Assembly: GCA_965649765.1 (NCBI GenBank) | Contig: OZ287760.1 | Location: forward strand, 6,448,001-6,512,000 | DNA from: Bispira polyomma | Lineage: Eukaryota | Length of the DNA stretch: 64,000 nt | Direction: 5' to 3' | In this document: positions 1 through 64,000 of the stretch, piece by piece | Layout of the letters: each line of letters begins with the position of its first letter | How positions within the stretch are numbered: the first letter of the stretch is position 1 | Notes under the pieces: generated by a model | Told to the model about the DNA's origin: nothing | Databases searched by the model: none | The model's input: only the letters and a program-made list of their open reading frames with translations | Position numbers and translations under genes: made by a program

Positions 1-153
1 CCGATCAGCCAAGCTTTTCAGGTCTTTGTGAAACGGCAAGCCAGGGCGATGCCGGGGTGTGAACTTGGACAGTGTGAACCCCCCTTTACACAACAATATT
101 CATAAAAAAGAAAACTCTACTTGATTTTAATTCTGCATACAGATACAGTTTTG

Positions 154-318
154 TCTTGTTAAACGGAAATTGTGTTTGGTCTAATCTTTAGTTCTTTGTG
201 TATGCTATTGCACAGCTTAATAAACTTATAGATCTGTTATAAAAAATGAGCAATAGTTTCCCTAGACTAATCAGTACAAACTACAATTACAGGTAAACTA
301 AATCCGACTACATAAACA
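154..318 (-). repeat. Candidate 3' LTR of the Gypsy element
   Basis: On the minus strand a purine tract ATGAAGAAGGATA (331-319) is followed by TGTTT at 318. The distal end is uncertain and no 5' LTR was found to compare. Confidence 0.35.
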
Positions 319-2480
319 TATCCTTCTTCATTATAAACCGACGGTTACTGCAGCTCTCAAATTGAAAGGGAGATCTGGCATTTATCAAGAGCTGATGTAG
401 ATAGAACAGTTCTGTCATCATGCAATCTATCTGTCCCTCTTTTACTTCACATTAGTATCCATTTACAACATTTCATTGTTTAGTATAGTAAGTCATATAC
501 TTAGTACACTACTACATAGTTTCAATGAGTCTACTGGGTGGCTTTGAGACTCTAGAGGATCTCCTCACAGTATTTGGCTAGTATCTGGAGCTTTGAACAC
601 TCTCCTAACTGACTGAGTAGCAGGGGCAATAGGTCGATAGCTTCCGATTCTCGTATTGTCCACTGGTACACTAACAACAGAATCTGTATCATTTTTAGGA
701 GTTTGTTCATCTGGTGGCTCAAATGGTATCTTCTTGAAGAAAGACCTATTTCTGGTGATTAAGCGATCACCTTGCTGGACAGTAACCATTGACCCAAGGT
801 CTTTGATCAAAGGCTGTGAGCTTTCCCATCCCATGGTGTTTTAATACAGCAGTGTCTCCAACTTCTAGACCAGACGGCCGAACAAGTGGATTCTTGTCGT
901 AATACTGTTTCATTTTAATCTTAGCAAACGTATCCTTAGCTCTGAGTTCCTGATCATATAGGTTGGCACCCAGTTGTGACAGTTCTCATGAACCTTTCAA
1001 CTTCTGATTTGGCTTTAGGCCACATCGGTGCAATTTTGCGATGTTTGAATCCCATTGAAAAGACATACTGTTGAAATTCTTCTCCAATAAATGGTGTACC
1101 ATTGTCACTCTTGATGACATCATGTATCCCTCTGAGAGAAAGTATGCTATCGAGTCTAAGTGCTATGGCTGCTGCAGATGTTGAGGTTACAATTTTAACG
1201 AATGGAAATCGGCTATAGCCATCTGCTATAGCCATCAATGACAACAAACTTTTTCTCTCAACAAAGCTTTTGTCTTGACAATCCCCTTGTGACCAATTTT
1301 TGCCAGGTCTACAACCCTTTGCTGTAATCGGGATGGTATGACAATTGGTAAATCCCTTAACAGCAAGTCAAAGTCTGGAGTTGCTGATAGCTCATGTGGC
1401 TAATTGCTGTACATATGCCATTTACCTATAGTAAGTGCTCTGATAATTGCTAATAAGTTAATAAGTAGGGTCTTCAGGTATAGTAGCTTGTCGGATCTCA
1501 TTAATTGACATAGGTTTTGGCATGGCATTCCTTGCAACATAGTTGATAATGTCCTCGGAAAGCCTTTGCTCTCTGCTGGACTGCATAGCACGTGTGTTGC
1601 TAGCCACATGTCTTGATAAATGATTGGCCCTTCTGATAACACAGTTTAAACTTATATGGTTGTATTCTAAGAGCCCATCCCTGTAATCTAGCACTGGGTT
1701 TAGACTGTGACATAGTGAGAACAGACAGTAATGGCTGGTGGTCTGTGAATATTTTGAAGTCTGATCCATAGATATATATGTGTAGGTGTTCACAGGCACA
1801 ACAGCTAACTCCTCTCTTTCGATTTCTGAATATCTCTGTTCAGTGGGAGTTAGAGCACGACTTGAAAAATGAACATTTTGACGCCTGTCTGTAGAATTGT
1901 CCTTCTGCATCAAAATTGGTGAAATCCCAACAGGACTTGGATTAACATAAAGTTTAGTGTTTTAGCTAGGATCAAAATATGTGAGAGCCGATGTTGTGGA
2001 GAGAGCTTCCTTCAGTTTCTTCAATGCTTTATCATTATTTATAGTTCATTTCCAAGCAACATCATTCTTCGTCAGCAATCATAGATCGTGGGTTGTTGTG
2101 GCATAGTCTGAAATGAATCTCTGTCCACATTAATTGGTGATCCCAAGAAGGCTTCCCGCTCCTGATTGGCTCTGTGGTGGAGGTATATTGAGGAGCGCCT
2201 GCATTTTTGATGGACTTGGTGAGACTCCATCCAGTGAGAATGTATGACCAAAGAATTCCATTGAGTCTTTGACCAACTCACATTTCTCTGGGGCTAAAGC
2301 AAGACCATTTTCCTTGATCCTCTGAAATAGAGTGATCATTTTTATATGTTCCAAAACAGAGAATATCATCAATTATATTTATAACACATCTTAGGCCTGC
2401 TGGTGCCTTGCGAATTTAATCTTGAAAGACATCTGCAGAAACTATTTATCCCCCAAAAATAGCCTTGTGTACCTTTTGAG

Positions 2481-2740
2481 TTGAATTTGAATTTGGTTAT
2501 TTAACGTCCACTCTAGTACCTTTTAGTAGGTTATATTGGGACGGGTAGTTGGAAACGCTGGAGGAAACACTGCATACAGTCGGTCAAGGTTCTGCACTGA
2601 AACCAGCCGCCCACAGTAAGGAACTACCACCTTTCCCACATAGGCATCGACGGGATTCGAACTCACGCCGCCCAGAGGTGAGAGACCAGTGATTGTGAAG
2701 CGCAATGCTTGCTAACCACTAGGCCACCGCGGCCCCCATG
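2481..2740 (-). mobile_element. tRNA-derived SINE (family 1) inserted in Gypsy pol
   Basis: Minus strand has A-box-like GGTGGCCTAGTGG, B-box GAGTTCGAATCC and an (AAATTC)n tail. Perfect 15-bp TSD TGTGTACCTTTTGAG at 2466-2480 and 2741-2755. Confidence 0.9.
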
Positions 2741-3934
2741 TGTGTACCTTTTGAGACCCATATGTGTGGTGAAGGTGGTAATAAATCGGGTCTCTTCCTC
2801 CAGTTCTAAATTAGTTATAGCCTTGGTTCAGATCAACCTTGCTGTAGCCCTTGGTTCCATTAAGATCATAACGAATTCTGTCAGTGTAGATGTGATGTGC
2901 GAGTTCTCTTTATGGCATCAATTAGCTGAGCGCATATCAACACAAATTCTGACTTTCCCTGGTGTCTTCTTGGGAACTACAACAATAGGAGAAACCAATG
3001 GGGTTGGATTGGTAGGACTTTCTATTGCACTTCTGGATTCATCCCATTTTAACTGATTTTCAATGTCTTTTCTAACATGAAATGGAGTCCTCTTGTGGTT
3101 CTGCACCACTAGGGGTACTGACCCGTCAATGTGCAATTTGACTTTTACACCTCGTAGTTGGTCTATTCCTGTAAAAATGTCTGAATAACTACCTTTGAGT
3201 TTTACCATCTGTGGTGATGCACTGTGTTGATTCCTTTTAACTGTATCAATCAATCTCAGTTGCCTTGATGTTTTCCAACTAAGAATTGATTTATCATATT
3301 CGCCACACACTATCATGTGACTAACACAGTTCCCACTAGGAGATACCAAAGTAGCCATGACCTTGCCTCTGATAACCAATGGAACATTGCTTCCATATGC
3401 ATACACATACGTGTTGTGATGCTCTAGCTTTGGTTTTAACTCCAGCTGGTCATAGTCTTTCGGTGATAGTAAATTTATACTGGCACTATAATCTACAAGA
3501 AAATCTACCAGGACTTTATTCGTTTTAACTGTAAATACTTGCATTTGTTTTGTTTTTTAAACTGTGACACATCCTAAGTGTAACCGAGCATTCACTCTCT
3601 GTGCCTTGATCCAATGATCTGGAGTAGCTGTCTTCATCTAATGATTGTATCTTATTATTCCTCTGTGTTTTGGAGTGTGAATGTTGTTTTCTCTGTGTTG
3701 ACCTATATTTCTGGCAAAGTGATTAAGATTCAAGGGACTCTGCCAAAGACCTACTGATGAAACTCCACTTAGTTGCCAATTTGTTGGTTGCCAATTTGCT
3801 ATCCAGTTCAGTACTAACTAATCGTCCTTACTTTTAAAGGCACTCAAAGGCGAAGGTCCTGACTATTTATGAAAACCGGTTGACTTTGGTAAAATCATCT
3901 TATATGACTAGAAACTAAACTAGTAGAAAACTAC

Positions 3935-4190
3935 ATTTCAGCAGTTTCAGTGTTTGCTGCACCAAAACTCTGGAATCAACTTCCACCTCATTCACAAGAA
4001 TGTCAGAGCACCAATAGCTTTCCCAGACAATTGAAATCAAACATCTTTTAAGCCAGCTTTTAACCTGTATGAACTATTTTATTGTGACTTTATATCTTTG
4101 TATCTATGTTTGAATTGTTGTAAAGGGCACTGAACACTTAAATGCTATCAAGTGGATTCTGCGCTATATAAATATGCCATCATTATATAT
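3935..4190 (+). mobile_element. L2/CR1 LINE 3' end fragment
   Basis: Encodes FSVFAAPKLWNQLP, followed by an L2-type tail GTAAAGGGCACTGAAC...GCGCTATATAAAT. Confidence 0.6.
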
Positions 4191-4827
4191 TTATCCTTAT
4201 TTCATAATTATGTCAGCGAGAGATATCCCCAGCTGTATAAGATATTTTTCGACACATTGTATAGATTCATGTCATACTGGGGCAGTTTCAGTGCTGAAGG
4301 AAACTGGTGTAAGTGTTTAAGATTCTACACCGTAAACCTGCGACCGTCGGCAAGTATAACTGCCAACTTCCTCACTTGAAGCTACTGCCGAGATTCAAAC
4401 GGGGACCATAAAAAGGTGGGGGACTAGTGTGTTAGCACTGAGCCACCTAAGCCCACTGACAACACATCAAGGTGGATCAGTCATATTTAGAGAAAGGCGA
4501 GCTACAGGTTGTATAGAAATATAGTAATTTGTAGTTCATTTTATATGTGATGCTTGCCTAAAATGTCAAATTTGTACGTGTATTATTGGTACGTGTATTA
4601 TTGGTATGTTGTCATACTGTGTTGCCTTTTTAGCATAACTGTATTTGTAATGTTATTTTTGTACAAACAAATTGAAAAAAAAATCTTTCAGTGTAATTTA
4701 AAACTACAAATAAACTATGGCCATTGAATTTAGGTTTTACATCGTTTTCAAACAGTTTTGGTCCTATCGCAACAGCCAGATTTAATGGTGGAAGAAACCA
4801 GTGCTGAAGCATCTGTAGACAACCTAC

Positions 4828-6252
4828 CTACGGCAAGTACCTAAAGAAGCGTCCGTGTAGGACGAAGGGTAATGGTGTGGGTAGATACGCCGTGCTTACT
4901 ACGTTAAATGTTTTACCATCTAGCACCAGTACATAGGACAGCCTGGTAATGCCGTCCAGCACGATACTGGTGATCACCCCGTCATCCTCCTCCTCCTTTC
5001 CACCACTAGCCTCCAACCGGTGGATGAACGTCGGCTCAGAAGGGTAGTGGTTGTGCACGAACCAGTACAGGTCCCTGCCCCGGCACATGTCCTTCTTCAC
5101 GATGGCCACAGTCGCAAAGTCCCCGCGCTGCACGCTAGTTGATATGCCGTAGATGTAGCAGTATCTTTCGAAGCGGTACCTCTCGTTGATCGCTGGTAGG
5201 TCCAGGTACTGGATGAACTTATATTCCGAGGACACCTTCACCGCCTTCACTGTCCCCTCCTTCAAATGGATGGTGTACCTCCACAGACCACAGGTGGTCT
5301 TGATCTTTTTCCGCAGTGTCCCATTCCTCAGCACCGTCAGGTCCATCCGCGACAGGACGGAGGCGTCGGGATACACCGTGTAGTCCGTGATCAGGTAGCC
5401 GTTCTCCTCGTAGCTGTTGACGTTGTGCATGTGGATGCCGGATCTTATGTCTGCAGAGAACAGCATGCGGCCACTCGCCAGGTGGAACACGTGAACACGC
5501 GAAGGCTCTTTGGGCTTCCACTCTAGACTCTCCAGTAGTGTGGCTGCCGTCAGGACCCTTGTCTGGTCAATGTAAAAAGGGTCCGCGATCAGGACAGCGT
5601 AGTTTCTCGAAAGGCCGAACGAGTGCATGTACGGTATTCTGGAGATGGGCAGACTGACCAGCACTTGCCGCTCCTGTAGCACGTTCCCGATGCGGACGAG
5701 ATGCAGCCAGCTTGATCCAAAAGGCAGTGGGTCCCATTCACTCATCACTGTGATGAACGCCGTACTATTCCTGCTGTTGTATTCTCGTATTGGATGAGGG
5801 GAAGACAACTGAGGGATCATGTGGTTAAAGAAAAGCGAGTTGCCGTTGTTGCCAGACAGTGACGGGACTACTTTCTCGGCCGTGCTAAAGTCTTCTCTAT
5901 CCACCCGATACATCAGCCACGTCTCTCCCAAAATGTCAACGGCATCTTCCGTGTTGTTCTCTCGACGGCTCGGAAACCTATAGACATTGATGGCGGGATT
6001 GTCCACATTGTGTATCAGTGCCTCGACTTTGGCGAGTGGGCTCAGCGGAGGATCCGTTGGCGCAAGAAACATATAGGGCACAATGTTTCCCTGCCGCGTG
6101 GATTTGGTGTACGACTCGCTGAGCAGCATCCTCACAGTGAATTTCAGGGAATTCCCTCCGGTGAACTCGACCTTAGTCAGCTTGCCATAGGCGTCGAAGG
6201 CATTGGTGAAGGACGTCGGGCCGAGTTCAAACTGCCCCAGACCCATCTTGAT
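4828..6252 (-). CDS. Carotenoid cleavage oxygenase (BCO/RPE65/NinaB family), exon 2
   Basis: Acceptor TTCACAG|ATC at 6253/6252. All four Fe-binding His motifs are present (SPHP, PYMHSFG, MHNVNSYEE, LHGRF), plus GQFELG..FDA, GETW, PSEP and EDDGVI. Stop at 4828. Confidence 0.93.
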   Translation of the reverse strand: MKMGLGQFELGPTSFTNAFDAYGKLTKVEFTGGNSLKFTVRMLLSESYTKSTRQGNIVPYMFLAPTDPPLSPLAKVEALIHNVDNPAINVYRFPSRRENNTEDAVDILGETWLMYRVDREDFSTAEKVVPSLSGNNGNSLFFNHMIPQLSSPHPIREYNSRNSTAFITVMSEWDPLPFGSSWLHLVRIGNVLQERQVLVSLPISRIPYMHSFGLSRNYAVLIADPFYIDQTRVLTAATLLESLEWKPKEPSRVHVFHLASGRMLFSADIRSGIHMHNVNSYEENGYLITDYTVYPDASVLSRMDLTVLRNGTLRKKIKTTCGLWRYTIHLKEGTVKAVKVSSEYKFIQYLDLPAINERYRFERYCYIYGISTSVQRGDFATVAIVKKDMCRGRDLYWFVHNHYPSEPTFIHRLEASGGKEEEDDGVITSIVLDGITRLSYVLVLDGKTFNVVSTAYLPTPLPFVLHGRFFRYLP

Positions 6253-6695
6253 CTGTGAATGACACAGGAAAATGGATTTGAGCTTATATGGTCATAATAC
6301 AAGTGGCACAAAATTATTTCACGGTTCTTTAGCCATAAAATATGTTTCATACTCAAATATATTTTACATATTCATTTATTATGCCCCAACAGAGAATCCG
6401 GCCATTGGACAGAAGCAGTGACATGACCTTTTGTAAAATATCCAATGGCCTGAGTTGTAATATACTGGGGCATTGAGTGATTTCATTGTGCAAATGTGCA
6501 AATTGTTTTCAACATGGCGGTTTTTAGGTAATGCGTTAGTTTGTTTTATTAAATGACCTCTGTACGTATTTGTTAACCCTCTGTGTAATGCAAAAGAAAT
6601 CTAGCTGTATGGATAATTATATCACCCGACGGCTGTTGGACCGATAAAAATAGTGGGGTTATATTTTTTTCATGGATGTCTAATAAATACAAATA

Positions 6696-6905
6696 GGGAC
6701 CGCAGTGACCCAGTTGCTAGAAGTGTTGGCTTCACAATCAATGTGGGTTTGAATTCCGTCTGTTCCTTACATCGGGGAAAGTTCTTCAGGTACGTGCCAC
6801 AGGATGGTGGTTTACAGCACTAGTGTCTTCCTCCACCATTAAGTCTGGCCATCGTGATATGACCTAAACCGTTGAAAGCTATTATAAAACCCAGCTAAAT
6901 TCAAA
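6696..6905 (+). mobile_element. tRNA-derived SINE (Meta-core-like, family 2) in the CCO intron
   Basis: Degenerate A/B boxes, core TCCTCCACCATTAAGTCTGGCCATCGTGATATGACCTAA and AAATTC tail; related sequence at 40463-40625. Confidence 0.6.
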
Positions 6906-7216
6906 TTACTAAATGCCCCCCCCACCACCACCCCCCCTAAAAAATTATATCGCTAGATTAGTTTTGTTTTTTCTTCTAGTCGACCTCAGATCACTGGAAC
7001 CACAAATCGATTTTAGGAAAAAACTTAAAACCTATCCTTTTACCCTTGCTTAGGCACCTTTGTTTCCTCCTGTACATCTAACATTTTGCCTTACAACTTT
7101 GCTGTGTCCATGGACTACTACACGATTGGCTTGTTGTTGCACTTTAGAAGATTCCTAGCATCAATAAAGCATGTTAAAAATGCATAGTTATAAATACAAA
7201 AAAAATGTATACCTAC

Positions 7217-7468
7217 CAGGGTTCCTCGGAGCCAGTCCGGCATGCTGCCACATAAGGGGACTCGGTATCTATCATAGGTCCTGTTGTTGGTCGTAAACCA
7301 CAGATCATACCCGACGGCCCCCGATGTGCAGTCAACACCAGTCGGTGCATGCCCTAACACGAGACAAATTGTTAGGAAATGCTTGAGGAGCCACTTGCCG
7401 TGTGGTTTTAGTCGATTCTTCTCTCCTGACAGTTTTTGACTATTAGTATGTGCCCTTTGCTGCGACAT
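7217..7468 (-). CDS. Carotenoid cleavage oxygenase, exon 1 (full protein about 558 aa)
   Basis: ATG at 7468, a hydrophobic segment, then the family motif GSMPDWLRGTL. Donor CTG|GTAGGT at 7217/7216 is phase 0 and joins in frame to IKMGLGQF of exon 2. Confidence 0.85.
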
Positions 7469-7844
7469 CTTTTCTTTCCGTGTATATATATAGGTTTGAT
7501 TGGCTGTATATGCACATAGATTTAGATCATCTTTTTTTGGTTCTCCTTTCAAGACTTAAGAAAGATGTCGGGAGGGCTGTCTCTTCCCAAAAACTAAAAA
7601 GCGAATATAAAAATAGCTTGAGACGGGGATCTTAACCAGTTTGTATACACAACAAATGTTGGAACGCTACGTAACCCATGCTATTCAGGATCAAGTCCAA
7701 TTAACTATTCAGTTGTGTGCATAGAATTGGGATATACATAAAATTTATTTCATTAATATTATAATAGAACAACAACCATACATGGTTTATAAACAAAAAA
7801 TGCATTTTGCAAAAATTCTGAAGGTAAGATGACAGGTTTTTCCA

Positions 7845-8345
7845 ACATGCTGCATGAGTAAAATAAAGTAAAATATCACCGGTTTCCAAATAGTATATAT
7901 GTATATAGTTTAACTTTTTTTGTTTTTTCAAATATTTCATTCACCAGATAAAACCTCCCAAAACTGTGTTAATGTACCAGAATCCGGTCTAAATGGTTTT
8001 TAATGTCACACACACACTCAAGATGCTTCACACACGAAAATGCCAACAACAAAATTTGAATCTTTGAAGTAGAAATGTTTATGTTAATATAGAGATACAC
8101 TATTTTGGTGGTGAGAGATAATTGCCCTCTCAAAGGGGTTGTCAATTGTTATCTGATACCAAAGACTCTTCTGAGTGGATTCTGCCATTATACATGAGAA
8201 AACAAATAATGTTGATATGGCCTTGTGTGGCAAATTATTTCGTGCTGCAACTCCAATGGAAAACACATGGCCTGCCATAGAGGGTGTTGTACAGTGACCG
8301 TGAAGGGCCAAAATGCAAACAAACTTGACAAATTTATAACAAAAT
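7845..8345. repeat. Unclassified dispersed repeat X, copy 1
   Basis: Aligns by eye with 13105-13530 (e.g. GAAAATGCCAACAACAAAATTTGAATCTTT; GAAGGGCCAAAATGCAAACAAA). Confidence 0.8.
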
Positions 8346-8362
8346 TGGATACCATTTTCCAC

Positions 8363-8530
8363 CGGCCGTATTCACTAAGATTCCTACACTTAGAATAAAA
8401 AATATTCTTAACCTTGGAAAATTTTCTTATACAAGAATTTTTTTACTGATGGAATGAAATAGTATTCACAAAGCAATTCGTAGCTAAGAATTAAAAATGT
8501 TCTTAGCTAATAATTGTGAATAGAAATGTA
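8363..8530 (+). mobile_element. Harbinger-like MITE left arm
   Basis: Begins GGCCGTATTCACTAAG; paralogous to 13547-13720. Matching inverted ends occur near 19560-19590 and 19840-19864. Confidence 0.5.
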
Positions 8531-9577
8531 TGCACACATGTTTTATTATGATTTAGTTTATGTTAACCACGCAGGACTCTCGCAAATATTTGATGCAAAA
8601 GTCCAGGCAGAAGTAGAGTTATATATAATTTTATTACATCAAAGGTGTTAATTTACCCAGAGATCTAAGTCAATACCTGTTAAGACTCGAAGCTGATGCA
8701 ACAGTTCACGTACAATTACGTATTAAATGGCACGTATTTGTACACATAGAGACACAAATATACTTAAAACGACGCACATTGACACGTTAAAGGCTGTGAT
8801 ATTACATGTATTACGTTGACACTGCTATGACTATGTCAACCACATTATACCACGCTACATCTTGCAAAGCTCTTGTAAATATTTACGTTAAACCTCATAC
8901 CAATCTTACGTGGTTTGCGTGTCCAAATATTAAACAGTTTAAAATTACAAATTTCTTGTGTAACATCTCCCACGTGAGGTTATGTACTATCACATCCAAT
9001 ACGTTTACTCCTGCATACTCTATGCAAACCCCACACAAAATTAATTTCTTAACGACTGCTTACGTGAAAGCCGGTGGGACTGGGGCATTACTAGGCTAGG
9101 CGTGAATAGAACTGAGGTCCAGTTCTTATAACTTTTAACTGTCTGGTGTTTGGGCGTGGAGTTTTTTGTACATGAACTGTATGACGTTTTCCCGCAATAT
9201 TTTGCATTATATAAAGGAGTTGTTTCAGATTCAAGTTCTGTCGGAAAAATGGGACCAATTTTGAGATTGGGGCGGTTGGGGCAAAAAAAAATCGCTAAAT
9301 ATCATTTCCTGGGAGGGAATATGAAAATGTGGGGCGACCTTCCAGATCGAACTGATTGCACCCCAGGTAGGATCAAACTGGTTGGCGATGGGATCTGACA
9401 TATCGCCCTAGGATTGAACGATCCGGCAATGGGATCTGACGGATCTATATCCCCGACCACCAGGATCAAATCTCTAATAATCAAGGTCGGGACTACTATG
9501 CCAACGCTTTCATTACCCTATATATACCCCTTTTAAACCCTAAAACTCATGTAAAATTGACTAGTAAATTGAGTAAA

Positions 9578-10372
9578 ATGCCAGCAATCGACAAGAGAGG
9601 AGACTAGGTCATTTTTATTTTGTTTTATTTACAAATATGCGTCCTCATGGCCATACTACAAAAGGAAAGAGACAAGGCTCAGGCTCACGCAAGACAAGAG
9701 GAATTGAGCCCAACACCACCACCTTCACCTTTGGTCCCCCCTGGAGAAGGTCCGCCCTCCAAGAATGTCACCTCTACACTGGGTCTAGCCTATGATCGGC
9801 AGAAGAGAGGCCCTTGGATATTACAGCACCTTAATGCCGGAGTTAAATGAAGGAGATGCACCTGCATACAGGAACTTCTTCAGGTTGCCTCCAGATCTAT
9901 TCCTGGAAATCAAGAAGAGGATCACACCCCATGTGAAAAGAAACACAACCTGATACAGAAAGCCCTTAGATGTGGGACTCTCACCTTGAGGCACCTGGAC
10001 ACTGGGGAGAGTTAGCAATCAAAGGATGTGCAACTACAGAATATCCAGGGGAAGGAGGGTTGTTAAAAATGCCTTTGGAATATTGGTCAGCAAGTTCTGG
10101 GTTTTACTGACAACCATGCAACAACATCCTTTGGTGTCTTCAAACAATATGTTAACGTATGTTATATTACACAACATCTTAAGAAGCCACTGTGAGAACT
10201 CAGCCCGGAAGCACCCAAATCCACAGGATGATCCACCTGAGTCTGAGGAGCAGCTGGTTGGGAATAAAGCGGACAATGAAAACAGAAATCTATCTAGATG
10301 GGCGAAAGGGACACTTTGATGGACTACTTCATAAATGAGGGGGCAGTCCCACGGCGGAACAACAGAATATGA
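9578..10372 (+). pseudogene. PIF/Harbinger transposase (HARBI1/DDE_Tnp_4-like), internally deleted
   Basis: YRNFFRLPPDLFLEIKKRITP..TLRHLDTGE joined directly to NYRISRGRRVVKNAFGILVSKF..LHNILR and C-terminal DYFINEGAVP. The central catalytic region is missing and stops are present. Confidence 0.8.
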
Positions 10373-10453
10373 CAGATAATGTTTTGAAACATTAGGCTGG
10401 CCCTGAAAAGGGCTGATTTGTTTTGATGTTTACACTGTGCTGTGCTGGCAGGT

Positions 10454-11339
10454 TTAGCAGAGGTGGTGCTGAGTTGGAGAAGGTTGCTCTAATGACTGAG
10501 GTGGCGGCTGTGGTGGCTTAGGACCAGGCTGTGGTGTAATCTTATGCTCATAATGTGAAAGTGTGTCTATGCTCTGGTAGCTTATATACGCTGGGCCTAT
10601 GCCCATATTTCTGACCATTGATGACACTGTTGAACTGTTTAGAATGTCTGACTCGACTAACCTGGGGTTGTCTAATGCCAGAATAGTCCCAGTGATACTA
10701 GATATACTAGCTACACTTCCACATGATGTTGGTGGTCGTTGAACTGTCTTGATTGGTGAAGGGTTTGGAGGCTCTGACATCTGTGGTCTGGCTTGTGATT
10801 GGTTGATGTACTGCACATACTGTTGTGGTAATTGTTGCTGCTGTGGGTCAAAAATAGGTGGCCCCATGCCATTGGAGGTACTCAGATGTGATTGAAATGG
10901 TTGATACTGTTGTGGTTGTTGCTGTAAATGGGTAAATCCAACCTCCTGTTGAGCCCATTCCTGTAAGTTACTGACCAGGTTGAAGGCATCTTTCCTGAAG
11001 GTGTTGACAGTTTATCAGTTGCTCTTGGTCCCTTAGGCTTTGGTTTGTAGGCGTCCTTCAGGAAGCCGGCTATCCTATCTTCCGTCCTGGACATGCTGTC
11101 CTTAAAGTCGGCTGCCATTGCATCATGGTGGGTTTGGGTGGATTGCCCTCTATAGGCAGATGACTGTTAGAAAAGTCGGGCTGGTGATGGAGATGGCATG
11201 GACTCCTCCATCTCCAGTTCAGCCTGGTCTGTATTGAGCTGGGAACCTGTTGGTATCTGGGACGTATGACTAGCAGAAACCAAGGCAGATGATATGGACT
11301 TGAAGCCAGATGTTCACTTGATGGATGATGTGAAGCCAC
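10454..11339 (-). pseudogene. Probable Harbinger second (accessory) gene remnant, P/Q-rich
   Basis: Convergent with the transposase, as in two-gene Harbingers. Frameshifted low-complexity ORFs; no Myb/SANT domain visible. Confidence 0.45.
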
Positions 11340-11359
11340 AGGAACTTTAGGGGGGGGGG

Positions 11360-11520
11360 GGGATCTTGGCCTGCCTTTTATCAGAGTTTAATTCTGCTGC
11401 CGATGTCATTGCCACTTTCATATCATTTTCTTTTCTAAAAATGTGACCTGTGTGTTTCCATCTCCATTTTCTTGTGTTGATTAGTAACTTTGTAAGGATA
11501 CATGATAAGGTATTTATTTC
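11360..11520 (-). mobile_element. RTE-type LINE C-terminal fragment
   Basis: RKWRWKHTGHIFRK resembles the RTE WxWxGHxxR motif. Confidence 0.45.
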
Positions 11521-12284
11521 AGGCATAAATCTGAACACTATTACAATCGCAGGCTGTGTACAATAGACACACTAGTTGTGTTTCAAAGGAAATAAATTAG
11601 AAGTAAATGTTGCAAATAGAACTGAAACTTTAGTTTACACATAAATTATTATTGGAATTTAAATTTAAATTCATCAAGGGAAAATTGAATTTATCTATTA
11701 TTTCTAATCCAACATAAAAAATCAATTAATTACCATGAACAACCATTTTATAAACTTTCTTGAATTACTACATATTTGTACATTTGATTTTTAGTATTAC
11801 CAATATTATGTTCATTGAGCTTATGTAAACATATGTTTACATTCGCCACCTAGAAAATGTTGTTTTTTGGTAGAATTGTGGGTAATATTTGTTGAAATTG
11901 AGATTTTTGTCAATATTTTTCTTTTTACTTACCTAACTTCTAATTATATTTCACCAGTTTTTATTAATTTGGCTTAAATTTTTGGGATTGCAAATTTCGG
12001 ATACAGTGGCGAATTTTAGATTCCTTTCTTTTCAATGAATCACATGCAAATGACATTACTCTTTTTATTCAATTAAAGCTCAACATAGCTTTTACATTTA
12101 CTCCACACTGAGTGAAGAAAACGTGATACACGTTTACTAGAACAATCGCATGAAACAGCCACACAGAGAGGCAGGCAAAAAACGTACAAAATACAACTTT
12201 GAAATGAGGTTAACGTACTAAACTCATCTAACTCTTAATAACGCCCTCATGGAAGGAACTTGCGCAAGGTGTTACCAGACACAA

Positions 12285-12439
12285 ACTCAAAGTTTAGGGT
12301 TTTATGTCCTGTTTAACAGCCAGGGTCATATTGGGGCAGGCCCACAGCTCTTGTCAATGTGGGAGACGAACCCACACAGAGGTGACAGCTTCTGATCAGA
12401 TGCCAAACTTGCTATCCACTGGGCCACTGAGGAGCTGTA
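12285..12439 (-). mobile_element. Short tRNA-derived SINE (family 3)
   Basis: Minus-strand A box GTGGCCCAGTGG and B-box-like GGGTTCGTCTCC; 11-bp TSD ACCAGACACAA at 12274-12284 and 12440-12450. Confidence 0.75.
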
Positions 12440-13104
12440 ACCAGACACAAGTTTCATGAAGAAAAGACATTGGCAGTACGTAATGTTAATTTAATATTTT
12501 GTCCAGTTACTCTATAATTTTAAACACCACTGGAGAATTCTCATAGCAAAGAACATGTTATAATTTATTAAAAGACAACATACCCCCCCCCCCCCCCCCC
12601 CGGCGCGCTCTGTGGTGCTGAGCCTTTTCTGCCCCTTGATTTTAGACATTGGATTACTGTCTTTTGTGCTGGTGCGCCTTGGAGTCCCTTTTGTTAAGGG
12701 AAGATTAAGCGCGATGAAAGTCTAATTACAATTACAATACTCGATATGTGTAATACAGAATGTATTTGTTATCGAATTCTCAATAAGGATAAGGATCAAA
12801 GCTATATTCATAAAGCAAAGATCACTTTATCTGAAAAGATAAAATATTTGATCTGGTGTTTTCTTTATTCCTCTTCTTCCCGGAAACATCTCCTGTCGGC
12901 CATATTTAATCTGTGCTGATTCAAAGTTATTTCACCAAATTGGCTGGATTAAAGTTAATCTATTATTTGATAAAAAAAAAAAAACCCAGATCAAATGGTT
13001 TGTGAATACCAACCTGATCTGATCCAAAATGATAATTTTTTTTTTTTTTAATTTGATTTGATCTTAATTTGATCCTTTTTTTATGAATACTGCCCCGGGT
13101 AAAC

Positions 13105-13530
13105 ACATCTGCTGCATCAGTAAAATGCAAGTAAAATATCACCAGTTTCCAAATTATATATATGTTGTATAAAATTTAAATATCTTTTTAATTCCAAATA
13201 TTCCAACGGTTTTTAACGCCGAGGTTCAAATGCTTCACACAAGAAAATGCCAACAACAAAATTTGAATCTTTAAAATAGAAATGTTTAGTTTAATATATA
13301 GATACACTATTTTAGTGGTGACAAATGATTGCCCTCATAAAGGGGTTGTTAATTGCTATGATACAAAAGACCTTGGTAAGTGGGTTCCACCATCATACAT
13401 GAGAAAAACAAATGCTATTGTGTGGTAAATGTCTTTGTCCTGCAACTAGAACTGAAAACACACGACCGACCATTAAGGGCTATGTACGGTGACATTGAAG
13501 GGCCAAAATGCAAACAAATTTGTAACTAAT
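13105..13530. repeat. Unclassified dispersed repeat X, copy 2
   Basis: Diverged copy of 7845-8345, followed by the same MITE arm. Confidence 0.8.
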
Positions 13531-14184
13531 TTATTACAGTTTCTGTGGACGTATTAACTAACAATTCTTATACTTAGGATAAGAATTATCTTATTAAACT
13601 TAAAAATTTTGAGTATGCAATAATTTTCTTATTCCTAGAATGAAATGGAATTTACAAAGCACTTCTTAGCCAAGAACTAATTCTTAGAATAAGAATTTTC
13701 TCAGCTAAGAATTGTGAATAGAAAAAGGGGACTAGAGCGGGGGGCAGCACTAGATGTCAGTCCTAAAAGTGACACTAATGGATTGTTTACCCCCTTTTTC
13801 TCCCTTCCAGGTTTTCTCAGGCTAATGACTAATGTTTTCTTTTCAGCTATTATACACCTGCCAACTTGGGCTTCTGCCTATAAAAACCCCTGGTTTTGAG
13901 AGTAAAGGCATCAAAATTCATCTGCCTCTCAAAGTGCTGCTAAAATTTTGTCTCAAATTTTGGGGCTCTACTTCTTCACTACTTTAGCACTTTGAAAGTG
14001 TTTGAGGATTTGGCAGAAATTGCAAACCGTTTTAACTAATTTTAGTGTTTTATTTGTTTATTTTACGTTTTAATATTTCACAAATATCACTGCAGTGAAA
14101 GGAGTTTTAGGTGTTATCGTGTTTATATGTGGAGATTTATGTGTTATAGTGATTATATGTGGTGAATATATGTGATAACAAAAT

Positions 14185-15534
14185 ATGGCTGTCGCTACGG
14201 CCTATTGCAAAAAATGTGGAAAGCATCACCCACGACCTGTGGGTAAAAATTGTGTTCAGGATATAATTAACCAGAGTTCTTCCCATGTGCATGCCCAGGA
14301 TACAGCCGGCCAAGCTACTGGTAGTCACTCAACCAGAAGACGGTCTCGACAGCATGTAGATGCTTCTGTGGCCTCCGATACCTCTCCGCGTCAGTCACAA
14401 GGTGAATCGGGCAAGCTAGACTTCATTATAAGTAAATTGCAAAGTTTGGAGGAGCGTGTTAACGACGTCCAGAGGGAACAAAGGGACAACAGATCCAAGA
14501 ACGTCACTTTTCCAGAGACAAGGCATCGTCCCGGGCGGTTTTCTCCTGACAGAGCTGGGTATGTGCCAGAAGCAAGCGGTCATGCACGTCATAGCTCCCC
14601 CACCCAAGCGGGATTTCATCCTGATAGTCCTGAAGGTGAGGAAGTTTCCATGGCTGATAGAGACTGGGAACGACTGATGGACGACATCGAGTTTGAGCGA
14701 CGAGGGGGCCTGCCTGGTATGACAAGAAGACCTAGGGCTGCTGCTGCTAAGAGAGGACGCCAGGAAGATGCCAGACTTGCAGATACCGGACACTTTGACT
14801 ATCACGATTCTGAGGATTTGCTACTACTGAGCCAACAGTACTTATGCACAAACGACTACATTCAACGCCAAGTCGACGCACGTTTGCAACGTCATAAAAC
14901 CAGGTTGGCCTCCTCACCAGAGGAGTTAGGTAAGAAATTAAAATCAGGTCTACAACGTACAGGTGAACACACCATTAAAAAACACATTAATTGGCCCCAT
15001 GAGCACTGTTATGTTAATTCTAGTAGGAAATACCCGGCATATGAAGAACTGACTCTACTCATGTGGTTTCAGGGTTATTTGCAATGTATGATAGAAGAAC
15101 CGGATAATACAATTAAAGATAACATGATGCAGTACGGGGTTCAGCTCATGAGAGATGCCATGGAAACTTCCTGGTATACTGCTAAAAGCGCTCATTGTGT
15201 CTTACTTCTCGAAATGGAGAAGGGTAAAGTCGATTGGCAGAATCTTAGGGCAGTGTAGGAAATTAGGGCTCGCCTTACTCAGCGTACAATCAAAGAAAGT
15301 ATACGTGATACTCGTGATTCAAATGTCTCAAAAAATAAGGGCAAAACTGTACCCTGTACTGTCTATAACAAGGGAACCTGTACTCAAATGGGGGATCATA
15401 TGTTTGCAGGTATGACCTTGAAGCACGGTTGTGCAAAATGTTTCAACACTAATAAAAAATTCAGTGCTCACAGGGAGATCAATTGCAAGGGGTCGGAAAA
15501 CAGGAAAAGCCTCCAGCCTACCCCCAAAAAATAA
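14185..15534 (+). CDS. ORF1 gag-like protein of YR retrotransposon (one in-frame TAG at 15256)
   Basis: N-terminal CKKCGKHHPRPVGKNC; core GKKLKSG..WPHEH..YEELTLLMWFQG. The frame continues past the TAG into a C-terminal Cys/His cluster (CTVYNKGTC..H..HGCAKC..H..C) and ends at TAA 15534. Confidence 0.8.
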
Positions 15535-15913
15535 AGATCAAATCAAAAACTTTTTGGAACAGAGCTTGGCTGGAGGCATTTGCTAAAACAAAAAATTCTA
15601 ATGAAACAAAAAATTTAAATTCTCAAAATGAAATTTCTGTGGGAGCAAAACAAGGAAAACAAGGTGAGGTCATGGAAAAACAAAAATTCCCGCCCACCAC
15701 TACCCTTATAATTGATCCTAAAGTCGTAAACAATGTGTCACAATGTCAAAAACTTTTTGTTCAGAAAGTATGTTCAACAAAACAACAAATACCGTCTCCC
15801 CCCCCTAGAAGGGGGGATATTGTTGCATCACCTGTGTTTCCAATTAAAAAACAAAAATTCCCGCCTACCACTACCCTTACAATTGATCATAAGGTTGTAA
15901 ACAATATGTCAGA

Positions 15914-17146
15914 ATGTCAAGAGCTCTGTGTTCAAAAAGTATGTCAAAACAAACAACAAATCTCGTCTCCCCCCTGGTAGGGGGGATATTGTTGTATTAC
16001 CTGTGTCTCCAATGTCAGAATTGGTTCAATTATGTTCTGCTGTTCAAACAGTTAAACCTCGGGGCAGCCCCCCCTCAATTAAACCTAAAAATGACATTTG
16101 TGCTACAAGGCACTCAACCAATAACAAACAAAAGTTTGTCAAGACAAAGGAAAATTTTGGGTTCATGTGCTTATACAAGCCAGTGTACATACACAAATGA
16201 TATCAAATATACCACATTGGGAGAATGGGCAATGTTGTCAAATGCAAGGGTTAATCAGTACGGTTGCCCTAATTATCTGGGAGCTAGGCTGTCAGTCCCC
16301 TCAGAATTAAATATCTCTGCATGGCGAAATTTGTTAAAAAACGACCCTGACGTCTTATTGCCTGAATACTTAGAATTTGGCTTTCCATTGTGTATACAAA
16401 AAGAAGGATTTGTGTTTAACTCTGTAGCCAAAAACCATGATTCAGCCATACAAAACCCACAGAGTGTAGATCAATATTTTATTACAGAAAGACTTCACAA
16501 GGCCATAGCAGGCCCATTTCAAAATAAACCATTTCAAAAATTGCATTTCTCACCAGTTATGACCAGACCCAAAAGTGACAACACTCGAAGAATTATAGTA
16601 GATTTGTCATGGCCGCATGACAGTTCCTCTGTGAATAATGCCGTATTAAATGGGGTGTACGATGCACATGACTTTCGCCTTACTCTTCCAAATATTGATA
16701 TGTTAGTTGAAAGAATTAATGACCTTGACCCTGATTGCCTATTGTACAAGGTCGATTTGTCCAGGGCGTTTAGAAATTTACGCATAGACCCTGCCGATTA
16801 CAATTATGCTGCCCTTAAATGGAACAATCAGACATATATAGATCTATCGGTCATGATGGGCTACAAGCATGGCACGGCTCTTTGTGAAAAGGTCACTGAC
16901 GCATTACGTCGAAACATGCTTAGCAAAAATTATCACATATACAACTACATCGACGATGTATTTGCGGCTGAGAAACCCAATCAAGCTGAACAATCATTTG
17001 ACACCTTATATGCGCTTATTGAAAACTTGGGTCTTCCAATAAACCCAAATAAAGTGGAAAAACCCACAGAATCAATTACCTGCATGGGTATTATAGTAAA
17101 TGCGCGCATGGGAATTTTAACAATCCCCCCCACAAAAAATGAATGA
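15914..17146 (+). CDS. Reverse transcriptase of YR retrotransposon
   Basis: RIIVDLSWP, LYKVDLSRAFRNLRIDP, YIDLSVMMG and YNYIDDV motifs. Frameshifted at both ends. Confidence 0.92.
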   Translation: MSRALCSKSMSKQTTNLVSPLVGGILLYYLCLQCQNWFNYVLLFKQLNLGAAPPQLNLKMTFVLQGTQPITNKSLSRQRKILGSCAYTSQCTYTNDIKYTTLGEWAMLSNARVNQYGCPNYLGARLSVPSELNISAWRNLLKNDPDVLLPEYLEFGFPLCIQKEGFVFNSVAKNHDSAIQNPQSVDQYFITERLHKAIAGPFQNKPFQKLHFSPVMTRPKSDNTRRIIVDLSWPHDSSSVNNAVLNGVYDAHDFRLTLPNIDMLVERINDLDPDCLLYKVDLSRAFRNLRIDPADYNYAALKWNNQTYIDLSVMMGYKHGTALCEKVTDALRRNMLSKNYHIYNYIDDVFAAEKPNQAEQSFDTLYALIENLGLPINPNKVEKPTESITCMGIIVNARMGILTIPPTKNE

Positions 17147-17870
17147 CATACGTGAGCTATGCCAACAATGGCAAGGGCGTTCAAAATGTAATAGAAAACA
17201 ATTGCAATCGTTACTAGGAAAACTCCTCTATATCCATAGATGTGTCAAACCTGCCAGACTTTTCCTTAATAGAATGTTGGCATTATTACGTGACTCCTAC
17301 CCCAGTGTTGACATAAATTTAAATGATGATTTCAGGCGTGATCTTAATTGGTTCTTGGTCTTTCTACAATCATTCAATGGGGTTGTGGAAATGCATACAA
17401 ATAATACCCCCAGTCATGAAATGTTTGTAGATGCCTCCCTCACTGGAGTGGGGGCGGTGTACAATAACAATGTCTATGCAGCCACTTACACAGTCAACAA
17501 GCCAATTGGTTTCACCATTGTGCATTATGAAATGTGGAATGTCTTAGTGGCGCTAAGGAAATGGGGCACATTATGTCAAAACACAGTGTTAAACATATGG
17601 TGCGACAATTTGGCAGTAGTCCAAACAATTAACTCAGGAAAAATCAGAGAAAAGTTCCGGCCCTTATTGCTAGAGCAATATGGCTTGAAGTTGCCATATA
17701 TAACATAAAGTTGACTTTATCTCATGTACCCGGAACAAATAATGTCCTGGCTGACTGCCTTTCTAGAATGTTCTCTCCACTGCCAATAAAGCCAAATATC
17801 TTAGCACAATTACAGGGAAAAAATTGGTGTACCATTACTGATCAAGATTTCACTCCAAATTATAATATTC
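17139..17870 (+). pseudogene. RNase H (DIRS1-type) of YR retrotransposon, frameshifted
   Basis: LQSLLGKL, FVDASLTGVG, IVHYEMWNV, WCDNLAVV, then in another frame HVPGTNNVLADCLSR. Confidence 0.88.
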
Positions 17871-17890
17871 AGTATATTTCACACTTGCAG

Positions 17891-18849
17891 GTTCACCAAA
17901 GGAAACCTATCTACACTCAGCTGCCTTAAAAAGACTACCTCATGCATTTACAGAAAAGACCCTCCATTCCTATTCACAGTGTATTAGACTGTACTTAGCA
18001 TTAGCAGTGTCATTGTCAGTACGGGATTATACCACAATCAAATTCTTATTAGTCTACCTAGCACAACAGGGACTTAAACCTCCCTCCATCCAAAATTATA
18101 TTGCTGCAATAAAGTTTCACTTCCATTTATGGGGTGTTTCCACCCTTCCATTTCAACACCTTCAAATAAAACTGTTCATGAAATCACTTACACTCTCCAC
18201 CCCTTATAACCCAAGATTGAAATCAATTATCTCAATCCCCATACTCAGGGACATTATCAACCAATGTGACTCTTTTCATCATGCACACGTATACCAAGCT
18301 ATATTTCTAATAGCATTCTTCAGCTTCTTTAGACTTTCCAATCTTGTCCCTTCTTCTTTCTCAAATTTTGATCCTATTAGACATCTTACAGTTCAAGACC
18401 TCATCTGGGGTCATCCTGGTGTACACATCATTCTTCAATGGGCTAAAAACCTTCAACGTTATAATCAGTTTCATGTAGTCCAACTCCCTTTCATAAAAAA
18501 TTCCTTATTATGTCCTATGACTGCTCTTCGTGTCATGTTACACATCAATAAAACTAAACCTTCATCCCCTTTGTTTACTGAGACAGAAAATCCACATGTA
18601 CCCATCACTCAATATAAAGTGAGAAAAGTGTTATGAGACATCATATTACGACTCAATTTAAATCCACAAGCTTTTACATTTCATGCATTTCATCGCTCGG
18701 GTGCGACTTTTGCTTTTGAAAACAACGTTGACCTCCAATCCATCATGATTCATGGAGGTTGGCGCCCTCAAGCCGTCTGGGCTTACCTCAATTCAACACC
18801 CAATGCTGCTGCCACAGTGGCTACTTCACTTCGAAATATCCTACAATAA
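17891..18849 (+). pseudogene. Tyrosine recombinase (in-frame TGA at 18634)
   Basis: FFSFFRLSNL, WAK, FHAFHRSGAT (the Arg of HxxR replaced by His), HGGW and AVWAYL; stop at 18849. Begins at a splice acceptor with no ATG. Confidence 0.88.
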
Positions 18850-20819
18850 CCTACAACACCAAGTCTGGGCTCTTTGGGGCAATCTTTCTTTACATTTATA
18901 CGTTTTTATACCAGTAATTTGTTATTTATATGTTTTATCATTATCTTTTATTGTTAATGCTTATACATTGCATGTGCTTCAATAGAATATTTAATGCAGC
19001 ATGTCCTTACTTACATTAACTAATCCATGCAGCTGTGTTAGTTATAAACTTGCTTAGTATTACTTCTCTAAAGCAATTACACTTAAATGCAAGTATATGC
19101 AGTTCATAGTTAAGTACATGATACAAACTTAACTTATGTGAAAATAATAGGATTGTAACTATTGTAAATGTTGTTATTAAGTACAGTTAAGTGCATTAGT
19201 GATTAGCTTAACTGTGATGTTACGTATTATTTTCTATCAAAACCATGTACATAGAATAGTAGTAGATTACTAATTTTAGTTATGTAGATGTATTAAAACT
19301 AATAAAAACCCAAAGAGTGCCTTTTTAATGACTTGGTGTTCCTCTGCCTTCTCACTCAAACTCACACCTTAGGAAGTGGTGATTCATATTGTAGATACTT
19401 ATATTTCAATGGAACGTACATGGACTGCACGTATGTTTTGTGATAATGAAGTGACTACAATATTCTCATCTCCAAACATGGAGAATAAGACATTAGTGAA
19501 TACCAAAATTATTATATGTAGAATTATTCTTAGAAATCTAAGAATAACAGGAATTTTAAGAGTAGGAATGTTTTTGAAATAGGTCTCATATCTTCTTGGT
19601 GAAGGTGATGCAAATATCCAACTCCAGCTTTAGGAAATCTAAATGGTTTATAAAAATGAATAGTCATCAAATACAGAAGAATGCCATGTCTTTTTCTCAA
19701 GTTAAGTTAACTTAAGGTCCTGACCATTCTTAGAATCAACAATCATTCTTCGCAAAAAAAAGTTAAGAATAAGAATTTAGTATATTAATATTCTTGTACT
19801 TATAATTATTATACTTACAAATCCTAGGTTTTATAAGAATACGAATGTTAGTGAATACAGCCCCATTAGTCGAAGATCAGTTTCACAAAACCGGTTTTAC
19901 AAATTGAAAAAAATGACCCAAATCAACATCTTTTGGCTGAGAGGGTCACTTTAAGGTTTCTAAGTGTGAGTATCAACGATTTTAAGGAAATTCAAAGCAG
20001 GCATTTTAAGGTCACTCGTGTGAATTTTAAGGTGTATTTATTTTCGTATTTGTTAATTCAGTCTTAATTTGTGTAAAACCACCATTTAAAATTGGCACTT
20101 GTGAGCCATTTTAGTAGGTTGAGGTAACCTCCATTTTCACGGTGTCATTTCACATTAGTCCGTTTTAATTTTTAGTCCATATGTTTATATTCAGGTAAAC
20201 AAAAAGGTAAAGCTAGTTTGTCCCAAGGTCACGCAGTATAAAACATACTAGAGTGACAGTTAGAGAGGAGGTGGTGTTTACTGTGTGTATGTGTCTTCTT
20301 TTTCTGGCACGCCCCATAAATTATAATTGATAATTACACCCTCTCCTCTTGCTCATGTCTAGGTCTCACTTGTTTGATTTTTGGGAAAAAAGAAGACTTT
20401 CATGCGGGAGTGAGCGCTGTAGAGAAGTCGGTTGCACATATTTGTCCTGTGGTCGAGTTTAGAAGCTGCATCCAACTATTTTTCTGATATAAATATAAAT
20501 ATATATGTAAACACATTATGGATAGTTCACATTTTCAAGACTGTCCATGTGTAGCAGATACCCTACTTATTATGTGTGTTGTCTTTAAGCAATCTCACCA
20601 AAGGAAATCGTCTCTCCACCTGTGAATTCTTAGAAAGTTCTTACCCACAAAACTGGCTGGTTCAAAACTACTGAGTAGAATAGTGTCCCTTGCCAGTCCT
20701 CGCACTGACACATTGATTCCAGGCTTCAGGAAAAAGCTCAAAATACATCTGTATCAACCCTCTTTTCCGCCTCAACATTCGTCTGCTGGTTACGACTGAA
20801 CTCTGATCACACATCTTCA

Positions 20820-21380
20820 TTTGGCAGCTAATACAAAAATGCTAATTGGACAGAAACCAGTGATGCAAATCAAGTCCTAAAATATGTAGTCCTCAGTATG
20901 CATGACCATTGCTAAAAATCGGTTGTTGTTCTTTTTTTTCTATGTTGAAAGTCTTGACTTAAATATGTTGGTATAAATACTTTGTTTACTATACTTTATA
21001 TATTGATTCCAAATTCAGTAGACCATTCAGGATAGTCCTTTCGTAGCCACAAATGCCTTGCAGCATATGTGGGCATTTCTTTGGCTTTATATCCGTCCAA
21101 ATAGTTACACCATAGAGTCATCTTATTTATTAAGTTTTTTGTCCAAAGTTCTTCTAGGTGACCTGTTAACTTGGGTGGTATAGTATCTGTTAAAATAGTA
21201 TCTGTTAAAATATATGAAAAAATATCTTCTGTTCTCATGCAATACTTTGCATATGTTGTGCAAAAAGCCTGAAATAAATCTTTGAACCAGTGTACGATGC
21301 ACACATTTGTACACATGAACTTTGCAAATGTGCAGCTTGCAAGATGTTGATATATATATTTATGTATTTACAAGAGAATG
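20820..21380 (-). repeat. Unclassified coding-like dispersed repeat Y, copy 1 (continues 22165-22280 after an L2 insertion)
   Basis: Aligns with 52640-54100 (GCTAATTGxACAGAAACCAGTGAT; TGCAGCTTGCAAGATG; TATCAATCTAAATTGATTTCAGT). Confidence 0.75.
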
Positions 21381-21389
21381 AAACAGGTT

Positions 21390-22165
21390 AGAAACCTTAT
21401 ATCCTAGGGTTGGAGGACTAAAGTGATATATCGTTGGAAAGCCGTCACAAATGTTGCTGATTTTTTCTATGAAAAATTTTCGAAATTTTTCGGCTAAAAA
21501 TGTAAGGCAGTGGTTTGTGAGGTGAACTTTCTCCGATGTTTAATGTAGAATTTTCTCTATGGAGGCCCATAACCTTTTGGGATTATCCTTATTTTTACTG
21601 ATGATAGAGTCGTAATGTTGCTTTTTGGCATCAGATATTAGCCTGTTGTAATTATTTATGGCGATACGGTAACGGCTTCTGTCAAAGGAAGATTTTGTGC
21701 GTCACCATTGACACTCCAGTTGGCGTTTGCGTCTTTTGGCTTCTGTAATGACGGCGTTGGTCCATTCATGGGGTTATATGGGGTAAAGGTTTTAGATACC
21801 CAAGGTACATGTTTACCAATGACAGTAGAAAGGCAGTGATTGTATTGTAAGCTAAGGCTATCAGCATTTTTGCATGGATGTTGATGAGATTTGTTTCCAG
21901 GATGTCGTCTCTAAATTTGTTCAGATGTTTCTGTATTTTATGTCACGAGGTTTTTGTGAGGCAAGTATTGGTAAATTTAAATAGGCAAAGGTTGCTAGGT
22001 AATCCAAAATCCCATCAGTTACCCATGATTCTCTGATGAGATTTGAATTTGGTCTTGCGATTACCAGATCGAGTATGTAATTGTGGATGTGGGTTGAAGT
22101 GGAGATAAACTGTGAGAACCCAAATGTGTCGAAGAGGTTGTTGAAATTTTTGTTGAAATATTTTT
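21390..22165 (-). mobile_element. L2/CR1 LINE ORF2 fragment (endonuclease end and tether)
   Basis: Minus-strand translation gives STSTHIH..LDLVI and AKRRKRQLECQW..DAKKQHY..NKDNPKRLW..FFIEKI. Confidence 0.75.
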
Positions 22166-22520
22166 CAAAAGTTGTCTATTTATCATATATATTTTACTTA
22201 GACATTTTTTTGTAAAGGGGGAGTATCAATCTAAATTGATTTCAGTATCTGTTTCTGAGTAAGGCAGCCATTCCTATCATTTGCTGTCTTCTCTGTCTTC
22301 TCTGATGAGATTTGAATTTGGTCTTGTGATTACCAGATCGAGTACGCGATTGTGGATGTGGGTTGAAGTGGAGATAAACTGTGAGAACCCAAATGTGTTG
22401 AGGAGGTTGTTGAAATCTTTTGTTGAAATATTTTTCAAAAGTTGTATATTTTACTTAGACATATTTTTGTAAAGGGGGAGTATCAATCCAAATTGATTTC
22501 AGTATCTGAGTAAGGCTGGC
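22030..22520. repeat. Local tandem duplication of about 270 bp
   Basis: 22030-22260 is repeated at 22300-22520 (TCTCTGATGAGATTTGAATTTGGTCTTG...). Confidence 0.85.
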
Positions 22521-24330
22521 ATTTGTATTATTTACAGGTCTTTGCGCATAGATCGTCTATAATCATAGGATGGTATTCTGCACTACCACATGTCTGTACT
22601 GTCTGTACTTTGTCTAGACGCACCTTACTAGAATAGCCACTATTCTGAAACACCCTAGGATGAATTATATTGGATGCCCCGCCAGTGAAGGATACATTAG
22701 GTTTAGTTTTATGAAACATTAGGTTGAGTTAAGTGATTTCCCAGCCTGATCTAGCTTTAAATTTCTAAAAAGTTTGAGAATATGTAACGTCCCCCTGAAT
22801 TTCACTGGCAAATGCATCTAAGTACCTTCGTTTTATTATGTTTTAGATGGGTGGCTTTGTTTAAGAAAACAATTAGGTTCTGCATGAGTCCTTATAAAAA
22901 GCTTGACCATCATAAAGCAATAAGCACAAGCAAGACGCAGTGTGGTATTGTCCTCTATGTGGTCATTGTCATGCGTGCAATGACCCCTGTTGAAAAATTG
23001 ACAAGGCATAGCCGGTTTTTAATTTGTTTTCGTAAAACTTTGAAATGGTTGTACGGCCCTCTGAGTATATCGAGCCCTTAACACACTAACTGCTTGAAAA
23101 TCAGCCCAAGATAGTTTACCTTTCTCTATCTCTAAAAGGAAAATTTTGTGAGCTGTTTTGGTGGTAAACCACTTTGTCTCTTGGGCGTCTTGGAACAAAT
23201 CCTGACAATGTCTGAGCAAATTCTCCCTAACCCCATAATTTGATTCAGAAAGAACATATCCAATAAAGCCCTGAAAATACTGCAAAGCAGGGAGGTCATC
23301 ATAGGCAATAGTAAAATTATCCGACCCAAAACAATGCTCATGCTGCCAACCGATTTTTTCGTTTTTTAACATTATTATCACCATTTCTAAATTAGCCCGA
23401 TTTGATCTTTTTACTTTGAGCTTCTTGTTTGTGACTATCGTCTAGCACTTGTAACTGACGATCAACTTGCCTTTGTAAGGCCACATTATCATGCAAGAAC
23501 GCTGTTGAAGGTACCACCAATCTGTCAGTACTCTCAGCGTCAAGAGCAGAGTAGCCTGGAAGCCGAGGCGCCGGGTCCGGAACATAGCCCAGACGAGGGG
23601 GAGATGTTACAGCCAAATCACCACATTTAATAAGGTTTAAGTCTTTCTGGGTATCAGTCCTTACCCGTTCAATTTTGTCATCAAGTCTAGTTAAATGCTT
23701 AAGAATAGCATTAAGGTTATCTTGTACCGGGTTACCTTCCTCAGAGTGTAGAGAGGGGGTGTAACGTGCAGCAGGAGACGTCTGAAGAGGAGTGATGGAC
23801 AGCTGTGGTTGGGACATCCGTAGTTGACTACCAGCGGGATCCTCCATAGAATCTGATGACACAGCAAATGGGCAATGGTTGCCTACTGGCTTCAGATGTG
23901 TAATACTGCAGTTGAAACAAAATGCGGTTTTCTTAGCAGTTCGCTCAGGCTTTTTTAAAAAACAGTGACAATGCACTTAAAATAGTTGCTTAGTAAAAGC
24001 ACGTACTGACGGTGGACTTTCAATTCACCATACCGTGGCACTAGGACAGAGCACTAGATATCATATATCCAGTCTTCAATCTCCCCTACGCACTGGAGAA
24101 TACTCTCACTAACCACTAGTTACTACACTTCCCAGAAGTGTTTCCAAATTAATAGCAGTTGTCCACAATCCCCATGCACAGGGACACCATGGTCACAATC
24201 ACAACTCAGTAGTTTAATGGTTGTCCGTACAAAGTACACAAGGCTTTCCGTTCTGGAAATGCCACAGTCAAGTACAAAGTGCTTTAAAGGAGATACCAAT
24301 ATGAGGTAAGTGAGTTATGAAAGTGTGAGT
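22520..24330 (-). mobile_element. YR retrotransposon copy 2, 5' portion only (ORF1 remnant)
   Basis: CFNCSITHLKPVGNHC, LQRQVDRQL, SKKIKSG, WQHEHC, YDDLPALQYFQG and AHKIFLLEIEKGKLSW, all homologous to ORF1 of copy 1. Confidence 0.82.
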
Positions 24331-24914
24331 TAGTTCTAGTTAAACTTTTGTTGAACTTTTTACAAAAGGATTTGATACAAAATGACCAAATGTGGCCACC
24401 CTGTCCGAGTAGTTCTTATAGAGTTGATACCATTTATATCAAAGGTACTAGTACATTATGACAGGATACATAATGACCAAATGTGGCAAGCGTCTGGTTT
24501 GAACTTCATATCAATGGTTCCAGTACATTATGAGAAATTATTATACAGATAATACGAAATATACATATACTACACAACTCCTGTTGAACTTTATATCAAA
24601 GGTTCTAGTATATTATGACCAAATGCTGGCCACCCTGCCAGAGTAATTCTTGTCAATTCTCAGACAGTTCTGTCCCTACACATCAGACAGTACATGCTGT
24701 CTATTCACAGTGAACTGTTCACACTATCAAGTAGCCCATAATAAAAGCTACAGAACCATGCTATAGCCATACATAATAAAGCTATAGCATAATAATACAG
24801 AATAAATTTTACTGTACAACCCAGAGCTATCTACCAACACCCCGACTGAACATGACTGTGGCCATTCATGCCTCAATGTTGTCTTAAGGTTTTTTCAGGA
24901 GTTGGCACCATTTC

Positions 24915-25915
24915 TCATTTTTTTGATTTAATGAGTGATTTCAGAATCTGTGAATCATTTGAAAGCTGAGCAAAACAACTGACCAGACGTGCCAATGAGT
25001 TCTGGATGCATTGCAAATTCTTTGGGTCCTTTTTGGTCAAGCTGCGATACAGTGAATTGCAATAGTCCAGTCTGCTACCAACCAGAGCATTTGCTGCAGT
25101 TATTGCAACCGGTTTTGGAAGGTACCTCCTGATTCTCCTAAGGTCTCTAAGACCCATGAAGCATGACTTACACACTGATTGGATATGACTGGAAAATGAA
25201 AGATCACTGTCAAACAAAACTCCCAGGTTCCTCACTTTATCAGTTGGGGATAACAGTGTCCGAAGAATGTTTGCAGGAAAAGAATTTGACAATTCAGCAC
25301 GTTGAGTGCCCGACCCAAACAATATGAATTTGGTTTTAGCAGGATTCAGCTTGAGCTTATTTAGTGCCTTCCAATTTTGAACATCTGCTAAGCATTTCTG
25401 AAGTACTTCCAGGGCACCCATTGATGTGTTACGAGTAAGCTGCACGTAAATCTGTGTATCATCTGCATAGAAGTGATACTTCAGAGAAGAATAGGCGGAA
25501 ATAATTTTGCTTAGGGGTGTTATGTGCTGATTGGTAGGTGTTTTCTAGGCTGAATTTTTCAAGATGACTATTGAGCTGTTGGGCGACAACCCGTTCTATC
25601 AATTTTTGAGATGTAGCATAGTCCAGATACAGGTTAATAATTTTGTAAGTCGTTTTTTGGTAAGGAAGCCTTCTTTATAAGAGGAGTGACAACAGCCCTT
25701 TTCAACTTTGTTGGAAAGACACCCTGAGCTAAGGAATTGTTAACCAGTTTGGTTATTGATGGGAGAAGAATGTCCACACATTCCTTTACAAGGAAAGTGG
25801 GCCAGGGGTCAAGCATGCATGACTTATTGGGGGAACCGAACAGGATTTTTTTAACATTGTCTTCAGTAACTGAATCAAATTTACAGAAATCGCTTGGAGC
25901 CATATCAGGTAGGAC
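24915..25915 (-). mobile_element. L2/CR1 LINE RT fragment
   Basis: KSCMLDPWPT, AVVTPLIKK, YHFYADDTQIY, NKLKLNPAKT and SRLDYCNSL. Confidence 0.88.
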
Positions 25916-26530
25916 AACTGAAGTTAAAATTAAGTAGACAGTTCAAAGTAAACTTCAAGAAAACATCCTGTATGTACTCCCACATACTTCCAGGTCTTAC
26001 CTACAAATGGTAATCAAGTGGTACATAGCAAATGTTTATAAGTAATGCACTGTAATGTACAGCATCAAATATCTGCGGGAGCATCAATTCAAATTAACTG
26101 ACAACTAAAATAGTTAATGTGTTCGCACATAGAAGAGGGGGGGCAGTGGTGGCCTAGTTATTCATTCATGTTGGGAAGGTTAACTGGTAATTGCCAAAGG
26201 TTGGAGGTTTCCACTAACCACACACAGAAGAGGCCTCAGTCTTACAGAGGTAACAAATCTTTTCTCGTGCCTCAACAGCCATATACATGGTTTTAAATAT
26301 CGGGCCCGGCATGTATGTGAGAAAATTGGCAATAGACTTGCAGTTTGTAAATAATATTTAAATTTCTACGTGTACACTTAATCTTGCACTCAAAAGCAGT
26401 AAGTGACCATTTTGATCATTATACATGTGCAGTCAGTCAACAGAAGACAGAGACTTCAGGATGACGATTTATCAAAGCCAATGATGTTTTAAAAGCCCCA
26501 AACTATATCTAATATTTTTTGTAACTACAG

Positions 26531-29500
26531 CTGCCTGCCCTACTTTTTTGTGGCTGTTTTTTTTTTCAAATTGTAGTACCACAGACTTCTACGACAAATT
26601 CAAGCTCCACCCATTGATTGCCACACCAAACGACAAGGACCCACTCTATTTCAGCTTGGTACTCGCTTCAAGCAAGAAATGGAAGAGATTCACAAGTAAG
26701 TCCCCTTTCCCATGTAGCCTCCCGCTGACGACTGATGGCCAGTAGACAATACTGATTCTCTTTTTATAATCTTCTCCAATCTAAAGGTCTTTCCACATGA
26801 CCAATCCGGTGCCCAACAGTAATGCCATTTGGTTACCGTTCAGCTTTGACTCTTCGCTTGTTATAAAATCAATATAAACTTCACAGGAGTTTCCACATCC
26901 CGATAAACCGTTTGCATATTGATAGGTCTTTACTTTGTATAAAATATCCTTAAAAACGGCAATATTGAAAAGAAACACAGAAAAGGATGCCGGAAATCAG
27001 CCACCTGCAAGATGTGCTCTGCTATAATGTATCGTACATTAAGACCAATAAGACAAGGTTACTAGGGGATTTGAAACTAGAACCCCTAGACCATAAGGCC
27101 CCAACTCTACCAGGTGAAATTATACCATAAATACATACCAGCTAAGCTTTTAGGCTCTCTTATAATAATGTCTTTGCCCCTCGTCACATAAACACAATGT
27201 CACTACTGGATCCTATGGATCTTATGATACAGAACTTCTCTTTTCTTTCTATTGATATGTAATTTGTTAAATGTATAAAGTTGTATGTTTACTAATACAT
27301 GTAAATATATAAAATTTATGAACATCATCCCTTTATATAGATCAATTGTGTAATATAATTTCCTATACCATGTGATGTGCTAATAACTCTTTTTTTTGTG
27401 AAAACTTCTAGTTGAAATGGTTGTACAATTTTACTATTGTAATTTATTTTGTGACAATGCTTTGTGAAAGTTTAATTTTCTTGATCCAGTAATGTAACAT
27501 TGCTGATGTAAACTTTAAAACATTTCAAAACATACAAATTGCCAACAGTGCCATTTACAACTTTCATATATGGTTTTGGAAGAATGCTTAAGATATCAGT
27601 TGATCTATAAATTTAGCATAGTTACTAATACAGCTTTCAACAGTTGTTTTTTCAGGTTATCTATCCTGCTTTACCCAGGCTTCAGTTGAAGTGGATAGGA
27701 CTACAGACACAACTGATACACAATTCCACCCAAAACTTATTGGAGATTTCAGCACAAGGGAGTTAATGATGGAATTCAACACCTGGAAACCAAACAAATC
27801 TATGACCTATGACCTCATCAAACACTTATTGCCTTGTAGTAAATTAATTGTACTAATCAGAGACCCCGTAGAGAGGCTGTACTCCGATTTTATATACTTC
27901 TTAAAAAGAGAAACAGAATTCGGCCAAAGCATTCCATGACCATGTGATAAAATCTCTGCATTGGTGGAAGAACTTCACCAGTGTTAGACATCAATCAATG
28001 TATGTCTGAAACTCTTTTTTTTTTTTCTTTTTTTTTTATTGTATTTTTTTTCACACAAAGACATACAAACAATACAAGATTACAATATACACAATATACA
28101 TAAAACATAATGTGTGGTAAGTATTAACATCATAATAGTATCCTAACTCTTTAGTTGTTAATTTTTCCCTACTATATGAACCTGTACTTACATCTGTCGC
28201 AAAATTAATTTAATTTGTTTCTGTATTTCACTATCAACTGCTTTTAAAATGGTACCCAAACTAATTGTAGTTTGGTAAATTTGCAATTTTCCTTTCATCA
28301 TCAGTAAAAAATCAGAGAGCAGTGGTGTTTTTTCTTCCGTTCATGATTTATTCAAAATCCATTTGCCTAGCAATAGCATAATATTTTGGATGTGATTAAG
28401 TACACTCCGTTTCCCTTCATTAATATCTATTCCAAACAAGATTTCACATACTGTGTCTGTTATTTATATGTAACACCTTGTGTATCCACTTTTGAATTTC
28501 TTTCCAGAAGTTGTTACTTTGACTACAAAAATATAAATGATGATCTATTGTGTCTGTTAATCCACAGTAATTACAATTTGGTGTATTTTTTTACTTTCCA
28601 CTTATGTAAGTTATAATTACAGTTAAGCACTCTATTTCTAATTTTGTATTGGAATGTCTGTAGGTAAGGTTCCATCCCAGTTAGATGTGATAATTTAAAA
28701 ATTTTGTACCATGGAGCAGTTTCAAGAAATGGGTAGGTTTCAATCCATTTTTACACTGATGTTGGTGCTTGCAATTTTTTGTTGATAACTACCCAATATA
28801 GGACCTTGTTCTTTACTTTAGTCAAGTCAACTAATTTGCCCTTCACAAAAATTTTTACTTCCCTACTTTTTGTTGAACATGAAACCTGTGTGTTTTTTAT
28901 TTTTTTTTTTTTCCCATAGTTTCGGTATGGCACTCATAATCTTATTATAACTCAATGTATCTATTTTCAAACCAGACTTCTCAATAAATTCGTCTCTTTG
29001 TAATATCTAACCTTGATAGTTTGTTATATCTGCCAAAACTAAATTTTTTGTATGAGTTTCCAATAATTTTAGCTCTTTTGCTTGTATAGGTTTATCTTTT
29101 ATACATATATATTTATTGTCAAATATAAATTCATTATAAATTTCATTTGTAGTGTTTGGAGGAACAGCATGAAATTCTAACCAGCAATCAATAACTTGTT
29201 TATGGAAGGGTTTTCATCCCTTTTCTCTGTAAAAGGCTGGCCTTTTTCCTTGTGGGTCTGATTTTCTAACTATTTTTTTAATCCATTTAATTTTTGAGGT
29301 TAAGTGTAAGCCATAAATATCCAGCAATTTGAGACCCCCCATTGAATATGTGGCAATTATGGTACTTCTTTTAACTTTGGCTTTTTTATTGTCCCATTTA
29401 TTGTCAAATAACATCTTATCTATTTTTTACTTGTGGCAAGACTAATGACTTAATTATTAAAATTTTGCCTTTCCATGACAGTTTTCGACTTCTCCAAATA

Positions 29501-32500
29501 TTCAAGATTGTTTCCATTGTTTTCAGCTTTGTATCATAGTTCAAATGTCTGGATAATTTTAGATTTGTTGAAAACCATATTCCCAATGTTTTAAAACTGT
29601 TTTGATTGATACTGATTTTGTCTATAGTTTTTGGTAATGTTATACTTTTAAATTTACATGTACCAACAGGAATTGCCTCGGTTTTTTCCATATTGACTTT
29701 TAGACCAGAACAGTACTCAAATTTATGTAAAAGTGATATTAATTGAACAATGGATTCAATGTTATTTACAAATATTGTTGTATCATCAGCTAGTTGACAT
29801 ATTTTTTATACTCTCTTTTCTATCTTTATACCTACTATATTCTGATTATTTCTGGTTATTTCTAATTTCTGCAACCAATATAAAGAGGAACGCTGATATT
29901 GAACACCCTTGTCTTATACCTCTACTTAACTCAAAAGTAGTTTGAAAAATAGCCATTATTACCAACACAGGATTGTATTTTTGTATATAGTATTTTCATC
30001 CATTGCAAAAAACTTGACCCAAAATGAAAAGATTTTAATGTTCTGAAAAGGAATGGCCATTTTACACTGTCAAAAGCTTTTTCAAAGTCAACAAGAATAA
30101 ATACCCAGGTATACGTTTCAAATCTGTGAAAGACATAACATCTTCATTAAGTCTGACATTTTCTCCTATATATCTATCTTTAATATATCCTACCTGATCA
30201 TTTTGAACTAACTTTGGTGATATTGTTTGTAATCTATTGGCTAAAGCTTTTGTTAATATTTTGTAGTCTGTATTTAACAGATTTACTGGCCTCCAGTTTT
30301 TCAAAAAGTGTAAATCTTTATTTGGTTTAGCTATAAGATTTAATATACCTCTCTTTTGATCATTTGTCAATGAACCGGTATCAGAAGAATATTTATAACT
30401 GTCAAATAGTAAATATTTAATATCTGGCCAGAAAAATTTATAAAAATTTGATGTGAAGCAGTCACTTCCAGGAGATTTGTCATTTTTTAATTGATTCAAT
30501 GCCTTTCCAATTTCTTCAATGGTCAACTGTTTATCACATGCTTTCTGCTCTAGTTCATTTAACTGTGGTATATTGTTTTCATTTAAGAATTCTTTGTAAC
30601 TTTCCTGTTCATCTGTAACCTTTTTGGAATATAAATTATGATAACATTGTTTTTGTTCTTCTAAAATTTTATCTGGTTCTATAATTTCTGATGAATCATT
30701 TAATATCAATTTTTTAATATATTTCTGATTGAAATTTCTTTTTTCTAAATTTAAAAAGTACTTTGTGTTCTTTTCGCCCTTTTCTGCCCATTGTACTTTT
30801 GATCTAAACATTACCCCTTCTGCTTTTAGATTTTCTAACTGTTCCCATTCACTTTTTGCTTTCTTATATTCATTGAGATTCTCATGGTTATCTCTTAAAT
30901 TTCTTTCGAAAATATCTAATTTTTTTATCAAATCTTTTTCTCTTTCTTTGTTCCTTCTTGCCTTAGATATACTATAAGATATTGTGATTGTCCTTATCTG
31001 GCATTTTGTAAAATCCCATAGGGTGTTCTTGTTTTGCAAACTATTATTTAGTTTTGATTTCTTCTATTTCTTTTTTAATTAAAGCTATATAAATTTCATC
31101 CTCTAATAGTTTATTATTAAACTTCGAATACCCTTATTTGGTATTAGAATTGCTACCCCTCTACTTTGGCTAGTGCCATGTGAAAAATATATATCTCTGG
31201 TCTGTATGGTCTTTTGTTGGTGCATATATATTGACCAATAATAAAGGATGTCCATCAACTGTACAATCTATGATAATGCTCCTACCTTCCTCGTCAGAAA
31301 TAACGTTGAATACTTTCACTATATCACTGATTTTATTTGGTATTAGAATTGCTACCCCTCTACTTTGGCTAGTGCCATGTGAAAAATATATATCTCCTTC
31401 CCACTCAGAAGCCCATTTACCTTCATCAGATAACAGAGAATGTGTCTCTTGTAACATTGCTACACCACTGTTTCTAGATTTGAACCAATTGAACATGGTA
31501 TGTCTTTTATTTGCATCCCTTGGCCCCCTGCAATTAAAGGAGTTGATAGATATTTTATCATTAAGTAAGCTCATTTTTAATAATATACGGCTCAGTGCAT
31601 TTCATTAGATAAAGTACAGGTTGTATCATCAGAACAGTAATATTATAAACTAGACAATGTATAGGTATACGACTTTTTGGCACCACAGACACATTTTTTT
31701 CTAATTTCAATTATCTTATTTCCATCAGAACAATGGCATTTTTTTTTTTTTTTTTTTTTTTGGGGGTGGGGGTGGGGGGGGGGGGGTCCTTACTATTAGT
31801 ATTTTACTTCTAATTATAGTGAGCTGTGAACCAAAGTCAACAAATTATTTTATACATATTCACGTTTCAGTTTAACTACAAATCTACAAGTCTTTGAACT
31901 TAGTATTTTACTTCTAATTATAGTGAATTATAGTGAGCTGTGAACTGTGAACCAAAGTCAACAAATTATTTTTTACATATTCACGTTTCAGTTTAACTAC
32001 AAATCTACACATTATAAATTATAATAGTTATTTAAATACTACTTTGTCTTCATGACTCACAGTAAACACATTAAAAGTTTGTTTACTTCTGCTTTGAATT
32101 AGTATTATGTTTTGTATCCGTATCTTACAAACTTTTACTGATTTTCAGAAAGCTGGCATTTATGCTTGTATACATAGACACCATAGTTATTTTCGATAGG
32201 CTTTTTACATGTTTTGCTATAGCTATATTGCTGCGGGGTGCAAATTGGTGTCTACATATGTATTTGGCCTGAAGCAATATATTTTTATATTCTATATTAA
32301 TGATATACAGTAGTTACCAAGACTTTGTTTTTTTTTACTATAACTATGCTATATTAGGTATATTTAACCCATTAGACTAAGTATAAAAAAGACCTCAACC
32401 ATCTAGTATATTTATCAATGCTAGCACAATTATATATTATCAGTACATATGACTTATGTAAATGTCTGGTGTTTTGACAGTTGTAAATATTCCTAGTTTA

Positions 32501-33068
32501 TTTGTCTCTTTTTCTTGCGTTAAATTATTTTAAAGTTAAAAATGGTACAGTGATAAAGTTACTTTCCTGTTTTCAGTATGTCTCTAACTACTATGAGTCC
32601 TTTCCCCATTAGGTTTTCTCCCTTCCAGCACTTTTCATGTCTGAAACTCCACAGCTATAGGGACTTAATCCTTTGTTCCAGGGTGATTTCAACCGGTACT
32701 GGTTACCACAACATATCCGCCCAAACTTTCGAATTGGATTTTAGTCCTACATATTGCAGGACTGGATGGAGCATTTTGGTAAAGACTCCTTTCTTATTCT
32801 AACTATAGAGAACTTTTCTAAAGACCCTGTGGATGTTATACAGAACCGGTGCTACCTTTTCTGGACTTACCCGCTATGGATGATGCGCTGGTGAAGGCCA
32901 TACCGGATACGAAACGATCCTATCCTTTTGATAGTGCTCCATCTGGAAATGTGAGGAAGACATTTGAAGACCAGGATATAGTGACCCCAATGCTACCAGA
33001 GACAAGAGAGGCTTTGAAAGAGTTGTACTGAGACAGTAATAGTAAATTTACACATCTGCAAAAATAGC
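26531..33068 (+). pseudogene. Carbohydrate sulfotransferase 15-like pseudogene interrupted by L1/Tx1
   Basis: Exon 26531-26695 has CLPYFFVA..CSTTDFY..LHP (5'-PSB, frameshifted). Exon from 27656 has KLIVLIRDPVERLYSDF (3'-PB). It resumes at 32650 with DWMEHF..FLDL..PMLPETREALKELY. Several stops and frameshifts. Confidence 0.85.
28015..32636 (-). mobile_element. L1/Tx1-clade LINE, 5'-truncated and degenerate, with 13-bp TSD
   Basis: Poly(T) at 28015; APE endonuclease (SFNCRG, LQETH, NIYAP) and RT (KSPGSD, NWRPVNLLNTDYKI). TSD ATGTCTGAAACTC at 28002-28014 and 32637-32649. Confidence 0.93.
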
Positions 33069-33299
33069 ATTACATATAGCAGTTTTCTTGAATTATATGG
33101 TAAAAAATATATCCAGGAAAACTTTAGAGCTTTAATTCCCAAAATTTGCTTTTATTCTTTGGTGCTGGATAAATTATTCTTTCAATGTTGTATCCCTTAT
33201 TCCTGATGGAAGAGCATATAAGTTCTTCATATGAAAAACAAATATTAAGGGCACTCTAGGGCACTCAAGGGATTCTAGGGCACATGTTATATGTCCATA

Positions 33300-34160
33300 T
33301 TCAAGTCTTGTAATGTCCATTTCCAATAGGTAGTCGTACCCAAGGAAAAGCCGGAATGAATATGTAACTAGGGAGTGAAAGCCTTGGCAAACAAGTATGT
33401 TTTAAGTTTGCATCTAAAGAATGACAAGTTAGGAGCCGCACAAATTTGTTGCCACAAAACTGTGATCAAAATGAGTTTTGGATTTGTGAATTAAAGAGGA
33501 GTAGACTGGAACCTGAAGGAAACCCTTATCAGGATTACTGTTTTTTGTACAAGCTTGACATAAGACAAATATGGACTGAAATAACATGAGAGTAGTGTGT
33601 GTAATAATGCATGGACTAAATAGGCAGTTTGGAACATAACCTGATATATAATGGGCAACCAGTGAAGACTTTTGAGAACGGGTGTTATATATCAGAATTT
33701 AGCGGTGTTGGCTAGTGTATTTCGTATGTATTGGAGTCTAATAAAATCTTTTTGACTTTAAACTACCAAACAAGGAGTCACAGTAGTCTAGCCTACTGCT
33801 GACAAGAGCATTAGCGACCATGGTAGCAGTACTCTCCTGGTTAGATGCCTTCTGATCCTCTCAAGATCCCTGATGTTGACCAAATACGATCTGTGTATAG
33901 TCTCAACATGTTTACTGAAGGGAAATTCAGAATCAAACAGAACACCCAAATTTTTAACAACATTTATTGGAATGGAAATTTTCCTTGTTCGGTTTTTAAG
34001 CCGAATAGAATAAATCCTGTCTTATAGGGATTCAGCTTTCATTTGTTGGAGGACATCCAATCCAAAAAGACACTGTTTCAAACTATCAAAGGCCACACAG
34101 GTGACATCTGAGGACAGATGGATGTATAATTATGTATAATCGGCATCAAAATAGTGGTAC
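33300..34160 (-). mobile_element. L2/CR1 LINE 3' fragment
   Basis: Minus-strand remnants resembling DDTQLYI, LKLNP, SRLDYCDSL and LKSLHWLP. Confidence 0.7.
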
Positions 34161-37100
34161 AATAATACACTTGACTTTCATGTTAATTAAATTAGGACTG
34201 CCCTAAAACCAACACAATATTTGGCTATTAAAATAAACAACAATCATATTGGAAGGTCTTGTGGCTTCAAACAAGAAGTTAATATCCCAACCTATCTTTA
34301 TGGTCATACACTAAAGTGACATTAAAAAATATTTGTCATGTTCGAAACAAAGTTATTGTACCACCATCTCCTGTTCTATTGACAATCGTATCACATCCTC
34401 TGTTTATTGGTTTGAGGCAGTCACATAAAATTCATAATGGGGGGATTTATTTATTATTTGACAAGTTTGTATAGCACCAGATTGACATACATCCTCTCAT
34501 GTATTTACTGAATGGAAACGAAAATGTTGTGAAAAGTGTTGTGAAAGTGTCCTGTAGGGGATCGAAATGGTGATGGGGAGGCCAGTATGAAAACAAGCTG
34601 TTCATAATAATGAGCCAATTTTGTACTTTCATCTGACAAGGAAATTTATACCTGGAATGTATTCTTCAATGTTACAAGAAATTCAAACAAAAATACACAA
34701 CAAATTATATTTGTTTTTATATGATTTAGAAACCATTTTTTTTTTTTCAAAAACAGTGAATAGTTAACAATTTCTGTTATAGGATCATTTCCATCTGGCA
34801 TACCAAAAATAACTTCTTATGGAGTTAAACTGAATTTAACTGATCTGAGTTACTCCAAATTAAAGAAACAACAGCAAACAAGGACTCTCCAAAACTCTGG
34901 AGATGTTTAAATGATGTCCTTCATAGGTTTTTAGTGAAGTTACTATCATCACTAAGTCCTGTTTGAACACTACCAAACAGTTTGGTTGAAATTTTGCACC
35001 AATAAAATTGTCCAAATTTGCGCCACATTCTCCACTTTAACCGTTTTCTCTTCTGTATCTGAATAAAGAAGTTTATAATATTGTAAAGAAATCAGTGGTG
35101 AAGTCCATAATGATCCATACTCTGTACTGAAGTATGACTATTACCAGTGCAGCTATCATTGTATGTAGTATCATTATTAATATTTTTGATTCTAAGAGAA
35201 AACTATTGCCGCAAACTGGAGAAAATATTTGTCGGTAATAAGCTACATATAACTGCAGTCACTAAAACACTCCACAGACTACTTCCGGCATTCAATAATA
35301 GCCTTAAATATAATTTTTTTAATGACAATTTCCCATTGCAAGGAACTGAAGGAACTTAAATTAATATTTTGGGGTGTCAACTTAAGTTCTGGAAGTCACA
35401 AATACTGTTGGCTTTCAGTTGTTTGGTTCTAATTGCTACACAGACGGCTGTGTCTTTTCTGGGGTAAAGACTCCTGGAACTTGAATAAATTTAGCACACA
35501 TCAACTTACTCCAGTGTAAACAAAACTGCTCATTAAAACATTTGGTCAATAAATATTTGATGACAACATACAGCTGATTTAGACAGTTCTAAACACAATT
35601 GTTGCCTTCTAAAAATAATACAAATGTAGGTAACATTATTGGTCAGGACAATGATTTCACTGTATCTAACATTTATGTTTTATCATTTTAAGATAACGTA
35701 ATCTATACTTATATCTTTCTACATTGGTTTCCTAATGATAATATAACACGTTCCCATTGATTTAACTACACATTTAATTGCTTTTAATTGTTGGCAAGAA
35801 CCTTCAACGATGTGATCTTCTCATACATTTTTATATAACGTAAATGCAGCACTTGATCAATGATATAAGAGAATTTATTAGCTGTTTCTTCTTTCAAAAC
35901 CAAGTACATTTTAATTGGACATTCAGAGAATTGCTACATGTATATTTAAGCTATATGTCACTGTCTCTGACCTTACACTTGGCAAAAACTGTCAACGATC
36001 TGATCTTCTCATACATATAAACGAAAGGTCATAAAATGATGAAAATTAATCAGATATTACCTTAATTATACACAGATATTCTTTAATAAATATATATATT
36101 TTTTTGTCTTGTCCTGTTTTGATCTAATACACATAAACATAAGATGAATATAACCAAACAAGCATCTGGAAAAATTCAGTGGCACAAACTCATTTCAGCA
36201 CAACTCTGAACTTCTGTGTACACTGTTGCTGTAACGTCACTTGCATGTGACGGAAAAAAAAGAGTGTTTCAAAAATACAAGCACTATGAAATAGTATTAC
36301 ATACAAAACCTAATTTTTAGAATAGTAAAAGTTTGTATTCGAAGCAAATTATTTAAGGTGACTAGTCAGTTCCTTGTGTTTTATTTTGTGTAGATTTTTT
36401 CTGACTATTTGTCTTTAATCTTGACCTATATCAGTATAATAATTATATTTTCAAGTTGCTAATGAAAATAAAACAACCGTAGTGCTGCATGTGTTTAATT
36501 GTATCACTTGAAAAGAGAAATCACATCATCCCCATCCTACAGACACCAATGTTATTGAGTTCCTTCTCTGGTGATCAAATTTAACACCTGTATGGTCCTA
36601 GACTGGTTCATAAGTCTTTGTATTTTATCCATATCCACCATGCAGGAGGTCATTATGATTCCACTATTAGAATTGGGCAAGTCTTTTGTGTGCAAATAAA
36701 GTTTTCTCAACACCAGTATCTATTTTCAAAGTCATACTGCCCTCATATAATGCTAATGCTTGAGAGAAAAGGACTTGAAGAAAGTCTGGTATGGTCCTGG
36801 TTTAAATCTTGGCCAGGGTTTAAAGTGTGAAAGTTTGAAGTTACCTGTCGATGGTCGGTGGTATACAGTGTAGAATCTTGAAAAAAAACTAGTAGTAGCC
36901 TTAAGTGTGATTTCAATGCATGACAGTTTATATCACAACCAAAAATTAGCCTAATAATTTCAATAATTAAGATTTTTTACAGATTTGAGTTATTTATGTA
37001 CAACTTCATTAGGTTTTGATGTCATATTATTACACCGAATTCACCTTCACATAGACTTGCTTACAAGTCTTTACTGTTGGTAAAACACTGAATGACTGCA

Positions 37101-39209
37101 TTATACAAGTTCCCATCCTGTTCAAAAAGAGTCAGCACTAGTGTTTTATAACTGCCAGCTTCTTATTTCAATCCCAAATGTCTTCAATCCACAAAGGGCT
37201 ATAGTTAAAAAAATCATAATGCCCTCATTAAAGGACCTTGCACAAGGTCTACCTTCACAGGGCATGTAAGCTAAACGTTGTAAATTTAGCCTAACATGGC
37301 CGACAGGGTTGTTTTAATGATTGTGATTTCGTTTTTATTTATATTAATTGATCTGTACTTTGTTGGCACCAAATAAGACAAGATCGGCAACTATATCATA
37401 TATAAGGAATGAGGGGATGTATTTATGTTTACCAGATTTTATCTCTATATATGCCGATTATGACTTACAATGTTTAGCTTATGGAGGCCGTTCTGTCCCT
37501 TTTCATGGTTCAGTCGTCCAAATATCACCAAGGAATCTCGCTAAATAGGGACAGATTATTCGGTCTATTCATGCTAATGAACACTGTATTAATGAGGTCA
37601 AATAACTAAGAACTTTTCAAAAAATTTTATTTTAGATGCTGGATGCATATGCTTATTCAACAGCCTGTGTATTATAAATAGTGTTATATATATTCATTGA
37701 CAAAACATTTTATACAGTGTAAAGTATATTTCAAAGATACATATAAGTAGCTAAATCATTAAGGGTAGTATAAAACAACAAGAGGCAACATGCATGCATC
37801 CCAAAGAATGTATAAAAAATACAGATAATTCATATAAAGTACACTCATTTATAACATAGATTACTCCCAAAACAATTAATTAGCAGTAATTTCAAGGACA
37901 GAACAAGGAGAGATGATAGATATTTTGCAATGTAATAAGTACAAACTCAAATGTAAGAATATTTTATGCTAATGCACTGCATTAATAGGTCAAGACATAA
38001 AACAGTCTTAAAATAATGTAATTTTTCAAGTTAGATGTTTATCCATGTTCAAAACCCTATGTCTCATGAATAGTTTACTATACTAATTTAAAACATTTTA
38101 TTCAGTGAAAAATATATTTCAAAGATAAATATGAATATTGAAATCACAACAGGTAATTTAAAACAATAATGAGAACATGGACACTTGTAATGATTCAGAG
38201 AGAGAAATATGTGCATTTTATAATGATATCAGTTCCTTAGAGAAATAATAAATTTCCAAGTTATCCATTAAAATACCAGGAGATAATTCAAAAGACACTC
38301 ATTTGAAACAAAGATTTCCAAAATGTATTTGCGTGCATATTTTTATACTACTGACAATTTCTGAAATCTGAAGAATTTAATTAAACATTTGAAACAGATT
38401 AATTAGAAATAGAAGTAAGTAATTGGTTTTGAAATGGGTGCGTGACAAACAGTTTGGGGCCCACTGTATAGTAGTTATCCGAATCGTAGATTAAGTGGTG
38501 TGTGTACAGAGTATAATGGATCAGTTCGAGAATAAAGGTATGAGAGTCTGTATTATGAAATAGTGGCCAATATTATTACAGACACTTAGTGACATTGATC
38601 TTCAGTATAAAAGCACAAAAAGTGGCAATTGTGACAAATTAAGAGAAACCACAGGTTTTGATCATTCAACTGAGAATAGTTGGTGGGCCATATCTTGTAA
38701 TATGCTTAATGTAGTTCTCGCAGTAATGAATTATTTTAAGAAGGGGCATGTAACAATACTATGTAACCAACCCACTGTAACTATAGTTGTACTGAGTTGC
38801 TGGATTCGTTTGAGAATAAAGTTATGAGCTAGAGTTTCTCCTCTGTGTTATGAAATACTACACAATATTAATGCATTCACATTGTGATATTAAGTCTAAA
38901 TACCTGGGAATTGTGACAAAGTATGAAAAACAAAAGATGTTGATAATACAATTGATAATAGTTACAATATCTTGTGCAATATTTTGTAATAGATATGATG
39001 TAGTTTTGGTGTTTCCTGCTGATAATCAATTTCAGTTCACAATTTCGTCTTACAACAATTATCTTTGAATAGAATAACATATCCACTTAGATATGTATAC
39101 TTCAAAAGGTATGTATCTAAAACACTCTATTTTGACAATTTTCAATAGTTGGGAAAACAAAAACACTATTCTTTAAGCAATTTATATTTCAGGAAATACT
39201 GTATTGAAA

Positions 39210-41274
39210 ATGCTGAATCTGGTGATATTTATTTGTTCGACATCACCTAGTTTTGCGAAAGGTACAACTGAGCAAGGGTCACTGATTACCATCGGTATGT
39301 CAGAGGAAGATCGCCAATTCACAAAACAGGACATGGACATGATTAGGGATGAGATAGCAATGCTAAAAGAAGCAGGTAAATGGCACAGTTTGTAAACATA
39401 GAGTCTCCTAGCTCCTCGTTTCTTTGTTGAAATGCACACTAAATTACTATGAAAATCACACATGAATGTTGTATGTGCATTATTAATAAGGTGTTTCCAG
39501 CATTTCTGTTTAATTGCAGTAAATTCAGATGTTTTGTTAGAGTTTATTTTATGTTTCTGTAATTCTTTTCAATGGTGAGTAAAGAGTTCCCCAAAGTAAC
39601 CAGTTTATACTCTGGTCAAAACAATGAATTGTTTGATAATTCATGGACCGGTTATACAAAGAAAAACACGATAACAGCTACTTGAAATTTACTTGCTAAC
39701 TATTGTACCTATGTTTGCAATACTGGAAATACATGATCAGATGGCAAATATACAGCAAATGGTCTCGACTGAACTCAAAAACATTAAAGACACAGGTCAG
39801 TCATTTGTTATACCTTTTTTGTGAATTCCTGTAACTTATACAATTCACTGTGGATAGGGCAAGGCTAACTGGACAGTAACACTCAAATAATGGATCAAAC
39901 ACGCATATCTACTATCACAGTACTAATGTTTACTATTATGTTTAAGGTTTAATTTTCATACTTTTTATCTGTGTTCATATGCCTAAATCCGACATTACTC
40001 TGCAGTATCCCGTAAATACTGGAATGTATTCAAATGCAACTCTGCCGTCAAGAAGAGGCAGTTTGACACTTCATATCCTCTGCTTGAATGCAGCTCCCCT
40101 TAAAAAGGCATGGTAGTTTATTAATAAAAAAATAACCAACCAAACAATCAAGCACTCTTTAAGGATTTTAACTTAAAAGCACGTACTACACAATCACTAG
40201 CCTTTCACCAAACTTGGGGGGGGGGGGCGCGGTGGCCTAGTGGTTATAAGCGTCAGCTTTGAAATCACTGGCCTCTCACCTCTGGAGATCAAATGGTTGC
40301 CAGTTCGCCTCCCCTCAATGTCTATGTAGGAAAGGTGGTAGTTCCTCACTGTAAGCCACCTTGATCAACTGTATCCAGCATTCCAACTATCCATCCCAAT
40401 ATAATCAAACTAATGGTACTAGAGTGAAAATCCAAATTCAAATTCAAACTCACCAAACTTGGATACAAATCCTGTTCATTCTTTCAAGTGTAAAAGTTTG
40501 TTAGGTACTTGCAACAGGTCAGTGGTTTACAGTGCTTCAGAACTGGTGTCTTCCACCATTGAGTTATGGTCATATTGATCTGACCTAAGCTATGACTTCA
40601 AAAGCAACTAAAACCAAATTCAAAACAAGGACATGTATATTTGATTATCATATCTATATATATTTTACCAAAAGCTCAGGTTTATCATATAATATTCAGA
40701 TATATTACAGTAAATGTTATCAAGGGCATGCAAAATTTAAAGTATAATTGTACTACACAAACTTTGTGCATAATAAATAACACTCAATCCTCATATATTG
40801 TTTTATATCTATAACACAGTTCAGAGGTATGTTTCAAGCAGAAGCATCAGTTTCTCTGCCTACATGGTCACTGATGAGATGATTTACCCTCCAGTAGGAG
40901 AAACAATCCCCTTCAAAGGTGTAGAGTTGAATGAAGGTGAAGCTTTCAACACCACTGACAGCATTTTTACTTGTCCCAACAGTGGTCAATATTTCTTTAC
41001 TGTTATGCTGTCCTCTGGTTTTCTGAACGATCCCAATAGGACAACGGTTAGGCTCGAGGTAGACAATACAAGTGTAAGTCGGACATGGTGCAGAAATACA
41101 GACACTGAGCATGCAGTGGGACTTCAGTGTTGTAACTCTGTAGTGACACAATCTCAAACTGGCCAGAAGGTGAGAGTTGCGTCATACAATGACGCTAACC
41201 AAATCCATTCCAGTAAATACAGCACATTTTCAGGCTTTCTTGTATATTCGGACATTGACCCGTGGCAGAATTGA
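39210..41274 (+). CDS. Secreted C1q-domain-containing protein (signal peptide, coiled coil, gC1q); exons 39210-39375, [39721-39795], 40820-41274
   Basis: gC1q motifs ISFSAY, IPFKGVELNEGEAFN, IFTCPNSGQYFF and YSTFSGFLV. Phase-1 donors GCAG|GTAAAT and ACAG|GTCAGT and acceptor ACAG|TT are in frame. Confidence 0.88.
40218..40449 (+). mobile_element. SINE family 1 copy nested in an older family-2 SINE, in a C1q intron
   Basis: Similar to 2481-2740; 13-bp TSD TCACCAAACTTGG at 40205-40217 and 40450-40462. Confidence 0.85.
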
Positions 41275-42354
41275 GAGACACCATGATTCATATTTATGTA
41301 ATACATGTAATGTGTGACATTAACCAAACTGTAGCAGGTCAGTGAGTAATCAAAGATAGAAAATAGTGTGACAATATGAAGGCTTTTTAAGTGGTGCTGT
41401 AGCTAACGATATATCTAAACAAATTTACTTCTGCCTAATTTCCTGGCATCATTGGTGAAATCCTGACCCATGGTTAATCAATTACACCCTAAATATACAC
41501 ATTGACATGGTATGCTCTGGTATTATAAATTGTTACAGCGTCCAATTAATGTCAGACATTTGCTATCATAAGTAGGCAATGGTATGAAACAAATTTTCCC
41601 AATATATGTTATCCCATAGTAACTATTATGATGTTACTGGGAGTACATACGGACACCTACTATTAACCAACTCCCTTACCAGGAGTCAAACCAGGGACTT
41701 TCAGGGACCAGCAAACCAAGTCCTAATCACTAGGTTTGTGAGATCATATTAGTGGATATATGTAATTCATCAACATTGTTTTATAGCTAAAAAAGAACAC
41801 ACATGTTGCATCACTCCTATTGTAACTAAACCCCGCGAGACAAAATGCAGTGAATAATCGTGTGCAGAATCTTTCATGGATGAATTCTGTTCATTACATT
41901 TTCGTAAAACTATCAGCGATGGTGCATTAGGTGTAATAATATTGTGTCAAACCTTAATAGTGTAGTTATACCAATAAAAATACTCAATCTGTGGAAAAAC
42001 ATATTCAAGCTCTAACTTAATCTTACCTAAAAGGAAAATTTACGTCAACTGATTAACAATACTTTAGAATATCTTTTATTATAATATTTAACAAGAATTA
42101 TAAAGCAAAGCAAACTTTTTCATTAAAATGCCAGGATTTGTGTACATTTTTCTGAAGCTACAATGCTTAAATAAGTAATGTCAGTTGTCTTAATTCATTT
42201 TGGTTTATATATATATTTCATTCACTTGTATAGACTACAACGTTGAAGTTAAAATAATTATTAGCAAACACTGGTTTCTGCATGACTGTTTCTATGAAAT
42301 ACACTAATCTATTGATATATCATGGCATCTCACTAATATCATTATTCTATTCAG

Positions 42355-42840
42355 GAATTGGTTTAAAAAAAGGTGTGAGCAAAACACACATATAAACTTT
42401 GGATTTGATTCAGGACCTAGTAACAAGTGGTTTCGGGAGTTTAAGAAGAGGCATTCCAACATAAAATGGGAGGTGCCTCAAACTCTGGATCCGAGCAGAG
42501 CATCCCAGAGTGATGAATAGACGATAATAAAGTTTTTTTAACTTGCTAGGTAACTGATTCCTTATAACACAATATTTCCCTTAAATATCAGTTGAACTGC
42601 AGAATATTAGCCAACAGGTCATGTTTCTTAATTATTTTGACACAAATACTTTTTCAATATTATGTCCACTCAATATGTTCAACAAATATAGGAATATGTG
42701 TACCGAATAATACATATTAAAAAGAAAATTATTTGTGAACACTACAGAACGTGTTCTGAAGAAAAATGGCATTATGGATGTTGCAGGTAAAATATTCAAC
42801 TGTGGTGAAAGTGGCGTTAACAGTCATGTGCAAACAAGTT
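42355..42840 (+). pseudogene. pogo/Tigger-like (CENP-B HTH + DDE_1) transposase remnant with an intron
   Basis: GPSNKWFREFKKRH..PQTLDPSRA, donor CTAG|GTAACT, acceptor TACAG|, then IFNCGESG (the IxNxDETG motif with D to G). Confidence 0.7.
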
Positions 42841-43020
42841 TGGACCTTTATTGGCTTTCACACAAATGAACACTGATTTAAATTGTGCAATCCTATACAC
42901 ATATATGTACTGTTTGAAAAAAATGTCATGTTTCTTAATTATTTTGACACAAATACTTTTTCAATATTATGTCCACTCAATATGTTCAACAAATATATTT
43001 TTCGAACCAAGTTTGATTTT

Positions 43021-44497
43021 GTCAGCGATCCAGAATCCTGTGAACAGGCTGCCACCTGTTACACAGAGTACGATTTTGATACGATGCATGGACTATCTGT
43101 CACGGATCAGTCAGGAGAGCGTCCCAGCAGTTCCTATTGCTTCTGCTACACCACAGCCAAGGGCTCCGTTTGTACCTGTTGCTGCTCCAGCTCCAGTGTC
43201 TGCTTTACCTACATTTTGGATGGCATCACCTTCTGGGGTGATGACCCAAGTTATTGCTCTACCAACTAGGCCTAGCGAGGTTTTTATGCCTTTGCCTTGA
43301 ATGACTGGAGCTAGGCATACTTTAGTTGACTCACCTTTTGGGGTGAATCGACCTGAATATGGTTATGTCCTTCCCGAGTTCGCAGCTGTCAGTGCTGCTG
43401 TAGGGTCACCCTTTGAGGTGAGGAACCCGTCTGCTTTTGAGTACACTTCCACTCCGAGACAGTCTATAGTTTCACATACTACAACTCTCGCGCCAGTGGT
43501 ATGTTCTTCTCATTTGATGACCTTTATGTCCACTGGTGTCGTACAGACTAGTTGTGTGCAGAGTACCTCAACTACAGACAGTATAATTTCTCCTATACTT
43601 GCGATCCCTAGGATCTCCACAGAAAGTTTGGGTGAGGATTTAGGTGGAGTAGAACAGAAACAACAGCATTTGAAAGTGACCTTAGACAGTACAGGTACTC
43701 CTGATGATAGTGTGGCTTTTGAACAGGAGGATGAATGGGACGATCCAAGGGTGCAGGGTGCATCAGTGATTCACCCAGATGTAGGATTACCATTTCACCA
43801 CCAAATTGCACCGGAAGTCTTACTTATTGGCGCATGGTAATTGCTATTATGAATGCTGTGGGGATTATGAGATTGGCTAGTGATCCTTCCGCATCAATGC
43901 TTGGTTCATCTCCTCATGCGGAGATGATTGATAGTCATACTCATGTATCAGAAACCCGTTTGAAGTATGTGAAGATAGCTGCTTTGATGAACGTTTACTG
44001 TTTTCTGGATAAGGAAAAGTTTCTGTCTGAGGAACAAGCAGTTAAACAACCGGTGGGGAACAGTTCACCTGTTTTCCAGAATTTCGGAGAACATCCGAAA
44101 GTGTGCAACAAATGCAGTCAAGAAGCTTTAAATGCTGTTAATGCAGCAAGTCGGTATCCAGCCTGTGTGGCTTTTGGAGAATTTGGGTTGGATTACTCTA
44201 GTGAGAATCACAACAGGAAAAGTCAGAAGGACATGTTGAAAGAACAGTTATTTATAGCAAACAAGCGTCTTTTGCCTGTGATCATCCATTGCCAGGATAG
44301 AGCGTGCCGTAGTGAGGCTTTCGACGATTGCCTTCAGATTTTGTCTGAAAGTTTGTTATCAGCACATCCCATTTATCTGCATTGTTTCACAGGGGAAAAC
44401 AGATTTGTAAAAATTGGCTAGCAAAGTTTCCCGCAATGTACGGTCTACTCGTCTTAATGCGGAGGCATTTTTTAGATTGGCAGGGAAATTGAAATAG
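43021..44497 (+). pseudogene. Intronless ORF with low-complexity N-terminus and C-terminal TatD-like metal-dependent nuclease; degenerate
   Basis: TatD motifs IDSHTH, AFGEFGLDY, LPVIIHC and IYLHCFTG. After a frameshift/deletion comes the terminal helix STRLNAEAFF and stop TAG at 44497. In-frame stop at 43298 and frameshift near 43790. Confidence 0.82.
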
Positions 44498-44557
44498 AGA
44501 ATGGTGTTAGTGGATTCCCTTTTGAAGGGAATGGGGAGGAGGACTGTTTAGTACATT

Positions 44558-45111
44558 TGTTGTAGTGTTGTTTTCACCTAATGGGTGAGTGTATTAGTTG
44601 TTATTACCCTGTTCCTACCTACCTTGTTACTACCTTGTTACTAAATAACAAGTGATAAATGAAAAAGTGAAATATGATCATAGTTTCATAATGGAATCAG
44701 GTTATAGTTGAGTGATAAATAAAATTAATAATTAAATCAGTTAATGGCTGAGTGTTAAATGGATCCGAGAGTCTAATCGGCTATTAGCTGAGTGTGGTAT
44801 CACGGTGATTAGTGACATAGTATGCACGGCTGATCACAGGAATATTATCTGGATACATCAGTGATTAGCAGGATGAATTACTAGTGAATGTGTTGCTTGA
44901 TCTCGTAGTTTTCAGAAGGATACCACATGCAGGCCATCTCGGTCACACTGCCCCAACTCTTGTGACGAGTATATAAGCGGCTGTGGCAGATGAAGACGGA
45001 GCCAGTGTAAAAGATCATTTCAAATAGTAAGTTATATGTTAAACAGTCTATATTTATGTGTCTGTGTATTGAACCCATATATTAATGTATTCGTTGTATG
45101 AGAATACAACA
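44558..45111 (+). mobile_element. LTR (TGTTGTA...TACAACA)
   Basis: 7-bp inverted termini, internal TATAAG near 44972 and a GT-rich 3' part. Flanks ACATT/ATATT match 4 of 5 (possible TSD). A purine tract lies just upstream at 44524-44543. Confidence 0.7.
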
Positions 45112-45554
45112 ATATTTCCAAAACGTGGATAACGAGGCAAACGTATTTCTAAAATGGCTGATAATTTAAACATAATTGAAACGACTATAAAAACGTATTA
45201 AATGCATGTACAAACGTGTAAAGATGCGTACGGAACGTGTACAAAATTGCCCATACATTGATTATGCTACGTTTTCCCAATTTTCCTAGAGCTTTTCACT
45301 TTGTTTTCTCCTGTTTACGAAATTAAACGCGAACGGACTCAGTGTGACCACAGGATTAGTAAGAAAATTTATCAGAAAATATAAAACAGGAAATGATTTT
45401 ACCGCTAAGCAACCTTTTATGTTGAAACTTTACTCAATATAGCACGTCACAGCTAACAAACCTATTTTCTGTAACTAGTACTACTCATGTGGCAACAGAG
45501 TCACATCTACTCTCTTTAATGTACATGTAACCAACACAACTTTTACAGTGGGTG

Positions 45555-46740
45555 TTTTTTTTTTGTTTTTTTTTAATGTGTTTTTTTTTTAATTGTCCTC
45601 AGTAACAAAGTAATACAAAAAAAGAAAAGAATAAAATACACTGTTTTTAATACATAGAATACATCAATTTAACTTTTTTTGTGTTATGTTGTTACAGTTA
45701 ACAACTCATACATTTAAGAACAATTTCGTCCTCCTGACTACACTAACTAAACCACTGTTTTACAGTAAATTCAATGTTACTTTCACACCAATCAACACAA
45801 GTTACAATTTTGTCATTCAGGCACTTTTCTTTTAATTTACAAAGAGAGATTGACTCCCACTTAGTCCAATAAGTCTTAAATTTATTTATCAAAATTATTT
45901 ATCAAATTCATCAAGGTGAAGCGCTTTTAATTTAAACTTTCAAGGCCTTCAAGGAGAGTCTTCCATTACGATGTATGGAATCAAATATGTACTTCTTTAC
46001 TGTCAAAATTAAAGCAATCATAAGGACATTATTTGGGTGGTTCAACTGGTAGCCGAAGATTATTGTGAAGTCAGAAAAATTAACTTTAACTTTCAGGAGA
46101 TCATTTATATGTTCTGCGATAATTTTCCAAAACTTTTTTGTTTCGGAGCACTCAACAAACATGTGCATCAAGGTTTCATTTTCCCTGTTGCATCTGACAC
46201 ACTGTGTGTCCTCCACAACATTTAGCTTCTTTAGATAGTTTCTAGTAGCTGTCAATCTATAGATTATTTCAAGTTGAAACCAAATCAGCTTGTTATTAGT
46301 AACTGTCTTAAAACATATTCTAAATATTCCCCTCCAAGTTCTATTATCAATGTTTATTTTCAAGTCAATATTCCATTTTAGTTTCATGTTATGATTGTTG
46401 TCATCATTTATTACGAAGTCTTGTGCACCTTTGCTAGATTTATACAAAATTGTCGAATGACCAGGGATGAAGGGTTTTTTAATTACCGGTATGTGACCTG
46501 TGTTTTTGCTTTTTCTTTTGATATATATGCATTGACATTCAGTTTCATTTGATAATATTGTAAGAGATTCTAGTTATCAACTCTGTAAATATCTTTTAAT
46601 TCATCTAATGTTAAGAAAGAACCCTGTTGATTCAAAACATTGGAATTTATTGATATACCATTTTTAAACTATTCTGGAAGAATAAGGGTCACACCAGAGA
46701 TTTCACTATTAAACCATAAAGGGCTTGTCAATGTATCCTG
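45555..46740 (-). mobile_element. L1/Tx1 LINE 3' fragment (zf-RVT)
   Basis: WFQLEIIYR..CVRCNRENETLMHMFVEC..KFW; poly(T) near 45555. Confidence 0.85.
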
Positions 46741-47409
46741 TCAGTGTACGACGCTTGATCATCAATTCCCATAAATTATAAATTTCTAAAGTTTATGAAT
46801 TTTAAACTTTTATACTCCTCAGCTGTTGTTAAAAAGAAAAAGAAGAAGCAGTCAGTAATTTGACAGTTAAGAAGAAAATTTTTTGAAAAAATAATAATAA
46901 TTTGTGTGTGAACCAGGTATCTGTACTTTTTGTAAATCACTGTGTTTTAGTTATATTCATAACAAATTACTGGCCATGGTAAAATGCAATTTTGAATCAA
47001 TGCAAAGAACTAGGATTATCTATGAATTTTCACATTTTCCCAGAAGAAACCAAGAACATATTTCTTTGTAACATTTATGAAAAACCACTATGCAATTTTC
47101 GGATGCTCTGAAAGATAAACAGATCAGTCCTATATAGGACTAAAGAGAAGTTGGTATGTCACTGGAAATGTTGATTTCCAATTGTTTGGACTGTTTCACC
47201 TATATTTCATGGATTAAAATAAACACAGTCCCCATTTGCAACTAGTTTGACGAATGAATAGTTTTTACAAAATTTTGTACCTGTTTCTGCTTTTCTACAA
47301 CCCCACATAAAATGTGATAAGGACATGCTATATTACGAAAGAGTATTGGCGCCACATTGTAGTGTTTTAAAATATCACATTTGTGTTGTTGAAGTTCAAA
47401 ACTTTAATA

Positions 47410-47790
47410 CTTCGCTGAAAACTTCAACAATACGCTAAAAACTTCAACAATATGCTAAAAACGTCAACAATACGCTGAAAACTTCAACAATACACTGAAA
47501 ACTTTACCACTACATTAAATACTTCAACACTATGCTGAACACTTCTTTAACAATACGCTGAAAACATATCATAAAGTTCTGGGAACAAGATAAAGTTATG
47601 GGAATGATATAATTATTTTGTTAAACGAGATAAAGTCGTGGGAACGAGATAAAGTCCTGGGAACGAGATAAAGTTGTGGGAATAAGATAAAGTCGTGGGA
47701 ACGACATAATCCCAAGGGAAAAAGATCATCTTGAGGGAGGAGATGATCTTGAGTGAATGAGATGATCGTGATAGAACAAAATTATCTTGA
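47410..47790 (+). repeat. Two subterminal tandem arrays (units about TACGCTGAAAACTTCAACAA and GGGAACGAGATAAAGTCGT)
   Basis: Directly visible tandem units of about 20 bp. Confidence 0.9.
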
Positions 47791-47799
47791 TTGAATAAC

Positions 47800-49420
47800 G
47801 GGCTTCAAAGTTTCAAATTTACTCCAGACACTTTCTGAGAATGATGTCCTCAAACTCAAATTGAGAAAGCAGTTGCAAAACAAATCCATGACTACCTTGA
47901 CAAACAAAAACTTGCTAGCTCCCACCAGTATGCTTACAGAAGTTTAACTCCACTGAAAGTAACCTCCTCTCCAGCAGTAATGTTGCGCCATAGAAGATGC
48001 CTAGCAGCAATAAAGGGTGTTAAAAATGCATAATAATAATTAACCTTGCTTTAAATCGTGATGAAACTGTAGCCCTCACCCTTCCTAGGTCTCTCAGCTG
48101 CTTTTGATACCATCGACCATGATCTATTTTTACCTGAAAAAGTGGTTTAGACTAAATGGCACAGTCCTAGCTGTATTAGATCATTTCTGACCTCCAGAAC
48201 CCCAAAAATCCAACTGGATGATCAGTTTTCATTCTCATTCAGCATACTTTTCAGAGTGTGCCAGGGGTCGGTCCTCTGACCTGTACTTTTTACACTCTAT
48301 ATACACATCCCCTTAGCACAGATATCAATAATCGCAATGTTAAAGATGATTGTATGCTGACGACACTCGTATATCATTATTATGCAGTAGAAAAATACAT
48401 TTTATAGAAATTTTCCAATTTGCTTACTGTATTTTCAATAACTTGACCATCCCTCTCTACTTTAACAGTAACAAAATCTTTGAAGGTATTGTGAAGATCA
48501 TAAGGAAGGATGTGGGGTGTTCAAAAGGGAACTAAGGGAGGGTGGGCGAATTTGAAAAGATGGAGTTTAAGCTTTTCTTATAAAACAGAAAGTCGTTCAA
48601 GTCATCTAAACTCACCAGGGGACTATTCCATAACATAGGTGCAGCAATAAAAAAAGTTCTAGATTCAACTCTGTTGGTAGGTTTTACAGAGGAAACAGAA
48701 AGTCTCTTTTTCCTTCTAAGGTCACTAAAGGAAAGGCAGTCAGCAAGGTAGGAGGGCTGTTGTAAGATAAAAACTTTGAAAGTAGTTATATGAATTGTAA
48801 ACAAAATATGATAATGAATGGGAAGCTAATGCAGTTTTTTGAGGCTTTGGAGAGACCCAGTGGAAAATCGGCTCAAAGGAATTGCAAGAGTCTAGACGGC
48901 TGCGAACAAGGAAATTTTAATATTTTGTGAAACTATTTTAATTATACGTTAAAATGGGAATATAATGTAAATAAAATAAATACATTAATATTAATAGTTT
49001 AACACATAGTGTTGTACAGTGTAACTCTACTAAAAATATTAAAAATAAAATTTCCCAAACTTGTTATAACTTGGTGTTTTCTGTGTTCATTTACTTGTTA
49101 AAAAATAACCTCTTCATTTTGAACTAGCTTAACTTGAGTTGGACTTGCTTTGAGCAACTTGGGCTTAGATCATGTTTGGTTGAAGACTGTGGGGAAAAAT
49201 GATCTCACTGTGATAAATTCATTACTACTAATACTACTAATAAATTCAGTTTTGACAAGGTTTAATTTCAATTTGGAGTAATTCATCCAAGCCTGGACTG
49301 AGGAGAGACAATGAGCAAGTAGACCAAGGTTTTTGTGGGCTTTGTGGGCGTTGATAGAAAGATAGATTTGAGTGTTATCAGCATACATGTGGTATTTAAC
49401 ATTGTGATTATAAATAATTA
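47800..49420. mobile_element. L2/CR1 LINE RT fragments (plus 47800-48370; minus 48530-49420) inside the TIR element
   Basis: LSAAFDTIDH, QGSVL and YADDT on plus; YADNTQIY..KLKLN and FFIAAPMLWNS on minus. Confidence 0.75.
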
Positions 49421-51294
49421 TTCAACTGATATGACTCTAATATCCATACGATTTAATTCCTGGAATATGCTTGCCTTTGATTTACAACAAGGTTCAAGAA
49501 ACGGCTTTTTTCAGATCCACCTATATTGTTCTAAAACAATTACCAAGCAGTTATGTTGGTTTATTGCATTTAAATTTATACTCTTACTTAAAGGTATTCA
49601 AAGGATATTCTTTAATACCGAAGTCCAGCCAACCCAAACCAGTAACTGTCATTACCCTACCCAAAGAGAAAAGCTTAAGTATGACCATTTATCAACTTCC
49701 AAGGTTCTTTGACAGAGGACCATCATTTTAAGATGCCATCCTATTTATCTGCTTGTTTCTGGTCCTCTGCATTCCTAAGCAAGTGTATTGATAGTAAATG
49801 AAGTATAGTGGCTTTTTAAGAGATTGAATGGTGAAAAAGTTACATGGATAAACAGTAATGTGACTTAAAGTTTAGTTTATTAATATTAATTGAGCCTTGC
49901 TGGTGTAATTGTACCACTTCCCTCCCACCTCTGCAGTTGTGGGGTTAAATCTCGAAACGAAAATATTGGAAAGTTGGCAGTTGACTTGATGATGGCCAGT
50001 GGTTTGTACAGCAGAAAACCATGACCAACTACTCTATTGATTTCTTCATTCAGTGGACTGCTCATCATTAGCATCTTCCCACCCTGGGATTTGAAACCAG
50101 ATGACAACCTTCAGACATATTAAAGTGAACAATACAGCATTCTAAAAATACTAGCTAAATTAATTATTTGTCCAAAACCGATGCAGCACTAGTTTCTGAG
50201 TCAAATAATCACTTCACTTAGCATTCAATGTTGTGTTGTAATGTATATTTTTAGCGTGTTTATTGATGTGAGGCATCTTCTTAAGTGCAATAACCTATTC
50301 AATCAACCAATCATGTGTCCTACAACATAGCCTGGGTTGTCATCAATAGGCAATGATGTGTTCACATCTTGCCTAGGGATGTTATCCCACCAGTGAAACC
50401 TCTAGCATCAATAATAAGTAAGATATGACACATTCAAATTCAAATGACCCTGGTTTGACCTTGAAGAGGAGATCTAACCAGCTCAATATACTCCCAGCCC
50501 ATGGTTTCCACAATATATTCCAAACCCTTAAAACCAATAATAGGTTATTATAAGACATAAGATCAAACGCATTAAAACTTTAGCGACCCCAGTGTGACCT
50601 TGAAGGGGACGAGATACATTAATAGGAAGGGGGGGTGTTTATATACCAGCTATTCACACCTCGGGGCAAGACAGTGTCAAAAATGTGTGCGTGTGAGCAA
50701 TTTCTCTATACATTTATCCCAAATCATTTCAGACTTCAGGGAAAGCCTCATATTACAAATTGCAGAACATGGGATGAATTTTACTGGTCACATGACTGTT
50801 TTAAGGTGAAGGTCGGCCGGCTTCCCCGCGCTTGCAGTGTATATTTTAGGACCAGGCCACATGTGTAGTATGTAGACCAGTGAATTAAAAAACAGAGGTG
50901 TCAGGAAAAATCTGACTGGCTCATTAGACTCCCAATCGATGGTTTCCTATTATCTTACAATGCATTTCATACCTTTTGGACCAATAATAAGTGAAATATA
51001 AGGCAATGTGTAAGTTCAAAAAATGCAATTATAACAAACTATCAGAAATCTCTAGGACTTCTGGTTTTAGAGAAGAATGCCAATGAGAACTGCAGAGTGA
51101 TGCCAATGTTTGCATGACTTCGTCAGCTGACATAATAGTGTGTAGTGTAGTTTCTATCTGTGTTAATCATGACCGAAAATAAGTAAATTTGTGTATTTGT
51201 CTTCCTCCAATGTAGCTTCGGCCTGTCACATTGTTAATATTTACCCTTTATTCTCAGGGTCATCTCATTTCCATAACATAACATCTTTTTTCAC

Positions 51295-52135
51295 ACAACT
51301 TTATCTCGTTCCGTTGACTTTATCTTGTTTCCACAACTTTATCTCGTTATAAGGAGATAATTATCTTGTTCCCATGACTGTATCTCGTTTGGATAACTGT
51401 TTCTCGTTCTCACGACTTTATCTCATTCCCACGACTGTATCTCGTTCCCATGACTATATCTTGTTCCGACAACTTTATCTTGTTATAACGAGATAACTAT
51501 CTTGTTTCCACAACCTTATCTTGTTGTAACGAGATAATTATCATGTTCCCACAACTTTATCTTGTTATAACGAGATAATTATCACGTGCCCATGACTTTA
51601 TCTCGTTGTAACAAAATTATCATCTCGTTCCCACGACTTTATCTCGTTATAACAAAATTATCATCTCATTCCCATGACATAATCTCATTCTCACGACTTT
51701 ATCTCATTGCCATAACTTAATTATCTCGTTATAACGAGACAACAGGTCCAGACATAAATCTTGGTGTCCTAAAAGGGACTTAGTAGTTTTCATCATTGTT
51801 GGCAAAGTTTTCAGTGTATTGTTGAAGTTTTCAGCATATTGTTGGCGAAATTTTCAGCATAGTGTTGAAGTTTTCAGCGTAGTGTTGAAGTTTTCAGCAT
51901 AGTGTTGAAGTTTTCAGCGTATTGTTGAAGAAGTTTCCAGCGTATTGTTGAAATTTTTCAACGTATTTTTGATGTTTTCAGCGTTGTGTTGAAGTTTTTA
52001 GCGTATTGTTGAAGTTTTCTGCATATTGTTGATATTTTCAGCGTATTGTTGAAGTTTTTAACGTAGTGTTGAAGTTTTTAAAGTATTGTTGAAGTTTTCA
52101 GCAAATTGTTGAAGAAGTTTCCAGCATATTGTTGA
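51295..52135 (-). repeat. Inverted, expanded copies of the two subterminal tandem arrays
   Basis: ACTTTATCTCGTTCCC-type units at 51295-51740 and TTGTTGAAGTTTTCAGCGTA-type units at 51795-52135. Confidence 0.9.
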
Positions 52136-52792
52136 AGTATTGAACTTCAACAACACAAATGTGATATTTTAAAACACTACGATGTGGCGCCAATACTCTT
52201 TCGTACTATAGAATTTAAATAAATTTTGTCTTAAAAGAAGAGAGTTCGAGTGTTTATTTGACATTTATTATATATTGCAGACTTATTGCAAAATATTTAT
52301 TCAAACAGTCAACTAATGCTTGTCATCCATGCAGTTTTAATATAATGGAACTTTGGTCCAAAATTGTTCTAAACTCCTAGTAATTCTCACCTCGTTTGAT
52401 CTTATTTGACAAGAGGCATTTTACATTTTGAACAAATGTTCCCTATTTGTCCAACCAAAATTGTCTTGTGGTTATTTCCCCCACTCTCTGGACAACATAT
52501 ACATGTGGTACTCTAGTTTCATATTTGATGTAAATGAAGTTTTAATGCAGTTCATTCGGTTCATTATAGCACCAATACTTCTTTAAAGTTTGATATTTGT
52601 TCAAGAATATACCATTGTTATAATATTCGCAATGATAATACTGGAATGTATTGTTTTTAGTGCAAATGTGCTAATTGAACAGAAACCAGTGATACAAATC
52701 CATTCCCAAAATATGGAGTCCTCAGGACGCGACCATTGCTCAAAATTGGTTTGTTTGTCTGAGTGTCCTGTATTGAATCTCTTGACTTTACT

Positions 52793-52930
52793 CTTTACTT
52801 TGTAGGTATATTATATACTGTTTACTTTACTTTGTAGGTATATTATATACTGTTTACTTTACTTTGTAGGTATATTATATACTGTTTACTTTACTTTGTA
52901 GGTATATTATATACTGTTTACTTTACTTTG
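52793..52930. repeat. 32-bp minisatellite, about 4 identical units
   Basis: Unit TGTAGGTATATTATATACTGTTTACTTTACTT. Confidence 0.92.
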
Positions 52931-52953
52931 ACCATTGATTCCAAATTCAAAAC

Positions 52954-53193
52954 GGGGTGGCCCAGTGATTAGCAAGCAGTGGATTTCACAGTCACTGGTC
53001 TCTCACATCTGGAGATTGAATGGTCGCAAGTTCGACTCCTGTCGATCTCTATGTGGGAAAGGTGGTAGTTCCTTACTGTGGGACGCTGGTTTCAGTGCAG
53101 AACCTTGTTCCCTCCAACATTCCAACTATCCGTCCCAATATAACCTAAGTAAAAGGTACTAGAGTGGACATTAAATATCCAAATTCAAATTCA
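52954..53193 (+). mobile_element. SINE family 1 copy
   Basis: Similar to 2481-2740; flanking direct repeat AAATTCAAAAC (52943-52953, 53194-53204). The paralogous site near 21010 is empty. Confidence 0.85.
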
Positions 53194-54341
53194 AAATTCA
53201 AAACCCTGAGTATATGGTATAAACAGAAGACTCAATCGTGACCTTTGAGGACAGTCCCTTTCGTGGACGCAATTGCCTTACAGCACACACTGTTATTTCT
53301 ATGGCTTTATACAAGTACAAATAGTTTTTCCCCACATACAGTCTTCAAATCTAAGTCTTTAAATTGAGAAAAGGCTACTAAAATAAATTCCCATTGGTTT
53401 CATCTAGTGTTATAGAAAAAAAATCTTATGTTCTGATGGGCATATTTTGTGCCAATAAAAAAGCCTGAGATAAATCTTTAGTAAACCATACACACGTTTG
53501 TACATATGGACTTGGCAAAGATGCAGCTTGCAAGATGGTGATGCATATATATTTCTCTATTCACAAGAGAACCTGTACTGCGACTTTAAAGTTTCTAAAT
53601 AAATCTTTAGTAAACCATGCACATGTTTGTACATATGAACTTTGCAAATATGCAGCTTGCAAGATGGTACTCTAGTTCCCCAAGTGGGGGGAACCAATAA
53701 GTATCATTTTTCAAAAGTTGTCTATTTATCATATATATTTCACTTAGACATATTTTTTGTAAAGGGGAAGTATCAATCTAAATTGATTTCAGTGTCTGTT
53801 TCTGAGGAAGGGAAAAAGATGATTAATGAACGCACTCAGTTTTCCCATCAACTTTGGAACATTACTTGCATACTGTTGGATGTATGGGTTGATGTGTATA
53901 CAGTCTTGCCATTTTTTCCAATGGCACTTGGGATATGTATAATATGTACTAGATATTGGTATACATGTGACTGCTTCCTTTTGGAAGTTATTACAACTGA
54001 TCAAGTTTGTCTTTTTTGTCGCAGATGTTGCGGAAGAAACTAACTAAGATAACTTTTTTAGTTTGTTTAATTTCATGTTGTCTTCATATTTTTTCCAAGG
54101 GTCGGCACCATTTCTTACTGCCGCATTGATTTATTGATAGATGCATACCCGGCCAAGAAAACTGTAATTTTTCACACAATGTAAATTATCACTGTAAATT
54201 GCGTCACGTTGCAAAAGACGTCATTTATGTTTTTGTTGTTTATACACACCTTCGATCGCTCTTTGTTAGCCAAGCACTGTATTTTTCAGAAGCTTTTCAA
54301 GCTTTTTAAGGGTTTTCAAAGGGGAGAATATTTTTGTAAAT

Positions 54342-56610
54342 ATGAATATTCTAATCACCTTTTGTGTCGGTTTGGCTCTGATGAATGCTTTGGGTGAGTA
54401 TATCTGTTTTCCAACTTGGATACTGCTGAGATATCTGCTTTATTTTTGGAATATATATGTGAAATTATTTGTTTTACTCAAGGTTTGCTACATGAAAATA
54501 CATATGCTATAGTCTCTTTCTTATTTAGTCATATATATATATACATACTAATAGCAATATTTAATATGCACTGTTTATTGTGTAAACCAAAGAAATTGCA
54601 TATGCCATATATTCTCTCTTTTTATAGAAATATATATGTACATAATAATAACAATACTCTGGGTGAACATGTTGATTGTATAAAGTATAACCCACTTGCA
54701 ATACATGTACATGTACACACACACCCCTACAAATACATGCTAGCTATTATATACACCTTGTATTTTCCCAAAGGTATGTGGTACAGTTGTAGTGATTTAA
54801 ACATATTTCAATATACACAATTGTGGTAGTTGTAGTGTAATCTTATCACCCCATTATTATTTTATAACCACACTTGGCAACTTGTGTAACTGTGTGTAAT
54901 GTACATGCTTTATATCAAGGCAGTATATATATATACCCCTTCAATAAACCATGGTGTATATATAGATATGTGTCAATATGTAAGCTGAATTTACCATGGA
55001 ATGGGAGTTTCTGGATCTTATTAATGTGCAACCTGGATTGAGGTTTGTAGCATGGATTTAGAAAGAGTGGCAGATTTAGCATGGTTATGGAAACTGTCAG
55101 GGGAAGGGGGGATATATATCCCTATATTCTAACATAACAGATTATAATAACGTTCCTTGAACTAAAAAATCGTGTGTGCCTTATTTGATCAAATATGGGG
55201 TATAAAAATTGGGTTGTTGAAAATAAATCGTAGTGCCTGTACAATACGGTTAATCAGAATCCAGGACAACAATCATGTCATGTTGGAATTGGTATCAGTA
55301 CCAATATATAAGCTCATTTACATACATATACAGCAATTGCAATATTGACAGGGGACTCGAGCATGTTGTGATAGAATTGGTGTTACTACCTATATAAGCT
55401 CATTTGCATGCATGTACTATATAGCAATATTGGCAGGGGAAACGAGCATGCCAGTATTTTGTATTGATAGACTACCAATTCATGTGTAACCTTCATATTG
55501 CATCCATATAAACAATAGCATTATAACCAATCTAACACATTTATCCTTCAGTAATATATATACATAATATATTGTATTATAATACCAATATACCAAGCTA
55601 CTTTGTATGCATCTGCAATTGCAATATTGGCAAAATATATGACTATAACTTAACAATAATTTGAATGCCACAATTGACACATTCTTCCACTATTGACCAC
55701 AGTTGAGGCCAAGTGCAAGAAACTGAAGACCAACTGCTCCCAGAAGGACTTCACCGCCGTGGTAAAGCCCCATGAGATCCCCGGTGAGAATCCCATTTCA
55801 GCCCTCAAAGGCTGCAAAGGCAAAGCACTGCGGATGGAGTACAGTGGCTCCAACAAATTTGTCCTTCAGCCAAAGAAGGTGGACCACTTCAGGTGATAAT
55901 TGTAGGAACATGTGTTTAAACTAGACAATGACTTTAGTGTGCCCTGTTTTGCCTCATTAGTTTTTTGCTAACAACAGCCATTCAAATGTGTCTTGAGAAT
56001 AGAATAATAATATTTCAAAATATGCATACAAATATATAATCCCAATGAGTTCAGGTGGAAATAGTACTTCTATAGTGGTTTAATGTGTAGGCATTCATAT
56101 TTGTAATGAATATACTGACCTTGTATATGCAATATAAAGTCTTGTCTATATATTTTGTTGGTATTTTTCAGAGCGGTGAAGTTCTGCTTTGAGACGATGC
56201 ACATTGGGAGTATCAAGTTTATCTATGAAACAGTAGACATTCAACCCTTTGGCCCGGCCATAGTAGAGAAGTTGGTAAGTATAGCAACACAGAGAAAGTA
56301 ACCTTGTGAGCACGTGACAACCTAAGGGGGGTTAAATAGGTTAAAAGAGATGGAACTTTTTTCCAATATCCTTCACAACATGATATTCGACTTGGCAAGC
56401 AAACTGGGGGGTAACCTGTCATTTAGTGGCAATATTTCGTTTTGAAAATGTAAAGATCTCCATGTATATTTATGGCTTTAATTTTTGTAATCTTGTTTTT
56501 GTGTGTCTATCCCCTCTTGTTCACATTGTTTACACTGTCTGCAGTTTGAAATTGAATGTATTATTACGAAATACTGTAATTTCTGTAACAGGGCTGAAGG
56601 AGAGATATAA
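54342..56610 (+). CDS. Small secreted Cys-containing protein, 136 aa, stand-alone ZP-N-like; exons 54342-54393, 55703-55892, 56172-56274, 56545-56610
   Basis: Signal peptide MNILITFCVGLALMNALVEA. Three GT-AG introns (GTGAGT, GTGATA, GTAAGT) with matching phases 1, 2, 0 give an open frame. The ZP-N assignment comes from Cys spacing only. Confidence 0.72.
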
Positions 56611-56914
56611 CGATTTTCCATAATATTTTAGTGTGTGGTACCTACTGAAATATTGGCATGTAATGATCTAATGGAAGAGGGGGCTATAATTGAAAGATGG
56701 GACTATTATTACAATTGACAACATGGTGTATAAAAGATTATAAACTGTATGTACCTTTTTTGTCCAGTTTACCATGTCTGATACTACCAAGTGGACAAAG
56801 ACTTGCCCTGAACTTAGTCTTGCTGATAATATGCAGCTTATCTGGTTGGAGGCATTGCCTGCTAAAGGGATGGAAGCAGAAATGATGCTGAGGAAAGTGT
56901 TCCTAAAGGCAAAG

Positions 56915-59900
56915 CTCTGTGTCTGGGAAAGGATGGCCATAGCTGATACAACCCCAAGGGTACCATAAGTTTGACAGATAGAATAACAGATTGCGGTTAA
57001 TATATTTATTAAAATATTTCAACTATTGGTATTTTACAAAAGACTGGCAATGAAGTATACCAGCCCATCAATCAGTTCTGTAGAAGCATAAAGCAAATAA
57101 AATACAAAGTGTGTAAAATTGTATAAAATGTAAAAGTTGCGTGTAAAATATGCATAAACATTTAAAAATAAATTTACTGTTTCATGAATGTTTCTCAGCA
57201 GTCATTCGGGCAATGGTAAAAGCCCCCAAAATTGAACCCCCTAGCTCAACAACGAAACCCTTACTTGGCAGAGCAATACAGCCCCTTAAACTAGTACATT
57301 AAAACTCATGGGGAAATGTTGCACATTTGGAGTCAATATTTAGCACATTTTTAGACGTCTTTACTCAGTTGTAGGGACACCAGCCGAATCCAGGAAGAGA
57401 CACGCAGGGTCCAAATGAGGTTCCGGAGATACTTGAATAATAAGTCAGCCACCCTGACGGGGGACCAAGTCCCATAGACAATGTTCTATGTTGCCACCGC
57501 AGCCAAAATGTTTAACTACTAAAAAACGTGACATGGCTAGCAAAAGATACGCTGAACCAGGAACCATGTGAGCTCACCTGGAGCAACACGGACCTCCAGC
57601 ACAATGCTGGAGGGACAACAGCGTTCAGGCATTACCATCCATAATATAACCACAATCTGAAACCAAGAAACACAATTTAATATGGGAAGAGGAGGGTGGG
57701 TTTTTACTACTTGTTCTGCAAACTTTGAAAGGGCGGCAAAAGTTAGAGGGTGTGTGCTTTTATAGTCGTTGACAGTTCCCCTCCCCCCACCCCCTAACGA
57801 TTAGCCTGGTATCCCAGCATTGAATTAAGTATCGCCGAGGTGTTACCCCATACAGTGCCCGAGAAGGACGGCCCAATTTTTCAACCAAAAGGGACCCAAA
57901 GGGATAATAATTTGGTATAAGTTTGACAGATAGAACAACAGATTGCAGTTAATATATTTATTTAAATATTTCAGCTACTGGTACTATATACAGTTGTGGT
58001 TCAGGACATAAGGTTACCTTAAAGTCAGTTAAGCTTACATTCATTAAGAATTAAGATCACCATAAGGTGGAAAGTTAAGGTGACCATAAGAGATTAAGAT
58101 CCTCCTAAATTGTTAAGTTGAGGTGACCCTAGGAATTTATGAGGTCACCCTAAATTGAAGTATGAGGTCACCTTAGCAAAAGTTAATTACTAAAACTCAC
58201 TAAAAAACATACTAAAACAACCCGAAAGCAGTACATTATGTACTAGATAACTGGAAGGGTACCTTATGCCCAGAGACAGTACAAGTTTATTTACTATCAG
58301 TGAATTATAGTATGACAACATATATTGTGTCTAGTGTGTATATTGTAATTACTAGTTTACAGATTTGTTAAAGATTTACAGTTTAAGTTATTTACAAAAG
58401 ACTGGCAATGAAGCATACCAGCCGACTAAATACCAGATTAACAAGAAGGTAGGTTGTATAGCCACTTTAAAAGAATCTTCCACCTAAGTGCCAGAGGGGC
58501 GGAATCTGTTATATAACGCCAGATGCAATCCGACGTCCAGGTCCAATGGACTTTTTTTTATTCAACTATATAATATACATAATGTTTACATTGTGTTACA
58601 TATCACAAAATTAAAGTCAAAACACAGCAAAGCATCTGCCAAAGCACAAGGCATACAGCACAAAAAAACATAAGAAAACAGTTTGTGTTTAACAAAACTC
58701 AAGATAGATATACAATATATGAATTACTTTAAATATTATTAATTTTCACTTTTTAGAAGGGTGGAGATTATTCTAAATCGTTTTCATGTCTATTAAATAG
58801 GTTAATCCACAATATCCATCTCTTTTCAAAGAGAATTTCCATTGAATGGATTTGTGACAAAGCTCTTTGTTCTAAAAATATTTTGTAACATTGTTTCTGA
58901 AAAAATATGTATTTAAGTCATAGCCTCTTTTAGAACACCAATAAATACATCTTATTGCTAGCATTAAGATAAAATTTAAAGACCAAAAGTTATCACCCAA
59001 AATGTAATATCCTAAAATTTTCATAGTATTTGTTAATTTAACTTCTTACCCAATTTTTTTAATCTCCATTGATGTATATTATCCCAACAAAACTTTAACA
59101 CAAAAGAACTTTAATGCATTCACAAAATACATGATATATAGTTTTTGAATATTCTTCACTACACCCAAAAAACTATTATTACTAATTTTTACTTTGAAAA
59201 GTCTCCTGTGGGTAAAATATTAAACAATATTTTATATTGTATACTTATGACAGAATTATCTAGCACAGACTTGCAACATGCTTTATAAATATTCTTCCAA
59301 AAAAGATCTGTGTTATTTTCCCCACTTTAATTTACTCTGGGCTGGCTTTTTGGCAGTTTGAAAAATATGATAATTTTTTTTTACATCCTTTAGTGCACTT
59401 TAACAAAGGTAGAATATGAAACGGACAGTTTGGTCCTACAAATACATTTTTTAATTAATTTAACTTAGTCATTGGTTTGTAGGGTCTTCGACCACGTGAT
59501 CATGATCACAGCATAGCCATGCTTGCAGATAACATCAACATGAGCCAATTGCTTTAATGGGGAAACAAGTTGATGGAATGAGAACATAGGTTAGACGATC
59601 TTTGGAAACTAAAATACTGAGCAAGTACACAGCCTTAAATACTTGGCCCATGTACATAGAGTCAGACTTTTTAACCAAAGATAGCATATTTAGTATGTCA
59701 AATAGACTCTTAAGTTCGGCCTGCAAAGGTCTATGTAACAATAAGGCTCGATTGTAATACCCAATCCTAGGGTCTGTAAAAGCATCAACATTTACACTGA
59801 GTAGAATGTAACATACTTTAATGGCTGAAAGATAATTTGCAATGAGGGAGGGGGAGACACTATTACAGGAGATAAATTCAAGAAACATAATAGTTGGAAC

Positions 59901-62900
59901 CTGTTCACCTTAGCTGGGAGCAAATACATGAAGGCCCAAAATGCCAGAAACAGCCTGAACATTCTGTCATAAGCTTTTCAGGTAGAATTTGCAAAACCAG
60001 CACTCAGTCTCTGAATTGCCCTCCCAGTGAGCAGTGCCTCCACTTGATGTTTAACTCGGTACAAGTGATATAAAGTACAGCATACAATGAATATCAGGAT
60101 TAACATGCAACAGGGACTTGTCAGTAGGTAACCACTGAACTGGCCCTGCTAATTCATACAATAACTTATGATTGGCAGTGGTTTCCTGCCACCTCGAGAG
60201 GAGGTCTGTGACCTTGTTTTTAACCCTCATGATATGTATTACATTGAGCTCGATGTCAAATCGACTGATTAACATTTAAATATTTCTTGAATAGGTAGCT
60301 AAGATAAAATCTCTAATTTTACCACTCTGCAGAATACTGACAACCGCCTGATTGTCACATTTGACCAGCAGCTTATGTCCTTGCCACACTGGGGCCTAAA
60401 TTTTTAGGGCTACTAAGATATTTATCATTTCCAAATTTGCAATATTATTTTGGGTCACGTGATGTGATATTTTTTATTGATAAACCTGGTTGCTGTTAAG
60501 CAGGCATCCAGTTCAATCTGTGCTGTGACTTATCTGTGAGAGAAAAAAGAGAAATAGCATTGAACTGCTCCATGAATTTCGTAAACCAATTTAAAGCCCT
60601 TCTGAACTCAGTAGTGATTTTGCATTGTCTCTTACTGTGATTTTCCCAAAGCATTTTTAGCATGCGGTGTAAGAAAACAATGGCATACTTAATACATTTT
60701 GCCACATACAATAACAGTCTAAGTTAGGATTGGAATACCCGCTTAGTGCAGTGACTTTTTCCCTACCATTTCACACAAACTGCTTTAATTTCCAGTAATT
60801 TTTCAGCCGGTATGGAACAAGTGAATTCGTCCATTTTTATAACTATACCAAGACACTTGACCTCAGTTACAGGAGCCACCAATTTTTTCTGGCTGACAGT
60901 AAAGCCAAGTTCGGCCAGCAATGGTTGTAACTGGGCATATATGGTCTCAATTGTGCTGGGAAGCGATACACAGAAAAAATCATCTATATAGTTATGGATA
61001 ACAAACCCTTCAGATCTCATAATGAATGTAGCCCTGTCCGAAAGTCTTTGAAAAATAGTACTGCCATTCTGATAACCGAATATAATAGGACTGCCATTTC
61101 AGACCTAAAATATCGACGTCACCACAGGCAAATGCCGGAAGGCCCTGCTGACATCAGCCTTGAAAATTTTAGAACCCTTACCAAGTTTCAGTACTTCTTA
61201 ATCAAATTATCTACCAACAGGTAAGACAGAATAAATTTGGTTCCTAAATAAGTGTTTAGTGAGACCCCAGCATTGGCCAACTCAGGTTCACTATCACCTA
61301 TTGGTCGTGCTAGATTTGTTCCGGGAAGTCAATTGCAAACTTTTGGTTTTTGCTTTCTGATTCGATGAGACTCAACCTATCAAAATCTAGAGAAAAGCCG
61401 TATTCTATTAGTAGAGGTAACTGCCAATCCCAATAATTCACTAGATATTTGGCCTAGACATTAGCATAAAGCTGACAAGGGAAGCATATTTGTAACCCAC
61501 AAAAATTGTGTCTACTATCAGCCTGAATTATTTTATGCTCTTATAGAATACTAGTTTGTTTATGCTGTGCATTAATTCTGTTATAATAAGTGTGAACCCA
61601 TAGGGTAAGTCGTTTTGGTTTTGCCATTCTTTGAAGATGTCAACACTTCGTGCTTTTTCCAAAGATAGCTTTTTGTTTTGGTATTGTCGGAACTCCCACC
61701 AGTATTTATCTGAACCCCCATTATATTCATCAGTATTGGAGCCTTCACTCTCTTTTGTCACTCTCACGAGGTGTGACTGCAGGGCTGACAAGTGCTTTCC
61801 TGTGTGTTTTGTTAGTCTTTTCAGTATTTTTGACACCTTTCACAACCCCGCTACTGTGTCTATTCATTTCGATTGTGTGTACTACACCACTATTGTCCAC
61901 TGCAGCAACTCAGACTACAATACCTTTTGTAGTGGAATGTTTTTTTACACTACCCACCTCACCTTTGTAATTGTGTTGAGCCGTGTCAGATTTGACACCA
62001 CCCCAGCCCTATCCCCATTGTCCCCGTTACACCTTTCTCCCAAAATAGCAAATCTATTGTGAAGACTGACAGTATGAGTGGTGGGGTATTTGGACCATTG
62101 GCGTACAACTTGTTTTTGTTTGATACTTCTTTCCACCTGGTTTTTGTTATGGTTAATACAACTCCCAACATGTAAGAAAAAGTATTACCACGCACTTTTC
62201 CACTTGTGAGAGCTTTTCCTCCCCTGTTATATTTACATGCATCTTTATTCACACACTTTACATATTTACAAGCTACACCCACAGTATTGCCTTTAACTGC
62301 GCCACTGTAAGTAATACTATATTTTTTACCTATATAATATTGGCACATTTTATGCATTGTTTTCGTACAAAATAAGCCAAAATCATTAAAATTTGACCAT
62401 TACACCTTTCTGGTTAACAGCGATTTGTTCATATTGTTTTTTTCACTGCATTGTTGCAATGGATAACTATTTTTTGCCGTTTTCTTTGTGCATGTGCTAG
62501 TTTTGTGACTACCTTCACATGTTTCGCAAGTGTGCTTGTAAAACTGTGTACCCGTTTTATGACTAGCGGGGTAGTTTTTCCTTCAGGGAAAAACCTGCAC
62601 GTAACCAAGTTTTGCTTAACCCCTGTCTTTTTAATATCATTCCCAAAGGTGCAACCCAAATTTCCTGAGGCAGTAGCTGTAAGTATGCGCCTCTGGGCAT
62701 GGGCCCTACGAATCCTAACAACTTTATCCGTATTAGTCCAATTTAGCCTGTCCATTTCCATGTTGGTCAGTATTACTGCATGGCAAGCTTTGGTGGCCTC
62801 CCAGGAAAATCCTGGCCATCCTCCATTAAGCTTCCCATGTAGTCCAACATGGGAACATCCCTAACCTCAGGACATATCTCATCTTGGATAATCCAAGTGA

Positions 62901-63591
62901 ACCCGTAAACCCATTGGAGCAACGACAGGTCATCATATGTGGGCCTGGCTTTTGAACAAGAGGATAATAAGTGATTATGGAGCCAGTCTGCAACTCGTTT
63001 ACATTCACATCCGCCTTATCTCCCCTCTGGGATTTTAGTTTACCTTGGGGGTTCTGGTTCAGGGTTTTTAGTTCGGTGAGCCACTGCTCTACCTGAGTTT
63101 AAATTTGTACATTTTGTACTAAGAACTCGACGCCAGGTACAATGTTATCATTACCATCACCCACAGGGCCACTTTCAAAGCTGGCAGAACTATTTCAAGA
63201 AACAGAAACGGGGTTACTAGCATTTGTACTGTTGAGCTTTTCTGTCACCACTGCCTCGGAAGGCCTGATTCCCAACAGTGCAGTCCTTATCCGTAGGTTT
63301 CTCATGGTTTTTCAAGCATTTTGAGCACAAATACACTTTAACCGGAGGCATGACTGGTGTAAGTTTGACAATGTAAAATACAAAAAGTTAAAATGACTAT
63401 GTGTAATTTCAGTGTGCCACGCATGTATTAAGTTTTAACTACTTGTTGTTCTGCAAACTTTGAAGGAGCGGCAAAAGTAAGTTTTATAGCCGTTGATTTT
63501 ATAGTCCTCCCTCCCCCCCCCCCACCCCCACCTCACGATTAGCTTGGTATCCCAGCACTGAATTAGATATCGCCGAGGCGTTACCCCATAC
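56915..63591 (-). mobile_element. YR retrotransposon copy 3, Ngaro-type with split direct repeats; degenerate
   Basis: ORF1 from ATG 63351 (CSKCLKNHEKPTDKDC; PQGKLKSQRG); RT HNYIDDF (60763-61020); RNase H NKVTDLLSR; YR at 60050-59400 and 58545-58430 (HWTWTSDCIWRYI). Repeat A at 63438-63591 and 57705-57852; repeat B at about 57855-58424 and about 56915-57065. Confidence 0.88.
58549..59400 (-). mobile_element. L1/Tx1 LINE 3' fragment inserted in the YR gene of copy 3
   Basis: Poly(T) at 58549; minus-strand QYKILFNI and ETIYHVFCEC-like remnants; YR coding sequence lies on both sides. Confidence 0.75.
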
Positions 63592-64000
63592 TGTTAGTCT
63601 TGCCTCACAGAGTTCCTTCACTATACCCTAACTAGTATATTTAGTCAAGTAGAGACACATCTATGCCACAGTAAAAAAGAAAAGTCTACTTTTGGTTGAA
63701 TATAATTTTAACTTTCCGAGAAACCTAAAAGTTTTGATTTTAATAAAATGTCACCTCTAACACGTGTGTGTTTGTTGTCTGTTTTTAATTTTACTATAGT
63801 ATTTATTATTAAAAAGTATTTTATTTGGATTACTTGCTACTTACTTTACTTTACAATACACAATGCTACCAAAGTATTTATTAACTGAAATGAGCATAAC
63901 AAATACGGTTTGTTGTCTGTTTTTAATTTTACTTGGATCACTTGTTGCTTACAATACATGACCATACAAAAGAGATGAATAATGTTAAGCAGTGCGAAGT

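Follow-up and report, generated by a model that had tools for sequence, protein, structure and literature searches.

How is the tyrosine recombinase (YR) of a retrotransposon translated when its frame is closed by a TAA (17863–17865) and the first in-frame ATG appears only at 18178? The question arises at a locus in the window, by which we mean the whole 64,000-nt stretch of Bispira polyomma DNA analysed here. The initial annotation had proposed an env-like splice that excises pol, joining a donor within ORF1 (TTAG|GTAAGA, 14929/14930) to an acceptor in front of YR (TTTCACACTTGCAG|G, 17890/17891), and had pointed to a homologous donor in a third copy (CAAG|GTAAAC, 63044/63043, minus strand). 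On re-reading the sequence, we found every one of these positions to be right. Starting from ATG 14185, exon 1 comprises 248 codons plus one base, and the phase-1 join of 14929 to 17891 stays in frame over 567 codons up to the TAA at 18847–18849.

A lone GT and AG in one copy could be due to chance; comparison across the family shows that they are not. We surveyed 103 loci in 48 subfamilies, with YR identity down to about 35%; the donor was testable in 41 subfamilies and the acceptor in 47, and both sites are present in 37, counts that are not independent since the subfamilies are related by descent. Conservation of a donor in ORF1 and of an acceptor before YR, both in phase 1 and in three deep clades, supports the proposed excision of pol as an intron. 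We consider it highly probable that the recombinase is made from spliced RNA, where unspliced RNA would yield Gag and Gag-Pol and spliced RNA a fusion of the N-terminal half of Gag to YR.

Anatomy and classification of the element

The window copy (Table 1) is a dead, decayed element: pol carries frameshifts, ORF1 has a premature stop, and so does YR, ahead of its H-x-x-R and Tyr motifs. Of the repeats it has only A1 and B, lacking the A2/unique/B2 tail seen in the young sister family. In the third copy the donor is retained, ORF1 is frameshifted on both sides of it, and the acceptor position (about 60064–60059, minus strand) reads TTGTAC, without AG.

Table 1 Features of the window copy and of the donor in copy 3
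Feature	Position	Strand	Basis or remark
Ngaro-like YR retrotransposon copy, A1-ORF1-pol-YR-B	13727..19427	+	blastn against sister copies L031, L034, L036
5′ direct repeat A1	13727..13947	+	matches both L036 A copies
ORF1, gag-like (position; Cys/His fingers at the C terminus)	14185..15534	+	premature TAG at 15256
Predicted exon 1	14185..14929	+	exon status predicted
CxxC..H..C motif (exon 1)	from 14206	+	
Coiled-coil-like helix (exon 1)	14413..14472	+	
Conserved helix (exon 1)	14857..14898	+	
Splice donor TAG|GTAAGA, phase 1, in predicted disordered ORF1 linker	14927..14935	+	G|GTA family conservation
Predicted intron of 2961 nt covering the C-half of ORF1 and the whole of pol	14930..17890	+	predicted
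Predicted −1 Gag-Pol frameshift signal: heptamer G_GAA_AAC with a stem downstream	15495..15579	+	
pol (RT and RNase H, no methyltransferase), frameshift-broken	15501..17872	+	RVT_1 match
Pyrimidine-rich tract and acceptor TTGCAG|G, phase 1	17870..17890	+	TTNYAG family conservation
Predicted exon 2, tyrosine recombinase	17891..18849	+	first Met 96 codons in; premature TGA 18634
3′ repeat B	18874..19427	+	matches both L036 B copies
Copy 3 donor CAAG|GTAAAC	63038..63047	−	distant, decayed copy; acceptor lost

Domain set, split direct repeats and absence of a methyltransferase (MT) make the family Ngaro-like, as judged from sequence. These are the defining traits given in passages of PMC13465315, PMC3266345 and PMC6681497 (gag-like ORF, RT/RNase H and YR, split direct repeats, no MT). 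Pfam searches returned RVT_1, weak RT_RNaseH/RVT_3 and Phage_integrase (RVT_1 and weak RT_RNaseH in intact sisters), with no DDE integrase, protease or other domain and no MT match in four pol proteins; pol ends 22–50 codons past the RNase H AD-x-SR motif in all 38 resolvable of 48 subfamilies. Split direct repeats in the order A1...B1 A2 B2 were found in L036, L040, L041 and L042 and also in L035, L054, L063, L070, L197, L204 and L210; A2 and B2 are separated by a 570-nt unique stretch. DIRS1-like elements were ruled out by the direct repeats, the lack of long inverted arms at the termini and the lack of MT. PAT-like elements, described in part of PMC3266345 as carrying split direct repeats and a DIRS1-like pol with MT, share the repeats and, by these criteria, are set apart by the missing MT. 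No SGNH ORF was seen, Rfam gave no match and IMG/VR no relative.

ORF1 fits a Gag by position and by its C-terminal Cys/His fingers; it has no Pfam match and no fold match at E ≤ 0.001 (model pLDDT 62.9). The L036 YR carries Phage_integrase and a SAM-like domain in Pfam. In the predicted YR model the fold begins at residue 3 past the junction (pLDDT 92).

Conservation of the donor and acceptor sites

In 39 of 41 subfamilies (all but L058 and L181) a phase-1 G|GTA donor precedes the KS motif by 2–12 codons, compared with none in the other two phases and 22/354 in control windows. The donor region falls in a linker with pLDDT <50 (residues 231–248 of the L036 ORF1 model). The residue following the donor glycine varies (K 30, N 4, T 3, I 2), and every codon for it begins with A; the control glycine codons of the nearby KSG are mixed (GGG 11, GGT 10, GGA 5, GGC 4). 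The earlier suggestion that the conserved GK motif partly reflects splicing thus gains strength: by silent-position conservation, the motif appears to be largely a splice-site footprint.

At the start of YR, a phase-1 TTNYAG acceptor was found in 46/47 subfamilies (not in L069), using a search window of four codons that was fixed after a first look at the data. All 46 acceptors have a pyrimidine at −3 and T at both −6 and −5, although these positions were not selection criteria. Seven different residues are encoded at the acceptor by codons that all end in A, and where the residue is Ser the codon is TCA in 22/22 cases, versus 15/40 in RRSG and 9/29 in KSG. At both sites the amino acids vary, and the splice motif persists through silent codon positions. 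A YTRAY branch-like motif is present in 31/46 subfamilies (shuffle mean 20.3; 0/500 shuffles reach 31), and the predicted intron measures 2096–3441 nt across the 37 subfamilies having both sites. The marks of a U2 spliceosomal intron are present (GT donor, YAG acceptor, pyrimidine tract, branch-like motif, frame kept), and host introns are ordinary GT-AG introns with the same pattern as the element sites (11/13 exon pairs solved). Among database YRs called with an upstream extension, 19/20 carry the translated acceptor pattern.

Could the motifs arise from constraint on the protein together with AT-rich codon usage, with no splicing involved? Selection could act on G-K and on hydrophobic-small-G at the residue level, and conserved pol codons overlap the acceptor-like sequence of 7 distant metagenome loci. 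However, third codon positions are constrained even through residue changes, and the donor glycine floats relative to KS while the nearby control codons are mixed. Metagenome locus L091 (45% YR identity) has both sites, and its GK codons read GGC AAA, with the donor 8 codons further up. We regard this explanation as extremely unlikely. Given the pol-codon overlap and the absence of a conserved donor from five distant metagenome ORF1s checked, the distant metagenome elements were left uncounted; a phase-1 AG stands at the YR start in 13/14 of them inspected by eye.

Routes into the recombinase and into pol

Recoding of unspliced RNA at the end of pol, by programmed frameshift or stop readthrough, is the route that Poulter and Butler (2015) proposed for Ngaro, as quoted in a passage of PMC13003380. 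A small −1 overlap is indeed the commonest arrangement, and in the young L036 family YR follows pol in frame past one TAA. Yet all three frames occur: among 38 resolved subfamilies YR is −1 relative to pol in 19, in frame in 11 and +1 in 8, where the L031 entry is probably wrong owing to a damaged pol end (the window family, determined by hand, is −1 with a 7-nt overlap). A slippery heptamer was found at the pol-YR boundary in only 2/18 overlapping −1 cases, in-frame stops mostly lack a leaky context, and in L091 334 nt separate the pol stop from the acceptor at the YR start. Recoding also accounts for neither splice motif, and we judge it very unlikely as the source of YR.

The passage from Gag to Pol, by comparison of sequences, carries ordinary frameshift or readthrough signals. 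A slippery heptamer is present at ORF1-pol in 7/7 subfamilies with a −1 overlap; G_GAA_AAC lies in ORF1 phase, followed by a predicted stem (z −3.49 in the window, −2.27 in L036). A second acceptor serving pol was considered and rejected, since the CCTCCAG conserved near the ORF1 end forms one arm of this stem.

The initial annotation had set an in-frame ATG or a frameshift route into YR against its own proposal. In 17/46 subfamilies, patchily distributed, an in-frame ATG does lie no more than 25 codons ahead of the acceptor (in one clade in 8/10, using a 30-codon window), which for those subfamilies partly goes against the proposal; a conserved frameshift route does not occur. In 20/46 subfamilies there is neither an ATG within 30 codons upstream nor a Met within 25 residues downstream. 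Across the family, no frameshift, readthrough or ATG route into YR is conserved at the sequence level.

These ATGs bear on a reading in which the sites are real and differently paired: the acceptor would be used with another coding exon upstream, or the donor would be spliced to a different acceptor, producing a short Gag, and the ATG subfamilies would start YR alone. We infer the pairing of this donor with this acceptor from phase agreement only. Against a different pairing, explaining the upstream ATG on the YR tree takes 13 changes (15.5–16.8 on average after shuffling), and this ATG often lies within pol's last codons or a CTAAT branch-like motif. Moreover, TTNYAG is not conserved at the pol start (4/20, scattered), ORF1 is the sole gene with a conserved start, and donor and acceptor share phase 1. 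A different pairing is unlikely.

Spliced products were sought among DNA and protein matches. No spliced genomic copy was found among the 103 loci, in four young families none of the 159 DNA matches begins at the acceptor, and no ORF1-YR fused protein occurs among 268 retrieved proteins, this last absence weighing little because most entries in the protein libraries are genes called from DNA contigs. Open frames of >450 aa in L052, L071, L072 and L206, among 386 matches listed, were inspected and are not ORF1-YR joins; two long protein matches from length-shifted searches and two from a profile search are all RT-YR gene calls. Contigs of three runs from one study (kind unrecorded) span the whole element including the repeats and are DNA-like, so that the absence of the predicted junction among the joints listed for L036 and the window is not evidence on expression. 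No report of Gag-YR splicing was found in the literature searched.

Proposed expression scheme and known systems

In the splicing scheme, one transcript from repeat A1 would remain unspliced or be spliced. The unspliced RNA would serve as genome template and encode Gag and, by −1 frameshift or stop readthrough, Gag-Pol. In the other fraction, the host spliceosome would excise the 2–3.4 kb intron and join the N-terminal half of ORF1 to YR, giving a Gag(N)-YR protein of about 460–580 residues. The initial annotation took an N-terminal zinc finger to be the fused part; in one whole clade ORF1 begins without it, so the zinc finger is not common to the fusions, and the part kept in all of them would be two predicted helices. 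More speculatively, these helices may serve as a tag for assembly through which YR reaches the particle, and loss of the C-terminal core and fingers may keep the fusion from acting as Gag. We give about an even chance to the broader view that Gag(N)-YR splicing is ancestral and general in animal Ngaro-type elements and replaces the frameshift model, the true integrase being Gag-tagged and co-assembling through the kept helices.

Translation of the third gene of YR retrotransposons has so far been left to guess, with frameshifting assumed; the conserved sites supply exact junction coordinates for testing. If the scheme is true, (i) annotations of the recombinase in these elements have missed its N-terminal half, (ii) an RNA-copied element retains an intron that covers its own polymerase, and (iii) host splicing determines how much genome RNA there is relative to integrase. 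The scheme would also suggest a way for an integrase outside Gag-Pol to enter the particle.

In retroviruses and errantiviruses, one promoter serves all genes, env is expressed from a spliced subgenomic RNA that drops pol, and Gag-Pol arises by −1 frameshift or readthrough. The scheme proposed here is the same in that a subgenomic RNA without pol would express the 3′ gene; env splicing keeps at most a few Gag codons, whereas here 137–258 ORF1 codons would be retained, and the 3′ gene encodes the enzyme of integration. Ngaro-like elements of the DIRS order share gag-like ORF, RT/RNase H and YR on one strand, split repeats and lack of MT; frameshifting was proposed for their YR, whereas the conserved splice sites here point to a Gag(N)-YR fusion. 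In plant Ty1/Copia elements, as described in part of PMC5580714, conserved alternative splicing (shGAG) sets the protein ratio and the spliced RNA makes Gag only; here a recombinase with a Gag tag would result. The predicted YR model matches Cre along its full length (E 2.9e-9, TM about 0.65, about 15% identity); Cre, however, is translated from a start codon of its own and lacks a comparable N-terminal partner.

Conservation of the predicted splice sites

The initial annotation had proposed that ORF1 with its N-terminal zinc finger is spliced to the tyrosine recombinase (YR) frame, with pol removed as an intron. All of its coordinates proved correct when rechecked in the sequence, and the join of donor to acceptor, claimed to be in frame, keeps the frame over 567 codons. 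Because of the position of the ORF1 start, the donor falls after base 1 of a Gly codon; in the YR frame, the acceptor likewise follows base 1 of a Gly codon. The window copy is dead, carrying pol frameshifts and two premature stops, of which the TGA lies upstream of the catalytic H-x-x-R and Tyr motifs. In the decayed minus-strand element (copy 3), the claimed donor is retained and the acceptor AG is gone. The host genome (1.035 Gb) contains spliceosomal introns.

Features of the window copy, its young sister family (L036) and the surrounding sequence
Feature	Position	Strand	Remark
Window copy	13727-19427	+	extent of element; A1 and a single B repeat
ORF1 start	14185
Donor	14929/14930		ORF1 Gly codon
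Stop in window copy	15256		TAG
Predicted -1 frameshift cassette for Gag-Pol	15495-15579 (L036: 2961-3045)		G_GAA_AAC + stem
Tandem duplication	~15676-15974		170 nt; variable N-terminal part of pol
Acceptor	17890/17891		Gly codon, YR frame
Stop in window copy	18634		TGA
Enclosing high-copy repeat	13600-13724, 19428-19800
Copy 3	59500-63400	-	distant YR element, heavily decayed; 27-34% identity
RPE65/carotenoid oxygenase match	4828-6291	-	single long exon; E 1.3e-58
Further frames	22900-25900, 9900-11400	-
RT-like or long minus-strand frames	24915-25544, 30062-31063
zf-RVT	45932-46573
Two frames	42821-43840		upstream of TatD frame
TatD-related DNase frame	43735-44421	+	E 2e-25
Tandem-repeat blocks	47300-47750, 51280-52220		19-41 nt units

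We carried out the family alignment that the initial annotation had suggested. Searches of the animal's own genome listed 386 YR matches, from which 100 loci with mostly intact YR frames and differing lengths were fetched with flanks, splice sites not being consulted in the choice. Together with both window copies and a metagenome locus (L091), these 103 loci form 48 subfamilies at 85% YR identity (27 at 75%), falling in three deep clades with ~35-43% YR identity between them. Seven subfamilies without a usable ORF1 anchor and one without the YR N-terminus were left out of the respective counts.

A phase-1 G/GTA (slash, exon end) 2-12 codons upstream of the ORF1 KS motif is present in 39/41 subfamilies (85/89 loci), and 46/47 (96/100 loci) carry AG in phase 1 where YR begins; the subfamilies are related and hence not independent, and binomial values overstate the case. 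The two other phases contain no G/GTA before the KS motif in the 41 subfamilies, and control windows contain it in 22/354. The donor Gly is followed by K, N, T or I, in each case from a codon beginning with A; at the nearby KSG Gly, all four Gly codons are in use. In L091, the GK codons read GGC AAA and a donor, CAAG/GTAATT, lies 8 codons further upstream. According to the predicted ORF1 structure, the donor lies within a disordered linker that joins a conserved helix to the C-terminal core. The constraint at the donor acts on nucleotides.

All 46 acceptors read TTNYAG, though AG alone was the search criterion. Seven different residues occur at the codon preceding the junction, whose third base is A in every case; where it is Ser, TCA is used in 22/22 cases, versus 15/40 and 9/29 at two control Ser-Gly sites. 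The mixed control codons show that enough time has passed for changes at silent sites. Upstream of the acceptor, 31/46 contain a YTRAY motif, exceeding every one of 500 shuffles. Sites of this kind also flank host chaperonin introns, 5/11 of which have TT at -6/-5, so the element acceptor represents a strong form of the host site. Among database YRs of other animals, where 30 of 120 matches were aligned, the translated acceptor pattern occurs in 19 of the 20 aligned proteins having an upstream extension. More distant YR elements from metagenomes (L094-L138, 25-33% identity) likewise carry AG in phase 1 where YR starts, together with TGA-C at the ORF1-pol boundary; five of their ORF1s were checked and contain no conserved donor.

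Routes into pol and YR

Judged from sequence, recoding signals of the ordinary kind are present at the ORF1-pol boundary, in contrast to the pol-YR boundary. Among 20 cases, pol overlaps ORF1 in -1 in 7, follows the ORF1 stop in frame in 10 and provisionally lies in +1 in 3. The -1 overlaps contain G_GAA_AAC or A_AAA_AAC in 7/7, and 8 of the 10 in-frame cases have TGA-C or TAG-G; such heptamer and stop contexts favour recoding. The stem after the heptamer has z -3.49 in the window copy and -2.27 in L036, and three other ORF1-pol boundaries folded gave no clear stem. Because subfamilies differ in using G_GAA_AAC, A_AAA_AAC or in-frame TGA-C/TAG-G, the family has changed its predicted recoding mode for Gag-Pol at least twice. 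Pol has no conserved splice acceptor of its own.

Frameshifting from pol is a route into YR considered previously: Poulter and Butler 2015, as quoted in the available part of PMC13003380, regard YR as probably translated via programmed frameshifts, and the accessible text of PMC3783388 describes Ngaro YR as either in frame or frameshifted. Of our 38 resolved subfamilies, 19 have YR in -1 relative to pol, 11 have it in frame and 8 in +1, a slippery heptamer is found in 2/18 overlapping -1 cases, and in L091 the pol stop and the acceptor are 334 nt apart. Internal initiation is the other route. In 17/46 subfamilies an in-frame ATG occurs ≤25 codons upstream, and 20, the window's included, lack both an upstream ATG and a Met within the first 25 YR residues. 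The first helix of the predicted YR fold begins at residue 3. The upstream ATG requires 13 changes on the tree and is frequent in one clade (8/10 at 30 codons), in which YR may be initiated independently.

A predicted Gag-YR product

The observation is confirmed, and the spliced Gag-YR interpretation is supported by strong comparative evidence from donor, acceptor and phase, while unproven at the RNA level; we infer the pairing of the two sites from their phase agreement. Unspliced RNA would likely yield Gag, Gag-Pol and the genome template, and spliced RNA a Gag(N)-YR protein, with a computed length of 458-583 residues in 12/13 copies (in the 13th, L062, the start of ORF1 is broken). The N-terminal zinc finger that the initial annotation inferred to be fused to YR is missing from one clade; a coiled-coil-like helix and a helix preceding the donor are common to all, and these retained Gag helices might conceivably serve as an assembly tag.

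We found no spliced DNA copy among the 103 loci or among the matches of four young families, which fits exclusion of spliced RNA from reverse transcription equally well as no splicing. The retrieved database proteins include no ORF1-YR fusion. No description of a Gag-YR product made by splicing turned up in the literature searched, including the available parts of PMC7192593, PMC9341512, PMC6681497, PMC3783388, PMC9210276, PMC10294476, PMC3266345, PMC4157794, PMC8547959, PMC13003380, PMC13465315 and PMC5580714; original reviews or Repbase notes may hold an earlier mention.

Element anatomy, surroundings and class

The window copy is nested in another high-copy repeat, and run contigs connect both flanks. 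Like L031, L034 and L037 it lacks A2, the unique stretch and B2; such single-B copies may derive from recombination between two B repeats or from a circular intermediate resolved at the second B-A junction. The tandem duplication is common to L031 and L034. Elsewhere, YR elements stand head-to-tail or nested (L093, L095, L096, L099, L050), with the next ORF1 directly after YR or a young copy inside an older one. Besides copy 3, the window contains further retroelement remains. The RPE65-like exon, probably a host gene, exceeds the sequence around it in GC content and follows an acceptor-like CACAG. The two tandem-repeat blocks, in inverted orientation and 3.6-4.7 kb apart, resemble the termini of foldback-type DNA elements.

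The young sister family (YR identity 79%, at least 15 near-identical copies) has the intact order A1 (217 nt), ORF1 (435 aa), pol (742 aa), YR (328 aa), B1, A2, unique stretch (570 nt) and B2; young copies begin with GGGGG and end with GGACT. The name Gag for ORF1 is suggested by its position and C-terminal fingers. Pol contains RT and RNase H domains and no methyltransferase, and YR gives a Phage_integrase match with a SAM-like N-terminal domain and a Cre-like predicted fold (pLDDT 89.7, E 2.9e-9). Assigned by features, not by phylogeny, the element fits the Ngaro-like class, in agreement with its definition in the available portions of PMC13465315, PMC3266345 and PMC6681497.

Follow-up and report, generated by a model that had tools for sequence, protein, structure and literature searches.

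The TatD-bearing sequence at positions 42998-45111 of the window (the 64,000-nucleotide stretch of Bispira polyomma DNA that we analyzed) is a dead 3′ fragment of an element belonging to a Ty3/Gypsy clade that carries a separate third open reading frame (ORF3) ending in a TatD nuclease domain. The fragment itself is dead and ordinary, and the interest lies in its lineage, of whose identity and architecture we are very nearly certain. A sequence-only reading of the window had proposed a 3′ remnant of an LTR lineage in which an additional ORF, encoding TatD, sits where env would be; our analysis supported that proposal, which had been reached from partly wrong landmarks.

The fragment is on the forward strand, is 5′-truncated and internally deleted, and retains portions of ORF3, the 3′ UTR and part of the 3′ LTR, all of which align to sister copies in collinear blocks with 75-94% DNA identity. 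Its first portion (42998-43775) encodes the low-complexity N-terminal part of ORF3, rich in P, S, T and V, which has lost its start and runs in a single frame interrupted by stops at 43298-43300 and 43838-43840. Next comes the C-terminal end of a zinc-finger/'PPN-HWR' domain (PPNCTGSLTYWR, 43773-43870), and then a broken TatD domain (43927-44497), with the Pfam TatD_DNase family (PF01026) matching at 43735-44418 (E 2e-25). The motifs listed in the sequence-only reading were all present, namely IDSHTH (43927-43944), GEFGLDY (44176-44196), IIHC, LHCFTG and TRLNAEAFF, such that the HxH, GE, IHC and HCF signatures are retained, as was the final TAG at 44495-44497. The single intronless ORF that these motifs had been assigned to did not hold up, and an intact ORF was rejected: relative to the sisters, the coding sequence is split over two frames by stops, frameshifts and deletions, with the TatD core in a second frame that ends at 44421 and TRLNAEAFF back in the first frame after a frameshift near 44390-44420.

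Comparison with the sisters identified five internal deletions: ~485 bp at 43775, 72 bp at 43952, ~214 bp at 44441, 415-555 bp near 44643 and ~117 bp at 44950. The first of these took the remainder of the zinc-finger domain, the third took the part with the E-S-D catalytic motif, and the last took the true polypurine tract (PPT) together with the first ~60 bp of the 3′ LTR (joint at 44950/44951). Because sister homology begins at 42998, which is downstream of the ORF3 start seen in the sisters, position 43021 is not a start codon. Adjoining the truncation point is the second copy (42920-42997) of a 78-bp direct repeat, the first copy of which is at 42613-42690; it sits inside the remnant of a Tc5/pogo-like transposase (a weak HTH_Tnp_Tc5 match, E 0.025, below the cut-off), and it was likely left behind when the 5′ part of the element was deleted. 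As the sequence-only reading had noted, gag and pol of this family are absent near the fragment, with none in the window or 10 kb to either side of it (84 kb searched).

The 3′ landmarks were all present as letters, including an 8-bp stem at 44514-44532, a purine run at 44533-44544, TGT at 44545, TGTTGTAG at 44558 and TACAACA ending at 45111, and an alignment of six sister 3′ ends reassigned most of them. The purine run and TGT (44533-44547) occupy the same place in the sisters, ~1 kb before their LTR, which ruled out a PPT at 44533 and an LTR start at either 44545 or 44558. Instead, 44498-44950, with the stem, the purine run and TGTTGTAG, aligns to internal sequence and is 3′ UTR, so that of the 554-bp LTR previously drawn at 44558-45111 only 44951-45111 is LTR. 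This segment is the surviving 3′ three-quarters of the 3′ LTR, has a TATA-like box near 44972 and matches both LTRs of sister elements. The ATAT that follows it (45112-45115) is probably the 3′ half of a 4-bp target-site duplication (TSD), the 5′ half of which is gone, as judged from the TSDs of the sisters. The hairpin does exist and can pair in all seven copies in which the motif was found (11 tried), but we rejected it as a signal, with 18 such 8-bp stems in the 64 kb, no more than expected by chance.

These alignments also bear on the idea that the fragment is a cellular or domesticated TatD gene beside an independent solo LTR flanked by ACATT/ATATT. The absence of gag and pol from the 84 kb might favor such a gene, but the supposed solo LTR is collinear with internal sequence of the sisters, which refutes the independent solo LTR and, with it, the reading of ACATT/ATATT as a TSD; moreover, the window copy is broken. 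Public DNA contigs from three runs that behaved like genomic DNA (at most two samples of one study, possibly the source) had ~tenfold depth over the remnant relative to its single-copy flank, and their loose ends at 44950 and 45111 agreed with the remnant borders. Loose ends behind 45111 matched the primer-binding site (PBS) of the sisters, which confirmed the end of the LTR; no contig in the three runs spanned the remnant or an empty-site joint.

Searching the 1.035-Gb genome with the TatD piece of the window yielded 97 matches among 149 candidates, and with the Pfam family, for which 150 of 296 candidates were scored, the number of TatD matches was at least 151. About ten copies, 69-84% identical in protein to the window copy, were collinear with 42998-45111 and had integrase, RNase H, RT, a CCHC gag and a 5′ LTR upstream. 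Full sister copies are 10.2-10.8 kb long and have the order LTR-PBS-gag-pol(PR-RT-RH-IN)-stop-ORF3-PPT-LTR within 4-bp TSDs (ATAT, CTAT, ATAT and ATAG). Six aligned 3′ ends placed the opening of the family LTR, TGTTGTAGCC, right after the purine tract and its close at AATACAACA; the LTR is 214-225 bp in undeleted copies, and the 5′ LTR of the window family is followed by TGGTACCAGAAG. Across the lineage the PBS after the 5′ LTR is TGGTACCAG or TGGTGTCAG, presumably matching tRNA-Leu, and the purine tract adjoins the 3′ LTR. Four LTR pairs of the window family were 90-93% identical, indicating that the family is old; pairs in other families were 85-99% identical. Paired LTRs with TG...CA/TA ends, target-site duplications and a PR-RT-RH-IN pol behind a CCHC gag, all as in Ty3/Gypsy elements, were thus found in the lineage, the pol order being absent from the window remnant. 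Pfam matches were to zf-CCHC, RVT_1, RT_RNaseH and pieces of rve in sisters of the window copy, and to zf-CCHC, protease, RVT_1, RT_RNaseH, Integrase_H2C2 and rve, in Gypsy order, in a locus of another organism (L173). In autonomous elements pol terminates in an RxRxxPxxLxxY-type motif and a stop before ORF3 starts, which ruled out a TatD-integrase fusion.

To the window copy we added 98 loci, comprising 80 of the 102 further loci among the best 120 Pfam matches and 18 from the earlier search with the window piece. Integrase was found upstream on the same strand in 67 of the 98, RT in 61, either in 69 and both in 59; an LTR was found within 2.5 kb downstream in 87 (using an LTR library derived from the same 98 loci), and pol or an LTR in 95. 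The many dispersed TatD copies with upstream Gypsy pol, paired LTRs, PBS, PPT and TSDs provided the support that the sequence-only reading had looked for. A cellular gene could account for the three loci with neither pol nor LTR, but the host's own TATDN2 is a separate, spliced gene of at least seven exons at ~C4:31.115-31.136 Mb that groups with octopus and mussel proteins in our tree, and we consider a cellular origin of the window sequence scarcely credible. Unbroken TatD domains fell into eight clusters that were 26-63% identical and apart from the group of the window copy.

A search for RT provided a test of whether the TatD elements are a clade. Among 30 RTs at no more than 53% identity, none had a TatD or PPN domain downstream, whereas six of ten closer RTs with no listed TatD did. 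In a quick LG+G4 tree (three of the 30 outgroup rows excluded for stops), a single branch with SH-aLRT support of 99 separated 22 TatD carriers, including L173, from 27 others. By their RT sequences, the TatD carriers are one clade. Sister lineages have in the same slot either a Baculo_F env (L264, E 1.7e-10) or, by weak Pfam matches, C2H2 zinc-finger ORFs.

Of the proteins compared, animal TATDN2 lies nearest to the element TatDs. In a tree of 41 rows (18 left out; neither TATDN1 nor TATDN3 among the rows), the element TatDs grouped together (support 96/89), with the clade of mollusc and arthropod TATDN2 (100/98) as their neighbor and bacterial TatDs as the outgroup, and a quick tree of 59 rows, likewise with no TATDN1 or TATDN3, gave the same placement with support of 95. 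Median phmmer scores of four full domains were 80-96 bits to TATDN2 compared with 47-68 bits to bacterial TatD, and one of the four scored 31 bits against human TATDN3. The elements fall next to animal TATDN2 rather than within it. Since the mollusc and arthropod proteins join each other to the exclusion of the element TatDs, the capture looks older than the split of those two phyla, although long branches could distort this placement. An ancestor that had a zinc-finger ORF3 may have acquired TatD from the TATDN2 lineage in a single ancient event.

The ORF3 proteins comprise ~480-1000 residues and are laid out as a low-complexity N-terminus, a basic patch, a finger/helical domain, a linker and a class II (HxH) TatD. 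The finger has the form C-x2/4-C...H-x4-H and runs into a helical domain that ends PPN...LxHWR, with a predicted fold of high confidence (pLDDT 93.7). We found no relatives of this zinc-finger/'PPN-HWR' domain in Pfam, PDB sequences, or Foldseek PDB or viral searches, and comparison with VIA gave no match (best Z 3.4); the Atlas returned generic C2H2 clusters at 0.87-0.90, and a new fold does not follow. Resemblance of the finger to ORF3s of sister lineages was weak (E 0.001 pairwise, E 1.7 in another comparison).

The TatD domain itself has retained its metal site. With E. coli E91, E201 and D203 corresponding to E593, E705 and D707 of TATDN2 (PMC10711561), the equivalents were found in 91 of 97, 90 of 95 and 90 of 95 loci, respectively, the two middle histidines in 95 of 98 loci each, and the HxH residues in 88 and 83 of 89 loci; these counts accept the expected residue in any frame and thus have a small upward bias. 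All five non-HxH metal-site residues were present in 77 of the 94 loci covering them, as in class II TatDs (as defined in PMC10085689). Between families, pS (0.77-0.91) far exceeded pN (0.23-0.42) in seven of seven pairs, in a comparison of the kind that the sequence-only reading had called for. Within families, omega was 0.23-0.73 (13 pairs, from unbroken ORFs only and therefore biased downward), and shared and private changes did not differ significantly (Fisher P 0.11, 0.17 and 0.85), so the evidence of selection rests on the deep comparisons.

These observations can be set against the view that TatD is passive cargo, a captured TATDN2 retrocopy of no benefit to the element. Every copy seen in the genome is decayed, and the within-family omega is not clearly below the decay baseline, as passive cargo would have it. 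Against this view, catalytic residues are retained across families only 26-63% identical, amino acids have been kept where synonymous sites are saturated, TatD is fused to an element-specific zinc-finger domain that a motif search did not find in any of nine TATDN2 proteins, and L173, from another organism, is laid out in the same way with its frames still open, namely gag (770 aa), pol (1664 aa) and ORF3 (543 aa) in this order. We therefore regard passive cargo as very improbable and consider it highly probable, from these patterns of conservation, that ORF3 encodes an active nuclease kept for the element's benefit.

What the nuclease does might be sought first in how ORF3 appears to be expressed. 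Several families have a U-rich tract and AG directly before the ORF3 ATG, and the final 30 nt of the 5′ LTR include a donor-like motif in 25 of 39 copies compared with 1.6% in the background, in a motif set picked after the LTRs had been seen; the window's own subclade lacks the motif at that position in seven of seven copies (L102 left out). In 15 of 16 ORF3s, the 14 residues that precede the zinc finger include at least four K or R. Env features are missing from ORF3, which had no Baculo_F match and no transmembrane segment, the best 19-residue hydropathy being below 1.6 in 16 of 17 ORF3s compared with 2.42 for the L264 env. Taken together, the acceptor-like and donor-like sites, the basic patch and the lack of a membrane anchor favor a nuclear protein made on its own from a spliced message.

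R-loop RNA is degraded by human TATDN2, which requires E593 and E705 for this and binds through its disordered N-terminus, with minimal activity on plain RNA-DNA duplexes (PMC10711561), and medaka tatdn2 is described as degrading R-loop RNA in germ cells (PMC12709183). The TATDN2-like layout of ORF3 makes removal of R-loop RNA its likeliest role, and by this analogy we find it plausible, if somewhat short of probable, that the ORF3 TatD is a nuclear 3′ ribonuclease that clears R-loops at the element's own copies. Its mRNA would be subgenomic, with the PBS, gag and pol spliced out; the basic patch would carry the product to the nucleus, where the zinc-finger and disordered parts may bind nucleic acid and TatD may trim structured RNA or the RNA in R-loops, in the manner of human TATDN2. 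Such trimming at the element's own transcribed copies would allow full-length RNA to go on being produced in the germ line. Other substrates of TatD enzymes include ssDNA and abasic DNA (PMC10085689), so membership in the family does not fix the substrate.

A different site of action is suggested by derivatives that have lost pol. Of 29 loci lacking pol, 12 have a PBS-bearing LTR pair, and those inspected (all except one short copy) keep gag-like ORFs and TatD. In one family, with 11 copies examined, of which eight have an LTR pair and TSDs of their own, two common deletions bring TatD to a point 80 codons downstream of where pol starts and beyond a TTTAAAC at the end of gag. TTTAAAC, we take it, fits the frameshift heptamer pattern, and a -1 frameshift there would produce Gag-TatD. 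The frame is kept in seven of the 11 copies, five of these with no stop, and the family lacks the zinc-finger domain. Having TatD in the pol frame behind gag, with the zinc finger lost, points to action in the particle instead, where TatD might act in or with the virus-like particle by trimming RNA remnants or cDNA 3′ ends, nicking abasic or uracil-derived sites, or cleaning up the integration gap. TatDs are described as 3′ exonucleases and AP endonucleases (PMC10085689), which would suit such tasks, and two other pol-less groups (L149/L170/L091 and L132) retain gag and ORF3. Fixed differences between the pol-less family and its autonomous relatives have an omega of 0.28 (P 3e-5 against the site ratio), which suggests selection on the pol-less branch, but private changes also have an omega of 0.45-0.78, so that this selection is not separated from the decay baseline and is not demonstrated (Fisher P 0.11). 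In addition, a random junction would be in frame in one case out of three, a stop and a splice-acceptor-like site stand between pol and ORF3 in autonomous copies, the basic patch of ORF3 resembles a nuclear signal, and the element has an RNase H of its own. On balance, action in the particle seems possible but rather unlikely.

Turning to host defense, piRNA 3′ ends are 2′-O-methylated, which hinders 3′ exonucleases and counts against the suggestion that TatD serves counter-defense or competition by degrading the small-RNA guides of the host, the precursors of such guides, or RNA or cDNA that belongs to rival elements. This suggestion draws on the rapid divergence of TatD, since conflict genes likewise diverge fast: in matched pairs, TatD amino-acid identity was 63% when that of RT was 93%, and 58% when that of RT was 84-88%. 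This difference might equally reflect weaker constraint or swapping of ORF3 modules, and synonymous divergence differs too; moreover, no positive selection was seen. A TatD-like nuclease is reported in the Qat anti-phage system (PMC13434339), and in two contigs (L175 and L176) an intronless TatD lies ~1.1 kb behind a Helitron Rep-helicase ORF, on a tree branch separate from the TatD clade of the LTR elements. With TatD near Helitron ORFs as well, mobile elements of unrelated kinds apparently have a use for this enzyme. We nonetheless judge counter-defense to be unlikely.

Beyond this genome, long ENA contigs encode ORF3-type proteins that group into clusters of 30-115 members, with a host range that rests on few records. 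Of 37 metagenome loci, seven matched with no introns and 30 matched only over short stretches; the short-match loci inspected were exons of TATDN2-like genes. A broader picture, which we offer tentatively and hold to be less probable than not, is that an ancient, cross-phylum Gypsy clade manages R-loops or small-RNA silencing by means of a TATDN2-type nuclease and a zinc-finger/helical domain not described before, that the nuclease is useful enough for pol-less parasites to have kept it, one family of which would have wired TatD to Gag by frameshift in place of Pol, and that Helitrons acquired TatD separately.

In the published text accessible to us, the nearest precedent is the DEDDy exonuclease ORF3 of Juno and Vesta of bdelloid rotifers (Rodriguez et al., 2017; PMC5408684). 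These are also Gypsy-type elements with a catalytically intact nuclease ORF3 in the env slot, of an ORF type common with an unrelated class of mobile elements and with a function described as unknown. Their enzyme is a DEDDy 3′-5′ exonuclease, whereas the one described here is a TatD (TIM-barrel, HxH class), fused behind the zinc-finger/'PPN-HWR' domain and a long disordered region, marking one old RT clade and having a Helitron as its apparent second carrier. Cellular TATDN2, the nearest group in our trees, likewise is a long disordered protein that ends in a class II HxH TatD (PMC10711561), with the E593/E705/D707 equivalents kept and Cys common at the NFC/VFC position; unlike TATDN2, the element TatD is intronless, multicopy, within LTR elements, faster evolving and accompanied by an extra zinc-finger domain, and it falls outside the mollusc-plus-arthropod TATDN2 clade. 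Env-bearing, errantivirus-like Ty3/Gypsy elements such as L264, with its Baculo_F ORF3, share the third ORF after pol, the acceptor-like site and a related RT, but the TatD ORF3 is a predicted soluble nuclease. For the proposed steps of splicing and nuclear action, CERV of the C. elegans element Cer1 provides an analogy, as a Gypsy-type accessory protein from a spliced mRNA that is nuclear and acts on element RNA; CERV is an RNA-export factor rather than a nuclease, and the two are likened by description only (PMC10309623).

A literature search that did not extend to Repbase reports, subscription journals or supplements, any of which may hold one, found no published account of TatD in a mobile element. 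Gypsy clades of molluscs are named MolGy1-16, Mag and CsRN1 in PMC6238403, and PMC6962438 has TATDN2 as a label in the legend of a Hox-cluster figure. TatD would be a new enzyme class for the short list of LTR-retrotransposon accessory genes, and its link to a germ-line R-loop nuclease makes possible a direct test of whether mobile elements manage their own RNA-DNA hybrids. Many intronless invertebrate annotations of 'TatD/TATDN2', along with some entries placed in bacterial bins (P0008 and P0086), are probably retrotransposon genes. In one annotated protein, from Mytilus coruscus (P0011), an integrase zinc finger is joined to TatD, in the gene model only.

Among matched families of the TatD-bearing Gypsy elements, synonymous divergence was much higher in TatD than in RT (0.80 versus 0.39 for L092 compared with L074, and 0.91 versus 0.53 for L097/L093 compared with L101), which suggests that ORF3 has been swapped between families. 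The ORF3 of sister Gypsy lineages is either a Baculo_F env or an unnamed C2H2 zinc-finger ORF (L264:1438–4104 on the minus strand, and loci L247, L249, L250, L256, L258–L260, L266, L267 and L269), and the zinc-finger version seems to be both widespread and undescribed. In the TatD clade, a helix-hairpin-helix motif lies at the start of gag (for L170, HHH E 2.6e-5), as found at L170:2602–5214 and, in an element from another organism, at L173:12–2321; this motif is possibly a DNA-binding addition.

TatD also occurred behind Helitron ORFs. On two contigs, a TatD ORF without introns was found about 1.1 kb downstream of a Helitron Rep-Pif1-OTU ORF (L175:1335–8801 and L176:2788–8801), and these TatD sequences were TATDN2-like and fell on a branch apart from the LTR clade. 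Two protein records from MAGs, P0008 and P0086, were labelled 'TatD family hydrolase [Sedimenticola sp.]' yet had the zinc-finger/PPN–TatD layout, and P0008 was placed inside the element clade; both are likely host-derived retrotransposon sequences that ended up in bacterial bins.

From a related element, a 3′ fragment of ~580 bp comprising the 3′ UTR, PPT and LTR was present in 25 near-identical copies in the genome containing the window. Each copy lay either on a small contig or no more than about 0.7 Mb from the end of a contig (for example, C10:51691–52271, C7:23121–23701 and, for L069/L070, C12:49.13–49.28 Mb). In the single copy inspected, tandem repeats surrounded the fragment and TatD was absent. 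The copies probably spread by subtelomeric duplication.

Directly after the LTR end of the remnant in the window lay a very high-copy short repeat (45118–45385), for which summed contig depth was about a thousand times that of the single-copy flank, and further downstream was a foldback-like element (47325–52214) with long inverted arms made of 19–20-bp tandem repeats. A C1q-domain frame (40777–41274, plus strand; E 1.3e-14) lay 1.7 kb upstream of the remnant. An RPE65/carotenoid-oxygenase-family frame (4828–6291, minus strand; E 1.3e-58) ran uninterrupted for 487 codons, which is unusual for an animal gene family that is normally spliced.
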